Shown here one piece after another: positions 1 through 64,000 of a stretch of DNA of 64,000 nt. The stretch is from assembly GCA_017444525.1 (NCBI GenBank), contig JAFSWL010000004.1, forward strand, positions 40,851 through 104,850, in the 5' to 3' direction. Position numbers and translations under genes: made by a program. The notes beneath the pieces are model-generated. The model did not search any database. It was given only the letters and a program-made list of their open reading frames with translations, and was not told the DNA's origin. The stretch is from Alphaproteobacteria bacterium (GTDB lineage: Bacteria > Pseudomonadota > Alphaproteobacteria > RF32 > CAG-239). Position 1 is the first letter of the stretch. Each line of letters starts with the position of its first letter.

Positions 1-204
1 GATGCAAATTTGCAGGCCAATCAGCATAAAAACGGTGATGTGCGCTATTGGTTGGAGTGTGAAGACGGCGCTCAATATTTAACCATTAACACCGAAAAAA
101 AGCAGGTGGTGGCGGTTTTGGATGAGCCGATTATCGAAAAATTGGAAGATGCCGTGATTAAATTGTCGCTTGATAATCTGGTAAAATGCGGTATAAAAAT
201 TTAA
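1..204 (+). CDS. 3' end of a hypothetical protein; the reading frame is open from the window edge
   Basis: The frame is open from nt 1 with a stop at 202-204. No recognisable motifs. Confidence 0.35.
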   Translation, partial: DANLQANQHKNGDVRYWLECEDGAQYLTINTEKKQVVAVLDEPIIEKLEDAVIKLSLDNLVKCGIKI

Positions 205-235
205 CTGTTCGGTAAAATACAGATGAGGCAACATT

Positions 236-1507
236 ATGCTGTTAACAACGCAACGCAAAATCAAAAAATGGATGATACGTCTGTTGTGGCTTGTGTTTTG
301 CGGATTCATAATTTGGGCCAATTATAATCGTTTTAATCATAATAACTTCGCCAATTATGAAAAAGCCGTGGATTTCGGCAGAGTGCGTGAAGTAGAAGAT
401 GTGGTGCAACCGGTTATTGCGGCGGTGTTTTATCGTAATGATAGGGCAAAACACAAATCTCTGACCAGCTATTTGAGCCACTGGGATCGTAACCGTATTC
501 AGAATCCGAAAATGTTGGCGGTTCCGAAACAAATTACACCGGAAAGCAAACGGGTTATATCTAAACTATATACTGAAATAAACAGAGCAGGAAAGTATGA
601 TCAAATTTTGCTGATTTATAACGGTTCATTTACTGAAAAAGAGCATTTGGCGTTGCTGAAACAACAGTTTAAAACAGCTGCCGTAACATTATTTCCGATT
701 GATAAAAATGAAGCTGAGTTCGAAAAGAAAGCAGAAAAAGCACTCAATACCGATAAAATGCTGGTAGTAGCACTACTGGAACTGAATGAGGATGAGCAGG
801 ATAAATTTTTGTTTGATGAAATGATATATTTGGCGCAAAAAAAATCGTATAAAATACGTGTTTTTGATGAAGTTGATACGCAACTGGCACAGGCGCAGGA
901 AGAAAATTATGCGTCTTGGTTTGAAACAGAAAACGGAAATAAAATATCGGAGCTGCAACGGCAGAAAAATAATTTAGTTAAATATAAAGAACATTATGGT
1001 GCAGTTATCCTGAATTATTTTACTCATAATTTGGCGTTGTCCCCTGAGATGCCAATATTTTGGCCGGATAAAACGGCGCAGACATACCGTTTATTTGATC
1101 GTGGTGCGGTATATATTCGGTTTTTCGGCACAAATGGAAAAGAAATATTCTCGCGGGCTAAAATCGGCAAAAATAAGGGAATTATCGTAGCGGTTATAGA
1201 GTTGGCGCGTAAGGCGATAATAAAAGTCAAGCATCGTATAGCATCTTATAAAATATATATTTTGACTGAATTGGAAAAAATTGAAAAGGATATAAATACC
1301 CCATTGATTAATTATTTGGAAACAGATGACGGTGTATATATTCAATACCATGGTCACAATGCATTGTTGGCGGCAGATGAACGTCCGCAAGATGAGAGAG
1401 CATTGATGACTGCTTTGCGGATTAGAGCCAAAGTGCCGGATTCTGCCGCGGATTCGGATATAGATTATTATAAGTTCAAAACAGTGGAGATACAAAATGA
1501 AAATTAA
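236..1507 (+). CDS. Hypothetical membrane-anchored protein
   Basis: 423-aa ORF with an N-terminal hydrophobic helix (IRLLWLVFCGFIIWA). Its stop overlaps the start of the next gene, suggesting an operon. Confidence 0.6.
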   Translation: MLLTTQRKIKKWMIRLLWLVFCGFIIWANYNRFNHNNFANYEKAVDFGRVREVEDVVQPVIAAVFYRNDRAKHKSLTSYLSHWDRNRIQNPKMLAVPKQITPESKRVISKLYTEINRAGKYDQILLIYNGSFTEKEHLALLKQQFKTAAVTLFPIDKNEAEFEKKAEKALNTDKMLVVALLELNEDEQDKFLFDEMIYLAQKKSYKIRVFDEVDTQLAQAQEENYASWFETENGNKISELQRQKNNLVKYKEHYGAVILNYFTHNLALSPEMPIFWPDKTAQTYRLFDRGAVYIRFFGTNGKEIFSRAKIGKNKGIIVAVIELARKAIIKVKHRIASYKIYILTELEKIEKDINTPLINYLETDDGVYIQYHGHNALLAADERPQDERALMTALRIRAKVPDSAADSDIDYYKFKTVEIQNEN

Positions 1508-3212
1508 CGGATTTAAAATCAAATATTCTGCAGCGGATATTAAAAAGCGCGTAACTCAGCAAATGCGGCGAATAGAGCTGATTGACAGAGAACACGAATC
1601 GTATAAAAATTTATCGACCGGCGATAAAAAAGCACTTAAATATTTGGTTAATGCCGCGCGGATTATCAATGATGTCGCTTTAGAAATGGATCATCCAATG
1701 AATTTGGTGCAAAAGCAAGCATTGGAAGTTGCTGCCGAAAAGAGTCCGTATGCTGCAAATACTCTTAAATTGTTTAATTCGCTGAATGGTGTAGCTGGCT
1801 CAAACGGTGTTGATAAGGAGCCGGTAGAAATTTTTGAGGGAATTCATCAATACGAAGGACGCAATTTTTATCCGACGGATTTGAATGCAAAAGAATTGGC
1901 TCAGATTATCAATAAAATGCTGGACGAAGGTAAATCCGATGAAGTTCGTAAGATTTTAAGCGCGCGCACGATGGTGCGCCGAGACGGGGAATATTTGAAA
2001 GCAATCGATTATACAGAGTATTTTGCCGATGAATTTTCTGAGATAGCCAATGAGCTGGAATGTGCAGCTCATTTTACTGACGATAAATTGTTCAAGGATT
2101 ATCTCGGTTGGCAGGCACAAGCTTTGTTGCAAAATAACGAAGAGATGGACGTTTTGGCAGATAAACATTGGGCAGAAATGCAAGATACTCCGCTGGAATT
2201 TACTTTAAGCCGCGAAAATTATGATGATAAACTAACGTCAAAATTATTCTCGGATAAAAAGCTATGTGCTAAGTTGGAGAGATTTAAGATTAATCCGGTG
2301 CCGAAAGATATGCTCGGTATTCGAGTCGGGATTGTCAATCGTAAGGGTACGGAATTGTTGCTGAAGTTCAAAGAAGAAATGGTTAAGTTGGCAAAATTGA
2401 TGCCGTACAGTGATAAATATGAGCAAAATGTCGGCGGCAAAAACGGGCTGAAGCAAACGATGGTTGATGTTGATATTGTCGCGCTGAGCGGGGATTATGC
2501 TTTGTGCCGCGGCGGTATTACTCTGGCGCAGAATTTGCCGAACAACGATAAGCCGAGTCTGATGCGGGGCGGCGGCAGGCGTAATGTATATCATCGCCAG
2601 GTGCGGTATGACGGCGAATCGGAAAAAACCAAGAAAATACTAGATAAATTGGTTATACCTGAGTTGCATAAATATTATAACAACGAATATGATCATCTAT
2701 TTACAATCGGTCACGAAAACGGACATTCTTTGGGACCTGACAGCACGTATCAGACTGCGCTCGGCATTTATCATCATATTATTGAGGAGCATAAAGCCGA
2801 TATGATCTCGGCGGCGATGATGCCGGAATACGTAAAGTCCGGTATTATCTCAGAGGAAGAACTAAAAGCCATTTATGTCACGTGGGTTGTTAAACGTCAT
2901 TTTATGAAAGCATATCCGCAGGATAAAGAAGCGCACCGCATGGCAGATTTAATCGAATATAATTATTTGCATGATTATGGTGCGTTTTGGTTTGATGAAG
3001 ATAGAAAATTGCATATCGATTTTGCAAAAATGAAGTCGGGTTCTCGCAGCCTGCTCAAAAAAATTATTGAGGTTCAGCTCTCGAAATCTCCTGAATTTGC
3101 AAAAGAATTTGTTGATAAATGGACCGAATGGGGAGAAATGTTACAATATATTGCGGAATTTAAACAAAGTTTAGGAATTAGACCTTATATTGACATTGTA
3201 AGCTATTTTTAA
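1497..3212 (+). CDS. Zinc metallopeptidase, dipeptidyl-peptidase III (M49)-like
   Basis: HENGH (HExxH) is followed about 30 aa later by EEHKAD, resembling the M49 HExxGH...EExxAE/D motif pair. The ORF is 571 aa. Confidence 0.55.
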   Translation: MKINGFKIKYSAADIKKRVTQQMRRIELIDREHESYKNLSTGDKKALKYLVNAARIINDVALEMDHPMNLVQKQALEVAAEKSPYAANTLKLFNSLNGVAGSNGVDKEPVEIFEGIHQYEGRNFYPTDLNAKELAQIINKMLDEGKSDEVRKILSARTMVRRDGEYLKAIDYTEYFADEFSEIANELECAAHFTDDKLFKDYLGWQAQALLQNNEEMDVLADKHWAEMQDTPLEFTLSRENYDDKLTSKLFSDKKLCAKLERFKINPVPKDMLGIRVGIVNRKGTELLLKFKEEMVKLAKLMPYSDKYEQNVGGKNGLKQTMVDVDIVALSGDYALCRGGITLAQNLPNNDKPSLMRGGGRRNVYHRQVRYDGESEKTKKILDKLVIPELHKYYNNEYDHLFTIGHENGHSLGPDSTYQTALGIYHHIIEEHKADMISAAMMPEYVKSGIISEEELKAIYVTWVVKRHFMKAYPQDKEAHRMADLIEYNYLHDYGAFWFDEDRKLHIDFAKMKSGSRSLLKKIIEVQLSKSPEFAKEFVDKWTEWGEMLQYIAEFKQSLGIRPYIDIVSYF

Positions 3213-3238
3213 TCAAGTGCAGATTTAAGGAAAAGATA

Positions 3239-3403
3239 ATGCAGAAAATGTTATTGATTGTGGCTATTATGCTCATTTCTTCGTGTTCGGTTTTTGTGGC
3301 AGAACATTTGGGTGATGAGCGGGCTAAACTTGTTAGTTACGGCAAAGAGAGGGTAATCTGCGCTGATAATTCTCCGGAACATATCGGAACAACGAAACTT
3401 TAA
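3239..3403 (+). CDS. Small putative lipoprotein (54 aa), below the ORF-track cutoff
   Basis: ATG at 3239, signal peptide with lipobox LISSC, TAA at 3401-3403, followed by an intrinsic terminator. Confidence 0.4.
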   Translation: MQKMLLIVAIMLISSCSVFVAEHLGDERAKLVSYGKERVICADNSPEHIGTTKL

Positions 3404-3422
3404 TAAGTATTAATAAAGCAAA

Positions 3423-3446
3423 GGCACCGTATACGGTGCCTTTTTT
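3423..3446. terminator. Rho-independent terminator, possibly bidirectional
   Basis: GGCACCG-TATA-CGGTGCC followed by TTTTTT and preceded by an A-rich tract. It lies between convergent genes. Confidence 0.7.
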
Positions 3447-3463
3447 GATGCAAGATATTGTTT

Positions 3464-3961
3464 TTATTCAACGGCGTAAATATCGCGAATGATCCACTTG
3501 CCATTGTTTTGTCCGAGAACATAGATAATTGTTCCCTGACATAAACCGAACCAACCGCCGTTGCACGAACTTTCGGTATATATTTCCGTAGTTCTGTTCG
3601 GTAAGACTTTTTTGTTGATAAATTTATAATTCATTTCGGTTGGACGTTCTACGGTCGGATCTGTCATGAAGATAAAAGCAGGCAAGTTTTGTCTGCTGCA
3701 AGTTTCCATATCCGGTTTTAAAGTACACTTAATTGCATTTTCCACGCTGCATAACATATCGTTTAAGCCTTCCGAACATTCGGCAGTCAATTCATTTGCG
3801 TTGAACGAATAAACGTCATCCGGTAGTTTTTCTTCTGCCTGAGGTATCGGAGTACTTTCGGTTTGAGCAATAACCGGCTCGGTTTTGTTTTTTCGGGTGA
3901 GAGTGAGACTCCAAACAAACAACCCCAACATCAAAATGATAACAATGATTTTTTTTATCAT
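3464..3961 (-). CDS. Hypothetical exported or membrane-anchored Cys-containing protein
   Basis: N-terminal hydrophobic segment (IIVIILMLGLFVWSL) and several Cys residues in the mature part. Confidence 0.6.
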   Translation of the reverse strand: MIKKIIVIILMLGLFVWSLTLTRKNKTEPVIAQTESTPIPQAEEKLPDDVYSFNANELTAECSEGLNDMLCSVENAIKCTLKPDMETCSRQNLPAFIFMTDPTVERPTEMNYKFINKKVLPNRTTEIYTESSCNGGWFGLCQGTIIYVLGQNNGKWIIRDIYAVE

Positions 3962-3977
3962 ATTTTTATTCCTTTAC

Positions 3978-4526
3978 TTAAAAATGATATTCTATCCCAA
4001 AAGAATATTCCAAAGCGTGATTATACCCTTTCAGATGATCAAATTCTATATGCCTGCAAATTATGCGGGTTTGCCAATGGTTGTTCCACGCATATTTTAC
4101 ACCACCGCCGAATCGATAGCCGTAACCGTGTTCGCGATGATTATCAGCTGCCGAAAATTTGGTTTTATAAATATATTCTCCGATACCGGCGGTTGCCGCC
4201 AAAGAAAAGTTTCCGTAAACCGGAAGAAAGGCAAGTATATCAAGACCATAAGCCTGATAGCGAGTTTTTAAGCTATATTCACTCACACGATTGGTGTCTT
4301 GCGTGCTTTGTCCGACAAACAATTCGGTAGCAAAATATTTACTGTAATCAGAACCTAAGCGCAAATAACCTGTATGATGCTGCGGGCGAACGCCAAAGGC
4401 ATTGGTGCGGCTGTAAGCATAATCAATACCTATGTACGGCTTATAATCATAGCTGTCAGCTGATGCGGTATTACTGCCGATTGCAGTTAAAAGTGCAGTT
4501 GTTAAAAGAATGGTAATCTTTTTCAT
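3978..4526 (-). CDS. Small outer-membrane beta-barrel protein (OmpA-like/porin family)
   Basis: Signal peptide ending ASA-D, alternating aromatic/Gly-rich beta-strand pattern, and a C-terminal ...EYHF ending in Phe. Confidence 0.75.
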   Translation of the reverse strand: MKKITILLTTALLTAIGSNTASADSYDYKPYIGIDYAYSRTNAFGVRPQHHTGYLRLGSDYSKYFATELFVGQSTQDTNRVSEYSLKTRYQAYGLDILAFLPVYGNFSLAATAGIGEYIYKTKFSAADNHREHGYGYRFGGGVKYAWNNHWQTRIICRHIEFDHLKGYNHALEYSFGIEYHF

Positions 4527-4652
4527 TTATCTTTCCTTGTATGTTAAACAGCTTCATTATAATCGTCTTATAAAAAAAATAAAGTATTTTATAAAAGTTA
4601 TTGTGAATGAAGTTTTTTTGTGATAACATAATGCAATATTAAGGGGATTGTT

Positions 4653-5297
4653 ATGGATACTAGAAAAACACAAACCGGACGGTCAATGATTGAGATGATG
4701 GGATACCTGATGGTTGCTATGGGAATTATTATTGCCGTGGGGCGGATTGTAAGCAGTGCATTTGATACGCATAAATACAGTGTTGCTTCGCTGCAATTAA
4801 CGGAATTGGTGGGGACAATGGTGCGTTCTTCGGCAATTGACGTTGACTATACTGAAGTTGTCAATAAAGTAAAAGAAGGTAAACGAGAGCTGATCCCGAA
4901 CAGTTTCCGAGTGGTTGGTTCCGGTAGTAGCACTAAGATTTATCATGCTTTCGGCGGAACGACTGAGGTTGGAATTTTTGATGACAATCCGGAGAGATTT
5001 TTTGTGCGCTATAACAATCTTTCTAAAAAACAATGTGTTGAACTGGCTTTGAAGGATTGGCATCGTAATCAATATGCTGATTTGTTTGCGGTTGCCGTCG
5101 GTACGTGGACTTGGTATTGGCAGACGTATGGTTCGGGCGATAATTTATCCAGTGCATTGAACTTCTCAAGTAATGAAACTTGTTCTGGTAAAGTATGCCG
5201 TCTACCAACTACCAGAGCCAAGCTTACCGGTGTCGGTGATAATGACGGACAGTGTACGGATGGCCGTAACAACACGGTTACTTGGGTGTTTAACTGA
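4653..5297 (+). CDS. Type IV pilin/pseudopilin-like protein
   Basis: Class III signal-like N-terminus TG|RSMIEMMGYLMVAMGIIIAV, with Glu at +5 after the Gly and a hydrophobic helix. C-terminal Cys pairs. RBS AAGGGG upstream. Confidence 0.55.
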   Translation: MDTRKTQTGRSMIEMMGYLMVAMGIIIAVGRIVSSAFDTHKYSVASLQLTELVGTMVRSSAIDVDYTEVVNKVKEGKRELIPNSFRVVGSGSSTKIYHAFGGTTEVGIFDDNPERFFVRYNNLSKKQCVELALKDWHRNQYADLFAVAVGTWTWYWQTYGSGDNLSSALNFSSNETCSGKVCRLPTTRAKLTGVGDNDGQCTDGRNNTVTWVFN

Positions 5298-5390
5298 CAA
5301 CTTTATGTTATTAAGTAAGAATAAGTCTTGAAGTTATGTGTGATTGCTGTTAATTATTGTAAAACTATATCAGATAAAAGGAGATGTAAA

Positions 5391-5819
5391 ATGACATCTA
5401 TTGTATTACCACCGGATTATAAACCGTCAGCCGACGAAGAATATATGAATGAAATGCAGCTGGAATATTTTCGTCAGAAGCTGGAAAATTGGAAGAAAAC
5501 TCTTGTTTCGCAATCTGTCGATACATTAGACGATTTGCGTCAGGGCGGGTTAAATCAGCCGGATGAAATTGACAGAGCATCAATGGAAACCGATAAATTT
5601 TTGGATTTGCGTACCAAAGACAGAATTCGTAAACTGATTACCAAAATTGACGAGGCTTTGGATAGAATCGAAGACGGCACGTACGGATATTGCGAAGAAA
5701 CCGGAGAACCTATCGGTATCAGCCGTTTGGAGGCTCGTCCGGCAGCCACACTCTCTATTGAGGCTCAAGAGCGTCATGAACGTATGGAAAAGACTTTTGA
5801 CGACGATAATGGCGCATAG
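5391..5819 (+). CDS. dksA: RNA polymerase-binding transcription factor DksA
   Basis: Coiled-coil DksA pattern (EMQLEYFRQKLENWK; DEIDRAS) and C-terminal YGYCEETGEPIGISRLEARPAATLSIEAQERHE. The ATG at 5391 has an AGGAG RBS, so the track start at 5328 is rejected. Confidence 0.9.
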   Translation: MTSIVLPPDYKPSADEEYMNEMQLEYFRQKLENWKKTLVSQSVDTLDDLRQGGLNQPDEIDRASMETDKFLDLRTKDRIRKLITKIDEALDRIEDGTYGYCEETGEPIGISRLEARPAATLSIEAQERHERMEKTFDDDNGA

Positions 5820-5822
5820 TTT

Positions 5823-6407
5823 ATGCAAAATTCGGAAAGCGTAAAAAATTTTATACTGGCATCCGGTTCGCCGCAACGCATAGCCTTATTGCGGCAAGTT
5901 GGGTATGAGCCAAAAAAAATTTGTCCGGCGGATATTGATGAAAATTGTCAGCCTCATGAGTTGCCTTTGCCTTATGTTCGGCGAATGGCTTTGGAAAAAG
6001 CAAGGCATGTGGCAACACTGTTTCCGCAAGAAAATGTGTTGGCTTGTGATACGGTGGTGGCCGTTGGGCAACGGATTTTACATAAAGCAAGAAATATTGA
6101 TGAACAGCGTACATATATGGAATTGTTGTCCGGACGCATGCATCGTGTTATCAGTTCTGTATGTCTGATTACTGGCGACGGCAAAATTTTACAGCGGACG
6201 GTTACTACCAAAATCGCAATGAAGGTTTTGTCTCAAGATGATTTGGATGATTATTTGGCATGCGGTGAGTGGAAAGGTGTATGCGGTTACAAAATTGAAG
6301 GCAAATTGGCCTGTTATGTTACGCGGATGATCGGTTCATATTCAGGCGTTGTGGGGCTGCCGTTATATGAGACAGTGAACTTGTTAAAAGGAGTAGGGAT
6401 AAAATGA
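5823..6407 (+). CDS. maf: Maf-like nucleoside triphosphate pyrophosphatase
   Basis: ILASGSPQR...LL N-terminal Maf signature, a length of about 190 aa, and synteny with rng. Confidence 0.9.
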   Translation: MQNSESVKNFILASGSPQRIALLRQVGYEPKKICPADIDENCQPHELPLPYVRRMALEKARHVATLFPQENVLACDTVVAVGQRILHKARNIDEQRTYMELLSGRMHRVISSVCLITGDGKILQRTVTTKIAMKVLSQDDLDDYLACGEWKGVCGYKIEGKLACYVTRMIGSYSGVVGLPLYETVNLLKGVGIK

Positions 6408-7567
6408 AAGCGGAAAAAATAATTTATGACAGAAATGATGAAGCGTTTGGTATAGCTGTTTTTGACACCTCCGGATTGGCGGAAATAGATATATATAATG
6501 ACCGTCGTGCCATTGAAGGAAACGTATATCTCGGCAAAATTGTGAAGAAAATCAATCTGGCCGATGACAGATATGGCTTTATTGTCGATATCGGAGATGG
6601 GCATGAAGCCTTTTTGAATGCATACGAACCATCTTTGAAAGAGGCAAATATGAACGAAGGGCAGAGCGTTGTGGTGCAAGTTTTGCAAGAAAAGCGTGCT
6701 GAAAAAGGAGCAAAAGTAGTGCGTAATGTACAAATTGTCGGTACTTTTTTGGTATATTGTCCGTTTAAGTATGATGTGGAATACTCTCGTAAAATCGAAG
6801 ATGTGCAAAAGGCTGAGCAGTTGGCGCGTGCTGTGCGTGAGAAATGCAATTCTCAGGAAGGTTGGATATTGCGCACCATGTCAGTAGATGCCGATGAACA
6901 GCAGATTGTGGCGGAAATGGATGAGCTACGTGCCGTTTACGAGGATATTCGCAAGAAGGCAAGAACATTGACGGCGCCGTCATTGTTATTTGCCAAGGAA
7001 AATCCTTTGTTTGAATATATCCGCCGTTATCGCGACAGTTTGAAAGAAGTCGTTGTAGATACACCGAATTTGGTCGAAGCGGTTTCTAAAGTATTTGACG
7101 GTAATGTTAAACAGCAAAAAGACGGATTTGAGGAATACGGAGTTGATGATGCAATTATTGATGCATTGGAGCGTACGGTTAAGTTGAAAAGCGGCGGAAG
7201 TCTGCAAATTGAAGAAACTCGCGCTTGCGTGGCCATTGATGTGGACAGCGGCGGTATTCGCAATGTCGGCGATATCGATTCCCTAAATATTGAAGCCGCC
7301 AAAGAAATTGCCCGTCAGATTCGTCTGCGCAACCTTTCCGGTAAAATCATCATCGATTTTGCCGGTTCGTCGGAATATCGTTTTATGAAGAGCATTATTG
7401 ATTGCTTGGAAGAAGAATTGGCCGATGACGCTTGCCGCAGCCGCGTTTTGGGATTGAGCCGCGCCGGTAATATAGAAATTTTGCGCCAACGTCGTCGTCC
7501 GAGTTTACGTGATTTATATACAGTGGAATGTCCAACTTGTCATGGTACAGGAAGAGTTGAACCATGA
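6404..7567 (+). CDS. rng: Ribonuclease E/G family protein, short form
   Basis: S1-like N-terminus (GNVYLGKIVKK), catalytic region IEETRACVAIDVDSG, and C-terminal CPTCHGTGRV. ATGA overlap with maf. Confidence 0.85.
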   Translation: MKAEKIIYDRNDEAFGIAVFDTSGLAEIDIYNDRRAIEGNVYLGKIVKKINLADDRYGFIVDIGDGHEAFLNAYEPSLKEANMNEGQSVVVQVLQEKRAEKGAKVVRNVQIVGTFLVYCPFKYDVEYSRKIEDVQKAEQLARAVREKCNSQEGWILRTMSVDADEQQIVAEMDELRAVYEDIRKKARTLTAPSLLFAKENPLFEYIRRYRDSLKEVVVDTPNLVEAVSKVFDGNVKQQKDGFEEYGVDDAIIDALERTVKLKSGGSLQIEETRACVAIDVDSGGIRNVGDIDSLNIEAAKEIARQIRLRNLSGKIIIDFAGSSEYRFMKSIIDCLEEELADDACRSRVLGLSRAGNIEILRQRRRPSLRDLYTVECPTCHGTGRVEP

Positions 7568-7776
7568 GCGAGATTATCAAAACGCATAAATGCCCGATTT
7601 GCGACAAATTATTTGTCGGAGAGGAGTATATGCCGTTTTGTTCAAAACGCTGTGCGGATGTCGATTTGAATCGTTGGTTCAATGGAAGCTATGCCGTGGC
7701 ATCCGAGGATTTAGATGAATTGGAAACCGAAGAACTTGCCGAGGCTTTGGAAAATGCGGAAAAAGACGGAAAGTAA
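7564..7776 (+). CDS. yacG: DNA gyrase inhibitor YacG (zinc-binding)
   Basis: CPIC...PFCSKRCADVDLNRWF signature in a 70-aa protein. ATGA overlap with rng. Confidence 0.85.
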   Translation: MSEIIKTHKCPICDKLFVGEEYMPFCSKRCADVDLNRWFNGSYAVASEDLDELETEELAEALENAEKDGK

Positions 7777-8884
7777 CATAAAGTTAGAACGTGCGGAGGA
7801 TAATGCTTTACGCTTATCCGTATCAGGCGACGTGCTGAACTATGATAATCCTGAATTTTTTGCGGAATTGGAGCGGCAGCTTGCAAAAAAAACGAAACAG
7901 TTGGTGTTGTGTGCCGATGATTTGGGCGAGTGGGATTCATCGTTGTTGGTGATTTTGTATGAGAGCATTCGTAAAGCTAAAACAGCAGGAGCAGAATGCG
8001 ATTTATCCGCGTTGCCGCAAAATTTGCGGGATTTGATGCGTCTGGCATTTGCCGACGACCGCAAGCCGACACATGGCAGTTCTGTCGGTTTGCCGTTTTT
8101 GGAAAATCTGGGTAAGGCTACGCTGGATTGTTTGCAAAAAACCTCAAATGTTATGAATTTTTTGGGACAGATATGCGCTTCTGTCGGCAGATGGATTGGT
8201 TTTCGCTCGATTATGCGGCGTGTTGATTTTATGGCGGTGCTGGAAGATTGCGGTCCGAGAGCAGTGGGAATTGTATCATTAATCAGCTTTCTGGTCGGGT
8301 TGATATTGGCCTTTGTCGGGGCTATTCAGTTGGAAACGTTTGGTGCGCAGATTTATGTTGCAAGTTTGGTTACTATCGGTATGTGCCGCATTATGGGTGC
8401 GATTATGGTAGGTATTATTATGGCCGGTCGCACCGGTTCGTCTTATGCCGCTACTATCGGTACCATGCAGGTAAATGAGGAATTGGATGCTCTGCAAACT
8501 ATGGGCTTTTCTAAAATAGATTTTCTGGTGTTGCCGCGATTATTGGCGTTGCTGATAGCTATGCCTATATTGACGATGTTGGCCGATATTATGGGAATGA
8601 TCGGCGGTGCATTTGTCGGGGTGTTTATGATGGATTTGCCGTATCAGGAATATTGGAAATATGCTATTAATGCTTTCAATTTGAAAAATTTTTTGGTAGG
8701 TGTTTTTCATGGTTTCTGTTTTGGTATTATTATTGCGGTTTGCGGCTGTTACAGCGGTCTTAATTGCGGACGTAATGCCGACAGTGTGGGTATCGCCACC
8801 ACACAATCCGTAGTCAGAGCCATTGTTTGGATGATTGTCGCTACCGGTATTATCACGGTTATTTGCATGGAGTTGGGGCTATGA
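7754..8884 (+). CDS. mlaE: MlaE-family ABC permease with an N-terminal STAS (MlaB-like) domain
   Basis: The C-terminal 260 aa is a multi-TM MlaE-type permease. The N-terminal ~110 aa is STAS-like (LRLSVSGDV...LVLCADDLGEWDSSLLVIL). The start is uncertain: the track gives 7715, and the ATG at 7754 is chosen here. Confidence 0.8.
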   Translation: MRKKTESNIKLERAEDNALRLSVSGDVLNYDNPEFFAELERQLAKKTKQLVLCADDLGEWDSSLLVILYESIRKAKTAGAECDLSALPQNLRDLMRLAFADDRKPTHGSSVGLPFLENLGKATLDCLQKTSNVMNFLGQICASVGRWIGFRSIMRRVDFMAVLEDCGPRAVGIVSLISFLVGLILAFVGAIQLETFGAQIYVASLVTIGMCRIMGAIMVGIIMAGRTGSSYAATIGTMQVNEELDALQTMGFSKIDFLVLPRLLALLIAMPILTMLADIMGMIGGAFVGVFMMDLPYQEYWKYAINAFNLKNFLVGVFHGFCFGIIIAVCGCYSGLNCGRNADSVGIATTQSVVRAIVWMIVATGIITVICMELGL

Positions 8885-9639
8885 GTAAACCGGTTGCTAT
8901 TGATGTTAAGGGGTTGGACGTCGGTTACGGCGATTATGTGTTGTTGCATGATGCCGATTATCAAGTAAATAAAGGCGATATTTTTATCATTATGGGCGGC
9001 AGCGGTTGCGGCAAGAGCAGTATGCTGCGTGTTCTTACGGGGCTTATTCCACCGCTGAAAGGCTCGGTGGTGATTAATGGGGTTGATATTGCCACGGCTT
9101 CGGTTGCTGAAGTGCAGAAAATCCGTGAAAAATCCGGTATTTTGTATCAGAGCGGAGCGCTGTTCAGCTCAATGACTTTGGCGGAAAATATTATGTTGCC
9201 GATGCAACAATATACCGATTATTCACCAGCGACTATGCGTGAATTGGCACACTTAAAACTGGCGTTAGTGGGGTTAACCGGATTTGATGATTTTTATCCT
9301 TCCGAAATCAGCGGCGGCATGAAAAAACGTGCGGGTTTGGCGCGGGCTTTGGCTCTCGATCCGGATATTGTGTATTTTGATGAGCCGTCGGCCGGATTGG
9401 ATCCGATAAGTTCACGTAATTTGGATGATTTGATTATTGAAATAAACCGCAGTTTGGGTACAACCATTGTGGTCGTTACTCACGAACTGGCCTCGATTTT
9501 TGCCATTGGTACCAATTCCATTTTTTTGGATGCCTCCACCAAAACCATTATGGCAAAGGGCGCCCCTAATGAATTGCTAAAAAACCCGCCAAACGAGGCA
9601 GTATATAAATTCTTAACGCGAGGAGAGAAGAAAAAATGA
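8881..9639 (+). CDS. mlaF: MlaF-like ABC transporter ATP-binding protein
   Basis: Walker A GGSGCGKSS, signature ISGGMKKR, Walker B IVYFDEP. The ATG at 8881 overlaps the mlaE stop (ATGA). Confidence 0.9.
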   Translation: MSKPVAIDVKGLDVGYGDYVLLHDADYQVNKGDIFIIMGGSGCGKSSMLRVLTGLIPPLKGSVVINGVDIATASVAEVQKIREKSGILYQSGALFSSMTLAENIMLPMQQYTDYSPATMRELAHLKLALVGLTGFDDFYPSEISGGMKKRAGLARALALDPDIVYFDEPSAGLDPISSRNLDDLIIEINRSLGTTIVVVTHELASIFAIGTNSIFLDASTKTIMAKGAPNELLKNPPNEAVYKFLTRGEKKK

Positions 9640-10508
9640 ATAAAACATATAAACTTACCGGATTGTTTGTCTTAATTGGTATAATTTGTTTTTCCGGTAT
9701 TATTGGTTATTTTATTAAACAAAAATATTCGGCAAGAAGCGAAGATATGCTGATTATGTATTTTGACGAATCGGTGCGCGGTTTGAGTGTCGGCTCGCCG
9801 GTGGTGTTGCAAGGTGTGGAAGTCGGAAAGGTGGCTAAAATCCGCTTAATAACAAATCTGGAAAAGGGAACATTCAAAACTCCGGTTTATATGATTTTTA
9901 ACGACGATGGTTCCACTCCGGAACGGAGCAGAGAAGAATATGAAGTCCTTTTAAAAAATTTAATTGAAAAAGGGTTGAGAGCACGCTTAATTACATCTAA
10001 CTTTTTAACCGGACAGCTGATGATTGAATTGGTAATGCTTCCGAACGATAAACCGGTTTATCGCGGCAGCGGTAAATATCCGGAAATTCCGACCGTATAC
10101 TCATCTTTTGCACAAATCTCTAAGGATTTGGAGGATGTTCCTTTGCAAGATACCATTATTCGTGTCGGCCACTTGATTGATAATATTGATGAAAGTATTC
10201 CGATTATCCTGAAAGATATTTCGCAAACAGCATCTACCATCAAAGCAACGGCACCGGATGTCATGAAAAATTTAAGTGATCTGGCTGAGAGCTTGAATAA
10301 GAATATTCCGTCGTTATTGGCTAATCTTAGTGATGTGTCAAAAAAAGTGAATTCGCTTATGGATGAAAAAACGGGAAGTGCCGGTAGGACATTGGAGAAT
10401 ATGAATAAAACTTTGGAAGATATTTCCAAAGCCAGTCGTTCGCTCAAAAATCTGACCGATTATTTGGAACGCCATCCGGAAGCCGTTATTCAGGGAAAGG
10501 AGAAATAA
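9636..10508 (+). CDS. MCE/MlaD-family substrate-binding protein
   Basis: N-terminal TM segment, then an MCE domain (GLSVGSPVVLQGVEVGKVAKI), then a helical C-terminal region. Confidence 0.85.
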   Translation: MNKTYKLTGLFVLIGIICFSGIIGYFIKQKYSARSEDMLIMYFDESVRGLSVGSPVVLQGVEVGKVAKIRLITNLEKGTFKTPVYMIFNDDGSTPERSREEYEVLLKNLIEKGLRARLITSNFLTGQLMIELVMLPNDKPVYRGSGKYPEIPTVYSSFAQISKDLEDVPLQDTIIRVGHLIDNIDESIPIILKDISQTASTIKATAPDVMKNLSDLAESLNKNIPSLLANLSDVSKKVNSLMDEKTGSAGRTLENMNKTLEDISKASRSLKNLTDYLERHPEAVIQGKEK

Positions 10509-10509
10509 A

Positions 10510-11076
10510 ATGAAAAAAATATGGTTGATTTGTATGTTCGTTTTGCTGAATGCCTGCAGTTTCCGTTCGCCGCAATCACAATTTTACGTTATGAACAGTG
10601 ACGGTATTGATGCTCTTTCCTCTAAAAATATGAGTGTGGCGGTAACAAAAGTTAAAGTGCCGGATATGTTGGATAAGTCGCAGATGTTGATTTATGACAA
10701 AGATTCGGCAGAAGTGCAAATTCTGGAATTTCATCGCTGGGCAGAAATATTGCCGGATACCATCCAGACAACTGCAGTCAACGATTTAATTGCATATTTG
10801 CCGAATGCATATATTAAACGCACTTATTTTCACGATGCTTCTTTGCAATACAGTGTTAATATTGAAATCAACAATTTGAAAGCCTATACCGACGATAAGG
10901 TTGTGTTGACGGCGTGGTGGAAAATTAGCGATAAGAGCGGTAAAGTCTTGAAACGCGAACAGCGGACATATATAGCAAAAGTGCAAAAATCCGGAGTACC
11001 GGCATTGGTTGAAGCGCAAGCTGAAACCGTGCATCAGATGACGCGAGATATTTCCGAGCATTTATTACGGCTATAA
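10510..11076 (+). CDS. ABC-transport auxiliary lipoprotein (PqiC/YmbA-like, DUF330)
   Basis: Lipobox LLNACS, about 190 aa, placed immediately after the MCE gene as in pqiABC/yebST-type loci. Confidence 0.7.
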   Translation: MKKIWLICMFVLLNACSFRSPQSQFYVMNSDGIDALSSKNMSVAVTKVKVPDMLDKSQMLIYDKDSAEVQILEFHRWAEILPDTIQTTAVNDLIAYLPNAYIKRTYFHDASLQYSVNIEINNLKAYTDDKVVLTAWWKISDKSGKVLKREQRTYIAKVQKSGVPALVEAQAETVHQMTRDISEHLLRL

Positions 11077-11080
11077 TTAA

Positions 11081-11833
11081 TCAGCGCAGATATGTGTAAT
11101 AACGCAACGCAAACGAGCAAGAGCGTTGAGTACCGCAATTACAAGCGTCGGCAGCTTGAGCCGCAGTGAATGGTGTCGGAATCATGGCATCATTTGGTTT
11201 GGCAACATTGAACAGTATTGGTGCAGGCTTTTTCACAAACTTTTTGCTGCCGTTGTCCAAAGTGATTTCAACAATTTCCTCTTTCGGCTCTTCTTCTATA
11301 TCGCGCAATGCAGTGTCAATTCCCTGTTCGTTAATTGAGCCCAGTGCTTCTGCTATGAGCCCGCTTTCTTCATCTCCCCAATCTAAGAGCGACAATGCTT
11401 CACATACCTCTTTTTTGAGACCTTGATAAGCGATCTTAAATGTCGGGAATGATTTGTTATTGTTGATAATCGGAGTAGATGAAGCAACCACAATGCCTCC
11501 GCCGTAAACATTGATAAATTTACCGTCTTGCACCAAAAAGTCAGGCATGGTGTTTGATTGTGCCATCAGGCGCATAATATCTGTTTGGGTTTCGGTGTAT
11601 ATGGCATAAGTTGTGCGCACATTATCAACCAATTGCGAAATTTGGTTTACGGTACGGTTCAAATCACGATTAAAAGTATAGCGATCAACAGCCCAGAAAG
11701 CCAACCGTGAAAATAACAGCAAGAATATGCACACAAAAGTAAAAATGAATAATCTTTTCAGTTTTTTATAATTGTGGTCATAGAATTCTAAAAATTTCTC
11801 AAGGTTGGTCTCAGGTTCTTGTCTTCTGAACAT
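11081..11833 (-). CDS. Hypothetical membrane-anchored protein, paralog of the pilin-like globular domain of 4653..5297
   Basis: TM helix (LFIFTFVCIFLLLFSRLAFWAV). FKIAYQGLKKEVCEALSLLDWG aligns with FFVRYNNLSKKQCVELALKDWH of the pilin-like protein. C-terminal Cys cluster. Confidence 0.55.
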   Translation of the reverse strand: MFRRQEPETNLEKFLEFYDHNYKKLKRLFIFTFVCIFLLLFSRLAFWAVDRYTFNRDLNRTVNQISQLVDNVRTTYAIYTETQTDIMRLMAQSNTMPDFLVQDGKFINVYGGGIVVASSTPIINNNKSFPTFKIAYQGLKKEVCEALSLLDWGDEESGLIAEALGSINEQGIDTALRDIEEEPKEEIVEITLDNGSKKFVKKPAPILFNVAKPNDAMIPTPFTAAQAADACNCGTQRSCSFALRYYTYLR

Positions 11834-11848
11834 AGCTTGCTCTCCAAA

Positions 11849-14518
11849 TTATACCAAACGGCCATGGCAATGCTTAAACTTTTTACCGCTACCGCACGGG
11901 CAAGGATCATTACGGCCGACATCAGAGAAAATATCTTTATCGATTTCTTCGTCTGCGGTGATGGCTCCGTCATGGAATGTCGACATTTTGCGATTTTGTT
12001 CTTTGTTCATGGCACGTTGCATCTGTTGTTCAGAATCTGTTTGGATCACTGTATGGCAAATAACAATTGTAACACGCTCTTTAAGAATATCCAATAATTC
12101 GGAAAACATGTTGAATGCTTCTTTTTTATATTCATTGAGAGGATCTTTTTGACCGTAAGCGCGCAGTACAATGGTATGGCGCATTAAATCCAACGCGGCA
12201 ATATGATCTTTCCACAATTGATCGAGAACTTGTAATAAGATACTTTTTTGTACCATTTTAACGGCTTGCGGCGGCAAACTTTGTTCACGCTCCGCTAAAC
12301 GATTATCAACCTCGGCTAAAATGAGTTCTTGCATTTTATCGCTGTCAATATCAGGATTGTTGCACCAAGTTGCCAGCGGCATGCTGAAACTTGTTGTAGA
12401 TTGAATATCTTGTTTTAAGCCATCAATATTCCACTCTTCGGTAGAAGTTCCGTATGGAATATGGGCACGAATAATACCTTCTAAGTATTCATCGCGCATA
12501 TCCTTGATGATATCGGATACATCCTCTTGCTCCATAATTTCACGGCGCTCGGTGTAAATAATTTTGCGTTGCTCATTCATAACGTTATCATACTTGAGCA
12601 AATCTTTTCGAATATCAAAGTTGCGTTCTTCTACTTTTTTCTGTGCTTTTTCCAAAGCTTTGCTAATCCATGGGTGAACGAGTGCTTCGCCTTCCGGCAA
12701 GCCCAATCGATGCAAGACTGTAGAAATCTTTTCGGAACCGAAAATGCGCATCAAGTCATCCTCCATTGAGAGGAAAAATTTGGAAGTACCCGGATCGCCC
12801 TGACGACCGGAACGGCCGCGTAATTGATTGTCGATACGGCGGCTTTCGTGGCGCTCGGTACCGACAATATAAAGACCGCCTGCTTTGAGCACTTTTTCCT
12901 TATCGGCCGCAACCTCGGCTTCGATTTCCTTTTTGATTTGAGCGATTTGCTCTGCAGTTTCTTCTCCTGTAAGTTTCTCTTTAAGTTTCATGTCAGGGTT
13001 GCCACCGAGCTGAATATCTGTACCGCGGCCGGCCATATTGGTAGCAATGGTAATTGCTCCGGAGACACCAGCCTGTGCCACGATGGCAGCTTCACGTTCG
13101 TGATGGCGGGCGTTCAAAACTTCAAATTTGAGGTTAGGAGCTGCTTTGTGCAACAGCTCGGCTACCACTTCGGATTTTTCTACCGAAGTTGTGCCCACTA
13201 AAACAGGCTGCCCGCGGTCATGACTATCAATAATGGTATTAATTATGGCCTTATACTTTTCATTTGCGGTGCGATAAATTTCATCCTGTAAATCTTCACG
13301 AATGACCGGCTTATTGGTTGGAATTTCCACACAGGTTAAATTATATATATCAAAAAATTCATTTTCTTCGGTCATGGCAGTACCGGTCATACCGGCTAAT
13401 TTGGGATACAGACGGAAGTAGTTCTGGAAAGTAATGGAGGCCAGTGTCTGATTTTCTGATTGGATTTCCACACCTTCTTTTGCTTCTAATGCCTGATGCA
13501 ATCCGTCGCTGAAACGGCGACCTTCCATAATGCGTCCCGTAAATTCATCAACAATAACCACTTTACCGTCTTTGACAATGTAGTCAACGTCACGTTGGAA
13601 TAATTTGTGTGCGCGCAGAGCGTTGTTTACGTGTTGCACCAGGTTAACGTTACCGATGTCGTACAAAGCACCGTCGGTAATCAAGCCGGCACCGCGGAGT
13701 AGTTGCTCAATATGCTCCATTCCGGATTCTGTGAGCGTTACAGTGCGGCGTTTTTCATCTTTTTCATAGTCACTTTCGCTTAGGAAAGGCACTAACTTTG
13801 TTACTTTAACATAAGTATCGGAAGAATCTTCAGCCTGTCCGGAAATAATCAGCGGAGTACGTGCCTCATCAATTAGAATCGAATCGACTTCGTCGACGAT
13901 GGCATAATTAAAATCACGCTGCACCCGCTCGGCTAAACTGAATTTCATATTATCGCGCAAATAATCAAAGCCGAGTTCATTATTGGTACCGTAAACAATA
14001 TCTGCACTGTAGGCAGTACGGCGCTCGTTATCGTTTTTGCCGTGTACAATATAATCTACTGTTAGGCCTAAAAAGCGATAAATCTGCCCCATCCATTCAG
14101 CATCGCGTTTTGCCAAATAGTCATTTACCGTAACGATATGTACACCTTTGCCCTCAATAGCGTTTAAGTATGCGGCGAGTGTTGCTACGAGCGTTTTACC
14201 CTCTCCGGTTTTCATTTCGGCAATCATACCTTTATGCAAAACTATACCGCCGATGATTTGCACATCATAATGGCGTTGTCCCAAGACCCGTTTTGCCGTT
14301 TCGCGTACGGCAGCAAATGCTTCCGGTAAAATATCATCAAGTGTTTCGCCTTTTTTGAGGCGTTCACGAAATTCATCGGTTTTTGCTTTAAGCTGTTCAT
14401 CGGTTAATTTGATAAAGTCCGGCTCCAAGGCGTTTATTTGATTTACGATTTTATATTGTTTCTTTACAAAACGATCATTGGCACTGCCAAAAATTTTACG
14501 AGCGATTTTTCCTAACAT
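11849..14518 (-). CDS. secA: Preprotein translocase ATPase SecA
   Basis: Full-length SecA (889 aa) with MKTGEGKT Walker A, a DEAD-like [19 protein letters not shown] segment, and the C-terminal zinc site [14 protein letters not shown]. Confidence 0.97.
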
Positions 14519-14665
14519 GTGTATTCCTTACGATATTATGTTTTATAATACTTAGTTTGATTAAATCGTAAAGTCAATACTCTGCGCAAAAGTTATAAAC
14601 TTATATTGAAATTTAAAATATTAAGGGTATAGTGGATGTGATTTGTTTAATTAGGAGGAAATCAA

Positions 14666-15496
14666 ATGCAAAAAAAATATATTATCGCAACGTCTGCGGC
14701 TATCATTGTGTTAATCGCCGGCGCTTTAACGTATAAGGTTCATGCCGAAAAAAACAGCGGTGTTGCCGCAATTGTGGACGGAGAGGTTATTCCGGTTTCT
14801 GAACTCAGAGATGTTTATGAAAAGAATCCGCAAATAAAAACTCAGGTTTCGTTCGAGGATTTTTATAATCAGGCACTCGATGTGGCAGTAAACAGTAAAC
14901 TGGCTTCGCGTGCAGCGGCAGCAGCTAAAGTTGAAGAAACCCCTCTTTATAAAGAAAAGTTGGCTGAGATGAAAGATGAATTGGCTCGTCAGGTCTATGT
15001 GGAGCAAAGAGTTGAAGAACGCATTACCGATGAAGCTGTAAAAAAAGTTTATGATGACTATGTAGCTAAGTTTGAAAGCGAAAAAGAAGTTAAAGCTAAA
15101 CATATTTTGGTTGATTCCGAAGCTACGGCAAAAGAAATTATCGCCAAGTTGGATGCAAAAGAAGCTACCTTTGATGAACTTGCCCTTAAATATTCAAAAG
15201 ATCAGTCTGATTTAGGGTACTTTACATCAAAAGTTATGGTGCCTGAATTTTCGGCAGCCGCATTTGCTCAAGAAAAAGGCACATATTCTAAGCAACCGGT
15301 TAAGACAGAATTTGGTTATCATGTGATTCTTGTTGAAGACATCCGTGATACCAAGCCTTTGGAATTGAATGCGGTTTCAGAGCAGATTAAAATTAATCTG
15401 AGCCAGCAAGCAGTAGCAGAAATCATTAAAGAGTTGAATGACAATGCTAAAGTTGAAAAATTTGATCTTAAAGGTAAGAAAATCGAAGCTAAATAG
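14666..15496 (+). CDS. Parvulin-type peptidyl-prolyl cis-trans isomerase (PpiC/PrsA/SurA-like)
   Basis: N-terminal anchor and rotamase domain (VKAKHILV...FGYHVILVED). Confidence 0.85.
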   Translation: MQKKYIIATSAAIIVLIAGALTYKVHAEKNSGVAAIVDGEVIPVSELRDVYEKNPQIKTQVSFEDFYNQALDVAVNSKLASRAAAAAKVEETPLYKEKLAEMKDELARQVYVEQRVEERITDEAVKKVYDDYVAKFESEKEVKAKHILVDSEATAKEIIAKLDAKEATFDELALKYSKDQSDLGYFTSKVMVPEFSAAAFAQEKGTYSKQPVKTEFGYHVILVEDIRDTKPLELNAVSEQIKINLSQQAVAEIIKELNDNAKVEKFDLKGKKIEAK

Positions 15497-15523
15497 TTTC
15501 CAAAGTTTCGTTTAAATATAAAA

Positions 15524-15558
15524 ATTCCCGATAAGCATAGCAATATCGGGAATTTTTA
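15524..15558. terminator. Bidirectional rho-independent terminator
   Basis: ATTCCCGATA-(10 nt)-TATCGGGAAT flanked by AAAA upstream and TTTTT downstream, between convergent genes. Confidence 0.7.
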
Positions 15559-15575
15559 TTATATGGAACTGAGTA

Positions 15576-16997
15576 TTACTTCCCTTCCAAAATAGCCTTA
15601 AACAGTTCATGTACGCTCGGTATATGATTGTGTGCATACATCGGATCAGAGGAAAAACGGTAAACATTATGACCGGCAAACGCCAGATTATTTTGGATAT
15701 CTCCACCGTGTCCGATATTCATCAATGTACGATGAATGCAATAAGTGCGCGGGTCAGGAATTTTGCCGGTGGAACCGTTTTCGCGTGACCAGCTGGAAAA
15801 TTGGCATTGTGAAAGGCAGCCCACACATTCGGAACGTTCTTTTTGCATTTCTATCCATTCATCCGGTGTCAGAAATACCAAAGTCGAATCCGGCGTTTCT
15901 TTTATCATTGAATATCCTTCGGATCGCTGTTCTTCTACCTGTTTTTTATCAGCCGGATTGATGTAAACTGCTTTGTGCGGAGCAATCGGCAACAAAAAAG
16001 TCATCTCATCTGTAGCTGTTTCACTATATGGTATTTCGGCCTTTTTACGACGCATCAAATTACTTAAAAAGTTGTTTTTGATGGCAGATGAGAAAAAGCC
16101 GGTGGGGCTGAATTTTTGTAAAATAACATCGCCTTTTTTAGCGTGCATCATCAGCAGTTTCCATGCATCGCTTATCGGGCTTTCTTTGGTTATCATCGGA
16201 CGAGTGCCAAACTGGAAGGCAACATTGCCCAATTCCGGATTATTTATATAATCTTGCCAATCACTTAAACTCCATACACCGCCGGCAATAATAATTGGCA
16301 AATTTTTGAGCCCCAGTTCGGTTAAGACCTTACGCAGAGCAACTAAGCGTTCGTACGGACGCTCCGGAGCCAGTGGATTTTCGGCGTTGGATAAGCCGTT
16401 ATGTCCTCCGGCCAACCATGGGTCTTCGTATACTACACCACCGAGATATTCAGCATAATTCTTAAACGAGCGCTTCCACAAGACAGTCATTGCCCGAGCA
16501 GAAGAAATAATCGGATAGTAATAAACGTTATGTTCGGAAGCAATTTTACCTAAATTATACGGCAGACCGGCACCGCAGGTTACACCATGAATTAAGCCTT
16601 CGGCTCCTTCCAAAACTCGCACAATTACTTCCTGAGAATCCGCCATTTCCCATAGCATATTAATATGAATACGACCGTTACCGTTAGCAATTTCATGTGC
16701 TATTTGAGCTTGACTTATACCACCTTTGACTGCGTACTCTACCATTTCGCGGTGGCGTTTGGCGCGGATTTTTTCATGGAAAATTTCCGGTATTATAGTC
16801 CCTTCCAGCGAAATTTCAGTCGGGCTGACCATGGATATGGTTCCTACACCTCCTTCTTTAGCCCAAGAACCCGAGCTTTTGCCATCGGTGCCGTTAATAC
16901 CTTTACCGCCTTCAATCAGCGGATATACCATAGCCCCAGAAATATTGAGTTTATTTAATGCTTTCATTGTTTTGTGCCTCTTTTGTGTTTTTGCCAT
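15576..16997 (-). CDS. Nitronate monooxygenase (NMO)/2-nitropropane dioxygenase family flavoprotein, long form
   Basis: TIM-barrel FMN motifs (GGKGINGTDG; IIAGGVWS) plus a C-terminal extension with ECVGCLSQC. Confidence 0.75.
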   Translation of the reverse strand: MAKTQKRHKTMKALNKLNISGAMVYPLIEGGKGINGTDGKSSGSWAKEGGVGTISMVSPTEISLEGTIIPEIFHEKIRAKRHREMVEYAVKGGISQAQIAHEIANGNGRIHINMLWEMADSQEVIVRVLEGAEGLIHGVTCGAGLPYNLGKIASEHNVYYYPIISSARAMTVLWKRSFKNYAEYLGGVVYEDPWLAGGHNGLSNAENPLAPERPYERLVALRKVLTELGLKNLPIIIAGGVWSLSDWQDYINNPELGNVAFQFGTRPMITKESPISDAWKLLMMHAKKGDVILQKFSPTGFFSSAIKNNFLSNLMRRKKAEIPYSETATDEMTFLLPIAPHKAVYINPADKKQVEEQRSEGYSMIKETPDSTLVFLTPDEWIEMQKERSECVGCLSQCQFSSWSRENGSTGKIPDPRTYCIHRTLMNIGHGGDIQNNLAFAGHNVYRFSSDPMYAHNHIPSVHELFKAILEGK

Positions 16998-17112
16998 ACA
17001 ACGTTACTTTCCGAACCAATTCGGAATATAAATAAAATATAATCACTTTTTGTTTATTTGAAAAGTAGGCACTTTTACGTTTCATAGTTACCTTAAGGAA
17101 ACTATTGTGAAA

Positions 17113-18582
17113 TTACGGAACTAATCTGAACCAATCCAATGGCATGCCGTTAACAACGGTAAATGCAATCAAAACGCAGATATAACCGTAAATCTGCAGC
17201 ATACTTAGTATATTGTGGTATTTTTTATTAGGTATAATCGGAGTTATAAATGCTAAAAAATGATTAATACCGATAATAAATAAAACGACTAAAATCAGTT
17301 GTGTAAAAATGCCGCAAGAAATAAGCAACTCCTTAAATGTTGAAGCTATTTTATATAGAAAAGTAAAAAATAATGCGTATAACACTAATGAACTGTATAG
17401 TACATAATGCCGCATATTTTGAATCTGTTCTTTTTCTTGTTTGGTTTTGCTTAAATTTTCGGTAGCCAGTTCTTTTATGCTCAAACCACGTACGGTCTGT
17501 GGTTCTTCCTGTTGTTTTTTGTAATTCTCAACCTGCTCTTTACATTTTTCGGCAACAATACACAAACCACATCCTTTGGGTGTAAAATAAACGTGGTTTT
17601 TGTCTTTTTTGCATGGTTTAAGATGATCAAGCAAATATGCCAGATGAGTTTGCCATTCAAGTGCTGTAGGACGTTCTCCTCCTTTGGTAAAAGCACGCTC
17701 AAACAGATTCATAGTGTCTTTATCAAGATAATCGTGGATGCTGTACGGATTTGGCATCTGATAATTATCCGGCCAAAATCCGTAAGCATAATGATAACCG
17801 GCTATGCGTTCTTGAATCGAAAGCATATCACCGGTTTGACGCGGTGTACCGGAAAATGGATGAATGCCTTCGTTTAAAAGTTTGAATATGATTACGGCTA
17901 AAGCGAATTTATCCTGTTCTTCACCCATTTCTTTGCAAGTTAATTGCATTCCTTCGGGATAAATATATTCTTCACTTACAAATTCGGCAGGGTAGCGTGC
18001 TCCATTTTCACCACGAATGGAAAAACCGTCACAATCAAAAGCAACGACCAATTGATTTTTCTTGTAAACATAAACATTAGACGGCTTTAAATCTACAATA
18101 TAATGGCCGCAAGCATGTAGTTTGGCAACAATGGTGGCAATGTTGAATGCGGCAAAAACACGAGCTTCGTAGCGTTCTGTCAGTCCAAGTTTTTGACGCA
18201 CGGCCTTTTGAATCAAATGGTCTAATGACACGGCTTCGGTTGTATCGATTTGCGGCATCAAGTAGCCGACGCAATAACCTTGAGCATCTTCCAGCAGAGC
18301 AGTCGGCCATGTAATTTGGATATACTCTTTGCCTTTGTAATTAATGGCGGGAATGTTCGGACGATTAAGCAGCATTGCTTCCAATTTCCGGCGATTGGTG
18401 CCGCTGCGTTCTTTTTCATGGAAAATCTTGGCTACACTGTTTTGGTGTGAAGCATCGAGATAAATTTTGCCGGCAGCTCCTCCTTTATGCAAAAGCTCTC
18501 CTAAGAGTATTTTTTCGTTGTGTCCGTCCGGATAGAGGGCCAGATATGTTTGCTCAATTTCCGTCATTGCAGTTTTGCCCAT
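17113..18582 (-). CDS. Membrane-anchored Ser/Thr protein kinase
   Basis: Catalytic loop HYIVDLKPSNVYV, DFG-equivalent DCDGF, Cys-rich segment (CKKDKNHVYFTPKGCGLC...C), and 3-4 C-terminal TM helices. An alternative ATG at 18567 forms an ATGA overlap with the PP2C stop. Confidence 0.8.
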   Translation of the reverse strand: MGKTAMTEIEQTYLALYPDGHNEKILLGELLHKGGAAGKIYLDASHQNSVAKIFHEKERSGTNRRKLEAMLLNRPNIPAINYKGKEYIQITWPTALLEDAQGYCVGYLMPQIDTTEAVSLDHLIQKAVRQKLGLTERYEARVFAAFNIATIVAKLHACGHYIVDLKPSNVYVYKKNQLVVAFDCDGFSIRGENGARYPAEFVSEEYIYPEGMQLTCKEMGEEQDKFALAVIIFKLLNEGIHPFSGTPRQTGDMLSIQERIAGYHYAYGFWPDNYQMPNPYSIHDYLDKDTMNLFERAFTKGGERPTALEWQTHLAYLLDHLKPCKKDKNHVYFTPKGCGLCIVAEKCKEQVENYKKQQEEPQTVRGLSIKELATENLSKTKQEKEQIQNMRHYVLYSSLVLYALFFTFLYKIASTFKELLISCGIFTQLILVVLFIIGINHFLAFITPIIPNKKYHNILSMLQIYGYICVLIAFTVVNGMPLDWFRLVP

Positions 18583-19331
18583 AAAATTGTTTTATCATCA
18601 GCATTTAAGCGACGCGCTCTGACATCGTCCAAAGTATTTTTTAATGCTTTGGCAGCATAAGTTTGACGCGGTTCATTTTCGAGGTATTCTACTATAGGAA
18701 TTAAAAATTTGTGATGAATTTTATAAAAGTCATCTGAAAACACAAAACCGGTTACACCGTCGGTCATCAGAAGTAATCGATCAACATTTTCAAACGGTAT
18801 AAAACGCAAGCAATCTTGCCAGTCATCCATGGTGTAGAAATATGTTTCGCAAGAAAATGCGCCGTTTTCCGGTTCGGATATGATTAAATTGTCGTAAGAT
18901 CCTGAGCCAAATGCGATACCTGCACCATCACCGATATGAAAAAATATACCATGATTGTTATGGCAAAAGAATCCGATTACGGTTGCCGAAAAATTAATCA
19001 GTTCATCAGTGCTTTTGCTCTTATTCAAACGATGCATAATTAATTTGCGGCGGGCAATATTAATTGCTTTGATAACGTTATCTCTTATATCTCTTAGGTT
19101 GGAGCGAATAAGTAAATCACACAAGGTTTGACAGATTATTTTGGCTCCGATTCTGGAATATTTAGCGGAACCTGCTCCGTCCGAAACAATTCCAACGGTT
19201 TTGTTTTTATCATGCTTATAACAGCTGTAATCCTGACACGGCAAATTATTAGCTTTATGTAAAGCCCCGCGAACGGAAACGGATAGAAGCCGAATGTTGC
19301 TGCTGTTTTTAGGCATCTTTCTACTTTTCAT
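18564..19331 (-). CDS. PP2C-family protein phosphatase
   Basis: PP2C_2-like pattern (NLPCQDY...GIVSDGAGSA...HIGDGAG...LLMTDGV). Overlaps both neighbouring genes. Confidence 0.8.
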   Translation of the reverse strand: MKSRKMPKNSSNIRLLSVSVRGALHKANNLPCQDYSCYKHDKNKTVGIVSDGAGSAKYSRIGAKIICQTLCDLLIRSNLRDIRDNVIKAINIARRKLIMHRLNKSKSTDELINFSATVIGFFCHNNHGIFFHIGDGAGIAFGSGSYDNLIISEPENGAFSCETYFYTMDDWQDCLRFIPFENVDRLLLMTDGVTGFVFSDDFYKIHHKFLIPIVEYLENEPRQTYAAKALKNTLDDVRARRLNADDKTILWAKLQ

Positions 19332-20001
19332 TCCATTCAGTTATATCATCAAGATAATTGTTAGCATTCGGAGCCGCCTTAGAAATGCAGGAAACACTGC
19401 GGCTGAGCCACAGGAAAAATTCAGTAAATTTCAATCCGGTTAAGCGTTTAGGCGGAAGCAAAGAGAATTTTGCCAGCTTTTCCAGATTTGCGCCCTGAGT
19501 TCCGATAGCATGAATAACGACTTTTTTGTTTTTTTGTGCATAACGGCATATTTCTGCCGAATCTTCCCAGCCGTAGTCAGTCGGTTCCCCGTCACTGATG
19601 AGAAATATCCACGGTCGCTTGGAAGTTACGCCGCAACTGTCATAAAGGCACTTTTGCTCCTCAATTTTTTGCAAAGCCATTTCCATAGCTTTACCCAACG
19701 GAGTCAAGCCGCCGGCCTCCATCTCCGGTGCCGTGAAATTCATGGCATCAATCCAATCGGATTCTACCTTAACTTCATCTTTGCCGAAGGCTTTGATGAT
19801 GAGCAGCTGGACACGAGAACTAGCATCAATGTCTTCTTTAAGCTCTTTTTCAAGTGCTACCAATCCAGCATTGAGTTGCTTAATCGGTTCGCCACGCATG
19901 GAGCCCGAACAATCAAGCACCAAAACACACGGGGTGCGTTCGTTGGCATTGTCGGCAAATTCTACGTAAGGAATGCGCTCTATAGTATTTTTATCTGCCA
20001 T
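19321..20001 (-). CDS. von Willebrand factor A domain protein (TerY-like)
   Basis: MIDAS motif VLVLDCSGSM, then LTPLG and FLISDGEPTD. The length of about 226 aa is typical of TerY-type vWA proteins. Confidence 0.85.
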   Translation of the reverse strand: MADKNTIERIPYVEFADNANERTPCVLVLDCSGSMRGEPIKQLNAGLVALEKELKEDIDASSRVQLLIIKAFGKDEVKVESDWIDAMNFTAPEMEAGGLTPLGKAMEMALQKIEEQKCLYDSCGVTSKRPWIFLISDGEPTDYGWEDSAEICRYAQKNKKVVIHAIGTQGANLEKLAKFSLLPPKRLTGLKFTEFFLWLSRSVSCISKAAPNANNYLDDITEWNEK

Positions 20002-20149
20002 TTAATTGCTCCTGTTCATGCGGATAACTGTGCGGAAAACCGCTGCCCTTAACCGGATACGGCTGTGAATAACGTCCGCATGCAGTAAGATTGGCAGCTA
20101 TAAATGCCGCCAGTAAAATCAGCATAATAAATTTATATGGATTTTGCAT
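19991..20149 (-). CDS. Small lipoprotein (52 aa), translationally coupled to the vWA gene; not in the ORF track
   Basis: MQNPYKFIMLILLAAFIAANLTAC has a lipobox. Its stop TAA at 19993-19991 lies downstream of the vWA ATG at 20001, with overlapping reading frames in AATGGCAGATAA. Confidence 0.5.
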   Translation of the reverse strand: MQNPYKFIMLILLAAFIAANLTACGRYSQPYPVKGSGFPHSYPHEQEQLNGR

Positions 20150-20245
20150 TTATTAACCTTTTTTTTGAATGTTTTGATTATATTTAACATATTATCGGAT
20201 AAAAGTTAAAGACATTTTATTTTTTTCGTAGAAAGTTGTTAATTA

Positions 20246-20812
20246 ATGTATAAGATTTTGAGAATATTGCCTGTTTTGTTTTTATTTTTCGGAAGCATCG
20301 CTGTTGCTGATGCCAAAATTAATTTGTTTCCGCAGCCGCGATACATGCCGTCTTTGAGTTTTTATGACGATAACGGCAATGCATATAAGCTGAAGGAATT
20401 TCATTCGGATTTACTGATGGCAGTGGTGTGGTCCAGAAGTTGCGGACCGTGTCTGAAAGATTTATTGCATTTGGGGCGTTTTGTGCAACAGACCAGAGAT
20501 AAGGGAATAGAAGTAATTTTAATTTCTCCGGAAAAAGAATGGAAAAATGTTGCGGAAAAAAGAGCTTTTTTGAAACGTCTTGGTGCGAATAATATGGTCA
20601 GTTTTAATGACAGAAAAGCCAATTTCCGCGACGGTATGGGAATTTCGGTTACACCTACGGCAATTTTAGTGAATAAAAACGGCGAAGAAATTGGGCAGAT
20701 CACTGGTTCAATTCAGTGGGAAGATCCTGATGTTATTGATTATATGCTGAAGCTGAAAAAAGATGTTTCAGAAAAACTTAATCAGGGCAAAGCCGCCGAT
20801 CAGCAAAACTAA
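20246..20812 (+). CDS. TlpA-like periplasmic thiol:disulfide oxidoreductase (redoxin)
   Basis: Signal peptide and thioredoxin-fold active site WSRSCGPC. Confidence 0.8.
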   Translation: MYKILRILPVLFLFFGSIAVADAKINLFPQPRYMPSLSFYDDNGNAYKLKEFHSDLLMAVVWSRSCGPCLKDLLHLGRFVQQTRDKGIEVILISPEKEWKNVAEKRAFLKRLGANNMVSFNDRKANFRDGMGISVTPTAILVNKNGEEIGQITGSIQWEDPDVIDYMLKLKKDVSEKLNQGKAADQQN

Positions 20813-21361
20813 AAACAGTACCGACAGCCAGCCGAGATTATTTTCAATAAATAATCTCATTTTTTCTCCGTAAGCTTTTAACAGCCAGGCAATCACAAAA
20901 AATCTCAGACCGCGGGCAATGATTGAGGCAATGGTAAATACCGCAAGATTAAGGTGCACTACTCCGCTGGCAATTGTTATGATTTTATAAGGAAATGGAG
21001 TGATGCCGGCACCGAAAACAATCCAAGCTCCGTACTCTGTATAAAGATCCTTAAATTTATTGAATTTTTCCAAATATCCGTAAAAATCCAGAAGCGGTTC
21101 GGCAATCAGCTGAAAAAAATAAAAACCGATAATATATCCGAGATAAGCACCGATAACACTGGATATAGTACAGACACCGGCAATTTTCCATGCTTGCTTC
21201 GGAGCAGCCAGAATCATCGGTATGAGCATAATATCCGGAGGAATCGGAAAAAACGAGCTTTCTATGAAAGAAACAGCAGCCAACCAAAAAAGTGCGTGTT
21301 GGGCTGTTGAAAGGTGTATAACTTCGTCATAAATACGGCGAATGAATCGGCTGAAAAACAT
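20768..21361 (-). CDS. YqaA/DedA-related (VTT domain) membrane protein
   Basis: FIESSFFPIPPDIML motif and a multi-TM protein of about 197 aa. Confidence 0.8.
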   Translation of the reverse strand: MFFSRFIRRIYDEVIHLSTAQHALFWLAAVSFIESSFFPIPPDIMLIPMILAAPKQAWKIAGVCTISSVIGAYLGYIIGFYFFQLIAEPLLDFYGYLEKFNKFKDLYTEYGAWIVFGAGITPFPYKIITIASGVVHLNLAVFTIASIIARGLRFFVIAWLLKAYGEKMRLFIENNLGWLSVLFLVLLIGGFALIKFF

Positions 21362-21395
21362 TGTTTCCCTTCAGTGTTGCAATTCTTTTGCAATA

Positions 21396-22028
21396 CTAAG
21401 GCAAAAATTTTTGAATTTCATCTGTATCCTGTTGTCTGTCCACATAAAAAATATGCGAATGAGATAAATTATGGCGTGCGGCAATAAATTCCGGTGTATA
21501 TTCAATCCATACAGCGTGCGGTTGATTTTTTTGCAAATATAATGAGGCAGCATCAATATTGTGCACTTCAAAATAAGAGATATTACGAGCCGCCAGCCAC
21601 TCGTGCAGTTTATCAGATTGTGATGAAAACTTGTCCAACAACATTAATTGCGGAGTTTTGTTACCAAAACTGTAACTTTCAATTATCTCCGTAAGTTTGT
21701 GAAAATCAAGCGGCATGCTCAAATAATGTGCAATTCTCGGACTGTATTCAAACGATTCATTGTGCGACTTCATGACAATAACCGGATATTTATCGGAAGT
21801 AATTTCCTGTTCCAGGCTTTTGAACGAATTTATTGTGCTGCGGTTGCTGTTGCATAAATTAAGTATCATGGCGTCAGGTGGTAATTCGCGGGCATAGCGC
21901 AAGAATTGATAAATATTATCGGAGGTAAATGTTTGCACCGATTGATGGGTAAATATATCATTGAATGCCGATTGCATGCCGCGTTGTGCGTCAAAATAAA
22001 AAATATTACTAATATTCGTTTGCAACAT
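21396..22028 (-). CDS. Hypothetical protein, possibly a degenerate receiver-like fold
   Basis: Long ORF with good coding appearance and weak receiver-like segments (PDAMILNL; PVIVMKS). No confident family. Confidence 0.45.
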   Translation of the reverse strand: MLQTNISNIFYFDAQRGMQSAFNDIFTHQSVQTFTSDNIYQFLRYARELPPDAMILNLCNSNRSTINSFKSLEQEITSDKYPVIVMKSHNESFEYSPRIAHYLSMPLDFHKLTEIIESYSFGNKTPQLMLLDKFSSQSDKLHEWLAARNISYFEVHNIDAASLYLQKNQPHAVWIEYTPEFIAARHNLSHSHIFYVDRQQDTDEIQKFLP

Positions 22029-22083
22029 AATATCTTCCTTTTATTGTGAGTGATGAGGAAAATATAATTGCGAATCGATAAAA

Positions 22084-22929
22084 TTAAAGGTTGTGCTGTA
22101 AAAAATAGGCATCAACGGTGTTTTGCAACAACATGGCAATAGTCATGGGACCGACACCGCCCGGAACCGGAGTGATGGCCGCAGCAGATGCAGCAACACT
22201 TTCAAAATCTATATCGCCGCATATTTTGCCTTTTTCGCGGTTGATGCCGACATCAATTAGAATCGAATCGGTTTTTATCCAATCATTTTTTACTAATCCG
22301 GCGACTCCGCAGGCTGCTACCAAAATGTCGGCCTTACGCGTAAGTTCTTTAATATCGCGGGTGTGAATATGGGTAATAGTCACCGTACATTCTTGATTGA
22401 GCAGCAATGTTGCTAGTGGACGCCCCACAATTAGTGAAGCACCGATTATAACTACATTTTTTCCGCATAAATCGGAACATACAGATTCAATCAAAGTCAT
22501 TATTCCGAGTGGAGTTGCGGCAATAAAATACGGCTTCTCGTTGTTTTGCAGCATTCCCGTATTGTAGGGATTAAAACCGTCGACATCTTTAAGGGGAGAT
22601 ATGGCATTAATGACGCGGTTGGTGTTGATATGCTCTGGTAGCGGCAACTGGACAATGATGCCATTGACGGAAGAATCATCATTGCATTGCCGAATAAGTT
22701 GCAGTAAGTCAGTCTCCTTAGTATTTTCTTCAAGATGATAAAGTTGAGTTTTCATTCCGATTTGGGCTGCTGCTTTTTGTTTGTTGCGAACGTAGATTAA
22801 ACTGGAATCGTCGTTTCCTACCAAGATTATGGCCAATTTTGGTTTTGTCGATAAAAGAAGAATTTTTTGTTGCAAGTCGGTGCGAATCTGTGTGGCAATT
22901 GCGCGTCCATCGATAATTTTAGCGGTCAT
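22084..22929 (-). CDS. folD: Bifunctional methylenetetrahydrofolate dehydrogenase/cyclohydrolase FolD
   Basis: KIIDGRAIA start, LAIILVGNDDSSLIYVRNK, VQLPLP, GRPLA, TPVPGGVGPMTIAMLL. Confidence 0.95.
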   Translation of the reverse strand: MTAKIIDGRAIATQIRTDLQQKILLLSTKPKLAIILVGNDDSSLIYVRNKQKAAAQIGMKTQLYHLEENTKETDLLQLIRQCNDDSSVNGIIVQLPLPEHINTNRVINAISPLKDVDGFNPYNTGMLQNNEKPYFIAATPLGIMTLIESVCSDLCGKNVVIIGASLIVGRPLATLLLNQECTVTITHIHTRDIKELTRKADILVAACGVAGLVKNDWIKTDSILIDVGINREKGKICGDIDFESVAASAAAITPVPGGVGPMTIAMLLQNTVDAYFLQHNL

Positions 22930-23248
22930 CTTTTTTTCCTTTAATCAAGCTATTTAATTTTTCTGTCAGTTGCGGTGTCAGTGTTTGAGCTACAAAAAAC
23001 CTCTTAAAGTGAGTTGTCGCGCCGCTTATCAGTTCAATGTTTTGTTTCGGTATATCTAATTCTTTAGACAGCATGCGTATAATTTCTTTATTTGCTTTCC
23101 CTTTTTCGGGCTGAGTGGTTACACTTGCTTTCAAATAAGTTGAATCGTCAGTGTATAGAAACAATCCACCGAACCCGCATGTCGCAGCATTCGGTGTCAG
23201 TTTTATGCGGATATAAAATCCGTTTTTTGCCGCTTCAAAAAAAGACAT
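22919..23248 (-). CDS. yggU: DUF167/YggU-family protein
   Basis: YIRIKLTPNA...GKANKEIIRMLSKEL pattern, adjacent to yggT. The ATG at 23248 is chosen to avoid overlapping yggT (the track start is 23266). Confidence 0.7.
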   Translation of the reverse strand: MSFFEAAKNGFYIRIKLTPNAATCGFGGLFLYTDDSTYLKASVTTQPEKGKANKEIIRMLSKELDIPKQNIELISGATTHFKRFFVAQTLTPQLTEKLNSLIKGKKDDR

Positions 23249-23249
23249 T

Positions 23250-23567
23250 TTACATATATCGGTCAATCCATTTGGTTAAGTTGGATATAAATTGATATAT
23301 AAAAATAATTATCAGAAGCAAAACATAAGGTGCAACATCGTATCCGGAAACAGGCGGTACCTTTTTGCGAATCGCTTTATATACAGGTTCGGTCAGGTTT
23401 TTGAGTATTTCCATAAATTTCTCGGCATATTTGTTATGTACCGAAAGCAATTTATAATGCAGCATCCAATAAAGTATGATATCTACGGCCACAACTTTGA
23501 AATACAAATCGATTACAATACTCAGAATATTCAACAGTGGCAGTACAAATAATCCGACTATTCCCAT
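23250..23567 (-). CDS. yggT: YggT-family membrane protein
   Basis: About 105 aa with hydrophobic helices, in the conserved yggT-yggU pairing. Confidence 0.7.
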   Translation of the reverse strand: MGIVGLFVLPLLNILSIVIDLYFKVVAVDIILYWMLHYKLLSVHNKYAEKFMEILKNLTEPVYKAIRKKVPPVSGYDVAPYVLLLIIIFIYQFISNLTKWIDRYM

Positions 23568-23582
23568 TTTTTTACTCCTTAA

Positions 23583-24479
23583 TTAATGTTTTTCATCGTC
23601 AGAAGATGATTCTTCTGCTTTTTCTAACACAAGAAATCTGTTCTTGTCAAATCTTCTTTTGTTATAGGTACCGCGCAATTTGGCAATGCGTTCGCCAATG
23701 TCTTCAGTCAAAACGTTTGCCGTAGGTTTGCTGTTTTCGGTAGAAACTTCGGTAGAAGTCGTAAGCTCTGCCGGTATATTTACTTCAAAACGCAATTCTA
23801 ACAGCATAATTCTTTTAAGCCAATTTTCAGCATTGAAAGATTCGGTTAAATCGTTGTCATCCTCGTGGTCGATATCAAGACTTGAACGTTCTTTGGGACT
23901 AAAATTATAATTATACCCTAAACTTTGCAACGATTTCAGCATCTTATAAATCGGTTTGGCGCGCTCGTATTCATCGCGATCAATTTCCACATCAGGTGTG
24001 TCCCGCGTATAGTTCCGGATTAGATCGCGGATTTCACGTAAACGGGTAATGTTTAGACGCAGCTCTTCCAAGCGTTCGGTCGCATCGGGAGAAGCTACGC
24101 GCAGCAAGCAGAACGCAGTAAAAAGCGTAAATTCGTAGCGTTCAACCATTTCCAAAAATTCGGTACGCTCCTGATAATCTTCACGAGAAACATATCCATC
24201 ATTCATGTGTTTTATAATATTGGCGGCATTCTCCAGAATATCAAAGTGGGTTTGTTCGGGAGATTCGTAAACACAACTCAGCGCTAATTCTTTTGCCAAC
24301 ATTTTCATTATCTGTGTTTTGGTATAAGTTTTGTTGCTGAACTCAACCTCATAGTCGTTCGGAGCCAACATAACTTCACGAACAACTGTGCAGGCATTTT
24401 GCCGGCTGATACTCGGAAAGCAATTTTCTGCGGCATCGTACAGAGCATCAAAATGTGTACAATTTTCGTAACGCCCCAT
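23583..24479 (-). CDS. Hypothetical acidic protein, in an operon with the TerB-like gene
   Basis: 298-aa ORF located 3 nt downstream of the TerB-like gene. No recognisable motif. Confidence 0.6.
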   Translation of the reverse strand: MGRYENCTHFDALYDAAENCFPSISRQNACTVVREVMLAPNDYEVEFSNKTYTKTQIMKMLAKELALSCVYESPEQTHFDILENAANIIKHMNDGYVSREDYQERTEFLEMVERYEFTLFTAFCLLRVASPDATERLEELRLNITRLREIRDLIRNYTRDTPDVEIDRDEYERAKPIYKMLKSLQSLGYNYNFSPKERSSLDIDHEDDNDLTESFNAENWLKRIMLLELRFEVNIPAELTTSTEVSTENSKPTANVLTEDIGERIAKLRGTYNKRRFDKNRFLVLEKAEESSSDDEKH

Positions 24480-24482
24480 GAT

Positions 24483-24920
24483 TTAACGTTCCTCAAAGAT
24501 GACTTTAGCCTGTTCCAACCAAAAAATATGGTCGATAACCCAATTGCTGATTTGTTCTATTTTTTCTATTTCAACTCCCAACGCGATACCAATTTTGCCG
24601 ATAAACAGCGTTTCTTCATCAGATAAGATATTATCAACGTGGGAAAGCATACACATTTCGCGTATAAGTTCCATTGCCAGATGGCGGTTTTTGATGATTT
24701 TCACATCCTGGAGCAATTTTTTTTCATCCTTAAAATCGGCAATGATTTCCAAATTATCAATACCTTGAGTTTGTGCTGCTTCTTTAATGAAAGTTACTTC
24801 ATCTTTAGCGGTAAAGCCGTCTGCGTTCGCCAAATGCAACAAGACTCTGAAAAACACAATTTTTTCCTCAAGAGTGGCAGAATTCAGATAAGACGGTAAG
24901 ATATTATTTATACTGGACAT
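24483..24920 (-). CDS. TerB-family (tellurite-resistance TerB-like) domain protein
   Basis: Two TerB-like half repeats: LLHLANADGFTAKDEVTFIKEAA and MLSHVDNILSDEETLFIGKIGIALGV. Confidence 0.65.
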   Translation of the reverse strand: MSSINNILPSYLNSATLEEKIVFFRVLLHLANADGFTAKDEVTFIKEAAQTQGIDNLEIIADFKDEKKLLQDVKIIKNRHLAMELIREMCMLSHVDNILSDEETLFIGKIGIALGVEIEKIEQISNWVIDHIFWLEQAKVIFEER

Positions 24921-25105
24921 ACGGATACTTTCTCCTTACAGATATTAACATAAAGTGCATTGTACGATAAAACAATTTAAAAAAATATAAATTTTCTCAT
25001 TGTATATTATTTTGCGTAATTATCGGTGCAATCCGCAAAAAAGATTTGAAATTTTGCGGATAATGTCTTAAAAATTGATATAATGAAAACATAAGGAAAT
25101 ATAAA

Positions 25106-26440
25106 GTGTCTGAAAAATATTTTATCAAAACTTTCGGTTGTCAGATGAATGTGTATGATTCATCGCGTATAGCCGACATGCTTAAAAATGAAGGGTATGA
25201 GGAAACAAACAAACAAGCCGAGGCAGATATTGTTTTATTTAATACCTGCCATATCAGAGAAAAAGCGGCGGAAAAACTGTTTTCCGATTTGGGACGGGCG
25301 CATCTGATTCAGCTTGAGCGAGAAGAAATCGGTAAGCATACCGTTATCGGGGTTGTCGGTTGTGTGGTGCAAGCTGAAGATGTGCAGATTATCAAACGCG
25401 CACCGTATGTCGATTTTGCGTTGGGACCGCTGATGTATCATAAGATTCCGGAAGTGCTGCGCAAAATTAAGGCGGATAAAAAACACAAAAGCGTAGTTAA
25501 TACGGACTTTCCGGCCGAAAGTAAGTTTGATTTCCTGCCGGAAAACAAAGCTCAAGGAGCTTGTTCGTATTTGGCAATTCAGGAAGGATGCAATAATTTT
25601 TGCACTTATTGTGTGGTTCCGTATACACGCGGAGTGGAGTATTCACGGCCGGTGGCGGAAGTGATTAATGAAGCCAAACGGCTTTTGGCAACCGGCACAT
25701 TGGAAATAAATCTTTTGGGACAGAATGTAAATTCTTATCACGGTGAAGATGAAAACGGTAAGGAACGGGATTTGGCTTATTTACTGCATCGGGTTGCCGA
25801 ACTCGAGGGGATAAAGCGCATTCGCTATACAACATCTTATCCGGCGGATATGAATGATGATTTGATTGCATGCCATAGAGATATTGAGTTTTTAATGCCT
25901 TATTTGCATTTGCCGATTCAATCTGGTTCAGACCGGATTTTGAAGGCGATGAACAGACGGCATACTTCGGGCGATTATCTACGAATCGTGGAAAAACTCA
26001 AAAAAGCCAATCCGAATATTGGGATGTCGTCGGACTTTATTGTCGGATTTCCGGGGGAGAGCGATGATGATTTTCAGAAAACGCTCGATGTGGTAGACGA
26101 GGTGAAGTATATTCAGGCGTTTTCGTTCAAATACAGCCGCAGAGCGGGAACTCCGGCGGCGGTTATGGAGAATCAGGTTGAAGAAAAAGTCAAAAAAGAA
26201 CGTTTGGAAATTTTGCAGAATCTTTTGTTTGATTACCAAACTAAATTTAATCAAAGCTGTGTCGGTAAGGTTATGCCGGTGCTCTTGGAACAAAAAGGAC
26301 GGCACAAAGGACAGCTTATCGGGCGCACTCCGTATATGCAGAACTTGCATATTGAAACAAACGGTGATAATATTAATAAAATAATTGACGTAAAAATTGT
26401 GGAAGCGACCACCAATTCGCTGACCGGAAAGGAGATTTAA
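25106..26440 (+). CDS. miaB: tRNA-i6A37 methylthiotransferase MiaB
   Basis: N-terminal FGCQMNVYDS, radical-SAM CNNFCTYCVVPYTRG, and a TRAM C-terminus. GTG start. Confidence 0.95.
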   Translation: MSEKYFIKTFGCQMNVYDSSRIADMLKNEGYEETNKQAEADIVLFNTCHIREKAAEKLFSDLGRAHLIQLEREEIGKHTVIGVVGCVVQAEDVQIIKRAPYVDFALGPLMYHKIPEVLRKIKADKKHKSVVNTDFPAESKFDFLPENKAQGACSYLAIQEGCNNFCTYCVVPYTRGVEYSRPVAEVINEAKRLLATGTLEINLLGQNVNSYHGEDENGKERDLAYLLHRVAELEGIKRIRYTTSYPADMNDDLIACHRDIEFLMPYLHLPIQSGSDRILKAMNRRHTSGDYLRIVEKLKKANPNIGMSSDFIVGFPGESDDDFQKTLDVVDEVKYIQAFSFKYSRRAGTPAAVMENQVEEKVKKERLEILQNLLFDYQTKFNQSCVGKVMPVLLEQKGRHKGQLIGRTPYMQNLHIETNGDNINKIIDVKIVEATTNSLTGKEI

Positions 26441-26441
26441 G

Positions 26442-27422
26442 ATGGCGGAAATTTGTTTTGAATTGTTTAACAATCAACTGGTGCAACAGCTTGTCGGCGA
26501 GGCAGACAGCAATCTGCGGCTGATTGAGAAAATGCTCAATGTAGAGATTTTAAGCTTTGGCAATCAGATCACGGTTAAAGGCAATACTAGCGATGTGGAA
26601 AATGCCAAAACCGCAATTGAAATTCTTTATAACAAAGTCAGCCGCGGGGTTGATGTGGGTGAGCAAGAAGTAAAAGCAGCTGTAAGAATGAGCGGTGATG
26701 TGCACACTGAAGATGATAAGCAAAATCTGACCGATATTGTGCTCAAAACCAAAAAACGCTATATTTATCCGCGTTCGGCCAACCAAGCTAAATATATTCA
26801 GGAAATGATGAAAAATGAATTGGTGTTCGGCTTGGGACCGGCCGGTACCGGTAAAACTTATTTGGCGGTTGCTCTGGCGGTTTCAATGATGTTGGAAGGC
26901 ACAATTGATAAAATTATTTTGTCGCGTCCGGCGGTGGAAGCAGGTGAAAATTTGGGTTTTTTGCCAGGTGATTTGAAAGAAAAAGTTGATCCTTATTTAC
27001 GTCCGCTGTATGATGCGCTGTATGAAATGCTACCGGCTGAGCAGGTTGATAAAAAGTTGGCTTTGGGCGAAATTGAAATTGCACCTCTTGCTTTTATGCG
27101 CGGCAGAACTCTCGCCAATTCGTTTATTATTTTAGATGAGGCGCAGAATACAACTCCAATGCAAATGAAAATGTTTTTAACTCGTTTAGGCGAAAATTCC
27201 CGCATGGTGGTTAATGGCGATTTAAGTCAAGTGGATTTGCCGAGCGGCGTGATTTCCGGCTTGCGTGACGCGTTGAGCACGTTGAAACATGTTGATAACA
27301 TTTCTTCGGTGACGTTTTCGTCCGAAGATGTGGTTCGTCATGGCTTGGTGGCTAAAATAGTTAAAGCCTACGAAGAAAAAAGTAAACGCACCAGAGAAGC
27401 GGCTCAATACGAAAATGTCTGA
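26442..27422 (+). CDS. ybeZ: PhoH-like ATPase (YbeZ)
   Basis: Walker A GPAGTGKTYLAV, then LPGDLKEKVDPYLRPLYDAL, FIILDEAQN and GDLSQVDLP. Confidence 0.93.
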   Translation: MAEICFELFNNQLVQQLVGEADSNLRLIEKMLNVEILSFGNQITVKGNTSDVENAKTAIEILYNKVSRGVDVGEQEVKAAVRMSGDVHTEDDKQNLTDIVLKTKKRYIYPRSANQAKYIQEMMKNELVFGLGPAGTGKTYLAVALAVSMMLEGTIDKIILSRPAVEAGENLGFLPGDLKEKVDPYLRPLYDALYEMLPAEQVDKKLALGEIEIAPLAFMRGRTLANSFIILDEAQNTTPMQMKMFLTRLGENSRMVVNGDLSQVDLPSGVISGLRDALSTLKHVDNISSVTFSSEDVVRHGLVAKIVKAYEEKSKRTREAAQYENV

Positions 27423-27936
27423 GGTTGTTTTGGAAACGGTTGTTGACGACGAGCGGTGGTCGGCGACGATTGCAAATATTGAACAGGTGGCGGAAAATGT
27501 TAAGGAAGCTGCCTTCGGATATTTGCAAGCACACGAGAATTTGGAATTTTTAAATGGCAAAAAACCACTTAAAATCAGCGTTTGTCTTAGCGATGACGCA
27601 ACGGTACATCAGCTTAACAAAGAATTTCGCGGTATGGATAAGCCAACTAATGTTCTATCATTTGCTAATTTGGATTTTTCCGGATTTGCGGCAGATAACG
27701 AGCCGTATGATGAAATTGAACTAGGCGATATTATTGCAGCATACGAAACCATGATACGAGAAGCAGAAGAGCAGGGTGTAAGTCTGTATGCTCATTTTTG
27801 CCATTTGTTGACGCACGGTTTTCTGCATCTCTCCGGCTATGACCACCAAACACCGGTAGAGGCAACGTATATGGAAAATTTGGAAAGAGAAATCTTGCAA
27901 TCAATGGGAATTGCAAATCCGTATGAGGGGGAGTAA
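27415..27936 (+). CDS. ybeY: rRNA maturation endoribonuclease YbeY
   Basis: Zinc motif HLLTHGFLHLSGYDH and the PTNVLSF motif. Confidence 0.92.
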   Translation: MSEVVLETVVDDERWSATIANIEQVAENVKEAAFGYLQAHENLEFLNGKKPLKISVCLSDDATVHQLNKEFRGMDKPTNVLSFANLDFSGFAADNEPYDEIELGDIIAAYETMIREAEEQGVSLYAHFCHLLTHGFLHLSGYDHQTPVEATYMENLEREILQSMGIANPYEGE

Positions 27937-29654
27937 TGGTACGGAAAGCAGCAGTCACAACTATAGAGAAAAACAAAGCTGAAAAGAAAATGTCTGTCTC
28001 TGAAACTCGTAAGTCGAAAGCAAAAAATAAGGCAATAAAAAAAACAGTCAATAAAAATCTGACTGAGACAGAAGAAAAAACAGAAAATCTCGATTTATCA
28101 CAGGAAGAAAAAGCCGTAAGAATTGTGCTTAAATATCCGAAAACGGCAGCTTTTGTTCTCGGTGCATTGCTGACAGCTGCGTTGCCGCCGTATTATCAAT
28201 TTTGGACAATGTTTTTAGCTTTTTCCGGATTGATGTTTCTGATTTGCGGAACGAACAGATTACGTAAATTATGTGAGCTTGGCTATTGGTTTGGTTTTGG
28301 CTATTTTGCAGTCGGATTTTATTGGATAGGTAATGCTTTGCTGATAGATGTGATGCAGACGGGGTGGCTATATCCGATAGTTTTGCTTCTGAACGGTGCG
28401 TTTTTTGGATTGTTTACAATTTTGCCCGCTGCCGTTACTAAGTACGGACGTAATATTGTGTCTAAGATGTTATTGTTTGCGGCTGTTTGGTGTTTATCGA
28501 CCGAGTGGTTGCGCAGTTTTTTGCTGACCGGTTTTCCATGGAATCCGATAAGTTCCGTACTTGGTTTTAGCGTGCCGATGATGCAGATATTATCGGTTTT
28601 GGGTACGTACGGGACTTCTTTGCTTTTAGTGTTGACGGCGGTGTGCCCGACGATTTGGCTGGTAGATCCGAGAAAATATAATACGGTGATGTTGTTTTTG
28701 CCGGTGGCAGTTTGTTTGGGATTGTGGCAATTCGGTGAATACATATTGGATATCCGACCGAGTGTTCCCGACGGAAATTCAATTATGGTAAGGTTAGTGC
28801 AACCAAGTATTCCTCAGACACTAAAGTGGAATCGAGAAGTGCTGGAAGATAATTTGCAAACATATGTCAACTTGAGCAGACAAAAGGATATCGGGTATGT
28901 TGATTTTACGATTTGGGGAGAAACCGCATACCCATTTGATTTGCGCTATGATGAAAAGCATAAGCGCAAAATTGCGGCAGCGGTACCGACATACGGTTAT
29001 TTGATTACTGGCTTTTTAAGACATGTCAATGATGGTTATGATTATACACCATATAACTCGTTTGGAGTGATTAATAAAAAAGGAGAGCTTGTCGACTGGT
29101 ATGATAAAAATCATTTGGTGCCTTTTGGTGAGTATATTCCGCTCAGAAAATATTTACCGGAATGGGTGCGGCCGATTGCCAATACAGTGGCGGAGTTTGG
29201 ACGCGGCGAGAAATACAAAACATTGCGAATTGGAAATTATCCGATGTTTGCACCGCTGATTTGTTATGAAGTGATTTTTTCCGATGAGGTTATCGGCAGA
29301 GAAGGAGAACATCCGACTTGGGCTGTGGTTTTGACTAATGACGGATGGTATGGAGTGAGCTCCGGTCCATATCAGCATTTGGTAGCAGCACAGATGCGTG
29401 CGATTGAAGAAGGGATAACAATTGTGCGCAGTGCCAACAGCGGGATAAGTGCGTTAATCAGTGCTTATGGTGAAATCAGAGCGCAAATACCGCTTGGAGA
29501 GCGCGCTGCAATAGATGCATTGGTTAAGCCGGAAGAAGCACATAGCACAGTGTTTAGCCGTTATGGTAATAGGATTCCGCTGGCAATGAGTATGATGCTG
29601 ATTTTATTGGCATTAATGCTTTCATTTGTGCCGGCATTGCAAAAAAATAAATAA
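27936..29654 (+). CDS. lnt: Apolipoprotein N-acyltransferase Lnt, with a Lys-rich N-terminal extension
   Basis: Multi-TM N-terminal half and a CN-hydrolase domain (WGETAYP...CYEVIF...NDGWY). The start overlaps the ybeY stop (TAATG). Confidence 0.9.
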   Translation: MVRKAAVTTIEKNKAEKKMSVSETRKSKAKNKAIKKTVNKNLTETEEKTENLDLSQEEKAVRIVLKYPKTAAFVLGALLTAALPPYYQFWTMFLAFSGLMFLICGTNRLRKLCELGYWFGFGYFAVGFYWIGNALLIDVMQTGWLYPIVLLLNGAFFGLFTILPAAVTKYGRNIVSKMLLFAAVWCLSTEWLRSFLLTGFPWNPISSVLGFSVPMMQILSVLGTYGTSLLLVLTAVCPTIWLVDPRKYNTVMLFLPVAVCLGLWQFGEYILDIRPSVPDGNSIMVRLVQPSIPQTLKWNREVLEDNLQTYVNLSRQKDIGYVDFTIWGETAYPFDLRYDEKHKRKIAAAVPTYGYLITGFLRHVNDGYDYTPYNSFGVINKKGELVDWYDKNHLVPFGEYIPLRKYLPEWVRPIANTVAEFGRGEKYKTLRIGNYPMFAPLICYEVIFSDEVIGREGEHPTWAVVLTNDGWYGVSSGPYQHLVAAQMRAIEEGITIVRSANSGISALISAYGEIRAQIPLGERAAIDALVKPEEAHSTVFSRYGNRIPLAMSMMLILLALMLSFVPALQKNK

Positions 29655-29690
29655 TTTCTTGAATTTTTAAACGTTTGATTTAATATAAAA

Positions 29691-29843
29691 TCCGTCGACG
29701 AGAGGTCGTCGGCGGAGTATCGAAACTCCTCAGGTAGAAAATAACTCCTCTTTGGTGGGGAGCCGGCTGAATATATTGAATAAGCCGGACTGACTATCTG
29801 CAGTTTCGAACTCCCGACCACTTTTGAGTGGTCTTTTTGTTTT
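29691..29843 (+). ncRNA. Candidate structured RNA or riboswitch-like leader of unknown class, ending in an intrinsic terminator
   Basis: 5' hairpin CGACGA-GAGG-TCGTCG. A ~20-bp helix (29714-29737 with 29794-29814) closes two 6-bp hairpins (29745-29762 and 29763-29788). The 3' strand overlaps the terminator stem. Confidence 0.4.
29816..29843 (+). terminator. Rho-independent terminator
   Basis: GACCAC-TTTTGA-GTGGTC followed by TTTTTGTTTT. Confidence 0.65.
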
Positions 29844-29870
29844 CACTTAACAAAATGGGAGTTCTGGAAA

Positions 29871-30101
29871 ATGTGTTTACATAATTTGTTCAGCAAAGAA
29901 GTCTTGGCGGAAATTTATCCGCAGCTTATACAATTTCGACTGGAGCGTCAGCTCAGTCTCGAAGAGTTGCAAGCCGCGACTCATCTTAATCTTAAGATAC
30001 TAAAGCGCGTAGAAAAAGGCAAATGTTTACCTTTCAGTTGTTATCGTCGTTTGCTGAAATTTTACGGTAAGAAAATGCACATAGTGTTTGTTGATATATA
30101 A
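29871..30101 (+). CDS. Small XRE-like helix-turn-helix protein
   Basis: RLERQLSLEELQAATHLNLKILKRVEKGK resembles an HTH_3/XRE motif. GGGAG lies upstream. Confidence 0.5.
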   Translation: MCLHNLFSKEVLAEIYPQLIQFRLERQLSLEELQAATHLNLKILKRVEKGKCLPFSCYRRLLKFYGKKMHIVFVDI

Positions 30102-30105
30102 ATTA

Positions 30106-30128
30106 ACGGCTGCCATACCGGCAGCCGT
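30106..30128. terminator. GC-rich hairpin between convergent genes, probably a terminator
   Basis: ACGGCTGCC-(5 nt)-GGCAGCCGT. The flanks are AT-rich but the T-runs are imperfect. Confidence 0.55.
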
Positions 30129-30165
30129 ATTCATGAAAATACTCTTAAGTTTATTATATCAACGG

Positions 30166-30519
30166 TTAATGTCTGTGATGGTGATGTCCTCCGTGATGAT
30201 GATGGTGGTGATGGAACAATGCGCTACCTATTACTACTCCGGTAAAACCGGCCAACAAGCCTGTAGCAACCGGATCATAATAGTAAGAGCGCGGAGCAGC
30301 AGTTTGACGTACTACAACGGTTTGCGGCGGTTGTTGAACCACTACCTGTTGTGGTTGCACATAAACAGGTTGAGGTTGAATAATCTGCGTTGCAGACGGT
30401 TGAGTGTAAATTTGTTGTCTGACTACATTGTTTTGGTCAACAACGATAATTGTTTCCGCATTGGCCAGCATCGGGCTGAAGATAAGCGAAAAAGCAATTA
30501 CAAACATTAATTTCTTCAT
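30166..30519 (-). CDS. Secreted Gln/Pro/Val-rich protein with a glycine-zipper segment and a poly-His C-terminal tail
   Basis: Signal peptide ending ANA-E, a QPQPVYVQPQQVVVQQPPQ repeat-like region, GLLAGFTGVVIGSALF, then HHHHHHHGGHHHHRH. Confidence 0.7.
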   Translation of the reverse strand: MKKLMFVIAFSLIFSPMLANAETIIVVDQNNVVRQQIYTQPSATQIIQPQPVYVQPQQVVVQQPPQTVVVRQTAAPRSYYYDPVATGLLAGFTGVVIGSALFHHHHHHHGGHHHHRH

Positions 30520-30678
30520 TTTTTCCTCCTTAAATTAAGTTTATAATTTATATGTAATTTAAAATGAGAAAAAATGCAATAAAATAAATATACATTCAGG
30601 TATGTATAATTAAAAAAATTATAAATGACTGATTTTACAATATAAAAAATATAATTTTATTTATTATTTAATACAGCC

Positions 30679-30975
30679 TTATTTTATAATAATGGCTTCG
30701 TAGGTATAAACAATCTCGGTTTCGTCCGGATTTTCAGTTGGTAGAATTTCACAAACCAATAAATTTTTTTCATTTTTCAGCAGTTCAAAAACTTCATTGT
30801 CGACTTTTTCAAGAGTAAAAGCATCATTTTTCATGCGATAAAGCTCGATGGTGTTGTTTTCGGGATTAAGGCGGACAATCGGATCCTCCGGCGCAATATC
30901 ACGTGCGTATAATATCAGCATTACCTCGTTTTCTTCACTGATTAAAAAATCAAACGTGTTAATATCAAAATTCAT
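30679..30975 (-). CDS. Hypothetical small acidic protein
   Basis: 98-aa ORF with no recognised motif. Confidence 0.45.
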   Translation of the reverse strand: MNFDINTFDFLISEENEVMLILYARDIAPEDPIVRLNPENNTIELYRMKNDAFTLEKVDNEVFELLKNEKNLLVCEILPTENPDETEIVYTYEAIIIK

Positions 30976-31053
30976 AAGCGCCTCCGTCGAGAATAAATTA
31001 TTTTAGTGGAATTTTAGGATATTTAGGTTAATATTTATATAATAAGGAATGAA

Positions 31054-31737
31054 ATGACGCGTTATATTGATTGGATGTTGAAATTATTAAAATGGCCGGC
31101 GGCACTTTTTTTATTGCTGTCGGTACCTGCGTTGTTACAATCATATAATTATTTTAATTTTATGACTGTAAAATTTTATGCCATGGGAGCGGGAGTATTG
31201 TTTTATGCCGCGACCTTGGTGGTTGCCGGCTATAATACTTGTCATACGATGCAAGTGCTTTCGCATGAATTAACGCATACGTTTTTTGCTTATTTGACGT
31301 TGCATGATGCCGGACGCGTGCGCATAAATCCGGACGGCAGCGGCGGTTCCATGATAGTGAAAGGCGGAGGAAATTGGTTAATTACTTTGTCACCTTATTT
31401 CTTTCCGTTATTTGCATTTTTATATATGTTGGTAATGCCGACGTTGCTGCGGATGTCTGACGGACATTGGTTGGTTTACGGTGTGTACGGATATTTTATT
31501 GCCTACTATTGGGTTACAGTTCTGGAACAAGTGCATCCACAGCAAACAGATATAATTAAAGAAGGATATATTTTTTCAGCCATATTGATAGTCGGAGCTA
31601 ATTTATATACAACGGGAATGATGTTTGCGTTTACCAGTAAATCATGGAACGGAATCGATATTTATCTGCGTCTTGTAATGAAGCTCAATATTGAATATAT
31701 GCAGCGTTTAGTGGTTTTAATAACTGATAATTTTTAG
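31054..31737 (+). CDS. Polytopic membrane protein with an HExxH motif (M50B-like putative metalloprotease)
   Basis: SHELTHTFFAY lies at a TM boundary, and there are several TM helices. Confidence 0.5.
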   Translation: MTRYIDWMLKLLKWPAALFLLLSVPALLQSYNYFNFMTVKFYAMGAGVLFYAATLVVAGYNTCHTMQVLSHELTHTFFAYLTLHDAGRVRINPDGSGGSMIVKGGGNWLITLSPYFFPLFAFLYMLVMPTLLRMSDGHWLVYGVYGYFIAYYWVTVLEQVHPQQTDIIKEGYIFSAILIVGANLYTTGMMFAFTSKSWNGIDIYLRLVMKLNIEYMQRLVVLITDNF

Positions 31738-32607
31738 TTCATTCAGGTCGGTATTCATTTCCACCTCAGCACCTATAGGCAGTACATGGCGCGAGACAGT
31801 GTGTCCGAAGTTAAAATCAGCTATGGCTGGAAGCTTTGTGTGATACAAAAAATCATTCAGACATTCATCTATGGTACCATCTTCAGCATCGGTTCTTACA
31901 TTGGTGAATTGCCCGAAAACTATACCGCGAAGTTTGGAAAAATGCGGTTGCTGCTTGAGTTGTTGCAACATCAAGTCTATTTTATATACCGGCTCGTTGA
32001 CTTCTTCAATCAGCAATATTTTATTGCGTAAATCTGGAAAATATGGGGTTCCGGCCATGCGTGTCAATACCGTGAGATTACAGCACAGTAATTTACCGGA
32101 AGCATTGCCAGAGCGGAGTGTTTTGCCGGAAATTATTTTAAATTTTTCATTATTGAGCAGTTTTTGTAAATCACTTTGAATTAGCGAATCTAGTTTACCG
32201 GATTTAAAGTCATAGGCCATGACAAATCCATTGTAGGAAACAATGCCGCTGTTTTGAAAAAGAGCGATTTGCAGAGCAGCATTGTCGCAGAAGCCAATGA
32301 TGGGTTTGGGGTTGTAGAATGCCGTTTCATAATCAATATACGGCAGGATTCTGGTACCGCCGGCGGCGGCGCGGACACAAAACAATGCTTTGATGGAGGT
32401 ATCTGCAAACGCAGCGTTGATATCAGCAGCGCGGTCTTCATCAGTTCCGGCCATATAGCGATTGACGTACAGTAAATGTTTGCCGAGTATCGGTTTTAAT
32501 CCCAAATTTTCTAAATATTTTACGGCGGCGGCAATTTTTTCAAAATCACCAATTTGTCCGCAAGGCGCGACTATTGCCACCTTATCGCCTGATTTTACAA
32601 TCGGCAT
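31717..32607 (-). CDS. ldcA: LD-carboxypeptidase (S66, LdcA-like) with Cys at the nucleophile position
   Basis: GDKVAIVAPCG, RAAAGGTRIL, IIGFCDNAALQ (canonical G-x-S-D), EEVNEPVYKIDLMLQQL, NFGH. Confidence 0.8.
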   Translation of the reverse strand: MPIVKSGDKVAIVAPCGQIGDFEKIAAAVKYLENLGLKPILGKHLLYVNRYMAGTDEDRAADINAAFADTSIKALFCVRAAAGGTRILPYIDYETAFYNPKPIIGFCDNAALQIALFQNSGIVSYNGFVMAYDFKSGKLDSLIQSDLQKLLNNEKFKIISGKTLRSGNASGKLLCCNLTVLTRMAGTPYFPDLRNKILLIEEVNEPVYKIDLMLQQLKQQPHFSKLRGIVFGQFTNVRTDAEDGTIDECLNDFLYHTKLPAIADFNFGHTVSRHVLPIGAEVEMNTDLNELKIISY

Positions 32608-32610
32608 AAT

Positions 32611-33975
32611 TTACAATTCCTCCATAAGTTTTTTGCATAAATCAGTCAAAGAGTTATCACGGGCTCCCATAATAACAATTCGATCTCCGGGTCTGGCCAA
32701 TTCTTTTATTTTGGCAGTTGCCGCAGCTTTGTCAGCCACAAAATAAGCGTTGTGTTTGCCCAATTTATGTACGTGGTTAATTAAATCTTCTGAGGAAATA
32801 TCTTTGGTTACGGTTCCGCCGACAAAGAAAATTTCCGGCATAATCAGAATATCATCGTTGTTCATGCTGTTCACAAATTCTGCCATAATTTCTTTGCCGA
32901 GAGCGCGCATCGGTCCGAAACCATGCGGCTGAAACATTATGATGAGGCGACCATCATACTGGCGCAAGGCTCTTACCGATGATTTGACCTTGTCGGGATT
33001 GTGCGCAAAGTCGTCAATAATAGTTATATCTTTGGTCCTGCCGATTATTTCCAAACGACGTTTGGTACCGTGAAAATCTTGCAAAATAGTGGCAGCAGTG
33101 TGAGTATCAATGCCCATTTCGGAGCAGGCTGCAATTGCCGCTAACGCATTTGCTACGTTAAATTCACCGATGAGATTGAGTGTGTAAGTAGTACCGTTAA
33201 AATCATATTGAGTACCGTTAGGTAGCGGTTTGATATTTGTTGCATAAAAATCGGCATCATTATTTTTGGTAGAAAATGTCAGACACGGCTTATTATGTGC
33301 CAAATGTCGACACAGTTCGTAATCATCGTTGATGATTATGCTCCGAGATGCGCGATTGGCGAAATTTTGAAACATAGTCATCAATTCTTCAAGTGTTTTA
33401 TGGTCTTCAGAAATATTAGTTACTAGTGCAATATACGGATTGTATAAATCAATTGAACCATTACTCTCGTCTGCTTCAACCACACAAATATCACCTTTGT
33501 TGTATATCATGTTGGAGATAGTAAATTTATCTTCATAATCACGCAATAAGCCGCCGTTAATCATACAAGGTTTTTTTGCCGCTTTATCCAAAACAAAACC
33601 GATCATTGCTGTGGTGGTGGTTTTGCCGCTAGTTCCGCCCACAGCTATGCCGTATCTATAATTGTTGAAAATTTCTGAAAGCAATTGCGGACGTGTTTTT
33701 ATCGGTATGTTTTTTTGTTTGGCGGTTTCAATATCCGGTATGGTATCTTCAACTGCAGTGGAGGCGCAAATCCAGTCCAAATCATCGCTGATACCGGAAC
33801 CGTCCTGAGGGAAAATGACTATACCCATTTTTTCCATGGCCTGTTTGATGTCTAAGTCGCGACCCAAGTCAAAATTGCGGTCGGAACCTTGTACATCATA
33901 TCCCGACAATTTCAAAACTTGAGCCAGAGAACTCATACCACTGCCGGAAATTCCGCAAAAACTTACTTTGACCAT
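32611..33975 (-). CDS. Mur ligase family enzyme, MurC-like (MurC or Mpl-type recycling ligase)
   Basis: FCGISGSGMSSLA Rossmann N-terminus, P-loop GGTSGKTTT, VVEADESNGS, NISEDH, DDFAHNP, FQPHGF. Confidence 0.85.
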   Translation of the reverse strand: MVKVSFCGISGSGMSSLAQVLKLSGYDVQGSDRNFDLGRDLDIKQAMEKMGIVIFPQDGSGISDDLDWICASTAVEDTIPDIETAKQKNIPIKTRPQLLSEIFNNYRYGIAVGGTSGKTTTTAMIGFVLDKAAKKPCMINGGLLRDYEDKFTISNMIYNKGDICVVEADESNGSIDLYNPYIALVTNISEDHKTLEELMTMFQNFANRASRSIIINDDYELCRHLAHNKPCLTFSTKNNDADFYATNIKPLPNGTQYDFNGTTYTLNLIGEFNVANALAAIAACSEMGIDTHTAATILQDFHGTKRRLEIIGRTKDITIIDDFAHNPDKVKSSVRALRQYDGRLIIMFQPHGFGPMRALGKEIMAEFVNSMNNDDILIMPEIFFVGGTVTKDISSEDLINHVHKLGKHNAYFVADKAAATAKIKELARPGDRIVIMGARDNSLTDLCKKLMEEL

Positions 33976-33987
33976 TGCTTAGTCCCC

Positions 33988-35058
33988 CTATAAATCATTA
34001 ATCAGTTCGTTCAGATTTTCTTCCTGCTCCTGTCGGCACACCGTTGTATTTTCGTAATTAAGCACGATAAAACTGCGTGTATCTTCATTAACAAAAACAG
34101 AAAGAGTTACTTTAATCGCGTCATTGCCGAAAGTTGCAAATAAAAAAGTTTTTTCATCTTTTAAATCTTGCAAAAAAGTATCATTACCGATTTCGGATGC
34201 AGGCATATTTTGACTTTTATTCGGTTGATAATGTTCTTTGGCATTGCCGTATTTTTTGGAAAGTGCCGCAAAATATTCATGGTACAGTTGCAAAACTTTT
34301 TCGGCATTCGGTGTATCATCGAGCAGCGGAGATTGTGCATATATCATTTGCAGGTGATTTTGTTCTCCGAAAATAGCAATTATACTTTTGAATGCTGCAC
34401 GTTGTTGTCGCGGGTTTTCTACCAAATATGCACCGGTTCGGTTTTCAATAGTGCTCGCTCTAAGTTTAAAGCCGTCGGCTTCGGTTTGTTCTTTGGATAT
34501 GCCCCAAGTCAGTCCGAAAGGCGCTTTTAATTCTATATTTTCGCCAACTTTGGATTCTTTTTCGGTGGATTTCGTTGCAATTTGCTGTGATGCAGCGGTT
34601 GAAGTGAACTCAGGCAGCGGAGAATTTTTCAATAGCTCTTTTTGTTCTTGTCTGATTTTTTCGCTTTTTTCAAACAATTCATGAGTTTCCTCAGATAATA
34701 CATCGGTATGGTCTTTTTGCTTTATTAAGAGTGAAGCATCGCTGCGCAGTTTTTCCTCTTCGGCACGGTACCGATCCTGCTCGTCCAGTTCATTGATATA
34801 TTGTGTCATAAAATTGTTATCTTTATCTTCAGATTCCGTTGCCGTATCTTCATATAATTCTTCTTCGGTTTCTTCGGCGTTTGACGCGTCGACGGCTGTT
34901 TCGCTATGTTGGGCAGAAATATCGTTGTCAGCGGTATTCGGTGTCTCTTCGGCGGCAATGTTGTCGTTCATAAGTTCTTCCAAATCTACTTGCGCCACGC
35001 TTTTCAGCGGAAACAAAACCGCTAAAATTCCGCAAATTCTCACAATTAAACTTTGCAT
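33988..35058 (-). CDS. Hypothetical secreted acidic protein
   Basis: Signal peptide (ILAVLFPLKSVAQ), then a Glu/Asp-rich region, then a globular C-terminal half. Confidence 0.6.
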   Translation of the reverse strand: MQSLIVRICGILAVLFPLKSVAQVDLEELMNDNIAAEETPNTADNDISAQHSETAVDASNAEETEEELYEDTATESEDKDNNFMTQYINELDEQDRYRAEEEKLRSDASLLIKQKDHTDVLSEETHELFEKSEKIRQEQKELLKNSPLPEFTSTAASQQIATKSTEKESKVGENIELKAPFGLTWGISKEQTEADGFKLRASTIENRTGAYLVENPRQQRAAFKSIIAIFGEQNHLQMIYAQSPLLDDTPNAEKVLQLYHEYFAALSKKYGNAKEHYQPNKSQNMPASEIGNDTFLQDLKDEKTFLFATFGNDAIKVTLSVFVNEDTRSFIVLNYENTTVCRQEQEENLNELINDL

Positions 35059-35165
35059 AAATTATTCCTTTGATAACCGCAAAAATAAATTGAAACCTTT
35101 TCTTCTTTGCGCTATTTTAACATTAAAATACAAATAATTTATTAAATACGGTATGTTTTTTTGAA

Positions 35166-35756
35166 ATGGAAAAGGATAATATACAAAGGCTACTGATAAA
35201 TATCGGACGGCAAATGGTTCGCGACAAAGGAACAGAAGCGTTGACAGTACGTAAGCTTTCCGATGCTTCCGGTTGTTCTGTTGGGGCGATTTATAATCAG
35301 TTTTCCAATATGGATAACTTCATAGTTATTCAGAATTTTATGACTCTGGAAGATCTTTATACCAAGCTTCGCAATATTCCGTCAAGCAGCGATGCTTTTA
35401 CTGATACAAATATTTTGGTTCAGGCATTTGTGGATTTTGTGCTTGAAAACAAAAATTTATGGTACTTGCTGTTTAATTTTCATCTGACACACCCGGACAA
35501 AGTGTATTCGGTTTATTATTTGCGCAAAGTGGTAGATATTATTAATCTCATTAATAATGTGCTGGTAAAAAGTGTACCGAATATGGAAAGACCGGAGCGA
35601 ATGCTGTCTTCACAAATTTTATGGTTGTGTTTGTTTGCCTTAAGCTCATTTTTAGCCAAAGATGTGTTGGAACCGTTCGGTAAGGCAGATAAAAAGACAA
35701 TCTGTCATATTCTGGTGAATACATATATTGCCGGTTTGACCGTGTTGGAAAAATAA
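35166..35756 (+). CDS. TetR/AcrR-family transcriptional regulator
   Basis: N-terminal HTH (LTVRKLSDASGCSVGAIYNQFSNMD). Confidence 0.8.
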   Translation: MEKDNIQRLLINIGRQMVRDKGTEALTVRKLSDASGCSVGAIYNQFSNMDNFIVIQNFMTLEDLYTKLRNIPSSSDAFTDTNILVQAFVDFVLENKNLWYLLFNFHLTHPDKVYSVYYLRKVVDIINLINNVLVKSVPNMERPERMLSSQILWLCLFALSSFLAKDVLEPFGKADKKTICHILVNTYIAGLTVLEK

Positions 35757-35762
35757 AGCTTA

Positions 35763-36560
35763 TTAACGTCCGCCGTCAGAGCGGAATTCCTGCAAAAATT
35801 TCTGTTCCTGCGCATCGGTCCACAAATTGCGGCGTTGCGCCCACTTGCGTTTGGCGTTGGCGGCACGACGCTTAAAATCAAAGGCTTTAGCGAGATACTC
35901 ATCTGCGGTTTTTGTGTCAAACAGCTCCTCACGGCAAATTCTGACGGCATCTTCGCAAAAAGAGCGTTTGCTTTCATTTGATTGAATCGGACCAAGATAT
36001 TTTTCTTTTTTCAGCATCGCCAGAGCTTCTTCAACTTTGTTGAGTTTTTGCACCGGATCGCCGAATGGATCATCAATCTGGTTTTGAAGAAGGATTAAAT
36101 CATCTTTTAATTCTTCCGCCATTTCTTTTTTCAGATAGTCTCTGGCAATTTTGGCATTGGGAAATCCGGTTTTTACCTTAGCTTTTTGAAAGGCTCCGGC
36201 AATGATTTTTTTATAGAGTTCCGAAGTACCGTCGCCGCGATGAAAATATGCTTCTTTTGAAATAAGCCGCAATGCGGCATCATCATATTTTTCGGTATAA
36301 TCCAAACGCTTTTCCAAGGCTTGACAATAAGCAAAATGGGCACGCGGGTGAACACGGAAAATTTCGTTCAGAACATAGTCAAATGCTTGTGCTTTTTCTG
36401 CGTTGCCGACGTCGGCATCCATAATTTCATACGGTCGCGCATCAATAATTGGCCATGCTCTGTCTTCTTCAGAATTATTTTTAAATTCCTGCATTGCGGT
36501 CATAAATTTGTTGTTTAAGGCCCAAAAATGTTTCAAACGTACTTCATCAAGCGTGGACAT
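35763..36560 (-). CDS. Hypothetical protein
   Basis: 265-aa ORF with good coding appearance and no recognised motif. Confidence 0.55.
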   Translation of the reverse strand: MSTLDEVRLKHFWALNNKFMTAMQEFKNNSEEDRAWPIIDARPYEIMDADVGNAEKAQAFDYVLNEIFRVHPRAHFAYCQALEKRLDYTEKYDDAALRLISKEAYFHRGDGTSELYKKIIAGAFQKAKVKTGFPNAKIARDYLKKEMAEELKDDLILLQNQIDDPFGDPVQKLNKVEEALAMLKKEKYLGPIQSNESKRSFCEDAVRICREELFDTKTADEYLAKAFDFKRRAANAKRKWAQRRNLWTDAQEQKFLQEFRSDGGR

Positions 36561-36570
36561 GGCGCTCTCC

Positions 36571-37008
36571 TTACAGTTTTTTTACCATTTTCATAAAGGT
36601 AATCCCTTGTTCATCAAACGGTTCGCCTTCGGCTTTATAACCCATTTTCTCATAAAAGCCGACCACAAACAGCATAGCGTGCATCACGATTTTTTTGTAT
36701 CCGGCTTCGCGGGCGCGTTTTTCGGCATAAGCCACCAGTTCACGTCCCACGCCTTCGCCTTGATAAATGGTATCTACCGCCACCTGCATCAGGCGGATGG
36801 TTTCGTCATCAACCGGAGCCAAAATCAAGCCGCCGACCAAGCGGTTATCAAGCATTTCAACACAGCCGATATGCAAATATTTAGCCTCTTCGGGGCGAAA
36901 CGAATCGAGAAATTTTAAGCCGAGCGGCTCCAGCAAAATTTTGTAACGCAACTCAACCAATTCGTTATAGCGCGAGGAACCGAAATCTATATCAATCATT
37001 TTGCGCAT
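36571..37008 (-). CDS. GNAT-family N-acetyltransferase
   Basis: Motif A: VAVDTIYQGEGVGRELVAYAEKRAREAG. Confidence 0.85.
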   Translation of the reverse strand: MRKMIDIDFGSSRYNELVELRYKILLEPLGLKFLDSFRPEEAKYLHIGCVEMLDNRLVGGLILAPVDDETIRLMQVAVDTIYQGEGVGRELVAYAEKRAREAGYKKIVMHAMLFVVGFYEKMGYKAEGEPFDEQGITFMKMVKKL

Positions 37009-37059
37009 GGCAAACCTCCTTAATTTATATATTGCTCATTAAAACATATTTTTCAATGT

Positions 37060-37087
37060 TTGGCAATAGTTAAAGCGCAATTATATT
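37060..37087 (+). promoter_or_regulatory. Sigma70-like promoter upstream of the lepA leader
   Basis: TTGGCA (37060-37065), a 16-nt spacer, then TATATT (37082-37087). Confidence 0.4.
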
Positions 37088-37105
37088 GGCAGAGCACGAT
37101 AAAAA

Positions 37106-37140
37106 GGAAGTATCCCTGCAAATGTGATACTTCCTTTTTT
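37106..37140 (+). terminator. Intrinsic-terminator-like hairpin inside the lepA 5' leader (attenuator or short sRNA end)
   Basis: GGAAGTATC-(11 nt)-GATACTTCC followed by TTTTTT, located 85 nt upstream of the lepA ATG. Confidence 0.5.
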
Positions 37141-37224
37141 GTTGCGGAATGTTTGGCGATAATTATTGATAAACCCGAAAAAATACATTATGTTGTGGGC
37201 AAGATTTTTGAAATAGGAAAGATT

Positions 37225-39027
37225 ATGACAGATTTAAGTTTGATACGAAATTTTGCGATTATTGCCCATATTGACCACGGAAAGTCGACTCTCGCCGACC
37301 GCATTATCGAATATTGCGGCGGATTGCAAAGACGCGAAATGACCGAGCAAGTGCTGGATTCAATGGATATTGAACGCGAGCGCGGGATTACGATTAAGGC
37401 TCAGACGGTGCGGCTTGAATATAAGGCAAAAGACGGTAAAACTTATTTATTGAATCTGATTGATACGCCGGGACATGTCGATTTTACTTACGAAGTGTCG
37501 CGTTCGCTTGCTTCGTGTGAAGGTTCGGTGTTAGTGGTGGATGCTACGCAGGGAGTGGAGGCGCAGACGTTGGCCAATGTGTATTTGGCGCTCGATAATA
37601 ACCACGAAATCGTGACGGCGCTCAATAAAATCGATTTGCCGTCGGCTGATGTGTCACGGGTTAAACAGCAAATTGAAGATGTTATCGGTTTGGATACTTC
37701 AAACGCGGTGGAGGTTTCCGGCAAAACCGGCGTCGGTGTCGAGGATTTGTTGGAGGCGGTCGTTAAATATCTGCCGGCACCGACCGGAGAAGAAAATGCG
37801 CCGACCAAGGCTCTCTTAATCGACAGTTGGTATGATTCCTATTTGGGTGTGGTTATTTTAGTGCGGATTAAAGACGGTACTTTACGCAAAAAACAAAATA
37901 TTCGCCTGATGTCGACCGGCTTGGATTACGTAATTGATAAAATCGGGGTGTTTACGCCGAAAATGAAAGATGTTGATGTGCTTCACGCGGGCGAAGTAGG
38001 GTTTATTACCGCCAGTATTAAGAGTGTGGATGATTGCAAAATCGGTGATACGATTACCGATAATCGCCAACCTTGCACCGAAATGCTCGCCGGATTTAAG
38101 CCGTCGGTTTCTGTGGTGTTTTGCTCGATTTTTCCGGTGGACAGCAGCCAATATGACGCGTTGCGCGATGCTCTGGCCAAGCTTAAACTCAATGATGCCA
38201 GCATTGAATATCAGCCGGAAAATTCCGGCGCGCTCGGTTTAGGCTTCCGCTGCGGCTTTTTAGGCTTACTGCATATGGAGATTATTCAGGAGCGAATCGG
38301 ACGGGAGTTTGACTTGGATATCATTACGACCGCGCCGTCGGTGGCGTATAAGCTGTATATGACTAACGGTGTTGAAATGACACTTGATAATCCGGCGGAT
38401 ATGCCGGATCCGTCGACGATTAAGCTGATTGAAGAACCGATGGTGCGTGCAACTATTATGGTGCCGGATGAGTATTTGGGATCGATTTTGAAACTTTGCA
38501 CTGAGCGCCGCGGCACGCAAGAAAATTTAACCTATGTCGGCAATCGGGCAATGGTGGTGTATAAAATTCCGCTGAGCGAAATCGTGTTTGATTTTTATGA
38601 TCGTTTAAAATCGATTTCCAGCGGTTATGCCAGCTTTAATTATGAGCTTATCGGCTATGCGCCGGCGGATTTGGTAAAAGTTCAGATTTTGATTAACGAA
38701 GAGCCGGTCGATGCTTTGGCATTTTTATGCAATCGCACCGAGGCAGAGGCTCGCGGGAGACAGATTTGCGGACGGCTGAAAGACTTGATTCCGCGGCATT
38801 TATTTAAAATTCCGTTGCAAGCTTCTATCGGCGGACGCATTGTGGCACGCGAAACCATCTCGCCGATGCGTAAAGATGTTACCGCCAAATGTTACGGCGG
38901 CGATGTAACACGCAAGCGCAAGTTGCTTGATAATCAAAAGAAAGGTAAACAGCGTATGCGCCAGTTTGGCAAGGTGGAAGTGCCGCAGTCGGCATTTATC
39001 GAAGCCTTAAGAATCGACGATAATTAA
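37225..39027 (+). CDS. lepA: Elongation factor 4 (LepA)
   Basis: [33 protein letters not shown], and the C-terminal LepA domain. The ATG at 37225 has an AGGAAAG RBS, so the track start at 37060 is rejected. Confidence 0.97.
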
Positions 39028-39593
39028 TCTAAAGTCAAAGTTTCATCTTTATATTTGTTAAGTATCTGATTAAGGCGTAAGTTGTTGACGGGGATATTGT
39101 TGCCGATTTTTTGAATGTCATTGCGGTATTCTTCAATAATGTTGTCATAGCTAAGCTCTTCTTTTGTTTTGTACAAAGGTTGGTATGAGGTAGTTTCTGA
39201 AGGCAATATTTCGGTGTTTTTCACCGGTTTTGCTTCTTCTGTTTCAATAATCGGTTCCGCCGGCGTTCCGGTTTGAGGAATCATCGGTTCTTGCGCCGGT
39301 CGCGGCTGGGGCTGAGCTTGTATTGTAGGTGTATTGTCATCGACGGTTGTTCGCAATTGAACAGATTCTGATTTATCTGATTTTGCAGGGACCGCCGCCT
39401 GTTTATTTTCCGGAATGGCAGGTTCGGTTGTGCGGCTTTTCAGTACAGTCGTTTTCTGTATATACACATTCGGAAGTTTTTCCGGTCTGTTCATTTTATC
39501 AAGCGTTTTTTGCGGAATAAAAATTCCGGTCGATTGTGCCATGGCAAAGGATATATATGTTATTGTCAGTATAATGATTAAAAATATTTTCAT
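39024..39593 (-). CDS. Secreted Pro/Gln-rich protein (module copy 1)
   Basis: Signal peptide ending AMA-Q and a GGAGAGG RBS before the ATG at 39593. The N-terminal motif [18 protein letters not shown] and the C-terminal motif [11 protein letters not shown] are shared with 40336..41304. Confidence 0.6.
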
Positions 39594-39664
39594 CTCAACC
39601 TCTCCATGACTATACAACAAATAATCTTAACGTATATTTAAGGCTTAAAAGATAAATTATAAGT

Positions 39665-40339
39665 ATGTTGAAAAGATGGACTACATTTTTGTTGATGCTG
39701 TGTTTGGCAAAATTGAGTATATCAAGTGCGGCAATTGCTGCTGATGCTGATTTTTGCGTGAGCCGAGCGCAGGAAATGCCGTTGATAAAAATTCGCTATA
39801 ATTTTGGATCTCTTACTCTCGACAATACCAAAAATACAAAACAAATTACATATGTTTGTAAAGATAAGGCAGCTGCCGGATGTTTTGCGAGAAATCAAGG
39901 TAGATATGCTACCAGTGCAAAAAGAAATAAAGTAAATATCGGGAATAAGACATGTATTATTCTATCGGTTTTGGTTGAGTTCGATTTTTCGGGTGCAACC
40001 ATTTATGTTACCAGTGAATATTCCGGTTGTAAAGCAAGAGCCGTGTTGCGGCATGAAGAACAGCATTTTATGATATGGAAAAAAGCAAACGAGGAATTGA
40101 TAAAAGAACTTAAAGTTGCATTAAAAAAGGCTGCCCTTCAGGATGTGCGCGATTGTAACAGTAAAGATGGGTGTTCAGCGCAAATTGATTATGTAGTGTA
40201 TAATCTGACGAAATCATTATATGATAAATGGGCTAAGTATTCGGAGACAAACAATGCACGTTTAGATGAAGTGGATCACGACGGAAAAAACGAGTTTGCA
40301 TTTAGAGTTTGCGATCCGTATACCTTAGAAATATTTTAA
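39665..40339 (+). CDS. Secreted HExxH protein, DUF922-like putative Zn protease (module copy 1)
   Basis: Signal peptide, IKIRYNFGSLTLDNTKNTKQI, and CKARAVLRHEEQHF (HEEQH). Confidence 0.55.
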   Translation: MLKRWTTFLLMLCLAKLSISSAAIAADADFCVSRAQEMPLIKIRYNFGSLTLDNTKNTKQITYVCKDKAAAGCFARNQGRYATSAKRNKVNIGNKTCIILSVLVEFDFSGATIYVTSEYSGCKARAVLRHEEQHFMIWKKANEELIKELKVALKKAALQDVRDCNSKDGCSAQIDYVVYNLTKSLYDKWAKYSETNNARLDEVDHDGKNEFAFRVCDPYTLEIF

Positions 40340-41304
40340 TAAGTTTCGGTAACAAACTTGTTTTGCATGGTGTCTATTTGCCGCAATAAAACGGGGTTGG
40401 TAACATCAAGACCTTTACCAATGCGACGCAAATCGGCATTATAAGAATCAAACAGCTGTTGAAATTGGAGATCAATTTTGGGGTTATGGCTGGGTACTGC
40501 TAAAATTCGGCGGTTATGATTGGCATCGACGTTTAAGCGATTGTAGGTGAGAAGATGCCGGTGTTCACTGTCAAAAAATGAGATGTAATAATTTCCTCTG
40601 AGGCTTGTGCGGAAAGCGGAAATTTGAGGATTGGAAGCAAGCCAAAATAGCGGATCGGTCGCTTCTATAATTGATATCGGTTTGCTTTTAGAGATTGTAT
40701 TAAAAAAATTGGCAAAAATTTGTTTGCGCCTTTTGTATTCTTTGCGGCTTTTTACAATATCGTTACTGATTTGATTATTGAGCTGATAATTGGCAAATTT
40801 ATAGGCCGGAGATTGTTCTTCCCAACTTGACTGAAGGTGCTGCATTTGTCGGGTATCTTTATTGAGAGCAGTCATTTCGATTTCCAGTAGTTTTTTGAGC
40901 TCATCCGGTCGCATGGAATAAGAACGGACAATCTTTTCTTTATACTTGTTTAATCGTTGTTTGCGGTAGGGTTGTTTGGCTAAAATTCTATCAACCGGAG
41001 CTTCAGAAAATTGTGCCATTATATTCTGTTGCCGGATATTTCTTGCGGCAAAAGAGGATTGCGGTTGTCCAATCAAAGAGGAGGAAAGTTGCGGAGGTTC
41101 GATTAGCGGTGAAGAATATTGCACACTGTTTGGCCGCGGTTTTGTTGTCAGCGGCGGAATTTTTTCGGTTTTGGTCATTTGATTTAGGCTGCTGTTGGGT
41201 ATATAAATATCCTGTGTGTTGTTATGAGTGCCGCGTCGAGCATTCGCAATTGCCGCGTAACCGCAGAAAATAAAACATAACCAGATAAAAAAACGTATTT
41301 TCAT
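40336..41304 (-). CDS. Secreted Pro/Gln-rich protein (module copy 2, longer)
   Basis: Signal peptide, IYIPNSSLNQMTKTEKIP, and C-terminal DSYNADLRRIG. Paralog of 39024..39593. Confidence 0.6.
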   Translation of the reverse strand: MKIRFFIWLCFIFCGYAAIANARRGTHNNTQDIYIPNSSLNQMTKTEKIPPLTTKPRPNSVQYSSPLIEPPQLSSSLIGQPQSSFAARNIRQQNIMAQFSEAPVDRILAKQPYRKQRLNKYKEKIVRSYSMRPDELKKLLEIEMTALNKDTRQMQHLQSSWEEQSPAYKFANYQLNNQISNDIVKSRKEYKRRKQIFANFFNTISKSKPISIIEATDPLFWLASNPQISAFRTSLRGNYYISFFDSEHRHLLTYNRLNVDANHNRRILAVPSHNPKIDLQFQQLFDSYNADLRRIGKGLDVTNPVLLRQIDTMQNKFVTETY

Positions 41305-41366
41305 GGTGTAAAGTATAAAATAAAAGTCTTAACGTTGACTTAATATTTTTGTTGTATGATGTGCTT

Positions 41367-42068
41367 ATGAAAATTGGTAATTTGTGCTATAAGTATTTTC
41401 CGATAATCTTCGGTTTGTTCTGGGGTGCGTATGCGCATGCGGAGTCGTTTGCTTCCGCCATGCGGTTATGTAAGAAAGAGTTCACCGATAATCCGCCGCA
41501 AATTACGATAAAATATAATTACGGAAAATTGAAAACGGATCATACCAAAACATCACAACAATTGCGTGAAATTATGAATAAAGGGTATAATGGTGAGCCT
41601 GAACGTAAACTCAATGGCTTAACACAACTCTCGCCGTATGTATTGGTGGAGAGTGATATAGTTCTTTCCGTAATTGGCTCGTATAATTGCTATTATCCGC
41701 AAAAAGTCAGCGTAACTGTCGGATATAATCCGGTTTTATATATCCGTAACGATATACAAGAGGGTAGTTGCCGCTATAATATTACATTACGTCATGAGCA
41801 GACGCATTTTGATATCGGCTACTTAAGTATGGAATATTTTCTGCATAAATTGAAGGTATCAGTACCGAAAACGCTAGAAAATGCAGGTGTTATCGTTAAA
41901 TCGCGCAAAAAAGAAAAAAATACGCGAAAAACTTTAGCAGAATTGAATAATCGCTATAAAACGCAAATAAGCCATATATTTAACAGATTCGTGCAAGATA
42001 TGATGGAGCATCAGTTGCGTATTGATACAGCGGAAAGTTACGATATCGAAGGGAAGTATTGTCGCTAA
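41367..42068 (+). CDS. Secreted HExxH protein, DUF922-like putative Zn protease (module copy 2)
   Basis: Signal peptide ending AHA-E, ITIKYNYGKLKTDHTKTSQQL, and CRYNITLRHEQTHF (HEQTH). The ATG at 41367 is preferred over the TTG at 41349. Confidence 0.55.
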   Translation: MKIGNLCYKYFPIIFGLFWGAYAHAESFASAMRLCKKEFTDNPPQITIKYNYGKLKTDHTKTSQQLREIMNKGYNGEPERKLNGLTQLSPYVLVESDIVLSVIGSYNCYYPQKVSVTVGYNPVLYIRNDIQEGSCRYNITLRHEQTHFDIGYLSMEYFLHKLKVSVPKTLENAGVIVKSRKKEKNTRKTLAELNNRYKTQISHIFNRFVQDMMEHQLRIDTAESYDIEGKYCR

Positions 42069-42073
42069 TGGTT

Positions 42074-42742
42074 TTAGGCGCAAAGTTTATAAAGCATACC
42101 CAGACATTCTTCAATATTATCCGATGCATAATCAATATATTCTGTACCTTTGTCATTTGGCTTGCCGTGGCAGATGCGCATGGTGGTCATACCGGCCTTC
42201 TTGGCAAATTCCAGATTGGAATAACTGTCATCGATAAATAAGCAATCTTCCGGAACGATTTCGGCTTTAGCGCAAAATTTGAGATAAACATCAGCACTGG
42301 CATTCTTTTTGAAAGCACCGAACTCCTCTACGGAATAAAAACGCTCCTTAAAGAAATCATATAATCCGATATGTTTTAAAATTGCTTCACATGCACTATG
42401 TGAGCTAGTGGAAAAAATATATTGAGGACATTCCAACATCTGGAGACGCGGAAGCAAATCATGATAAGGCTTAATAGGACTTAAGTTATGTTCTTTTCTT
42501 TTGTGATAGGCATCAAATAAATCTTTGGCCGGAATATCATACTTCTGCATAAGCAATTCGCCACCATCGCGATAGGTGCGATATGATTCCGTAACCATGG
42601 CTTTGGCGGTATCAAAGTCAATCGGTAATTTTAAGTCTTCAATAGCGGCTCTTGCCATTATGGTATCCATCAAATCATGAAATTCGGGAGTTTCACGATA
42701 TAATGTATTGTCCAAGTCCCAAACTATAACTTTGTATTTCAT
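42074..42742 (-). CDS. HAD-superfamily hydrolase (pyrimidine 5'-nucleotidase-like)
   Basis: Motif I VWDLDNTLY, motif IV FIDDSYSN, and a cap-domain length typical of subfamily IA. Confidence 0.85.
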   Translation of the reverse strand: MKYKVIVWDLDNTLYRETPEFHDLMDTIMARAAIEDLKLPIDFDTAKAMVTESYRTYRDGGELLMQKYDIPAKDLFDAYHKRKEHNLSPIKPYHDLLPRLQMLECPQYIFSTSSHSACEAILKHIGLYDFFKERFYSVEEFGAFKKNASADVYLKFCAKAEIVPEDCLFIDDSYSNLEFAKKAGMTTMRICHGKPNDKGTEYIDYASDNIEECLGMLYKLCA

Positions 42743-42865
42743 TTTTTCCTCTGTTATTTAAATCTCAGTGAAGATAGCATATTTTTAAAAAACGTCAAGC
42801 ATTTAAACATCAGGGATTGAAAGCGTTTGAAGTTTGAATATATCGACTTTGGCAAAGGAGGAAAA

Positions 42866-43030
42866 ATGTGGCGTTTGATTGTTCTAAGTATATGGTGTTC
42901 GGTTTCGATTTTTTCCAAAACGGAAATTTACTTTAAGCCGCCGGCTGAGCAGATAATCGAATGGTTGAAAGATGCTGAGTTTCCTGCACTTAGACTATAT
43001 TTCTATGACGATGAAGATATTGTATCCTAA
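42866..43030 (+). CDS. Small hypothetical protein (54 aa) with a hydrophobic N-terminus
   Basis: A strong AGGAGG RBS lies 6 nt before the ATG at 42866. The upstream track start at 42827 is a TTG. Confidence 0.35.
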   Translation: MWRLIVLSIWCSVSIFSKTEIYFKPPAEQIIEWLKDAEFPALRLYFYDDEDIVS

Positions 43031-43683
43031 AGTTTGGCTTCAACTAATGGTATAATGGTTGCAATCACGGCATTAATATCAAGTTCGGAAGTGTCGATAA
43101 TAACGGCATCTTCTGCCGGTTTTAACGGAGCTGTCGAGCGTTTACTGTCGCGTTCATCGCGTGCTATCATATCTTGTAATACTTTGTCATAAGATGTTAT
43201 TATGCCTTTTTGTAAAAACTCTTTGTAGCGGCGCATCGCTCTGACTTCAGTGGTAGCCGTAATAAACAATTTAAGGTTAGCATGAGGGCAGATTACGGTA
43301 CCGGTATCACGTCCGTCATATACAGCTCCGCTAGCTGGTGAACCATCAGCAAAAACCGGATTCAGCGCAAAGTTTTGTTGCATCATCAAGAGAGCCGATC
43401 GTACTTCGGGATAGGCAGATACAACCGAAGCAGCATTACTGCCGATATCAGAGCGAAAATCAGGATGTACGGATAGTTCCATCATCTGAGGGAAGGTTAA
43501 ATTGCGTGCAATTGCAACGGCCGCTTCCTGATTTTGCAAATCAGTTCCTGTTAAAACCATCTGTAAACCTACGGCTCGGTACACCATACCGGTATCAAAG
43601 TAAGCCAGTTTGTATTTGGCAGACAAATAAGAAGATATGGTTCCTTTTCCGGCGGCCGCCGGTCCGTCAATGGTTATAATCAT
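43027..43683 (-). CDS. cmk: Cytidylate kinase
   Basis: ITIDGPAAAGKGT P-loop and the FDTGMVYRAV and DGRDTGTV motifs. Confidence 0.95.
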   Translation of the reverse strand: MIITIDGPAAAGKGTISSYLSAKYKLAYFDTGMVYRAVGLQMVLTGTDLQNQEAAVAIARNLTFPQMMELSVHPDFRSDIGSNAASVVSAYPEVRSALLMMQQNFALNPVFADGSPASGAVYDGRDTGTVICPHANLKLFITATTEVRAMRRYKEFLQKGIITSYDKVLQDMIARDERDSKRSTAPLKPAEDAVIIDTSELDINAVIATIIPLVEAKL

Positions 43684-43801
43684 TCTAAACAGCCTCGTTA
43701 GTTTTATATAATTTATCTTTCTTTAACACATATTATGTCATAATGGCAACCGAAAATGTACTTATGCAATGATTTTTATTGTCGAACGGGAGATTGCAAT
43801 A

Positions 43802-44479
43802 ATGAAATTTTTAATTGCGGACGATCATGAACTGTTTTTACAGGGATTGGAATTTATTTTGCATCAGGAATATCCGCAAACAGAAATTACGGCAGCAAAA
43901 AGTTATACGGATATTTTTTCCATATTATCCGCGCAAAAAGGTTTTGATTTGATTTTGACAGATTTGGCTATGCCTGGAAATGATTGGCTCGATGCCATCA
44001 GTAAGATTCACAGTATGTGTCCAGATATACCTATTGTTATTATCTCTGCGGTTTTTGAGCGTGAGATATTGCAAAAAACATATGATCTCGGTGTTTCCGG
44101 TTATGTCTCTAAAGCATTTCCGAAAAACTTGATAATCGGCGCCATCAATTTAGTATTGGCCGGAGGTGTGTATATTCCGCCGGAGATTTTACAGATGAGC
44201 CTTAAATCGTCTTCGGAATCGGTGAGACAAATAGCAGCAGATTTGAGTGAGCCAACTGCTAAAGCAGCTAATTTAAGTAATATTACACCGCGGCAAAAAG
44301 AAGTTTTAAGTTGTATGGCAGATGGTTTGCAAAATAAGCAAATTGCTTATAATCTTGGGCTCAGCGAAGGAACCGTTAAAATTCATATTACACAGCTGAT
44401 GCGCACATTAGGAGTATCAAACCGGACAGCGGCAGTCAGAAAAGCCGTTGATCTTGGCTTATTGAAGGTAACAAAGTGA
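43802..44479 (+). CDS. NarL/LuxR-family response regulator (REC plus HTH_LuxR)
   Basis: KFLIADDHELF, LILTDLAMPG, and C-terminal LTPRQKEVLSCMADGLQNKQIAYNLGLSEGTVKIH. No cognate histidine kinase gene is adjacent. Confidence 0.9.
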   Translation: MKFLIADDHELFLQGLEFILHQEYPQTEITAAKSYTDIFSILSAQKGFDLILTDLAMPGNDWLDAISKIHSMCPDIPIVIISAVFEREILQKTYDLGVSGYVSKAFPKNLIIGAINLVLAGGVYIPPEILQMSLKSSSESVRQIAADLSEPTAKAANLSNITPRQKEVLSCMADGLQNKQIAYNLGLSEGTVKIHITQLMRTLGVSNRTAAVRKAVDLGLLKVTK

Positions 44480-44488
44480 GAGGCGATA

Positions 44489-45205
44489 ATGGTAAAACTA
44501 AATGAACTTCCCCCGTATATGCAGCTTTTTGCAAATAAAGTTTATGCAAACAAAATATTATCCGGAGTGTTTGATGATTCAAGAATTGCAGCTGTTCGCA
44601 GCTGTTGGTCGGCGAATAAAATAGTCAAGGATATGCTTAAGGATATTACCAAGAACGCACATGTACTGCAAATAGGTTTGACATTCGGAAACGAAATATT
44701 GCAGGTGTATAATAAAGTCGCCCAAAAAGGTAAGTTGGATATATTTGATGTATCTGAAACGCAAATTGGGATGGCGCGGATGCGTTATAAAGATACGGAT
44801 ATTACCATTATGAATTATAATGCCGCGTTGCCATGGGATGAAAAATATGATGTGGTAATTTGCTATAATTTGCTACGTGAACTGCCGCCGGAAACCAGAT
44901 GTAAGGTAATGGATAATGCTTTGTCCAGCCTGACAAACGGAGGAAAAGCAATTTTTGTGGATTATGCCGAGCCCGAATGGTGGCATCCGCTTAAATGGCC
45001 GTTGTTTTTATATAACAGACTTTATCGGCCGTTTGCGGAGAGCTTATGGAAAAATCCTTTGGAAAATTTTTGTTCGTTGAAAGATGAATATCGTTGGCAT
45101 CATAGCTATTATTGCGGCAGACTCTATCAAAAAACGGTGGCGGTGCGAAAAATTTTGAGCAGTGAAGATGTGGTTAAATTGACTAAACTGTTTCATGGTA
45201 AATAA
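44489..45205 (+). CDS. Class I methyltransferase-fold protein with a degenerate SAM motif I, RquA-like
   Basis: Motif I reads VLQIGLTFGNE (D to Q, GxGxG degenerate). Later FVDYAEPEWWHPLKWPLF...RPFAESLWKN...LYQKTVAVRK. Confidence 0.55.
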   Translation: MVKLNELPPYMQLFANKVYANKILSGVFDDSRIAAVRSCWSANKIVKDMLKDITKNAHVLQIGLTFGNEILQVYNKVAQKGKLDIFDVSETQIGMARMRYKDTDITIMNYNAALPWDEKYDVVICYNLLRELPPETRCKVMDNALSSLTNGGKAIFVDYAEPEWWHPLKWPLFLYNRLYRPFAESLWKNPLENFCSLKDEYRWHHSYYCGRLYQKTVAVRKILSSEDVVKLTKLFHGK

Positions 45206-45370
45206 GAGAATTTAAATTAGAAAAAACGTGAAAATTATGCTCTGCACCTTTGAGGGTATGCAGTAAATCAACAATCGTTTTATATTTAAGACTCTTTTAT
45301 GTTGCAAAAATAAATCATGCGGTTTATAGTCATAGCAATTTTGTAACTCATGTTATGTAGGAAGAAAATA

Positions 45371-46843
45371 ATGGCAAATGAAACAAATATCCATAGAGAA
45401 TCCCGATTGGCTAAGTTAAAAACCCTGCAGGAAAAAGGCTATAATCCGTACCCTTATCGCTTTGTACCGACTGCGTATGCGGCGGAATTGCACGAAAAAT
45501 ATAAGGATTTGGAAGCGGGAATCGATACCGAGGACCGCGTAACCGTTGCCGGACGCGCTATGGCCGTGCGCAACAGCGGTATGTTTGTGGATATTAAAGA
45601 TAAAACCGGCAAAATCCAAGCGTTTTGCTACAAAAAAATTCTTCCCGAAGACAATATGGAAATATTAAAATGCGTTGATGTCGGTGATATCGTCGGTGTG
45701 AGTGGATTTGTCCGTCGCACTCCGCGAGGTGAATTAACCATTGCTGCAGAAAAGTTTGATATTATCTCTAAGTCGTTGCAACCATTGCCGGAAAAATTCC
45801 ACGGTTTGACCGATATTGATGCTCGGTATCGTCAGCGTTATGTCGATTTTATTATGAATGAAGACAGTAAAGAGATATTTAAAAAACGCTGCCAAGTTAC
45901 CTCGGCGGTGCGTCGTTATTTTGAGAATCATGACTTTTTAGAAGTTGAAACACCAATGTTGCATCCGATTATGGGCGGTGCCAATGCTAAACCGTTTATT
46001 ACCCACTACAATGCACTTGATACCGATATGTATTTGCGCATTGCTCCGGAATTATACTTAAAGAAGTTGGTAGTCGGCGGATTTGATCGCGTGTTTGAAA
46101 TCGGTCGCAACTTCCGCAACGAAGGCATTGATAAAAAGCATAATCCGGAATTTACCGCTCTGGAAGCCTATATGGCTTATGCCGACTACAATGATATGGC
46201 TAATTTAATCGAAGAGCTGATTCGTTATATCACTAAAGAAGTTTTGGGCGGAAGTACATTGCCTTTGGGTGATAAAGAAATTGATATTTCCAAGCCATTC
46301 CGTCGCATTTCGATTATAGATTTAATAAAAGAGAAAACCGGTATAGATCTTTTGCAGGCAAAAACTTTGGAAGAAGCACAAGCTATGGCCAAATCTATCG
46401 GTGTTGATGCCGGCGCTTGCACTTGTTGGGGTAAAGTGGTACAGGAAGTCTTTGATGAAAGAGTTGAAGAGACATTGATTGAACCGACTTTTGTTATGGA
46501 TATGCCGCGTGATATTTCGCCGCTGGCTAAAACCCACCGCAGTAATCCGCGTTTGGTTGAACACTTTGATGCCTATATCGGTACCATCGAAGTTGGTTGT
46601 GCTTATTCGGAATTATCCAATCCTCTCGAACAACGCGAGCGCTTTGAAGCCGAAGTTGCAGCTCGCGGCAATGGCGATGATGAAGCACAAATGCTTGATG
46701 AAGATTTTATTTGCGCATTGGAAAACGGTTTCCCGCCTTCCGGTGGTATGGGTATGGGTGTTGACCGCTTTTCTATGTTGCTCTCTGGTGCCGATACCAT
46801 TCGCGACGTTATTGCCTTCCCTACATTGCGTAAAAAAGACTGA
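45371..46843 (+). CDS. lysS: Lysyl-tRNA synthetase, class II
   Basis: OB-fold N-terminus, motif 2 [18 protein letters not shown], motif 3 [14 protein letters not shown]. Confidence 0.97.
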
Positions 46844-46857
46844 GCGGAGAATATTTT

Positions 46858-48369
46858 ATGAAAAAGGGCATTATTATTATTTGTGTTCTGTCAGCAATTA
46901 TATTGCTGGAAATATTTGCTTTGTTTAAAAAGTCAGAAAATCCCGAACCGGTAAAGTTTGCTTTGGATTCTCAGGAATATGATCTGCCGGTGCACTCTAA
47001 AATCGCACCTCTGCCGTTCGAAACTGATTTTGTCGAACAGATTGATGCACAAGCTGATGCAATTATCAATGAGTTTGATAACGATTTTGGTATCCATTTA
47101 GCGCAAATTTTTGATCGCCTTGCGCTAGAGCAACAAAAAATCACGGAAAAAAAAGTCGCGCAACAGCAGAAATTTGATGAATTTCGGCAAACAATGGCAG
47201 CTGATCCGGTGAATGTCCGCGGGGTTTATTTGGGCAGTAACTGGTGTGAGGTTGACGGGGTTAAAGGAGTTTGCGCAAACGGAGTCTACAAATTAGGGAA
47301 GTACTGTATAGCCTGTTTCGAGGGCTTTTGTGCCGGCACTGCCTGTAATGATGAAGGCAAAAAAGTAGAAGAAAATATCGCTGCGCATGAAGTTGACGAG
47401 CTAGACGAGTCTTTGAAAACAAGAGCTTCCGAGATTGTACCTGAAACAAGTATTGAAAGAGTTGAGACTGAACCTGAGGAAAAAATCAATGATGAGATTG
47501 TAAGCAATGAAATATCTAATAACAAAATATCAGATATTGAAAATGAACCGAATCAGAAAATCGCACCGATAAGTGAGACCGAGTCTATGGTTGCAATTGC
47601 TACGGGTGATGCTGACTTAGCCTCAGAAGTGCAGAAAAAAGTATCTGAAAAGGAAAATACTGCGGAAAAAGCGGTAAAGACAGCAGAAAAAGAAAATAAA
47701 GTTTTAGTTGCGGTGGTAATAGATGATATCGGACTGAGTGTGCCGTTTACCAATCAGATAGCCAACATAAAATATCCGCTTACAGTATCATTTTTGCCGT
47801 ATGGAGCATCAGATAAAGCACAGGTCAAAAAATTGAAAAGCGCTGGATTTGAAGTTATGTTGCATGCTCCGATGATGCCGAGAGTTCCGGCTGATTTGGC
47901 ACCGGTGACACTTTCTCCGAAAATGAGTAAGGATGAAATTCAAGAAAAATTACTTAAAATGATGGATCGTTTCGAAGGTACCGGTATGCGCGGCATCAAC
48001 AATCACATGGGTAGTGCTTTTACGGAAAACCGTGAGGCCATGGCCGCGGTTATGGAAGTTTTGCAAGAACACGGAATGTATTTTTTGGATTCCAAAACCA
48101 CATCACGCTCGGTCGGTCGAGCAATCAGTAAAGAGTACGGAGTACCGTATGTGGCTCGCGATGTATTTTTGGATAACGAACGGCGATACGACTATATTAT
48201 GGGGCAATTCAAAGCAACGGAGAGAGTTGCAAAAAGCAAGGGTTATGCGATTGCCATCGGACATCCTTATCCGCAGACGTTGCAAGCGCTGAAAGACTGG
48301 CTGATAGATAGCGAAAAGCGCGGAATAAAAATTGTTCCGCTGTCGGATTTGGTATCAAAAAACAATTAA
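46858..48369 (+). CDS. Divergent polysaccharide deacetylase (YibQ-like) with a long N-terminal anchored extension
   Basis: The C-terminal ~230 aa carries VAVVIDDIGLS, LTVSFLPYG, MLHAPM, NNHMGS, FLDSKTT and IGHPYPQT. Confidence 0.8.
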   Translation: MKKGIIIICVLSAIILLEIFALFKKSENPEPVKFALDSQEYDLPVHSKIAPLPFETDFVEQIDAQADAIINEFDNDFGIHLAQIFDRLALEQQKITEKKVAQQQKFDEFRQTMAADPVNVRGVYLGSNWCEVDGVKGVCANGVYKLGKYCIACFEGFCAGTACNDEGKKVEENIAAHEVDELDESLKTRASEIVPETSIERVETEPEEKINDEIVSNEISNNKISDIENEPNQKIAPISETESMVAIATGDADLASEVQKKVSEKENTAEKAVKTAEKENKVLVAVVIDDIGLSVPFTNQIANIKYPLTVSFLPYGASDKAQVKKLKSAGFEVMLHAPMMPRVPADLAPVTLSPKMSKDEIQEKLLKMMDRFEGTGMRGINNHMGSAFTENREAMAAVMEVLQEHGMYFLDSKTTSRSVGRAISKEYGVPYVARDVFLDNERRYDYIMGQFKATERVAKSKGYAIAIGHPYPQTLQALKDWLIDSEKRGIKIVPLSDLVSKNN

Positions 48370-48404
48370 ATAACAAAAAAAGTTATTTTTAGATAAAAAA
48401 GTTC

Positions 48405-48433
48405 TTGACGTTTGTAAAAAATATCGGTATATA
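48405..48433 (+). promoter_or_regulatory. Sigma70-like promoter for tRNA-Glu
   Basis: TTGACG (48405-48410), a 17-nt spacer, then TATATA (48428-48433). The tRNA starts 21 nt downstream. Confidence 0.5.
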
Positions 48434-48453
48434 TGCGAATGTTCACGAAATAT

Positions 48454-48528
48454 GGTCCCATCGTCTAATGGTTAGGACATCACCCTTTCACGGTGGCAAT
48501 ATGGGTTCGAGTCCCGTTGGGATCACCA
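48454..48528 (+). tRNA. tRNA-Glu (anticodon UUC), CCA encoded
   Basis: Acceptor stem GGTCCCA/TGGGATC, anticodon loop CTTTCAC, T-arm ATGGG-TTCGAGT-CCCGT, discriminator A plus CCA. Confidence 0.95.
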
Positions 48529-48536
48529 ATACAAAC

Positions 48537-48565
48537 AACAGCCTACAAAATGGCTGTTTTTTTCT
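48537..48565 (+). terminator. Rho-independent terminator after tRNA-Glu
   Basis: AACAGCC-(8 nt)-GGCTGTT followed by a T-run. Confidence 0.7.
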
Positions 48566-48878
48566 TTTTAAATCAATCACTTAACCAAGTTCGAATGTTA
48601 TATTTTTGAAAATAGCAGTTTTGGGAAATTTTACGAACTCGTTATAGCAACAATGTAATAAAATCAAGCATTTAAGCAGTTGGAGTACGGTATGGTTGAT
48701 GTCCGCATTTAATTCGGTCTAAGTAACAACTTTTCACTGATTTGGGATTTGAAGATAATACAAACCTCTGTTAAATTTGCAAAGGTCTAGCTTTAATATT
48801 GTTTGCATTTTTGTACCAACGGCTTTACTTTTAGAAAAACTCATATTATTCTTTGATAAATTGGGATTGGATAGAGAT

Positions 48879-49916
48879 ATGACTGATATAAAAACAAACT
48901 TCCATACATGGTTAACTCAAAGCAAAGATAATCAGTCCAAAACTACACCATTAACAGCTAACGAATACATTAATAGATTAAACAGGTTAAGCAAGAGATT
49001 ATATGATAAAGAAGGCTTGCAATATATATCTGATAATATTTATATACTTAGACTTTTATTTATGGATAGCTCCAATTGGGTTAATATACCTTCCGAGGAT
49101 TTGGATGATGTTATAGTTTACTTATATAATTATAAACAAAAAAATCGTAACTTTAATGACCATTACAACCAATTTTTCCACTCTTTAAGAAAGCACTTAA
49201 ACGAACCTTTATCTTTTTCTTCAAAGCATCCTTACTTCTTTTTTGATATATTGAGAAATACTGAAGAATACATGAAGCTATCAGATTGGGTAAAACATGT
49301 ATTTGTAACAGAAAAGTCCTTAAAATATTTATCTTGGCTATATATAAATAAGACAGAAAAAAGAAAAATAGCCGCGGCTTTATCTAAGTTCAGTACTTTT
49401 TTAGTAAAAACCAGAGTTGTTAGTCAGGGAACTATAAGCTTGTTAAATCGATTTTCAATATGGAAACTAAGAAAAAATATAGTTTCTACAGTCGTTAAGA
49501 TTGATGAAGCAAATGGTATAGAGGGTCGTAATTTTTATTCTCGATATGTTGAAGGAAAGGCTGAAAAATTACTGTCCATGAAGGAAGCTAAATATATTTT
49601 GGGTTGTTCCGATGAGATATTTCGCAATTTATTAAAAAATGGCAAGCTGCATTTTAAATCAAATTCTAATATGATTGATACAGAAAATATGCGTAGATTT
49701 TTAAGAAGAAAGCATATTAGGCGCAGTGTAGGAACATTGTCAAAAGTAGATGAAGATAAAAATCCGGAAAATTGGCTACAAATGAAAGAAGCTGTCGCAT
49801 TAACCGGTAACACTGCATCATATATACGATGGCAAGTAAAAAAAGGTCGAGTCGCATATATACGCTATAGCTTAAAGAAATTTAAGTATTTCAAACCAGA
49901 TTTGTTGAAAATTTAG
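48879..49916 (+). CDS. Hypothetical island protein with two excisionase/MerR-like (HTH_17) motifs at the C-terminus
   Basis: LSMKEAKYILGCSDEIFRNLLKNGKLHF and LQMKEAVALTGNTASYIRWQVKKGRVAY. The ATG at 48879 is preferred over the TTG at 48777. Confidence 0.5.
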   Translation: MTDIKTNFHTWLTQSKDNQSKTTPLTANEYINRLNRLSKRLYDKEGLQYISDNIYILRLLFMDSSNWVNIPSEDLDDVIVYLYNYKQKNRNFNDHYNQFFHSLRKHLNEPLSFSSKHPYFFFDILRNTEEYMKLSDWVKHVFVTEKSLKYLSWLYINKTEKRKIAAALSKFSTFLVKTRVVSQGTISLLNRFSIWKLRKNIVSTVVKIDEANGIEGRNFYSRYVEGKAEKLLSMKEAKYILGCSDEIFRNLLKNGKLHFKSNSNMIDTENMRRFLRRKHIRRSVGTLSKVDEDKNPENWLQMKEAVALTGNTASYIRWQVKKGRVAYIRYSLKKFKYFKPDLLKI

Positions 49917-49949
49917 CAAAATAAAAAACATTTCATCAACACAAATAAC

Positions 49950-49980
49950 AAAACAAATATAATAATTAAATATTTGTTTT
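49950..49980 (+). terminator. AT-rich hairpin, possible terminator
   Basis: AAAACAAATAT-(9 nt)-ATATTTGTTTT. Confidence 0.35.
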
Positions 49981-50125
49981 ATTGCATTTTTATATATTTT
50001 TTATTTACGTTTAAAGTTGGTTTACAATGATTTTACAATTGATCATATTTGTCATAAGTTGAGCTTGTTCGTGAGACGGGCCCGTCCTGCGATTTGTTTT
50101 TAACCAAATCAAAGGAGATTTAAAA

Positions 50126-51082
50126 ATGTCAAACGACAAAAACACAAAAATTATTAGTGCAACACAATTAAAGGCTGCGATCAGAGCTTATAAGTTAAAA
50201 GGATTGATTATTCATCTACCTCCTAAAGCTTATAAAAAACACGCAAGTCAAACGGTGAGAAGCACCATTGAATCATTATGTAAAGATTTTGTTTTAACAC
50301 CTTTTTTAAGAGAAATTCCAAAGCGTCCGGGGGCACACCCTGGTAAAGGTTTGCCAAGTAAAAGAGATACGATTGAAGCTTTATATGGTTTGAACCGTTA
50401 TCGCACTGATCAAATTGAAGCTTTAGAAAAAAAATGGGTGCGTAAAGCGATTAAATATGCATTGAAAAATAATGAAAAAGCAGGTCCGGCTTTGGCGTTA
50501 CGTTTAAAGCGTGAAAATGCAAAACATTATGAAAAAGTTTTAGCCGCTAAGAAAAAAGAAGCAAAGATTGCGGCCCTTGCAGAAAGAATGTCAAAAGCTG
50601 TTGTGGCTGATGAAAGCTTACCGTATGCCGGTGCTATCATTGACTTAACACAGCCGGAAGTGTCGAAAGATTTAAATTCTGTTGCTCTTCCTTTGGCTGA
50701 AAATGCTTTGGTCTTTATTGCCGTCTACCCAAAGGACATGCTGAAGGCTTTGAAGTTAATTGAAGATTTGAAATTCACATACGTAGATAATATTGTGTGG
50801 GACCGAGATGTTCAGTTACCAACGGGTACCTGGAGCAAAAATCAGCACACAAATATTCTGATTGCACTCAAAGGGCAGCCTACCGAACCGGTAAATGAGT
50901 TTCAGCTTGAATCTGTGCATTTTGATCACAAGACTGCAGAGCTTTTATCTGTGCCTGATTACTACTTTAGCATGATGGAAGAGATGTGTCCGGGTGAACA
51001 GTATTTAGAAGTGTTTTCTTGCCGTCAATTCAGCGACAAGTGGCATGTATTGAAAATTAACAAAGAAGAAAAGGAAAACTAA
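50126..51082 (+). CDS. MT-A70-like methyltransferase-fold protein with a degenerate catalytic motif
   Basis: The C-terminal half follows MT-A70 topology (LVFIAVYP...FTYVDNIVWDRD...ILIALKG...EVFSCRQFSDKWHV), but DLTQ sits where DPPW is expected. AGGAG RBS. Confidence 0.55.
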   Translation: MSNDKNTKIISATQLKAAIRAYKLKGLIIHLPPKAYKKHASQTVRSTIESLCKDFVLTPFLREIPKRPGAHPGKGLPSKRDTIEALYGLNRYRTDQIEALEKKWVRKAIKYALKNNEKAGPALALRLKRENAKHYEKVLAAKKKEAKIAALAERMSKAVVADESLPYAGAIIDLTQPEVSKDLNSVALPLAENALVFIAVYPKDMLKALKLIEDLKFTYVDNIVWDRDVQLPTGTWSKNQHTNILIALKGQPTEPVNEFQLESVHFDHKTAELLSVPDYYFSMMEEMCPGEQYLEVFSCRQFSDKWHVLKINKEEKEN

Positions 51083-51084
51083 TT

Positions 51085-52242
51085 ATGACAAAACTTAATT
51101 TGAATAATGTGGTTGTAACCGGCCATGATTTTGAACGCTACACTGCTATTTGCTGCAGTGGAGGCATAGGAACCACAAAAACCAAGTATGTTGGCTATGA
51201 GATGGTTTGCGGTTGTGAACTTTTATTGGATAGGTGGCGCTTTTGTAGCGCCATCAATCCTCAAGTTGGCGAAGGCTTGATATGTGGCGATTTTACAAAA
51301 AATATTGAGAAAATTGCTAAGTTGCATATTCAGCGTGGAGCAAAAGGGTTAGTGATAACGTTGCCTTGTCAATCTATGAGCTTGGCCGGCGGTCAACATC
51401 TTGATGATCCATTGACTTGGCTGTTTTTAGATGCCTTAGAGTTGTGCAAAACAATTTATAAGCTCTCACCTGCACATTTGGAATGGGTTAAGTGGGAAAA
51501 CTGTCCGTACTTCATATCAGATAAGCAAGATCCAATCATCACGAACCGTTTGGATGGCAAAACAATTTTGCAAACCATAACGGAGGTGATGAACCGCTTA
51601 GATATGGATGTTAATGCTAAGGTATTGAATGCCTGCTTTTATGACACTGCTCAGAGCCGTAAACGAGGAATTATTCTTTGCAGAAAATTAAAACGTTGGG
51701 AGATGCCGGAGCCGTCAGAATTGCCTTTAACATGTGGTGAAGTTATCGGAGACAGAACCAAGTTTGAATATCTTGATTCATCGCACAGACGTTCGGCAAC
51801 CAATGAATTTCAACGCATCGGCTATGTTTCTCCGGTACAAGAAGCTTTCATCCGTAAAATTAAATCAGGTATGTCAGCGTTCAAGTGTATGGATAGAAGC
51901 TTGATAGTTAACCCTGATGGGATGCCAAGTCAAGCTCAACATATCAATAGCTCCTACGGACGCAACTCTTACAATCATCCAACACATACCATTACGCAAG
52001 GTAGCGATTCATTATGTGGGGATTGGACTTTACATCCGGGTGAAGATTTAGGCAATGGGGAATACAGTGATCCGCGTCCGTATTCAATCGCTGAAATCTT
52101 TGCTTTAACAGGGTTAGATGATAATTTTATCAAAGCTATTCCGACTTGGGCGCGTAGTAATGATAAATTGTTACGTCAGTTATGTGGCGAGGCACTGATG
52201 CCGAACTTGTTGGCCCATTGCTTAAGCACTCTTAATAAATAA
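51085..52242 (+). CDS. DNA (cytosine-5) methyltransferase, divergent
   Basis: Motif I CCSGGIG, motif IV TLPCQSMSLAGG, motif VI WENC, motif VIII AQSRKRGI, motif IX RPYSIAEIFALTGLDDNF, motif X CGEALMPNL. Confidence 0.8.
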   Translation: MTKLNLNNVVVTGHDFERYTAICCSGGIGTTKTKYVGYEMVCGCELLLDRWRFCSAINPQVGEGLICGDFTKNIEKIAKLHIQRGAKGLVITLPCQSMSLAGGQHLDDPLTWLFLDALELCKTIYKLSPAHLEWVKWENCPYFISDKQDPIITNRLDGKTILQTITEVMNRLDMDVNAKVLNACFYDTAQSRKRGIILCRKLKRWEMPEPSELPLTCGEVIGDRTKFEYLDSSHRRSATNEFQRIGYVSPVQEAFIRKIKSGMSAFKCMDRSLIVNPDGMPSQAQHINSSYGRNSYNHPTHTITQGSDSLCGDWTLHPGEDLGNGEYSDPRPYSIAEIFALTGLDDNFIKAIPTWARSNDKLLRQLCGEALMPNLLAHCLSTLNK

Positions 52243-52250
52243 TTATATAG

Positions 52251-52279
52251 GGGGAGTGTAACGGCTCCCCTTTTCTTTT
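52251..52279 (+). terminator. Rho-independent terminator
   Basis: GGGGAG-(7-8 nt)-CTCCCC followed by TTTTCTTTT. Confidence 0.65.
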
Positions 52280-52310
52280 AACCTTTGCTAAATAAGCAGA
52301 GGTTTATTTT

Positions 52311-52655
52311 TTAGATGATAACATTGTCTTTAGCAAACCTGAGCTCAATTTGACCGGATTGCATAAAAGGTAGTAATTTACTGATATCTACGTATTTGAG
52401 ATAAGTTTTTCTTGAATAAAATACCACCGATTGTTTGGTTTTATTACGTTTGAGATAGTCAAGAAGCTTGTTCATACAGTCTTTTTCATAAGATTTTATT
52501 CCGGAAGTTTCAAAAAAGACATCAACAACGTGCAAATTCTTTCTTTTACAATATTGAAGCATCTCGGCGAATTGTCTTGCTACCTCATTCACACCACCAC
52601 AGGAAAACAAAACAGCCTCCCGCGGATTTATGGTTTCTGTTATCGGATTATTCAT
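52311..52655 (-). CDS. Serine-recombinase catalytic-domain-like protein lacking the Arg/Ser catalytic motif
   Basis: AVLFSCGGVNE aligns with the AVIYARVST motif of resolvases, and the downstream pattern (LLDYLKRNKTKQSVVFYS...) matches the resolvase fold. The ATG at 52655 is preferred over the TTG at 52766. Confidence 0.45.
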   Translation of the reverse strand: MNNPITETINPREAVLFSCGGVNEVARQFAEMLQYCKRKNLHVVDVFFETSGIKSYEKDCMNKLLDYLKRNKTKQSVVFYSRKTYLKYVDISKLLPFMQSGQIELRFAKDNVII

Positions 52656-52809
52656 ATTTTTAGGTCCTACGTTAAATTTTATATTTAAGTAGAACTGCCG
52701 GATATATCCCGTTTTGCCACAAATCGCACCATCACAGCCGGATTTGGTTTTGATTGGTAGTTGCAAGAGAAAAGATAAAATGAGTGTTTTGGGGCGGTTT
52801 AAATGGCTT

Positions 52810-52920
52810 TTAGGTTTGAGCTAATAGTCGGAGCACATATCTGTGTAAAGTAGCTCGCTCAACGCCGAAAAGTTTTGCTATTTTTGCAAATTGTTCGCAT
52901 ATATATGATGAAGTAAAGAA
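52810..52920 (-). pseudogene. Remnant of a resolvase C-terminal HTH_7 domain with no start codon
   Basis: The minus-strand translation is FFTSSYICEQFAKIAKLFGVERATLHRYVLRLLAQT*. It is preceded by an in-frame TGA and contains no Met. Confidence 0.45.
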
Positions 52921-53005
52921 TCAAGAAGACTTAAAACGCACAATAAATGATTTTTTAACCTGCTGATATTATGATGGTTTTTATAATGATACAAAGGAGA
53001 ATGTT

Positions 53006-53452
53006 ATGATAACCGAAAACAGATGGCAACATATTTTAGGCGTGGCGCGAAAAGCTAAAATATTAGCAGGCAAATTAAAGCCGGATAGTGCGCAGTATGC
53101 AGAGGATATGTTTTTGCTCGGTGTTATGCACGATTTGGGCTACGAATTTATGGAAAGTAACGCTTCCCATGCGGCGGTCGGCGGAGAAATACTCAAACGC
53201 TCCGGTTATCAATATTGGCAGGAAGTGACTCTGCACGGTGATGAAACGGTTGAAAATATGACCGATGAGCTGTTTATTTTGAACTGTGCCGATATGATGA
53301 CGGGGCCGAGCGGCGAGGATTTTACTTTTGAAGAAAGACTGGAAGAAATTGCTTCCAGATTTGGCAAAGATGCCGCTCCGTATAAAAAGTGCGTGATTGA
53401 AGTACAAAAACTAAAGGCCGATAAGAGGTATCATTTTATTATTGGGGGATAA
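53006..53452 (+). CDS. HD-domain phosphohydrolase
   Basis: H...HD signature (QHILGVARKA...GVMHDLGY). AGGAG RBS. Confidence 0.75.
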   Translation: MITENRWQHILGVARKAKILAGKLKPDSAQYAEDMFLLGVMHDLGYEFMESNASHAAVGGEILKRSGYQYWQEVTLHGDETVENMTDELFILNCADMMTGPSGEDFTFEERLEEIASRFGKDAAPYKKCVIEVQKLKADKRYHFIIGG

Positions 53453-54190
53453 ATGGAAAAGAATTTATTACAAAAGACACTTTACGAAATTAATCAACAA
53501 AAACAAGTTGCCGGTTACAAAACTATCGAAAGCGACGATGGGTTTATTATAGTGTGGAATCATCCGGCACTATATTACTACAGTAAAGCTCATTGTAACA
53601 CTCTAACTGAGCAAAATTACATATTTTTCAAGAAGAATTATCCTTTTCAAGCCCTAGGTATTGCCGCTAATCATAGAAGTTCTCTAGAAAACGTGCATTC
53701 TGATTTGATATTCAACGGTACATCAGATACCATGTTACTTGAACAATCAGTGCATTTGACGGAAGACAGTAGATATAAAATCAAGCTGGTTGAAAATAAA
53801 GAGGATATTAAGATTTTTGCTCAAATTGCCAGTGAAGTGTTTAATCACCCTGAAATTTGCGAAAATTTAACAGAATCTTTAACCGCGGATTTAAAAGTTA
53901 TGAATTGCCATAAATACATTGGATATGAGGGCAACGAAGCCGCTGGAATTATTGAACTTTCGGAAGGTGAAGAAGCTGTTTTTATTTCTTGGGCTGCCGT
54001 AAGAAAAAATTTTAGACGGAAAGGTTTATGTCACGCCATGCTCGCATATGCGATAAATCGAGAAATTAAAAAAAATTTTACTAAATTCGTTTTAGTATCC
54101 TCGTCGGAAGGTAAAATTGTTTATCAATTGTTAGGTTTTAAAGATTTTGCTTTAAGATATAACTATACTCTGGAATGTAAAAAGGATTGA
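53453..54190 (+). CDS. GNAT-family acetyltransferase (C-terminal GNAT domain)
   Basis: VFISWAAVRKNFRRKGLCHAMLAYAI is a motif A. It abuts the HD gene stop. Confidence 0.7.
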   Translation: MEKNLLQKTLYEINQQKQVAGYKTIESDDGFIIVWNHPALYYYSKAHCNTLTEQNYIFFKKNYPFQALGIAANHRSSLENVHSDLIFNGTSDTMLLEQSVHLTEDSRYKIKLVENKEDIKIFAQIASEVFNHPEICENLTESLTADLKVMNCHKYIGYEGNEAAGIIELSEGEEAVFISWAAVRKNFRRKGLCHAMLAYAINREIKKNFTKFVLVSSSEGKIVYQLLGFKDFALRYNYTLECKKD

Positions 54191-54642
54191 TAATGACTGA
54201 TGATTGTATAAAAAAGGCAAAAGTTGCTGATTGGCCGGATTTAATGATGATTTTTGACCGCTCCTTGCGATCAACCGATGATTTATCTGATGATGATTGG
54301 AAAAAGCTCTATGAGCGTGTGATAACCTATTCATATCCGAATTTTGATACATATATCTATCAAAAAGATGGCAAAAGCGTAGCTTATATCAGTTATTGGA
54401 AAGAAAAGAAACTGATTAAAATGCTGTATGTTCTGCCGGAATATATTAATCAAGGTATTGGGCAGAAGTTAATTAAACACGTGATAGATACATATAATGA
54501 GCCTATGACAATCGGTGTCAAAGCCGGTAACGATATTGCAATGCATATTTACACCAAATTCGGTTTTCAAATCATTAAAGAGGAAGAATATGATGCTTCC
54601 GGCATTTATTATCCGCATTATGTTTTGGAGCGGAAAATCTAA
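54187..54642 (+). CDS. GNAT-family acetyltransferase
   Basis: LYVLPEYINQGIGQKLIKHVI is a motif A, and YTKFGFQ follows. 4-nt overlap with the upstream GNAT gene. Confidence 0.8.
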   Translation: MIMTDDCIKKAKVADWPDLMMIFDRSLRSTDDLSDDDWKKLYERVITYSYPNFDTYIYQKDGKSVAYISYWKEKKLIKMLYVLPEYINQGIGQKLIKHVIDTYNEPMTIGVKAGNDIAMHIYTKFGFQIIKEEEYDASGIYYPHYVLERKI

Positions 54643-54645
54643 GAA

Positions 54646-55149
54646 ATGATTTGGCTTGGATACTTTTTTACGATTCTTAACTACGCTTGCTATTGCTTGA
54701 GTCGCTTTATGAAGCATAAAAAAATGATGCTATTGTTAGATTTATTAGCAAAAGTTTTTACAGCATTAGGTTTATATTTTTTAGATTCATTGAGTGGAGC
54801 CTATATTTTTATGGCGGTATTTTTTATGCTTATAGTCGCCAATATAAAAGAAAGATTGAATAAACAATGGATGCTTGGTTATATTTTCTTTCAAAGTTTG
54901 TATCTTGCTATTTTGTTTTATACCTATGTTGGCATTTCTTCAATTTTGGTTGTAACAACGGTATCAATAACACTTTTTTGTATTTGGTGGCTGCCACCGC
55001 AACAAATGCGCGTTATCGGTGGATTAAATTGTTTTACTTATCTAGCATATCAAATAAGTATAAAAAATTGGGCTGGTTTATTGGAAATATTGGTTATTTT
55101 AAGTAATTTATTCTCATTTTTAAAATATAAAAAGTCAGATAATATATAG
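54646..55149 (+). CDS. Small polytopic membrane protein (YgjV-like?)
   Basis: Five or six hydrophobic helices. Last gene of the plus-strand cargo operon. Confidence 0.55.
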   Translation: MIWLGYFFTILNYACYCLSRFMKHKKMMLLLDLLAKVFTALGLYFLDSLSGAYIFMAVFFMLIVANIKERLNKQWMLGYIFFQSLYLAILFYTYVGISSILVVTTVSITLFCIWWLPPQQMRVIGGLNCFTYLAYQISIKNWAGLLEILVILSNLFSFLKYKKSDNI

Positions 55150-55155
55150 AGCTGT

Positions 55156-56481
55156 TTATGGACTTTTAAATTTATCATATCCCTTTAAATCTAACCTTTT
55201 GACATCAGAAATAAAAGAAGTTGTTCCAAGTGTAATCACGGGCAAATGATACCTTTTTGCAAAGTTCAAAGCTTCTAATAATGAATTTGCGTAGGTGGCT
55301 TGTATACCTTTTTGCTTGAGTATATCAATTTGCCTTTGAGTAAAAATATAGTGCGGATTTGATGACTTTGTTAAGATAATCTTTTCAGATATGTTCGCCA
55401 TAATTTCAGCAACACCCAGAAAATCTTTATCATCCGGAATACCGATAATTGTTACGACCCTAGAAAAATTCAAATTTTTCAAGGTTTCTTTTACACTTTC
55501 GGCATTAATGCGATTGATACAAGCATCAAGCATTATAAATGGTTCAGAACTAATGATTTCTTGTCGCCCCGGCCAACTCATAGCAACCAGCTTCTTTTTT
55601 ATATTATCGAGATTTATCTTTGGCAAAATTTGCTCGCAAATTGCTAATGCCAAAGCACAATTTTTCGCTTGATGTACGCCGAGCAGTGGTATTTTAATTT
55701 CCGGATATTTATTGTGTTTCGTTACCACATCAAACACCATTCCCGATTTTGAAAATTTGATATTTTCCGCCCAAAAATCTTTACCATATTCTAACAAACG
55801 GTACTTTTTTTGTTCTGCTTGATTGCGTATAATTTCTAAAACCTCAGCTTTTTGTTCTGCTGTTGCTACGATTTTAACATCATTTGTAATAGTGCAAACT
55901 TTATCTTTAGCAATTTCTTTAAGTGTTTTTCCAAGTTCTCTTGTGTGTTCTAAGAAAATTGTATTTATGACAGCATACTGATGTTTTATATTTGTGACGT
56001 CATCATATTTCGCCCCTTTGCCATGTTCAACAACATTAAATTCCGTATGGTTTTGATTAAAATATGTTAGAGCAATTGCTGCCTGAATACCGATAGGACT
56101 GATATATTCCTGAAAAGCCAATGTTTGTTCAATTTTATCAAAATTCGGTTTAATTTTTTCAACACATTTAATAAAATCAATATCTGATATTTGCTTGCCG
56201 TTAATCCTAAACCGTTCACAAAAATCGCTGATATGCGGACTAGTCATTAAGCCGACATTGTATTTTGTTTGTAAAATTTCCGAAATCATATAAGCGACCG
56301 AACCTTTACCTTTGCTTCCGGTAACCGTAATTGCCGGTGTTTTCGAAAGTTTTTGCAAAATTTCTTTAGAATATTGAGGATGTCTCTTGAGTGCATCTTT
56401 ATCTTCAAAAACAAGATGCTTCTCAGCCTTCAAATACGACTGGTATATATAGTTTTCCGCCTCATCTTTAGTCTGCATCAA
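55156..56481 (-). CDS. Folylpolyglutamate synthase/Mur-ligase-family (FolC-like) amide ligase
   Basis: ITVTGSKGKGSV P-loop and LMTSPHISDFCERFRINGKQIS (FolC SPHL..ERI..NG pattern). 441 aa. Confidence 0.8.
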   Translation of the reverse strand: MMQTKDEAENYIYQSYLKAEKHLVFEDKDALKRHPQYSKEILQKLSKTPAITVTGSKGKGSVAYMISEILQTKYNVGLMTSPHISDFCERFRINGKQISDIDFIKCVEKIKPNFDKIEQTLAFQEYISPIGIQAAIALTYFNQNHTEFNVVEHGKGAKYDDVTNIKHQYAVINTIFLEHTRELGKTLKEIAKDKVCTITNDVKIVATAEQKAEVLEIIRNQAEQKKYRLLEYGKDFWAENIKFSKSGMVFDVVTKHNKYPEIKIPLLGVHQAKNCALALAICEQILPKINLDNIKKKLVAMSWPGRQEIISSEPFIMLDACINRINAESVKETLKNLNFSRVVTIIGIPDDKDFLGVAEIMANISEKIILTKSSNPHYIFTQRQIDILKQKGIQATYANSLLEALNFAKRYHLPVITLGTTSFISDVKRLDLKGYDKFKSP

Positions 56482-57325
56482 AGTCTCCCTTAATGGTTTT
56501 TATGACAGCACCGGCAACATTTATTCCGGTTGCTTTTTCAATGCCTTCCATTCCGGCGGTCACATTTATTTCGCAAAAATACGGTTTGTTTGCGCCAAAA
56601 AGCAAGTCGAGGCCTATAAAATCTAAACCAGTCTGCTTATAGATATCTTGTGCGATAGTTTGAAACTCCGGTATTATTTCTATTTTATGAACAGATGAAC
56701 CGAGAGCAACATTTGCTCTGAAATCATTATTAGATATTCGCTCCATTCCGGCAATTACTTCTCCCTTGACACAATACAGGCGCATATCATGCCCATAACT
56801 TTCTTCAATAAATTCTTCGAAAAGCCATTCCTTGGTTGGCAAAAAAGATTGAGATAAAGGAAGGTAGTCCTCTTTATTTTTAATCAAAAATATTTCTTGT
56901 CCCATAGAACTTTCAAGCCCTTTGGCAACAAAAGGTAATTTTAAGCGGTCTGCCAACATTTCAAAAGGCAAATCAGAGAGACCGGCAATATATTTTGGTT
57001 TTTCAAAACAGTCAGATTCAATATTTTTCAATTGTTCAAGTTTATTGATGTAAAGATTTAACGGTTTGACAGCATTATAACTTTTTTTGCCCAATTTGTT
57101 TAAATTGTCCTTAATTTTCCCATATTTGTAACGATTAATTACAAAATCACGCATAGAAAGTAAAGTTTCGCTATTATAACATCCATCCTGAGTTACGTAA
57201 GAATCGTAAATACCTATTAATTTTAAATCAATATTTTGTTTTTCAGATTCCTCCAATAAACGTTTACAAGTATAAGCGTTCCCCATATTGTTATATTTTT
57301 CAATCAGATATCCTCTTAATTTCAT
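56468..57325 (-). CDS. RimK-like ATP-grasp ligase
   Basis: PFVAKGLESSMGQEIFLI, EEFIEESYGHDMRLYCV, NDFRANVALG, IGLDLLF...YFCEINVTAGMEGIEKATGINVAG. Confidence 0.8.
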   Translation of the reverse strand: MKLRGYLIEKYNNMGNAYTCKRLLEESEKQNIDLKLIGIYDSYVTQDGCYNSETLLSMRDFVINRYKYGKIKDNLNKLGKKSYNAVKPLNLYINKLEQLKNIESDCFEKPKYIAGLSDLPFEMLADRLKLPFVAKGLESSMGQEIFLIKNKEDYLPLSQSFLPTKEWLFEEFIEESYGHDMRLYCVKGEVIAGMERISNNDFRANVALGSSVHKIEIIPEFQTIAQDIYKQTGLDFIGLDLLFGANKPYFCEINVTAGMEGIEKATGINVAGAVIKTIKGDFDAD

Positions 57326-58066
57326 CTATTTTTCCTTTAATAGTTCAGACCAGTCAAGAGCCGATAAATTTTGAATGATTTGCTGCAATGCAGTTATTAA
57401 AGTAGTAAATTGTTCTTGATTATTTGGATTTCTGTATTCAGCATTGATTTCAAGTTGCAAGCAGGCTGTATCCGTAGTTTCCGATATACCTTTTGTAACT
57501 GTATTTTGACCACCAGCCGAAAAAACTTTATTTTTCCAAACAGATTTTTTAGGTGTTTCCAATTTTGCGAAATTTTGATAAAATGCCGACATTACAATGT
57601 CTTCAATTATTTTGATACCATGTAATGAAGTTAAATCCTCTTGTTTTTCCTGTTCTGATTTATCCGGTGACGGAGCTGTACCAATCTCAACGGCATATTC
57701 ACGACTTGCTGCCGAACCATGTAAATCAAGTAAAACATAAATTGTCGTATTTTTTAAGTATTCTTTCAAAGCACTTTGATAATCATTAGTATTCGGCGCA
57801 TCAAAATTTGGGTCTTTTTCTACAAAGCAAGTATTATAAATTAAATGACAACCGGTAGTTTGTTGTAAATAAAGCGCTATTCCTCCCGTCCATAAGTCAG
57901 CCCACTTCTTTTGCCCGTTGCGAAAATGATTTACTGCATGTGGAGCAGAAAGCATAATCGGAATCTTTCCATAGATTATCTTGTAACTGTCGCTTAAAGT
58001 CCCATCATAGTTGTTAACGCTAAAATTTTTTTCATATAATTCAATTTGTTTAAGCAGATTTGGCAT
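57326..58066 (-). CDS. N-formylglutamate amidohydrolase (FGase)-family-like hydrolase
   Basis: PIMLSAPHAVNH and VLLDLHGS resemble FGase metal-binding motifs. Its stop abuts the ATP-grasp start codon. Confidence 0.5.
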   Translation of the reverse strand: MPNLLKQIELYEKNFSVNNYDGTLSDSYKIIYGKIPIMLSAPHAVNHFRNGQKKWADLWTGGIALYLQQTTGCHLIYNTCFVEKDPNFDAPNTNDYQSALKEYLKNTTIYVLLDLHGSAASREYAVEIGTAPSPDKSEQEKQEDLTSLHGIKIIEDIVMSAFYQNFAKLETPKKSVWKNKVFSAGGQNTVTKGISETTDTACLQLEINAEYRNPNNQEQFTTLITALQQIIQNLSALDWSELLKEK

Positions 58067-58365
58067 TCTAATATTCCGGTAAGTTTAATGCTTTAAAATT
58101 TATATTCCCTTTTATATTACCATCAATAAAATTAAAAAATAATTATCTTAATAGTAAATAAGTATTTTTTTCATTTAAATACCAACTTACGCACGGGGCT
58201 TGGTATTATTTTTTTCTTTTAAATACAAGGGCTTGATTCCCGTTACTGCAAATCGTAGCAAAAAATTACGCACGGGAGCTCATTTTTTGGCGTACATTCA
58301 AAAAGATACACTGCATAATATAAATAGTTAATGAGTAATAACACTATTTATGAAAGGAAAATACC

Positions 58366-58638
58366 ATGCAAAAACAATTTGAACAATACTTACAATCAAA
58401 GAATTACAGGCCGACAACTTCTATTGATTATCCGGCACGTTTAGAAAGACTTTGTCGTAAAGAAAAAATCTCTTATGAACATCTTGCACAACATATCTAT
58501 GAAATTATGCCTCAATATGAAAATACCGGTAAAAAGTCATCTTATGGCAAGAGAAGCCATTCATCAGTAATCAATGCTTTACGTCGTTTTGCTGAATTTT
58601 TATCAGAAACCAACATTCAAGTAGAAGGAGCCAACTAA
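58366..58638 (+). CDS. Hypothetical small island protein
   Basis: AAAGGAAA RBS. The N-terminal pattern YL...NYRPTTSIDYPARLERL weakly resembles the N-terminus of 48879..49916. Confidence 0.45.
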   Translation: MQKQFEQYLQSKNYRPTTSIDYPARLERLCRKEKISYEHLAQHIYEIMPQYENTGKKSSYGKRSHSSVINALRRFAEFLSETNIQVEGAN

Positions 58639-58848
58639 GATAAATTAATACAAACACCAAAGCTCGTTTTTTGGCCCTATACGTATAGATTTATTTTTTA
58701 CTATAAACTAACCAGTAGAAATGAATCTTGATTGTATAGGGCCATTTTTTAAGACCATACCAATATTATATAATTTTTACATATTTACAATGATTTATAA
58801 CAGCATTTTATTTTTGATAAATGATTGAAGGACAGGTATAGAGTATTT

Positions 58849-59703
58849 TTAACAGGTATGTTCCATTAATACTTCCTGCACTTTATCAAATAAATGTTTA
58901 TCTATAATGGTTGGATATTTATGAGGATAAAGAGTTTGATTCCAACGCTGCATACCAATATAAAATTTATTCTTAAGCATGTCATTAATACATGTTTCAG
59001 AAACAAGCGCACCATTCCTGTTTTTTAATCCCAATGTATGTGCTAATTCTGTTAATGTCTTAATGGAATAACTACCGGTAGAATATTCTTTAAATAATTT
59101 AGTGATTATTGGTGCTTTTATAGTGTCAACAACGACATCAGCATAACCAGAAGCATCTCTGACATTTTTATAGCCAATAGGAGCTAAATACATACAACGA
59201 CCATTACTAATAAAGTGTTGTTGTGAAGCTTTTATATTACGTGATAAGCTATTTATATAGTAATATTTCATTAAAAACATAGCATTAATACGTACTCTCA
59301 TTTCTGTATTATAGTTATTTTTATCAATTATAAAGTCTTGTTTAAGAATATGTATTATTAACTTTCCCATAGTAATATAAGGTTCCAAAGTTTGTAAATC
59401 TCTTACATCTTGAAAAATATCATAAAAATCATTACAAACGACATGAATTCTACCTTTTTGTGTGTTTATAAAGGATAACATATTAAATAAAGATTTTTTT
59501 AAACCTCTTTTAGAACAAACAGCTAAATTATAGACTTTTATAATTTTGAGACTTTTATCACTGCAATAGTTAACTAAAACATCAATAATATTTTTACTAA
59601 CACTTTTTCTTGCTACATAATAAATTACAGCTCTTTCTTTTGTTTTTGCTTGGTTAGAATCATTATCAATCCATTCTTCAAGCCAATTTTCAACATTTTT
59701 CAT
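58849..59703 (-). CDS. Serine recombinase-like protein (resolvase plus recombinase domains) lacking the zinc-ribbon/coiled-coil C-terminus
   Basis: AVIYYVARKSVS N-terminal motif. The recombinase domain APIGYKN...LFKEYSTGSYSIKTLTELAHTLGLKNRNG...ML.NKFYIG parallels 62143..63768. GGAG RBS before the ATG at 59703. Confidence 0.6.
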   Translation of the reverse strand: MKNVENWLEEWIDNDSNQAKTKERAVIYYVARKSVSKNIIDVLVNYCSDKSLKIIKVYNLAVCSKRGLKKSLFNMLSFINTQKGRIHVVCNDFYDIFQDVRDLQTLEPYITMGKLIIHILKQDFIIDKNNYNTEMRVRINAMFLMKYYYINSLSRNIKASQQHFISNGRCMYLAPIGYKNVRDASGYADVVVDTIKAPIITKLFKEYSTGSYSIKTLTELAHTLGLKNRNGALVSETCINDMLKNKFYIGMQRWNQTLYPHKYPTIIDKHLFDKVQEVLMEHTC

Positions 59704-60076
59704 ATTTTTACTCCAAATCAATAAAATTAATAAAGTTTTTAACATCAGATACAGTTTATGCTCTGATATCATTGATTTGTCGTGATATTGGAAAAATGTA
59801 AAACCATTAATGAAAAATTTTAAAATTATTTTTCCATTTCTAATTTTTTGATGTTTGTAACTTGTATTTTTGCATAACATAAGTCAAAAATCATCAAGAC
59901 ACATTTTTTGACCATAGGACTCAATATTTATCTTTGGTATAGGTTTAGTTATAAAAATCAAATATGCTTGTTTATGGGTTGTTTATGACTCAATGGACAG
60001 CGTTTTATTTTAGCAAATCAGAATAGTAGAAATAATAATAGTCAGAAAAGCTTATTTTAGATACCCGCAACAAACT

Positions 60077-60742
60077 TTACCATTTAATATTAAACAGTAT
60101 ATTAGATGGAATAATACGGTCATACCAATCTGTCTTATCAAATGTCTTTATATCTTTTAAGCAGTAGTATATAACCTCATTATCTTTAACTTTTTCAATA
60201 TAGTAAGTCTTAGGCGATAAAGATAAATCCAAACACGCACTATCTAACGCTTTTTCTATCAATTCATCACTATACCGAACACAATGTAATAATATATGGA
60301 AATGGTAATTATAACCGTCATGTTGTCCTTTTTCAGCAAATGCATAGAAACGTACATGCCTACCAGTCCAACGAGAACCTACTAAGTGCTGTTCAAACCT
60401 AGCCATAAACCGACGTAAATGATTTCTAGATACATCAAGCTCAGGACTTCTCATATTCACAGGAAATTGTATGGTAAGAAAATGTGTAGGCTTAAAATGT
60501 GCTATCCAATCATATATATGTTTACGCTTAATCTCATACTTATTTTTCATATCACGTACATATACTTTTTTAGATTTTTCTTCTTGCAATGGGGTATCAG
60601 GTTTATCATTGACAGCAGCAGAAACATTTTCATTAACTTCATTGCATTTTTGATACTTGGCAATTAATGACACTTTTTGATGCTTAACTACTTCTTGATT
60701 ATGACGTAAATATTGTAAAAACATCTCAGTAACTTTATTCAT
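60077..60742 (-). CDS. HUH-superfamily rolling-circle Rep-like protein
   Basis: Motif 1-like THFLTIQFP, HUH motif YHFHILLH, and a Tyr motif VIYYCLKDIK. Confidence 0.55.
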   Translation of the reverse strand: MNKVTEMFLQYLRHNQEVVKHQKVSLIAKYQKCNEVNENVSAAVNDKPDTPLQEEKSKKVYVRDMKNKYEIKRKHIYDWIAHFKPTHFLTIQFPVNMRSPELDVSRNHLRRFMARFEQHLVGSRWTGRHVRFYAFAEKGQHDGYNYHFHILLHCVRYSDELIEKALDSACLDLSLSPKTYYIEKVKDNEVIYYCLKDIKTFDKTDWYDRIIPSNILFNIKW

Positions 60743-61357
60743 TTAAGTAATTCCTTTTTTTATTATAAAATATTTTACTTTTAATAATGTACTGATTGAT
60801 TGCTCCTATCGGTGTTACCTCATCGCAACTCAACAGATACTACTGCAGGAATGGGAACACTTGATAAGCATTCCACAAAAAAAAGCAGCACAAGAGATGG
60901 GTTTTCAGCCTTTCACAAATTACTTAGCTTTTAAGCACCATCTGAATCACTAGAACAAAAATTTTGATGGTTTCTGCTTATATAAATTTCCAAAACTAAA
61001 AAAATAATCTGAACGAAGCCGGAACATTTATAGATAAAATGCATTATAAACCGTATGAATGAAATAGCTAATAGCCTTCTACTGGAAAAGACTAAGGTTG
61101 ATTTTATTCTCACACGTAAAAAGCGCCAAAATAAGCTTTTTTTGAAAATCAAGAGTCAGCCAGACACACCACCGCATTATATTTATATAAAAAAATATAA
61201 TAAACACGCATACCCCTGGGCCGCTTAAGCTATTTTTTAAAAGTATGAACCTCTGCTGAATCGACAGAGGTTGAGATAATCAGACCAAAAATTAGAAATG
61301 GAAATTTATTTTTAAAAAATTTTGTAGAATTGCATCAACATCAGACTTCTATAATGC

Positions 61358-61567
61358 ATGACTGATACTTATAGCCAACTCAAAGATGAGTTATCAGTTT
61401 TGTATCCCGGTGTTACGGATGCAGAACTAAATGAAATGACAGATAGACTGGTAGAATTTTTTGTTATCGGTACCAAAGCATTTTATGAAAATGGAAAAAA
61501 TTTAATAAACGGTTTTACAAATAAAAATAATCTCGACATACCAGTAAATGAAAAAGTTAATAATTAA
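61358..61567 (+). CDS. Hypothetical small protein
   Basis: 69-aa ORF immediately upstream of the recombinase-like pair. Confidence 0.4.
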   Translation: MTDTYSQLKDELSVLYPGVTDAELNEMTDRLVEFFVIGTKAFYENGKNLINGFTNKNNLDIPVNEKVNN

Positions 61568-61582
61568 AAAAGGAAAAACAAT

Positions 61583-61966
61583 ATGAAAAATAATAATTTT
61601 AATAAAAACGCTATAATAGTAGCTTCTTGTCCGAGAAATATTTCAAAAAGAGTGGTTACTATAGAAAAACAACTTGATTATTGTCGTCATTACTGTTCTG
61701 TAAATGGTTTTCAAGTGCTAAAAGAGTTTTCATTTTGTACAAGTGATAGTGAAAGAGGAATAAAAACAATGAAAGAAATAATAAATTTTGTGCATAATCA
61801 CACGCAGAAAATATCAATTATTTCATATAATATGCGACGTATACAGGGTAATTCTACTCAATTAACAGAATTAGATAATCTACGCTTACAAGGAAAATTA
61901 GAATTACATTTTTTGAAAGAAAATAGAATATTTAAACTCGATAATCCCGTCCATACTATAATTTAA
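61583..61966 (+). CDS. Resolvase catalytic-domain-only protein with a degenerate active-site motif
   Basis: NAIIVASCPRNISKRVVTIEKQLDYCRHYC aligns with QAVIFARVSTKEQEPGASLDAQKAAMEDYC of the adjacent integrase, but the Arg/Ser motif is not conserved. AGGAAAAA RBS. Confidence 0.5.
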   Translation: MKNNNFNKNAIIVASCPRNISKRVVTIEKQLDYCRHYCSVNGFQVLKEFSFCTSDSERGIKTMKEIINFVHNHTQKISIISYNMRRIQGNSTQLTELDNLRLQGKLELHFLKENRIFKLDNPVHTII

Positions 61967-62142
61967 GTGATTTTGATTTTTGGTTATGATTAAAGAGTAA
62001 ATTAAATTTGATATAATATATTGAATCTTCATTATAAATTTTAATAGAATATCGTTAGAAAGTGATGTTTTTTAGTGTTTTTCTTGTTAATTGCACGTTA
62101 TAATAGAAATATGATAAAAACATCACTTAGAGGATAGATAAA

Positions 62143-63768
62143 ATGGCTAAAGTATATAGATATGCAAAAGCTGCACCATGCACTCAAGCTGTAATATTTG
62201 CTCGTGTTTCTACCAAAGAACAGGAACCTGGAGCTTCGTTGGATGCACAAAAAGCGGCTATGGAAGATTATTGCGTCAAAAAAGGTCTCAAAATTGTAAA
62301 TAAATACAGGGTTATTGAGAGTTCAACAAATGGCAAACGTGTAGTGTTTCATGAAATGCTTGATTTTGTGCGTAAACAGAAGAATAAAACAGCCATTGTT
62401 GTGCATTGTATTGATCGTTTTCAACGTCGTTTCAATGAATGTGTAGAAGTTGAGACGCTGCTTCTTGATGATAAAATTGATATACATTTTTGTAAAGAAG
62501 ACTTGATCCTAACTAAAAATAGTTCTTCTGCAGATATTATGCGTTGGGATATGGGTATTTTATCAGGTAAAATGTATGTTGCAAACCTACGAGATAATGT
62601 CAACCGTGGTATGGAATATAAATGGTCCAATGGTGAATATCAAACGAAATCTCCTGTCGGATATTTAAATATTCCGAAAACCAAAACAACACCGGCAAAT
62701 ATTATTTTAGATCCGGAACGTGCACCTTTAGTCAAAAAGATGTTTGAAATGTATGCGACTGGTTGTTATTCTATTAAAAGCTTGCAACAATTTGCAAAAG
62801 AAATGAATTTATGCTCGATTAGAAGTAAAAATCATAAACCTTTAGGGCGTGAAACTATCTGGAATACATTAAAGAATCCGTTTTATTACGGAGAGATGAA
62901 AATTCGTGGTGAAATAATGCCTCATAAATACGAGCCAATTATCTCAAAAGCCTTATTTGAACAAGTACAAGAAGTATTATCAGGTAAAAATACATGTGTA
63001 CCGACAAGAGAATATGGAGGCATATCATTTGCATTTCGTAAGTTGATAAAATGTGCAGAATGTGGCGGTACCATATCATCAGAACAGCATTTTAAGAAAA
63101 GCGGTAGAAAATATACATATTTACGTTGCACACATCCAAAAGGCTGCTGTCATCAAGGTTTGGTCAGTGAATTGCAACTTTTAAAACAGCTTGATGATGA
63201 AGTATTTAGCAAAATCCGGTTAAATGCCAATATTATTGATTTGCTCAAAAAATGTGTTCAGAAAAAGATGATGGAAGATTCAGAAGCTAATGCAGTAATG
63301 AAAAGACAGATTACTAATGAATTAAACCAACTTGAAGCACGAGAGCAGAGAGTTAAGGACTGTTTTTTCAATGGTGACATAACGCGTGATGAATGGAACG
63401 AAGAAAAGGCCAATATTGCAAGTAAAAGAGAAGAATTACAACATACTGCGGAAAAATACGCAGATATTAGCAGAGACATACAATATACAGTTAATGAAGT
63501 TTTGGATATCGCTGCTTGTGCATCAGAAATTATGAAAAAAGCAAATCCGGAGCAACAAAATAATTTGCTTGGTCTTATACTTGATGAATGCTACTTAGAC
63601 GGCGAGAGACTAATATATAAACTCAAAAAACCGTTTGATATGCTGATAAATCTGAAAAATAGCGACAATTGGTTTGAGTTTGATAAATCCGATGTACCGG
63701 AATACGAAAGCCTCGCCAACCAAGTGCAAATGTATAAAATCAAAGCAGAAGTGAATGTGGCAGAGTAA
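62143..63768 (+). CDS. Large serine recombinase (integrase)
   Basis: VIFARVSTKEQ catalytic motif, recombinase domain (SPVGYLN...MFEMYATGCYSIKSL), zinc ribbon CAECGG...YLRCTH, and a coiled-coil C-terminal region. 541 aa. Confidence 0.9.
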   Translation: MAKVYRYAKAAPCTQAVIFARVSTKEQEPGASLDAQKAAMEDYCVKKGLKIVNKYRVIESSTNGKRVVFHEMLDFVRKQKNKTAIVVHCIDRFQRRFNECVEVETLLLDDKIDIHFCKEDLILTKNSSSADIMRWDMGILSGKMYVANLRDNVNRGMEYKWSNGEYQTKSPVGYLNIPKTKTTPANIILDPERAPLVKKMFEMYATGCYSIKSLQQFAKEMNLCSIRSKNHKPLGRETIWNTLKNPFYYGEMKIRGEIMPHKYEPIISKALFEQVQEVLSGKNTCVPTREYGGISFAFRKLIKCAECGGTISSEQHFKKSGRKYTYLRCTHPKGCCHQGLVSELQLLKQLDDEVFSKIRLNANIIDLLKKCVQKKMMEDSEANAVMKRQITNELNQLEAREQRVKDCFFNGDITRDEWNEEKANIASKREELQHTAEKYADISRDIQYTVNEVLDIAACASEIMKKANPEQQNNLLGLILDECYLDGERLIYKLKKPFDMLINLKNSDNWFEFDKSDVPEYESLANQVQMYKIKAEVNVAE

Positions 63769-63856
63769 ATTTTGAAAAGAAAGATTAGACACATCTTGAT
63801 TTTAACCATAAGCAAACCCTATATGATTGATATGATAAAATTTATAGGGGAAACTT

Positions 63857-64000
63857 ATGCAAAAACTAAAAGTTAACTTAAACTACTGCTATGGTATAAA
63901 AAATTTAGAATATGAATTTGATTTTGAAAATGGCAAAAATTATTTGCTTTATGCTCCTAATGGAATGATGAAAACTTCTTTTACAAAAACATTTGCGGTT
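63857..64000 (+). CDS. 5' end of an ORF with an ATPase-like N-terminus; truncated by the window end
   Basis: AGGGGA RBS. MQKLKVNLNYCYGIKNLEYEFDFENGKNYLLYAPNGMMKTSF resembles the N-terminus of AAA_13/AAA_15-type (PrrC/RloC/Abi-like) ATPases, with an atypical Walker A. Confidence 0.35.
   Translation, partial: MQKLKVNLNYCYGIKNLEYEFDFENGKNYLLYAPNGMMKTSFTKTFAV

Follow-up and report, generated by a model that had tools for sequence, protein, structure and literature searches.

The window, by which we mean the entire 64,000-nucleotide stretch that was analysed, carries two convergent operons between positions 53006 and 58066. The minus-strand operon, which runs from 58066 to 55156, consists of genes for protein 7, a 246-aa putative metal-dependent amidohydrolase recognized by its fold (hereafter X; 57326..58066), a 285-aa RimK-family ATP-grasp ligase (56468..57325) and a Mur ligase of the FolC clade (hereafter the T-type ligase; 55156..56481). 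The stop codon of X abuts the start of the RimK-like gene (57326/57325), and the RimK-like and ligase genes overlap by 14 nt if translation of the latter begins at a TTG at 56481, giving 441 aa, or by 11 nt if it begins at an ATG at 56478, giving 440 aa. The facing plus-strand operon (53006..55149) encodes an HD protein, two GNAT proteins and a membrane protein of the Imp-YgjV family; HD abuts the first GNAT gene, the two GNAT genes overlap by 4 nt and a 3-nt spacer precedes YgjV. Only 6 nt separate the stop codons of the two operons, and GC content drops from about 0.41 to about 0.30-0.35. All seven open reading frames and their tight or overlapping junctions are thus as described in a sequence-only reading of the same DNA, and the minus-strand trio is indeed a translationally coupled unit of Mur-ligase/FolC-type, RimK-type ATP-grasp and FGase-fold proteins.

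Profile searches bore out six of the seven family assignments made in that reading. The RimK-like protein contains a RimK-type ATP-grasp domain (PF08443, 109.8 bits, cutoff 21) and the T-type ligase matches TIGR01499 (219.4 bits, cutoff 162.65) and Mur_ligase_M (60.5 bits). On the plus strand, scores were 25.3 bits for HD (cutoff 22), 35.2 and 48.3 bits for the GNAT proteins and 39.6 bits for Imp-YgjV (cutoff 23.5). X is the exception, having no Pfam, NCBIfam, PADLOC or PHROG match even at E<=10, so that one of the three minus-strand proteins lacks the profile predicted for it. None of the seven proteins matches a defence-system model of PADLOC-DB.

A tRNA-Glu gene, previously proposed to mark an island, is present at 48454-48528 on the plus strand (ARAGORN, Rfam), and a sequence of about 150 bp that starts in its 3' end extends to 48675. 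Copies of this sequence (79-90 % identity by blastn) flank the trio in the nearest relatives (L007, 7744-7904; L008, 7752-7904 and 10899-11054; L009, 7753-7904 and 12205-12353); the window has a single copy. Of the serine-recombinase-like genes thought to bracket the block, the left one (52311-52766) is a fragment that scores 19.9 bits, below the cutoff of 23.3, and the right one (58849-59880) has the Recombinase domain only. On this right-hand side, a mobile element with a GC content of 0.298 abuts the trio and occupies 58366..64000. With Pfam, an intact large serine recombinase of 541 aa was identified in it, together with a protein that has the Recombinase domain, a Rep-like protein and two fragments, one integrase-SAM-like and one resolvase-like, and the contig shows that it runs past the window with AAA_13 and RelB/YafQ genes. 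Assemblies from other samples break between protein 7 and a 90-aa open reading frame. This element is a separate insertion.

The sequence-only reading regarded all seven genes as a mobile cargo cassette. On such a view, the HD hydrolase, both GNAT proteins and the membrane protein would work with the ligase trio to make, acylate and export a decorated metabolite, possibly for phage defence or competition. The compact arrangement, the closeness of the convergent stop codons, the low GC content, the nearby recombinase genes and the recurrence of all seven genes in several samples of the window's species are compatible with such a cassette. A membrane protein gene also stands at the same end of two loci: in L001 a PQ-loop/semiSWEET gene directly follows the ligase gene, the window has a YgjV-family gene at the equivalent end, and we take the two families to be related at the level of Pfam clans. 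However, homologues of HD, GNAT and YgjV are found at none of the 25 other trio-bearing loci, and outside the window's species the four plus-strand genes never accompany the trio. Instead, GNAT-GNAT-YgjV occurs without the trio in a housekeeping setting, between relA/spoT-acpS and recR-ybaB-dnaX, at 80 % identity, while GNAT-GNAT alone is found at 75 % and GNAT alone at 68 %. GNAT-GNAT-YgjV is therefore conserved as a unit of its own, and HD is confined to the window's species. Furthermore, DNA similarity to relatives ends exactly at the ends of the trio. In relatives with 67-80 % identity, the trio is flanked by an alpha/beta-hydrolase gene on one side and corA/lspA on the other, with pgi and mutL following at the 79-80 % loci, or it adjoins rpsL-rpsG-fusA. 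Because of this housekeeping setting, and since X has no match in phages and only two on plasmids (large ones, about 22 % identity), the trio is not island cargo. Its low GC content suggests an older horizontal transfer. Together with the lack of PADLOC matches, the comparative context largely refutes the seven-gene cassette, which we consider highly improbable; HD-GNAT-GNAT-YgjV and the island are accidental neighbours of the trio.

What functions as a unit is the operon of three genes, X, RimK-like and FolC-like. Its order and overlapping junctions are kept in Alphaproteobacteria, Lachnospiraceae, Spirochaetes, Bacteroidaceae, Peptoniphilus and Atopobiaceae; it spans at least five phyla and occurs in many gut and rumen bacteria. 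Comparison with four relatives gave dN/dS values of 0.10-0.21 for the trio (0.11-0.14 for X), and this purifying selection indicates that the genes are real. The RimK gene is absent from some loci (L015, L021-L025), implying that the alpha-ligation step is not universal. As the earlier reading also held, the trio matches no named system.

By sequence, the T-type ligase is a member of a distinct clade of the FolC family. It shares family and domain layout with FolC (TIGR01499; 1o5z, 1fgs, 1w78), its best PDB relatives are all FolC/FPGS, and it aligns to Thermotoga maritima FolC (1o5z) at 130 bits. The P-loop Lys, Mg-binding Glu, central His, HQxxN, GR and C-domain Asp, which we take to be the invariant residues of Mur ligases, are retained across the T-type clade in the alignment, as are the lysine that is carbamylated in FolC and the omega-loop SPH...ER. 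The enzyme is thus almost certainly ADP-forming and acts via an acyl phosphate. Several canonical FolC signatures are nevertheless altered: the P-loop reads GSKGKGS rather than GTNGKGS, E-x-GKGA-x-x-DDV replaces EVGLGGRLDATN, DGAHN has become DACIN (His to Ile) and GSLY near the C-terminus has become GTTS, and the N-terminal ~45 residues are unlike FolC. The changes in GTNGKGS, DGAHN and GS(L)Y are common to the window protein and every X-linked ligase aligned or motif-scanned; among the nearest 120 database matches, all 120 have GSKGKGS and 102 have DAC[IV]N. With these three motifs lost, the T-type ligase may use another acceptor than FolC does, another incoming amino acid, or both.

Could this gene simply be the housekeeping folC of the organism, with RimK-like and X as unrelated neighbours? 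Its score exceeds the FolC subfamily cutoff, public databases annotate it as bifunctional FPGS/DHFS and no second Mur-ligase gene is present within the 64-kb window. Yet six loci (L019, L020, L026, L028, L005 and L013) carry a canonical folC besides the trio, either as part of its operon or no more than about 7 kb away, and these paralogues keep GTNGKGS and the His of the DGAHN motif. Peribacillus (L078) has a distant version of the module as an insertion between valS and a folC of canonical type, and in Saccharibacteria about 0.5 kb separates X from a FolC of canonical type. Unlike FolC, the T-type ligase is always operonic with an X-domain protein. With signature motifs changed in every member examined and neighbours conserved across phyla in overlapping reading frames, this candidate is very unlikely; the ligase is non-canonical.

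X is the founder of an unannotated family, with 1,527 representatives at 50 % identity (E<=1e-3). The label FGase-like given to it from sequence holds at the level of the fold: neither the PF05013 (FGase) profile, even at E<=10, nor the PghP family profile matches X, and a profile built from 30 homologues finds no PDB sequence. An AlphaFold2 model (pLDDT 94.3, pTM 0.92) was compared with known structures using Foldseek, and its best match was 2odf (E 4.5e-6), followed by the FGase 2q7s (E 4.4e-5, TM 0.54/0.50), PghP 3a9l (E 7.2e-5, TM 0.50/0.57) and 21dc (E 1.4e-4). The FGase family (PF05013; 2q7s, 2odf) and PghP are thus the closest structural relatives, although at TM-scores of only about 0.5, and the fold is also that of M14 carboxypeptidases. 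X differs from FGase and PghP in the spacing of the first His to the acidic residue; the motif logic APH...(D/E)-x-x-TG...HG...E is presumably common to all three. H43, R49, K54, D57, T60, G61, D85, D114, H116 and G129 are invariant in the family, and E127 and E206 nearly so. On conservation, H43, D57 and H116 are candidate metal-binding residues and E206 a candidate catalytic Glu, and X is predicted to represent a new family of metal-dependent amidohydrolases. FGase is an N-acyl-glutamate amidase and PghP a gamma-glutamyl hydrolase, their substrates being N-acyl or gamma-linked glutamates. In most lineages, and unlike FGase and PghP, the X domain belongs to a longer protein of 600-770 aa, in which a fused extension of ~430 aa ends in a C-terminal membrane helix. 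Such long forms carry a CDC48_N-like barrel, which could bind peptides, and a strictly conserved C-terminal tail, NEER(I/V)KVK, that is both acidic and basic. Distant homologues are encoded between Opp-type peptide transporter genes and gamma-glutamyltranspeptidase.

The third protein is probably an alpha-L-glutamate ligase. It matches the RimK family model over its full length (TIGR00768, 138.3 bits, just under the cutoff of 143.4), and its nearest solved structures are those of RimK (4iwx, 5zct, 7qyr; 72 bits to the E. coli entries 4iwx/5zct). Scores against characterised enzymes are in a similar range and far below the respective cutoffs: 76.7 bits for the RimK equivalog (PRK10446, cutoff 331), 74.8 for MptN (350), 68.3 for LysX (275.6) and 59.2 for CofF (300). 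Judged from these profiles, it is a RimK family member that is orthologous to no characterised enzyme, including the RimK that modifies S6. ATP-dependent addition of alpha-linked glutamate, as performed by RimK, is probably its chemistry too, but in the genome it is accompanied by a FolC paralogue and a hydrolase rather than by the usual neighbours of rimK, and nothing points to S6 as substrate.

A reversible cycle of protein polyglutamylation, analogous to tubulin TTLL/CCP or to RimK acting on S6, could in principle employ all three proteins. The T-type ligase would initiate a branch at the side chain of a glutamate or at a C-terminus, the RimK-like enzyme would elongate it and the M14-like X would remove it. 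The canonical RimK substrate is a protein C-terminus, and long-form X, with its tail and possibly peptide-binding barrel, would be in keeping with such a role. We nevertheless judge this cycle unlikely. Neither in the window nor in alphaproteobacterial relatives is the trio accompanied by a conserved gene for a protein that might be the substrate, the RimK equivalog score is far under its cutoff, and ligases of the Mur or FolC type are not known to act on proteins.

By family and fold, the trio comprises two ATP-dependent carboxylate-amine ligases and one predicted metal-dependent amidohydrolase, and characterised members of all three lineages act on glutamate. By this analogy, the trio probably builds and trims a short glutamate chain, and the best class of explanation is still the earlier proposal, in which an amino-acid-decorated metabolite or a short polymer is built and trimmed. 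Within this class, a close rival of the cofactor tail favoured below is a self-contained polymer or oligopeptide system, possible but somewhat doubtful, in which X would serve as dedicated depolymerase. The RimK-like enzyme would make an alpha-linked backbone from free glutamate and the T-type ligase would decorate its gamma-carboxylates, following the logic of a split cyanophycin synthetase or of PgsB-like gamma-polymerisation. Such a system would yield a polyglutamate, branched or of mixed alpha/gamma linkage, that serves in storage, osmotic balance or the cell envelope. In CphA1, an ATP-grasp G domain extends the backbone and a Mur-ligase-like M domain acts on side-chain carboxylates, and cyanophycinase provides a turnover hydrolase in the same system, as X would in the trio. 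The trio ligases, however, are separate proteins without an N domain, unlike the fused N-G-M CphA1, and the hydrolase has the FGase/PghP fold, whereas cyanophycinase is a serine peptidase. The analogy, which the sequence-only reading had drawn, holds at superfamily level only, with 33.2 and 14.1 bits against cyanophycin synthetase TIGR02068 (cutoff 850); the similarity to PgsB (21 bits, cutoff 223) is likewise of superfamily level. Synthesis of poly-gamma-glutamate is a membrane-associated process, and the membrane helix of long-form X would suit it, but the version of the trio in the window is entirely soluble. In favour of a polymer, the conserved module contains no acceptor-core gene, X resembles PghP in fold and its distant homologues adjoin gamma-glutamyltranspeptidase and peptide transporter genes, MscL or MscS channels are found near the module in two unrelated lineages, and the changes in DGAHN and GSLY speak for substrates other than folates. 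RimK and MyfB are moreover known to polymerise free glutamate (PMC8141765). Against a polymer, the trio has no conserved companion resembling PgsC, PgsA or PgsE and no conserved exporter, the T-type ligase is far nearer to FolC than to any polymerase and the module is repeatedly linked to canonical folC.

Our tentative preference is a mixed gamma/alpha-glutamyl chain that the trio makes and trims, most likely as the tail of a folate-type cofactor. Mixed alpha/gamma glutamate tails have precedents in F420 (CofE then CofF), tetrahydrosarcinapterin (MptN), methylofuran and E. coli folates, whose distal glutamates are reported to be alpha-linked (PMC8141765, PMC1971073, PMC10861534). In CofE with CofF, MptN and MyfA/MyfB, a gamma-glutamyl ligase is followed by a RimK-family alpha ligase acting on small-molecule glutamyl termini, as proposed for the trio. 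The trio differs from these pairs in that its gamma-type ligase has the Mur/FolC fold instead of being CofE or an ATP-grasp enzyme, in co-encoding a dedicated hydrolase and in the low MptN and CofF scores of its RimK-like protein; its gut and rumen anaerobic hosts are not known to use F420, tetrahydrosarcinapterin or methylofuran. A cofactor tail is less easily reconciled with the loss of the three FolC motifs, with the loci that lack RimK, with the membrane helix of long-form X, which one would not expect in an enzyme that trims a cytosolic cofactor, or with the finding that genes for making or transporting folate are not among the conserved neighbours of the trio; adjacency to folC in Firmicutes could also reflect mere tandem duplication. 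The cofactor tail is consistent with a true FolC-family ligase that is very unlikely to be the housekeeping folC, with the alpha-glutamate chemistry of the RimK family, with the FGase/PghP fold and distant genomic neighbours of X, and with conservation of the trio across phyla under purifying selection. In the mechanism that we propose for the cofactor tail, the T-type FolC paralogue would activate the gamma-carboxylate of a glutamyl-terminated acceptor, preferably a folate-type glutamate-tailed cofactor, as an acyl phosphate and add an amino acid to it, probably glutamate, a choice that the changed DGAHN motif leaves open. The RimK-like ligase would then place alpha-linked glutamate on the C-terminus of the chain, giving a mixed gamma/alpha tail, and X would release terminal glutamate, so that chain length is set or the product recycled; what the enzymes act on, which linkages they form and what the hydrolase does are all inferred here.

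All seven open reading frames that the sequence-only reading had joined into one mobile cargo block are present in the window, with the coordinates and junctions it had claimed. On the minus strand, the gene for protein X (57326-58066) has a stop that abuts the start of the RimK-like gene (56468-57325), which lies between X and the Mur-ligase gene (55156-56481; hereafter the T-type ligase) and overlaps the latter by 14 nt with a TTG start or 11 nt with an ATG at 56478; this translational coupling suggests that the three proteins are made together. Facing this trio on the plus strand are an HD gene (53006-53452), a first GNAT gene joined to it at 0 nt (53453-54190), a second GNAT gene overlapping the first by 4 nt (54187-54642) and, 3 nt further on, a membrane protein gene that ends the operon (54646-55149). 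Only 6 nt separate the stop codons of the two convergent operons. Profile searches back the proposed families of six of the seven proteins: HD (25.3 bits; cutoff 22), GNAT for both the first (35.2; cutoff 23.6) and the second (48.3; cutoff 20.7), Imp-YgjV (39.6; cutoff 23.5), RimK PF08443 (109.8; cutoff 21) and the FolC subfamily TIGR01499 for the T-type ligase (219.4; cutoff 162.65). Against TIGR00768 rimK_fam, the RimK-like protein reaches 138.3 bits, under the cutoff of 143.4. Scans for promoters (35 promoter-like sites versus 24.9 +/- 4.4 expected) and terminators (4 versus 3.8 expected) are uninformative in AT-rich DNA. An antisense open reading frame in the ligase gene (55391-55672, plus strand; 61-79 % identity in relatives) is a by-product of coding-strand conservation and not a gene.

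Homologues of X and their flanks, taken from metagenomes and GTDB species genomes, reveal a conserved unit of three genes. The order X, RimK-like, ligase and the overlapping junctions are kept in rumen and gut Alphaproteobacteria, Lachnospiraceae and Spirochaetaceae/Treponema, and also in Bacteroidaceae, Peptoniphilus and Atopobiaceae/Olsenella. All-against-all clustering of neighbours at 25 loci yields X, ligase and RimK as the only widely shared clusters, and no homologue of the HD, GNAT or YgjV proteins occurs in the other trio loci examined. DNA similarity between the window and ten relatives is limited to 55197-58053 (72-86 % identity), which is exactly the trio, and dN/dS values of 0.10-0.21 indicate purifying selection on all three genes. 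Because some loci (L015, L021-L025) lack RimK, the most constant partners are the T-type ligase and the X domain. Pfam annotation of the non-conserved neighbours in seven lineages disclosed no common transporter or folate gene. In one related locus (L001, 10001-12886), compared with 55156-58066 of the window, X is 65 % identical and RimK and ligase are 84-85 % identical, a mosaic divergence that points to recombination within the module, between module variants.

The facing operon has a history of its own. Relatives of the window GNAT at 100 % identity, from the same species in several samples, carry all seven genes together; at 80 %, GNAT-GNAT-YgjV lies between relA/spoT-acpS and recR-ybaB-dnaX with neither HD nor trio, at 75 % GNAT-GNAT occurs alone, and at 68 % a single GNAT is found. 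Taken with the trio loci, these arrangements indicate two independent modules, adjacent by accident in the window species. A single seven-gene cassette is therefore hardly credible, only the trio being conserved across loci and GNAT-GNAT-YgjV being found without it. The latter (53453-55149; also in loci L100-L102) is a conserved three-gene unit in related Alphaproteobacteria, and its first GNAT has an uncharacterised N-terminal region of ~120 residues. The YgjV-family gene (54646-55149) abuts the ligase 3' end in the window, and in L001 the gene that comes straight after the ligase is of the PQ-loop/semiSWEET type (12981-13241). We take the two families to be related, going by Pfam clans; the two cases, which are not conserved, might be a pointer to a transporter partner.

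The trio had also been read as cargo of the present tRNA-Glu island. It does lie at what we read as a recombination hotspot, 6.6 kb downstream of tRNA-Glu (48454-48528) and within a low-GC mosaic. The left flank of the trio codes for an HTH protein, for MT-A70 and C5 DNA methyltransferases and for a resolvase fragment that scores below threshold. The genes for the MT-A70-like (N6-adenine) and C-5 cytosine methyltransferases are adjacent (50126-52242), with no obvious restriction endonuclease nearby; these methylases may be orphans or be carried by an element. The right flank of the trio is formed by a separate element, which encodes a Recombinase-domain protein, a Rep-like protein and an intact 541-aa serine recombinase and goes on past the window with AAA_13 and RelB/YafQ toxin-antitoxin genes (contig-extension locus L103). 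The 221-aa Rep-like protein (60077-60742, minus strand) has a sub-threshold match to REP_ORF2-G2P, of the rolling-circle Rep-like type, and the Recombinase-domain protein (58849-59880, minus strand) has no detectable resolvase catalytic domain; the two genes are remnants of a small integrative element. The contig ends inside the right-hand element, the right end of the island lies beyond both window and assembled contig, and in other samples the assembly breaks just upstream of X. A search of 48.3-64 kb for a further copy of the tRNA-Glu 3' end, or for long direct repeats that would bound an island, came back empty.

In relatives, the trio has settings of other kinds, and we do not take it to be cargo of this island. 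Its neighbours at 67-80 % identity are an alpha/beta-hydrolase gene on one side and corA/lspA on the other, with pgi and mutL next in the 79-80 % loci, and in one relative it is near rpsL-rpsG-fusA. In the nearest relatives (L007, L008, L009, L012, L030) it is likewise beside tRNA-Glu and is flanked there by copies of a ~150-bp sequence whose start lies in the tRNA-Glu 3' end (L007: 6688-6810, 7744-7904, 10902-11011; L008: 7752-7904, 10899-11054; L009: 7753-7904, 11061-11141, 12205-12353); the window has one copy (48514-48675). In the window and three relatives Rfam returned only tRNAs, so this repeat corresponds to no known RNA element or riboswitch; it resembles att-site accretion at an integration hotspot beside a tRNA. 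With the tRNA as reference, the window has the trio in the opposite orientation to that in L007 and L008. Carriage of the module by plasmids or phages is unsupported: X has no phage match and only two plasmid matches (~22 % identity, on large plasmids), and all ligase matches labelled phage are below 34 % identity. The GC content of the trio (0.335) is below that of the host (0.406), and alphaproteobacterial and Lachnospiraceae relatives show the same deficit, which those in Bacteroidaceae, Peptoniphilus and Atopobiaceae do not. Our reading is an old horizontal acquisition followed by vertical inheritance in this alphaproteobacterial clade.

Protein X had been labelled 'FGase-like', a label that stands for the fold but not for the sequence family. 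Searches of Pfam (to E<=10), NCBIfam, PADLOC and PHROGs gave no match, nor did a 30-sequence profile against PDB sequences. An AlphaFold2 model built from 30 homologues is confident (pLDDT 94.3, pTM 0.92), and its best structural match is the FGase-family protein Atu2144 (2odf; E 4.5e-6), followed by N-formylglutamate amidohydrolase 2q7s (E 4.4e-5, TM 0.54) and the phage poly-gamma-glutamate hydrolase PghP (3a9l; E 7.2e-5, TM 0.50/0.57); Amidase_3 enzymes and M14 carboxypeptidases rank next. Across the family alignment H43, R49, K54, D57, T60, G61, D85, D114, H116 and G129 are invariant, and E127 and E206 nearly so. The conserved pattern, APH...D-x-x-TG...LDLHG...QLEIN, is consistent with a predicted His/acid/His metal site and a catalytic glutamate; the motif of PghP is taken to follow the same logic. 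An exhaustive profile search places 1,527 representatives (50 % clustering) in the family at E<=1e-3, 281 of them at E<=1e-30. X is thus a sizeable family without a Pfam model, and its members, where named in public databases, are called 'hypothetical protein'.

The T-type ligase carries the public name 'bifunctional FPGS/DHFS', and the 64-kb window has no canonical folC. Among solved structures, its nearest matches are those of FolC/FPGS (130 bits to 1o5z, 121 to 1fgs). The FolC omega-loop SPH...ER is kept, as are the residues we take to be the Mur-ligase invariants needed for ADP-forming ligation. Its signature motifs differ from those of canonical FolC, however: the P-loop reads GSKGKGS instead of GTNGKGS, the Mg region E-x-GKGA-(K/R)-x-DDV instead of EVGLGGRLDATN, the C-domain motif DACIN instead of DGAHN and the C-terminal motif GTTS instead of GSLY, and the N-terminal ~45 residues are also different. 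The variant P-loop and Mg-region motifs are present in every X-linked ligase with an intact N-terminal region among the fetched loci, where canonical-type paralogues retain GTNGKGS and the histidine of DGAHN. Among the closest database matches, GSKGKGS occurs in 120/120 and DAC[IV]N in 102/120. Our reading of the His-to-Ile change presumes that the DGAHN motif is close to where the amino-acid substrate binds; no residue-level assignment of the FolC glutamate site is given in the Nat Commun 2024 paper. A canonical folC shares the operon in Peptoniphilus (L019, L020), comes immediately behind the T-type ligase in Atopobiaceae (L026, L028) and is found ~7 kb upstream of that ligase in Lachnospiraceae (L005, L013). 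The motif changes and the co-occurring canonical folC argue for a neofunctionalised FolC paralogue rather than a housekeeping enzyme, and plain folC is very unlikely. The enzyme that comparative-genomics work on folate calls 'FolC2' is unrelated.

In lineages other than Alphaproteobacteria and Spirochaetes, the X domain usually forms the N-terminal part of a longer protein of 600-770 aa (L003 10768-12798; L005 10933-12921; L019 7977-10019; L026 7977-10004; also loci L017 and L015 and proteins P0211-P0241). These long forms give a weak, recurrent CDC48_N / Molydop_binding-like signal, which suggests a double-psi barrel, and end in one hydrophobic helix followed by a conserved (N/S)EER(I/V)KVK-COOH (24/34 long forms versus 0/101 short forms), an architecture that looks tail-anchored. 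The window and its relatives have neither a long form nor a remnant of its tail, and so carry a minimal, soluble version of X. In Halalkalibacter alkalisediminis (L039 5899-10162), a distant X has genes for Opp-type oligopeptide ABC-transporter ATPases on one side and a gene for gamma-glutamyltranspeptidase on the other, a setting probably shared by L040, L044 and L047; the L039 neighbours suggest that part of the family acts in gamma-glutamyl peptide catabolism. In Peribacillus tepidiphilus (L078 5126-13536) the module takes a distant form, with X, two RimK genes and a 586-aa beta-barrel protein embedded between valS, which they directly follow, and a canonical-motif FolC gene; counting that FolC, there are five genes. 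Mechanosensitive channels lie 1-3 genes from the module, MscL in Alphaproteobacteria and MscS-type in Clostridia (L087 8638-9066; L011; L021 10029-11264; L023); their presence in two unrelated lineages hints, weakly, that the module may be tied to osmotic or glutamate homeostasis.

Each of the three enzymes comes from a lineage in which the characterised members act on glutamate. FGase and PghP hydrolyse N-acyl-glutamate and gamma-glutamyl bonds. FolC makes gamma-glutamyl bonds via an acyl phosphate (PMC10861534), and RimK-family enzymes add alpha-linked glutamate onto proteins or cofactor tails and can also polymerise free glutamate (PMC8141765). On the strength of these lineages, we propose that the module builds and trims a glutamyl chain: the T-type ligase would add a residue onto a gamma-carboxylate, the RimK-like enzyme would then add an alpha-linked glutamate and X would set free the terminal glutamate. 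As acceptor we tentatively and slightly favour a folate-type cofactor tail because the ligase descends from FolC and keeps the omega-loop, and because the module is repeatedly linked to canonical folC; the substrate, the linkages and the part played by X are predictions.

Mixed-linkage glutamate tails are found in F420, sarcinapterin and methylofuran. In E. coli folates, alpha-linked distal glutamates have been reported (PMC1971073). Nearly as likely as a folate-type tail, if doubtful in itself, is a primer-independent or branched polyglutamate made by a split cyanophycin-synthetase-like or PgsB-like system, for which several things speak: the loss of three FolC signature motifs from the T-type ligase, the PghP-like fold of X and the membrane anchor of its long form, the association with gamma-glutamyltranspeptidase and the fact that the gene set is self-contained. 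Polyglutamylation of a protein, a substrate class on which RimK-family enzymes act, is quite improbable for the trio. The remaining probability falls to chemistry outside the readings considered. Unlikely, too, is a new bacterial polyglutamylation cycle in which the FolC paralogue would make gamma branches, the RimK-like enzyme would elongate with alpha linkages and X, with its FGase/PghP fold, would remove them. Its product would be either protein tails bearing added glutamate or a branched alpha/gamma-polyglutamate, in effect a cyanophycin analogue made of glutamate; the cycle would be a prokaryotic counterpart of eukaryotic TTLL/CCP built from different folds, and would in most lineages be sited at the membrane via the tail-anchored long-form X.

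The trio departs from each known system that it resembles. By score the T-type ligase is a member of the FolC family, but it lacks three FolC signature motifs; the ATP-grasp protein belongs to the RimK family yet falls short of all the equivalog cutoffs; X shares the FGase/PghP fold without belonging to either sequence family; and the likeness to cyanophycin synthetase and PgsB is at superfamily level only. No PADLOC defence-system model matched, and no description of the gene combination was found in the literature searched, which did not cover the Iyer/Aravind 2009 amidoligase survey. From its sequences, the trio is an amide-ligase pair with its cognate hydrolase, in predicted roles. Two unannotated families underlie it, a FolC clade marked by diagnostic changes of motif and a hydrolase family of ~1,500 representatives (50 % identity) with no Pfam model. 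As the ligase is named FPGS/DHFS and the hydrolase 'hypothetical', folC is probably miscounted in genome-based reconstructions of the folate pathway in gut and rumen bacteria. The product is directly testable in cultured carriers, among them Peptoniphilus lacrimalis, Oribacterium asaccharolyticum, Olsenella kribbiana and Peribacillus tepidiphilus. Alpha-glutamylation of folate-type cofactors was reported biochemically decades ago and, to our knowledge, has no gene assigned; should the product be a mixed-linkage cofactor tail, the trio would provide gene candidates for it, and should it be a polymer or a protein modification, the trio would represent new glutamylation chemistry.
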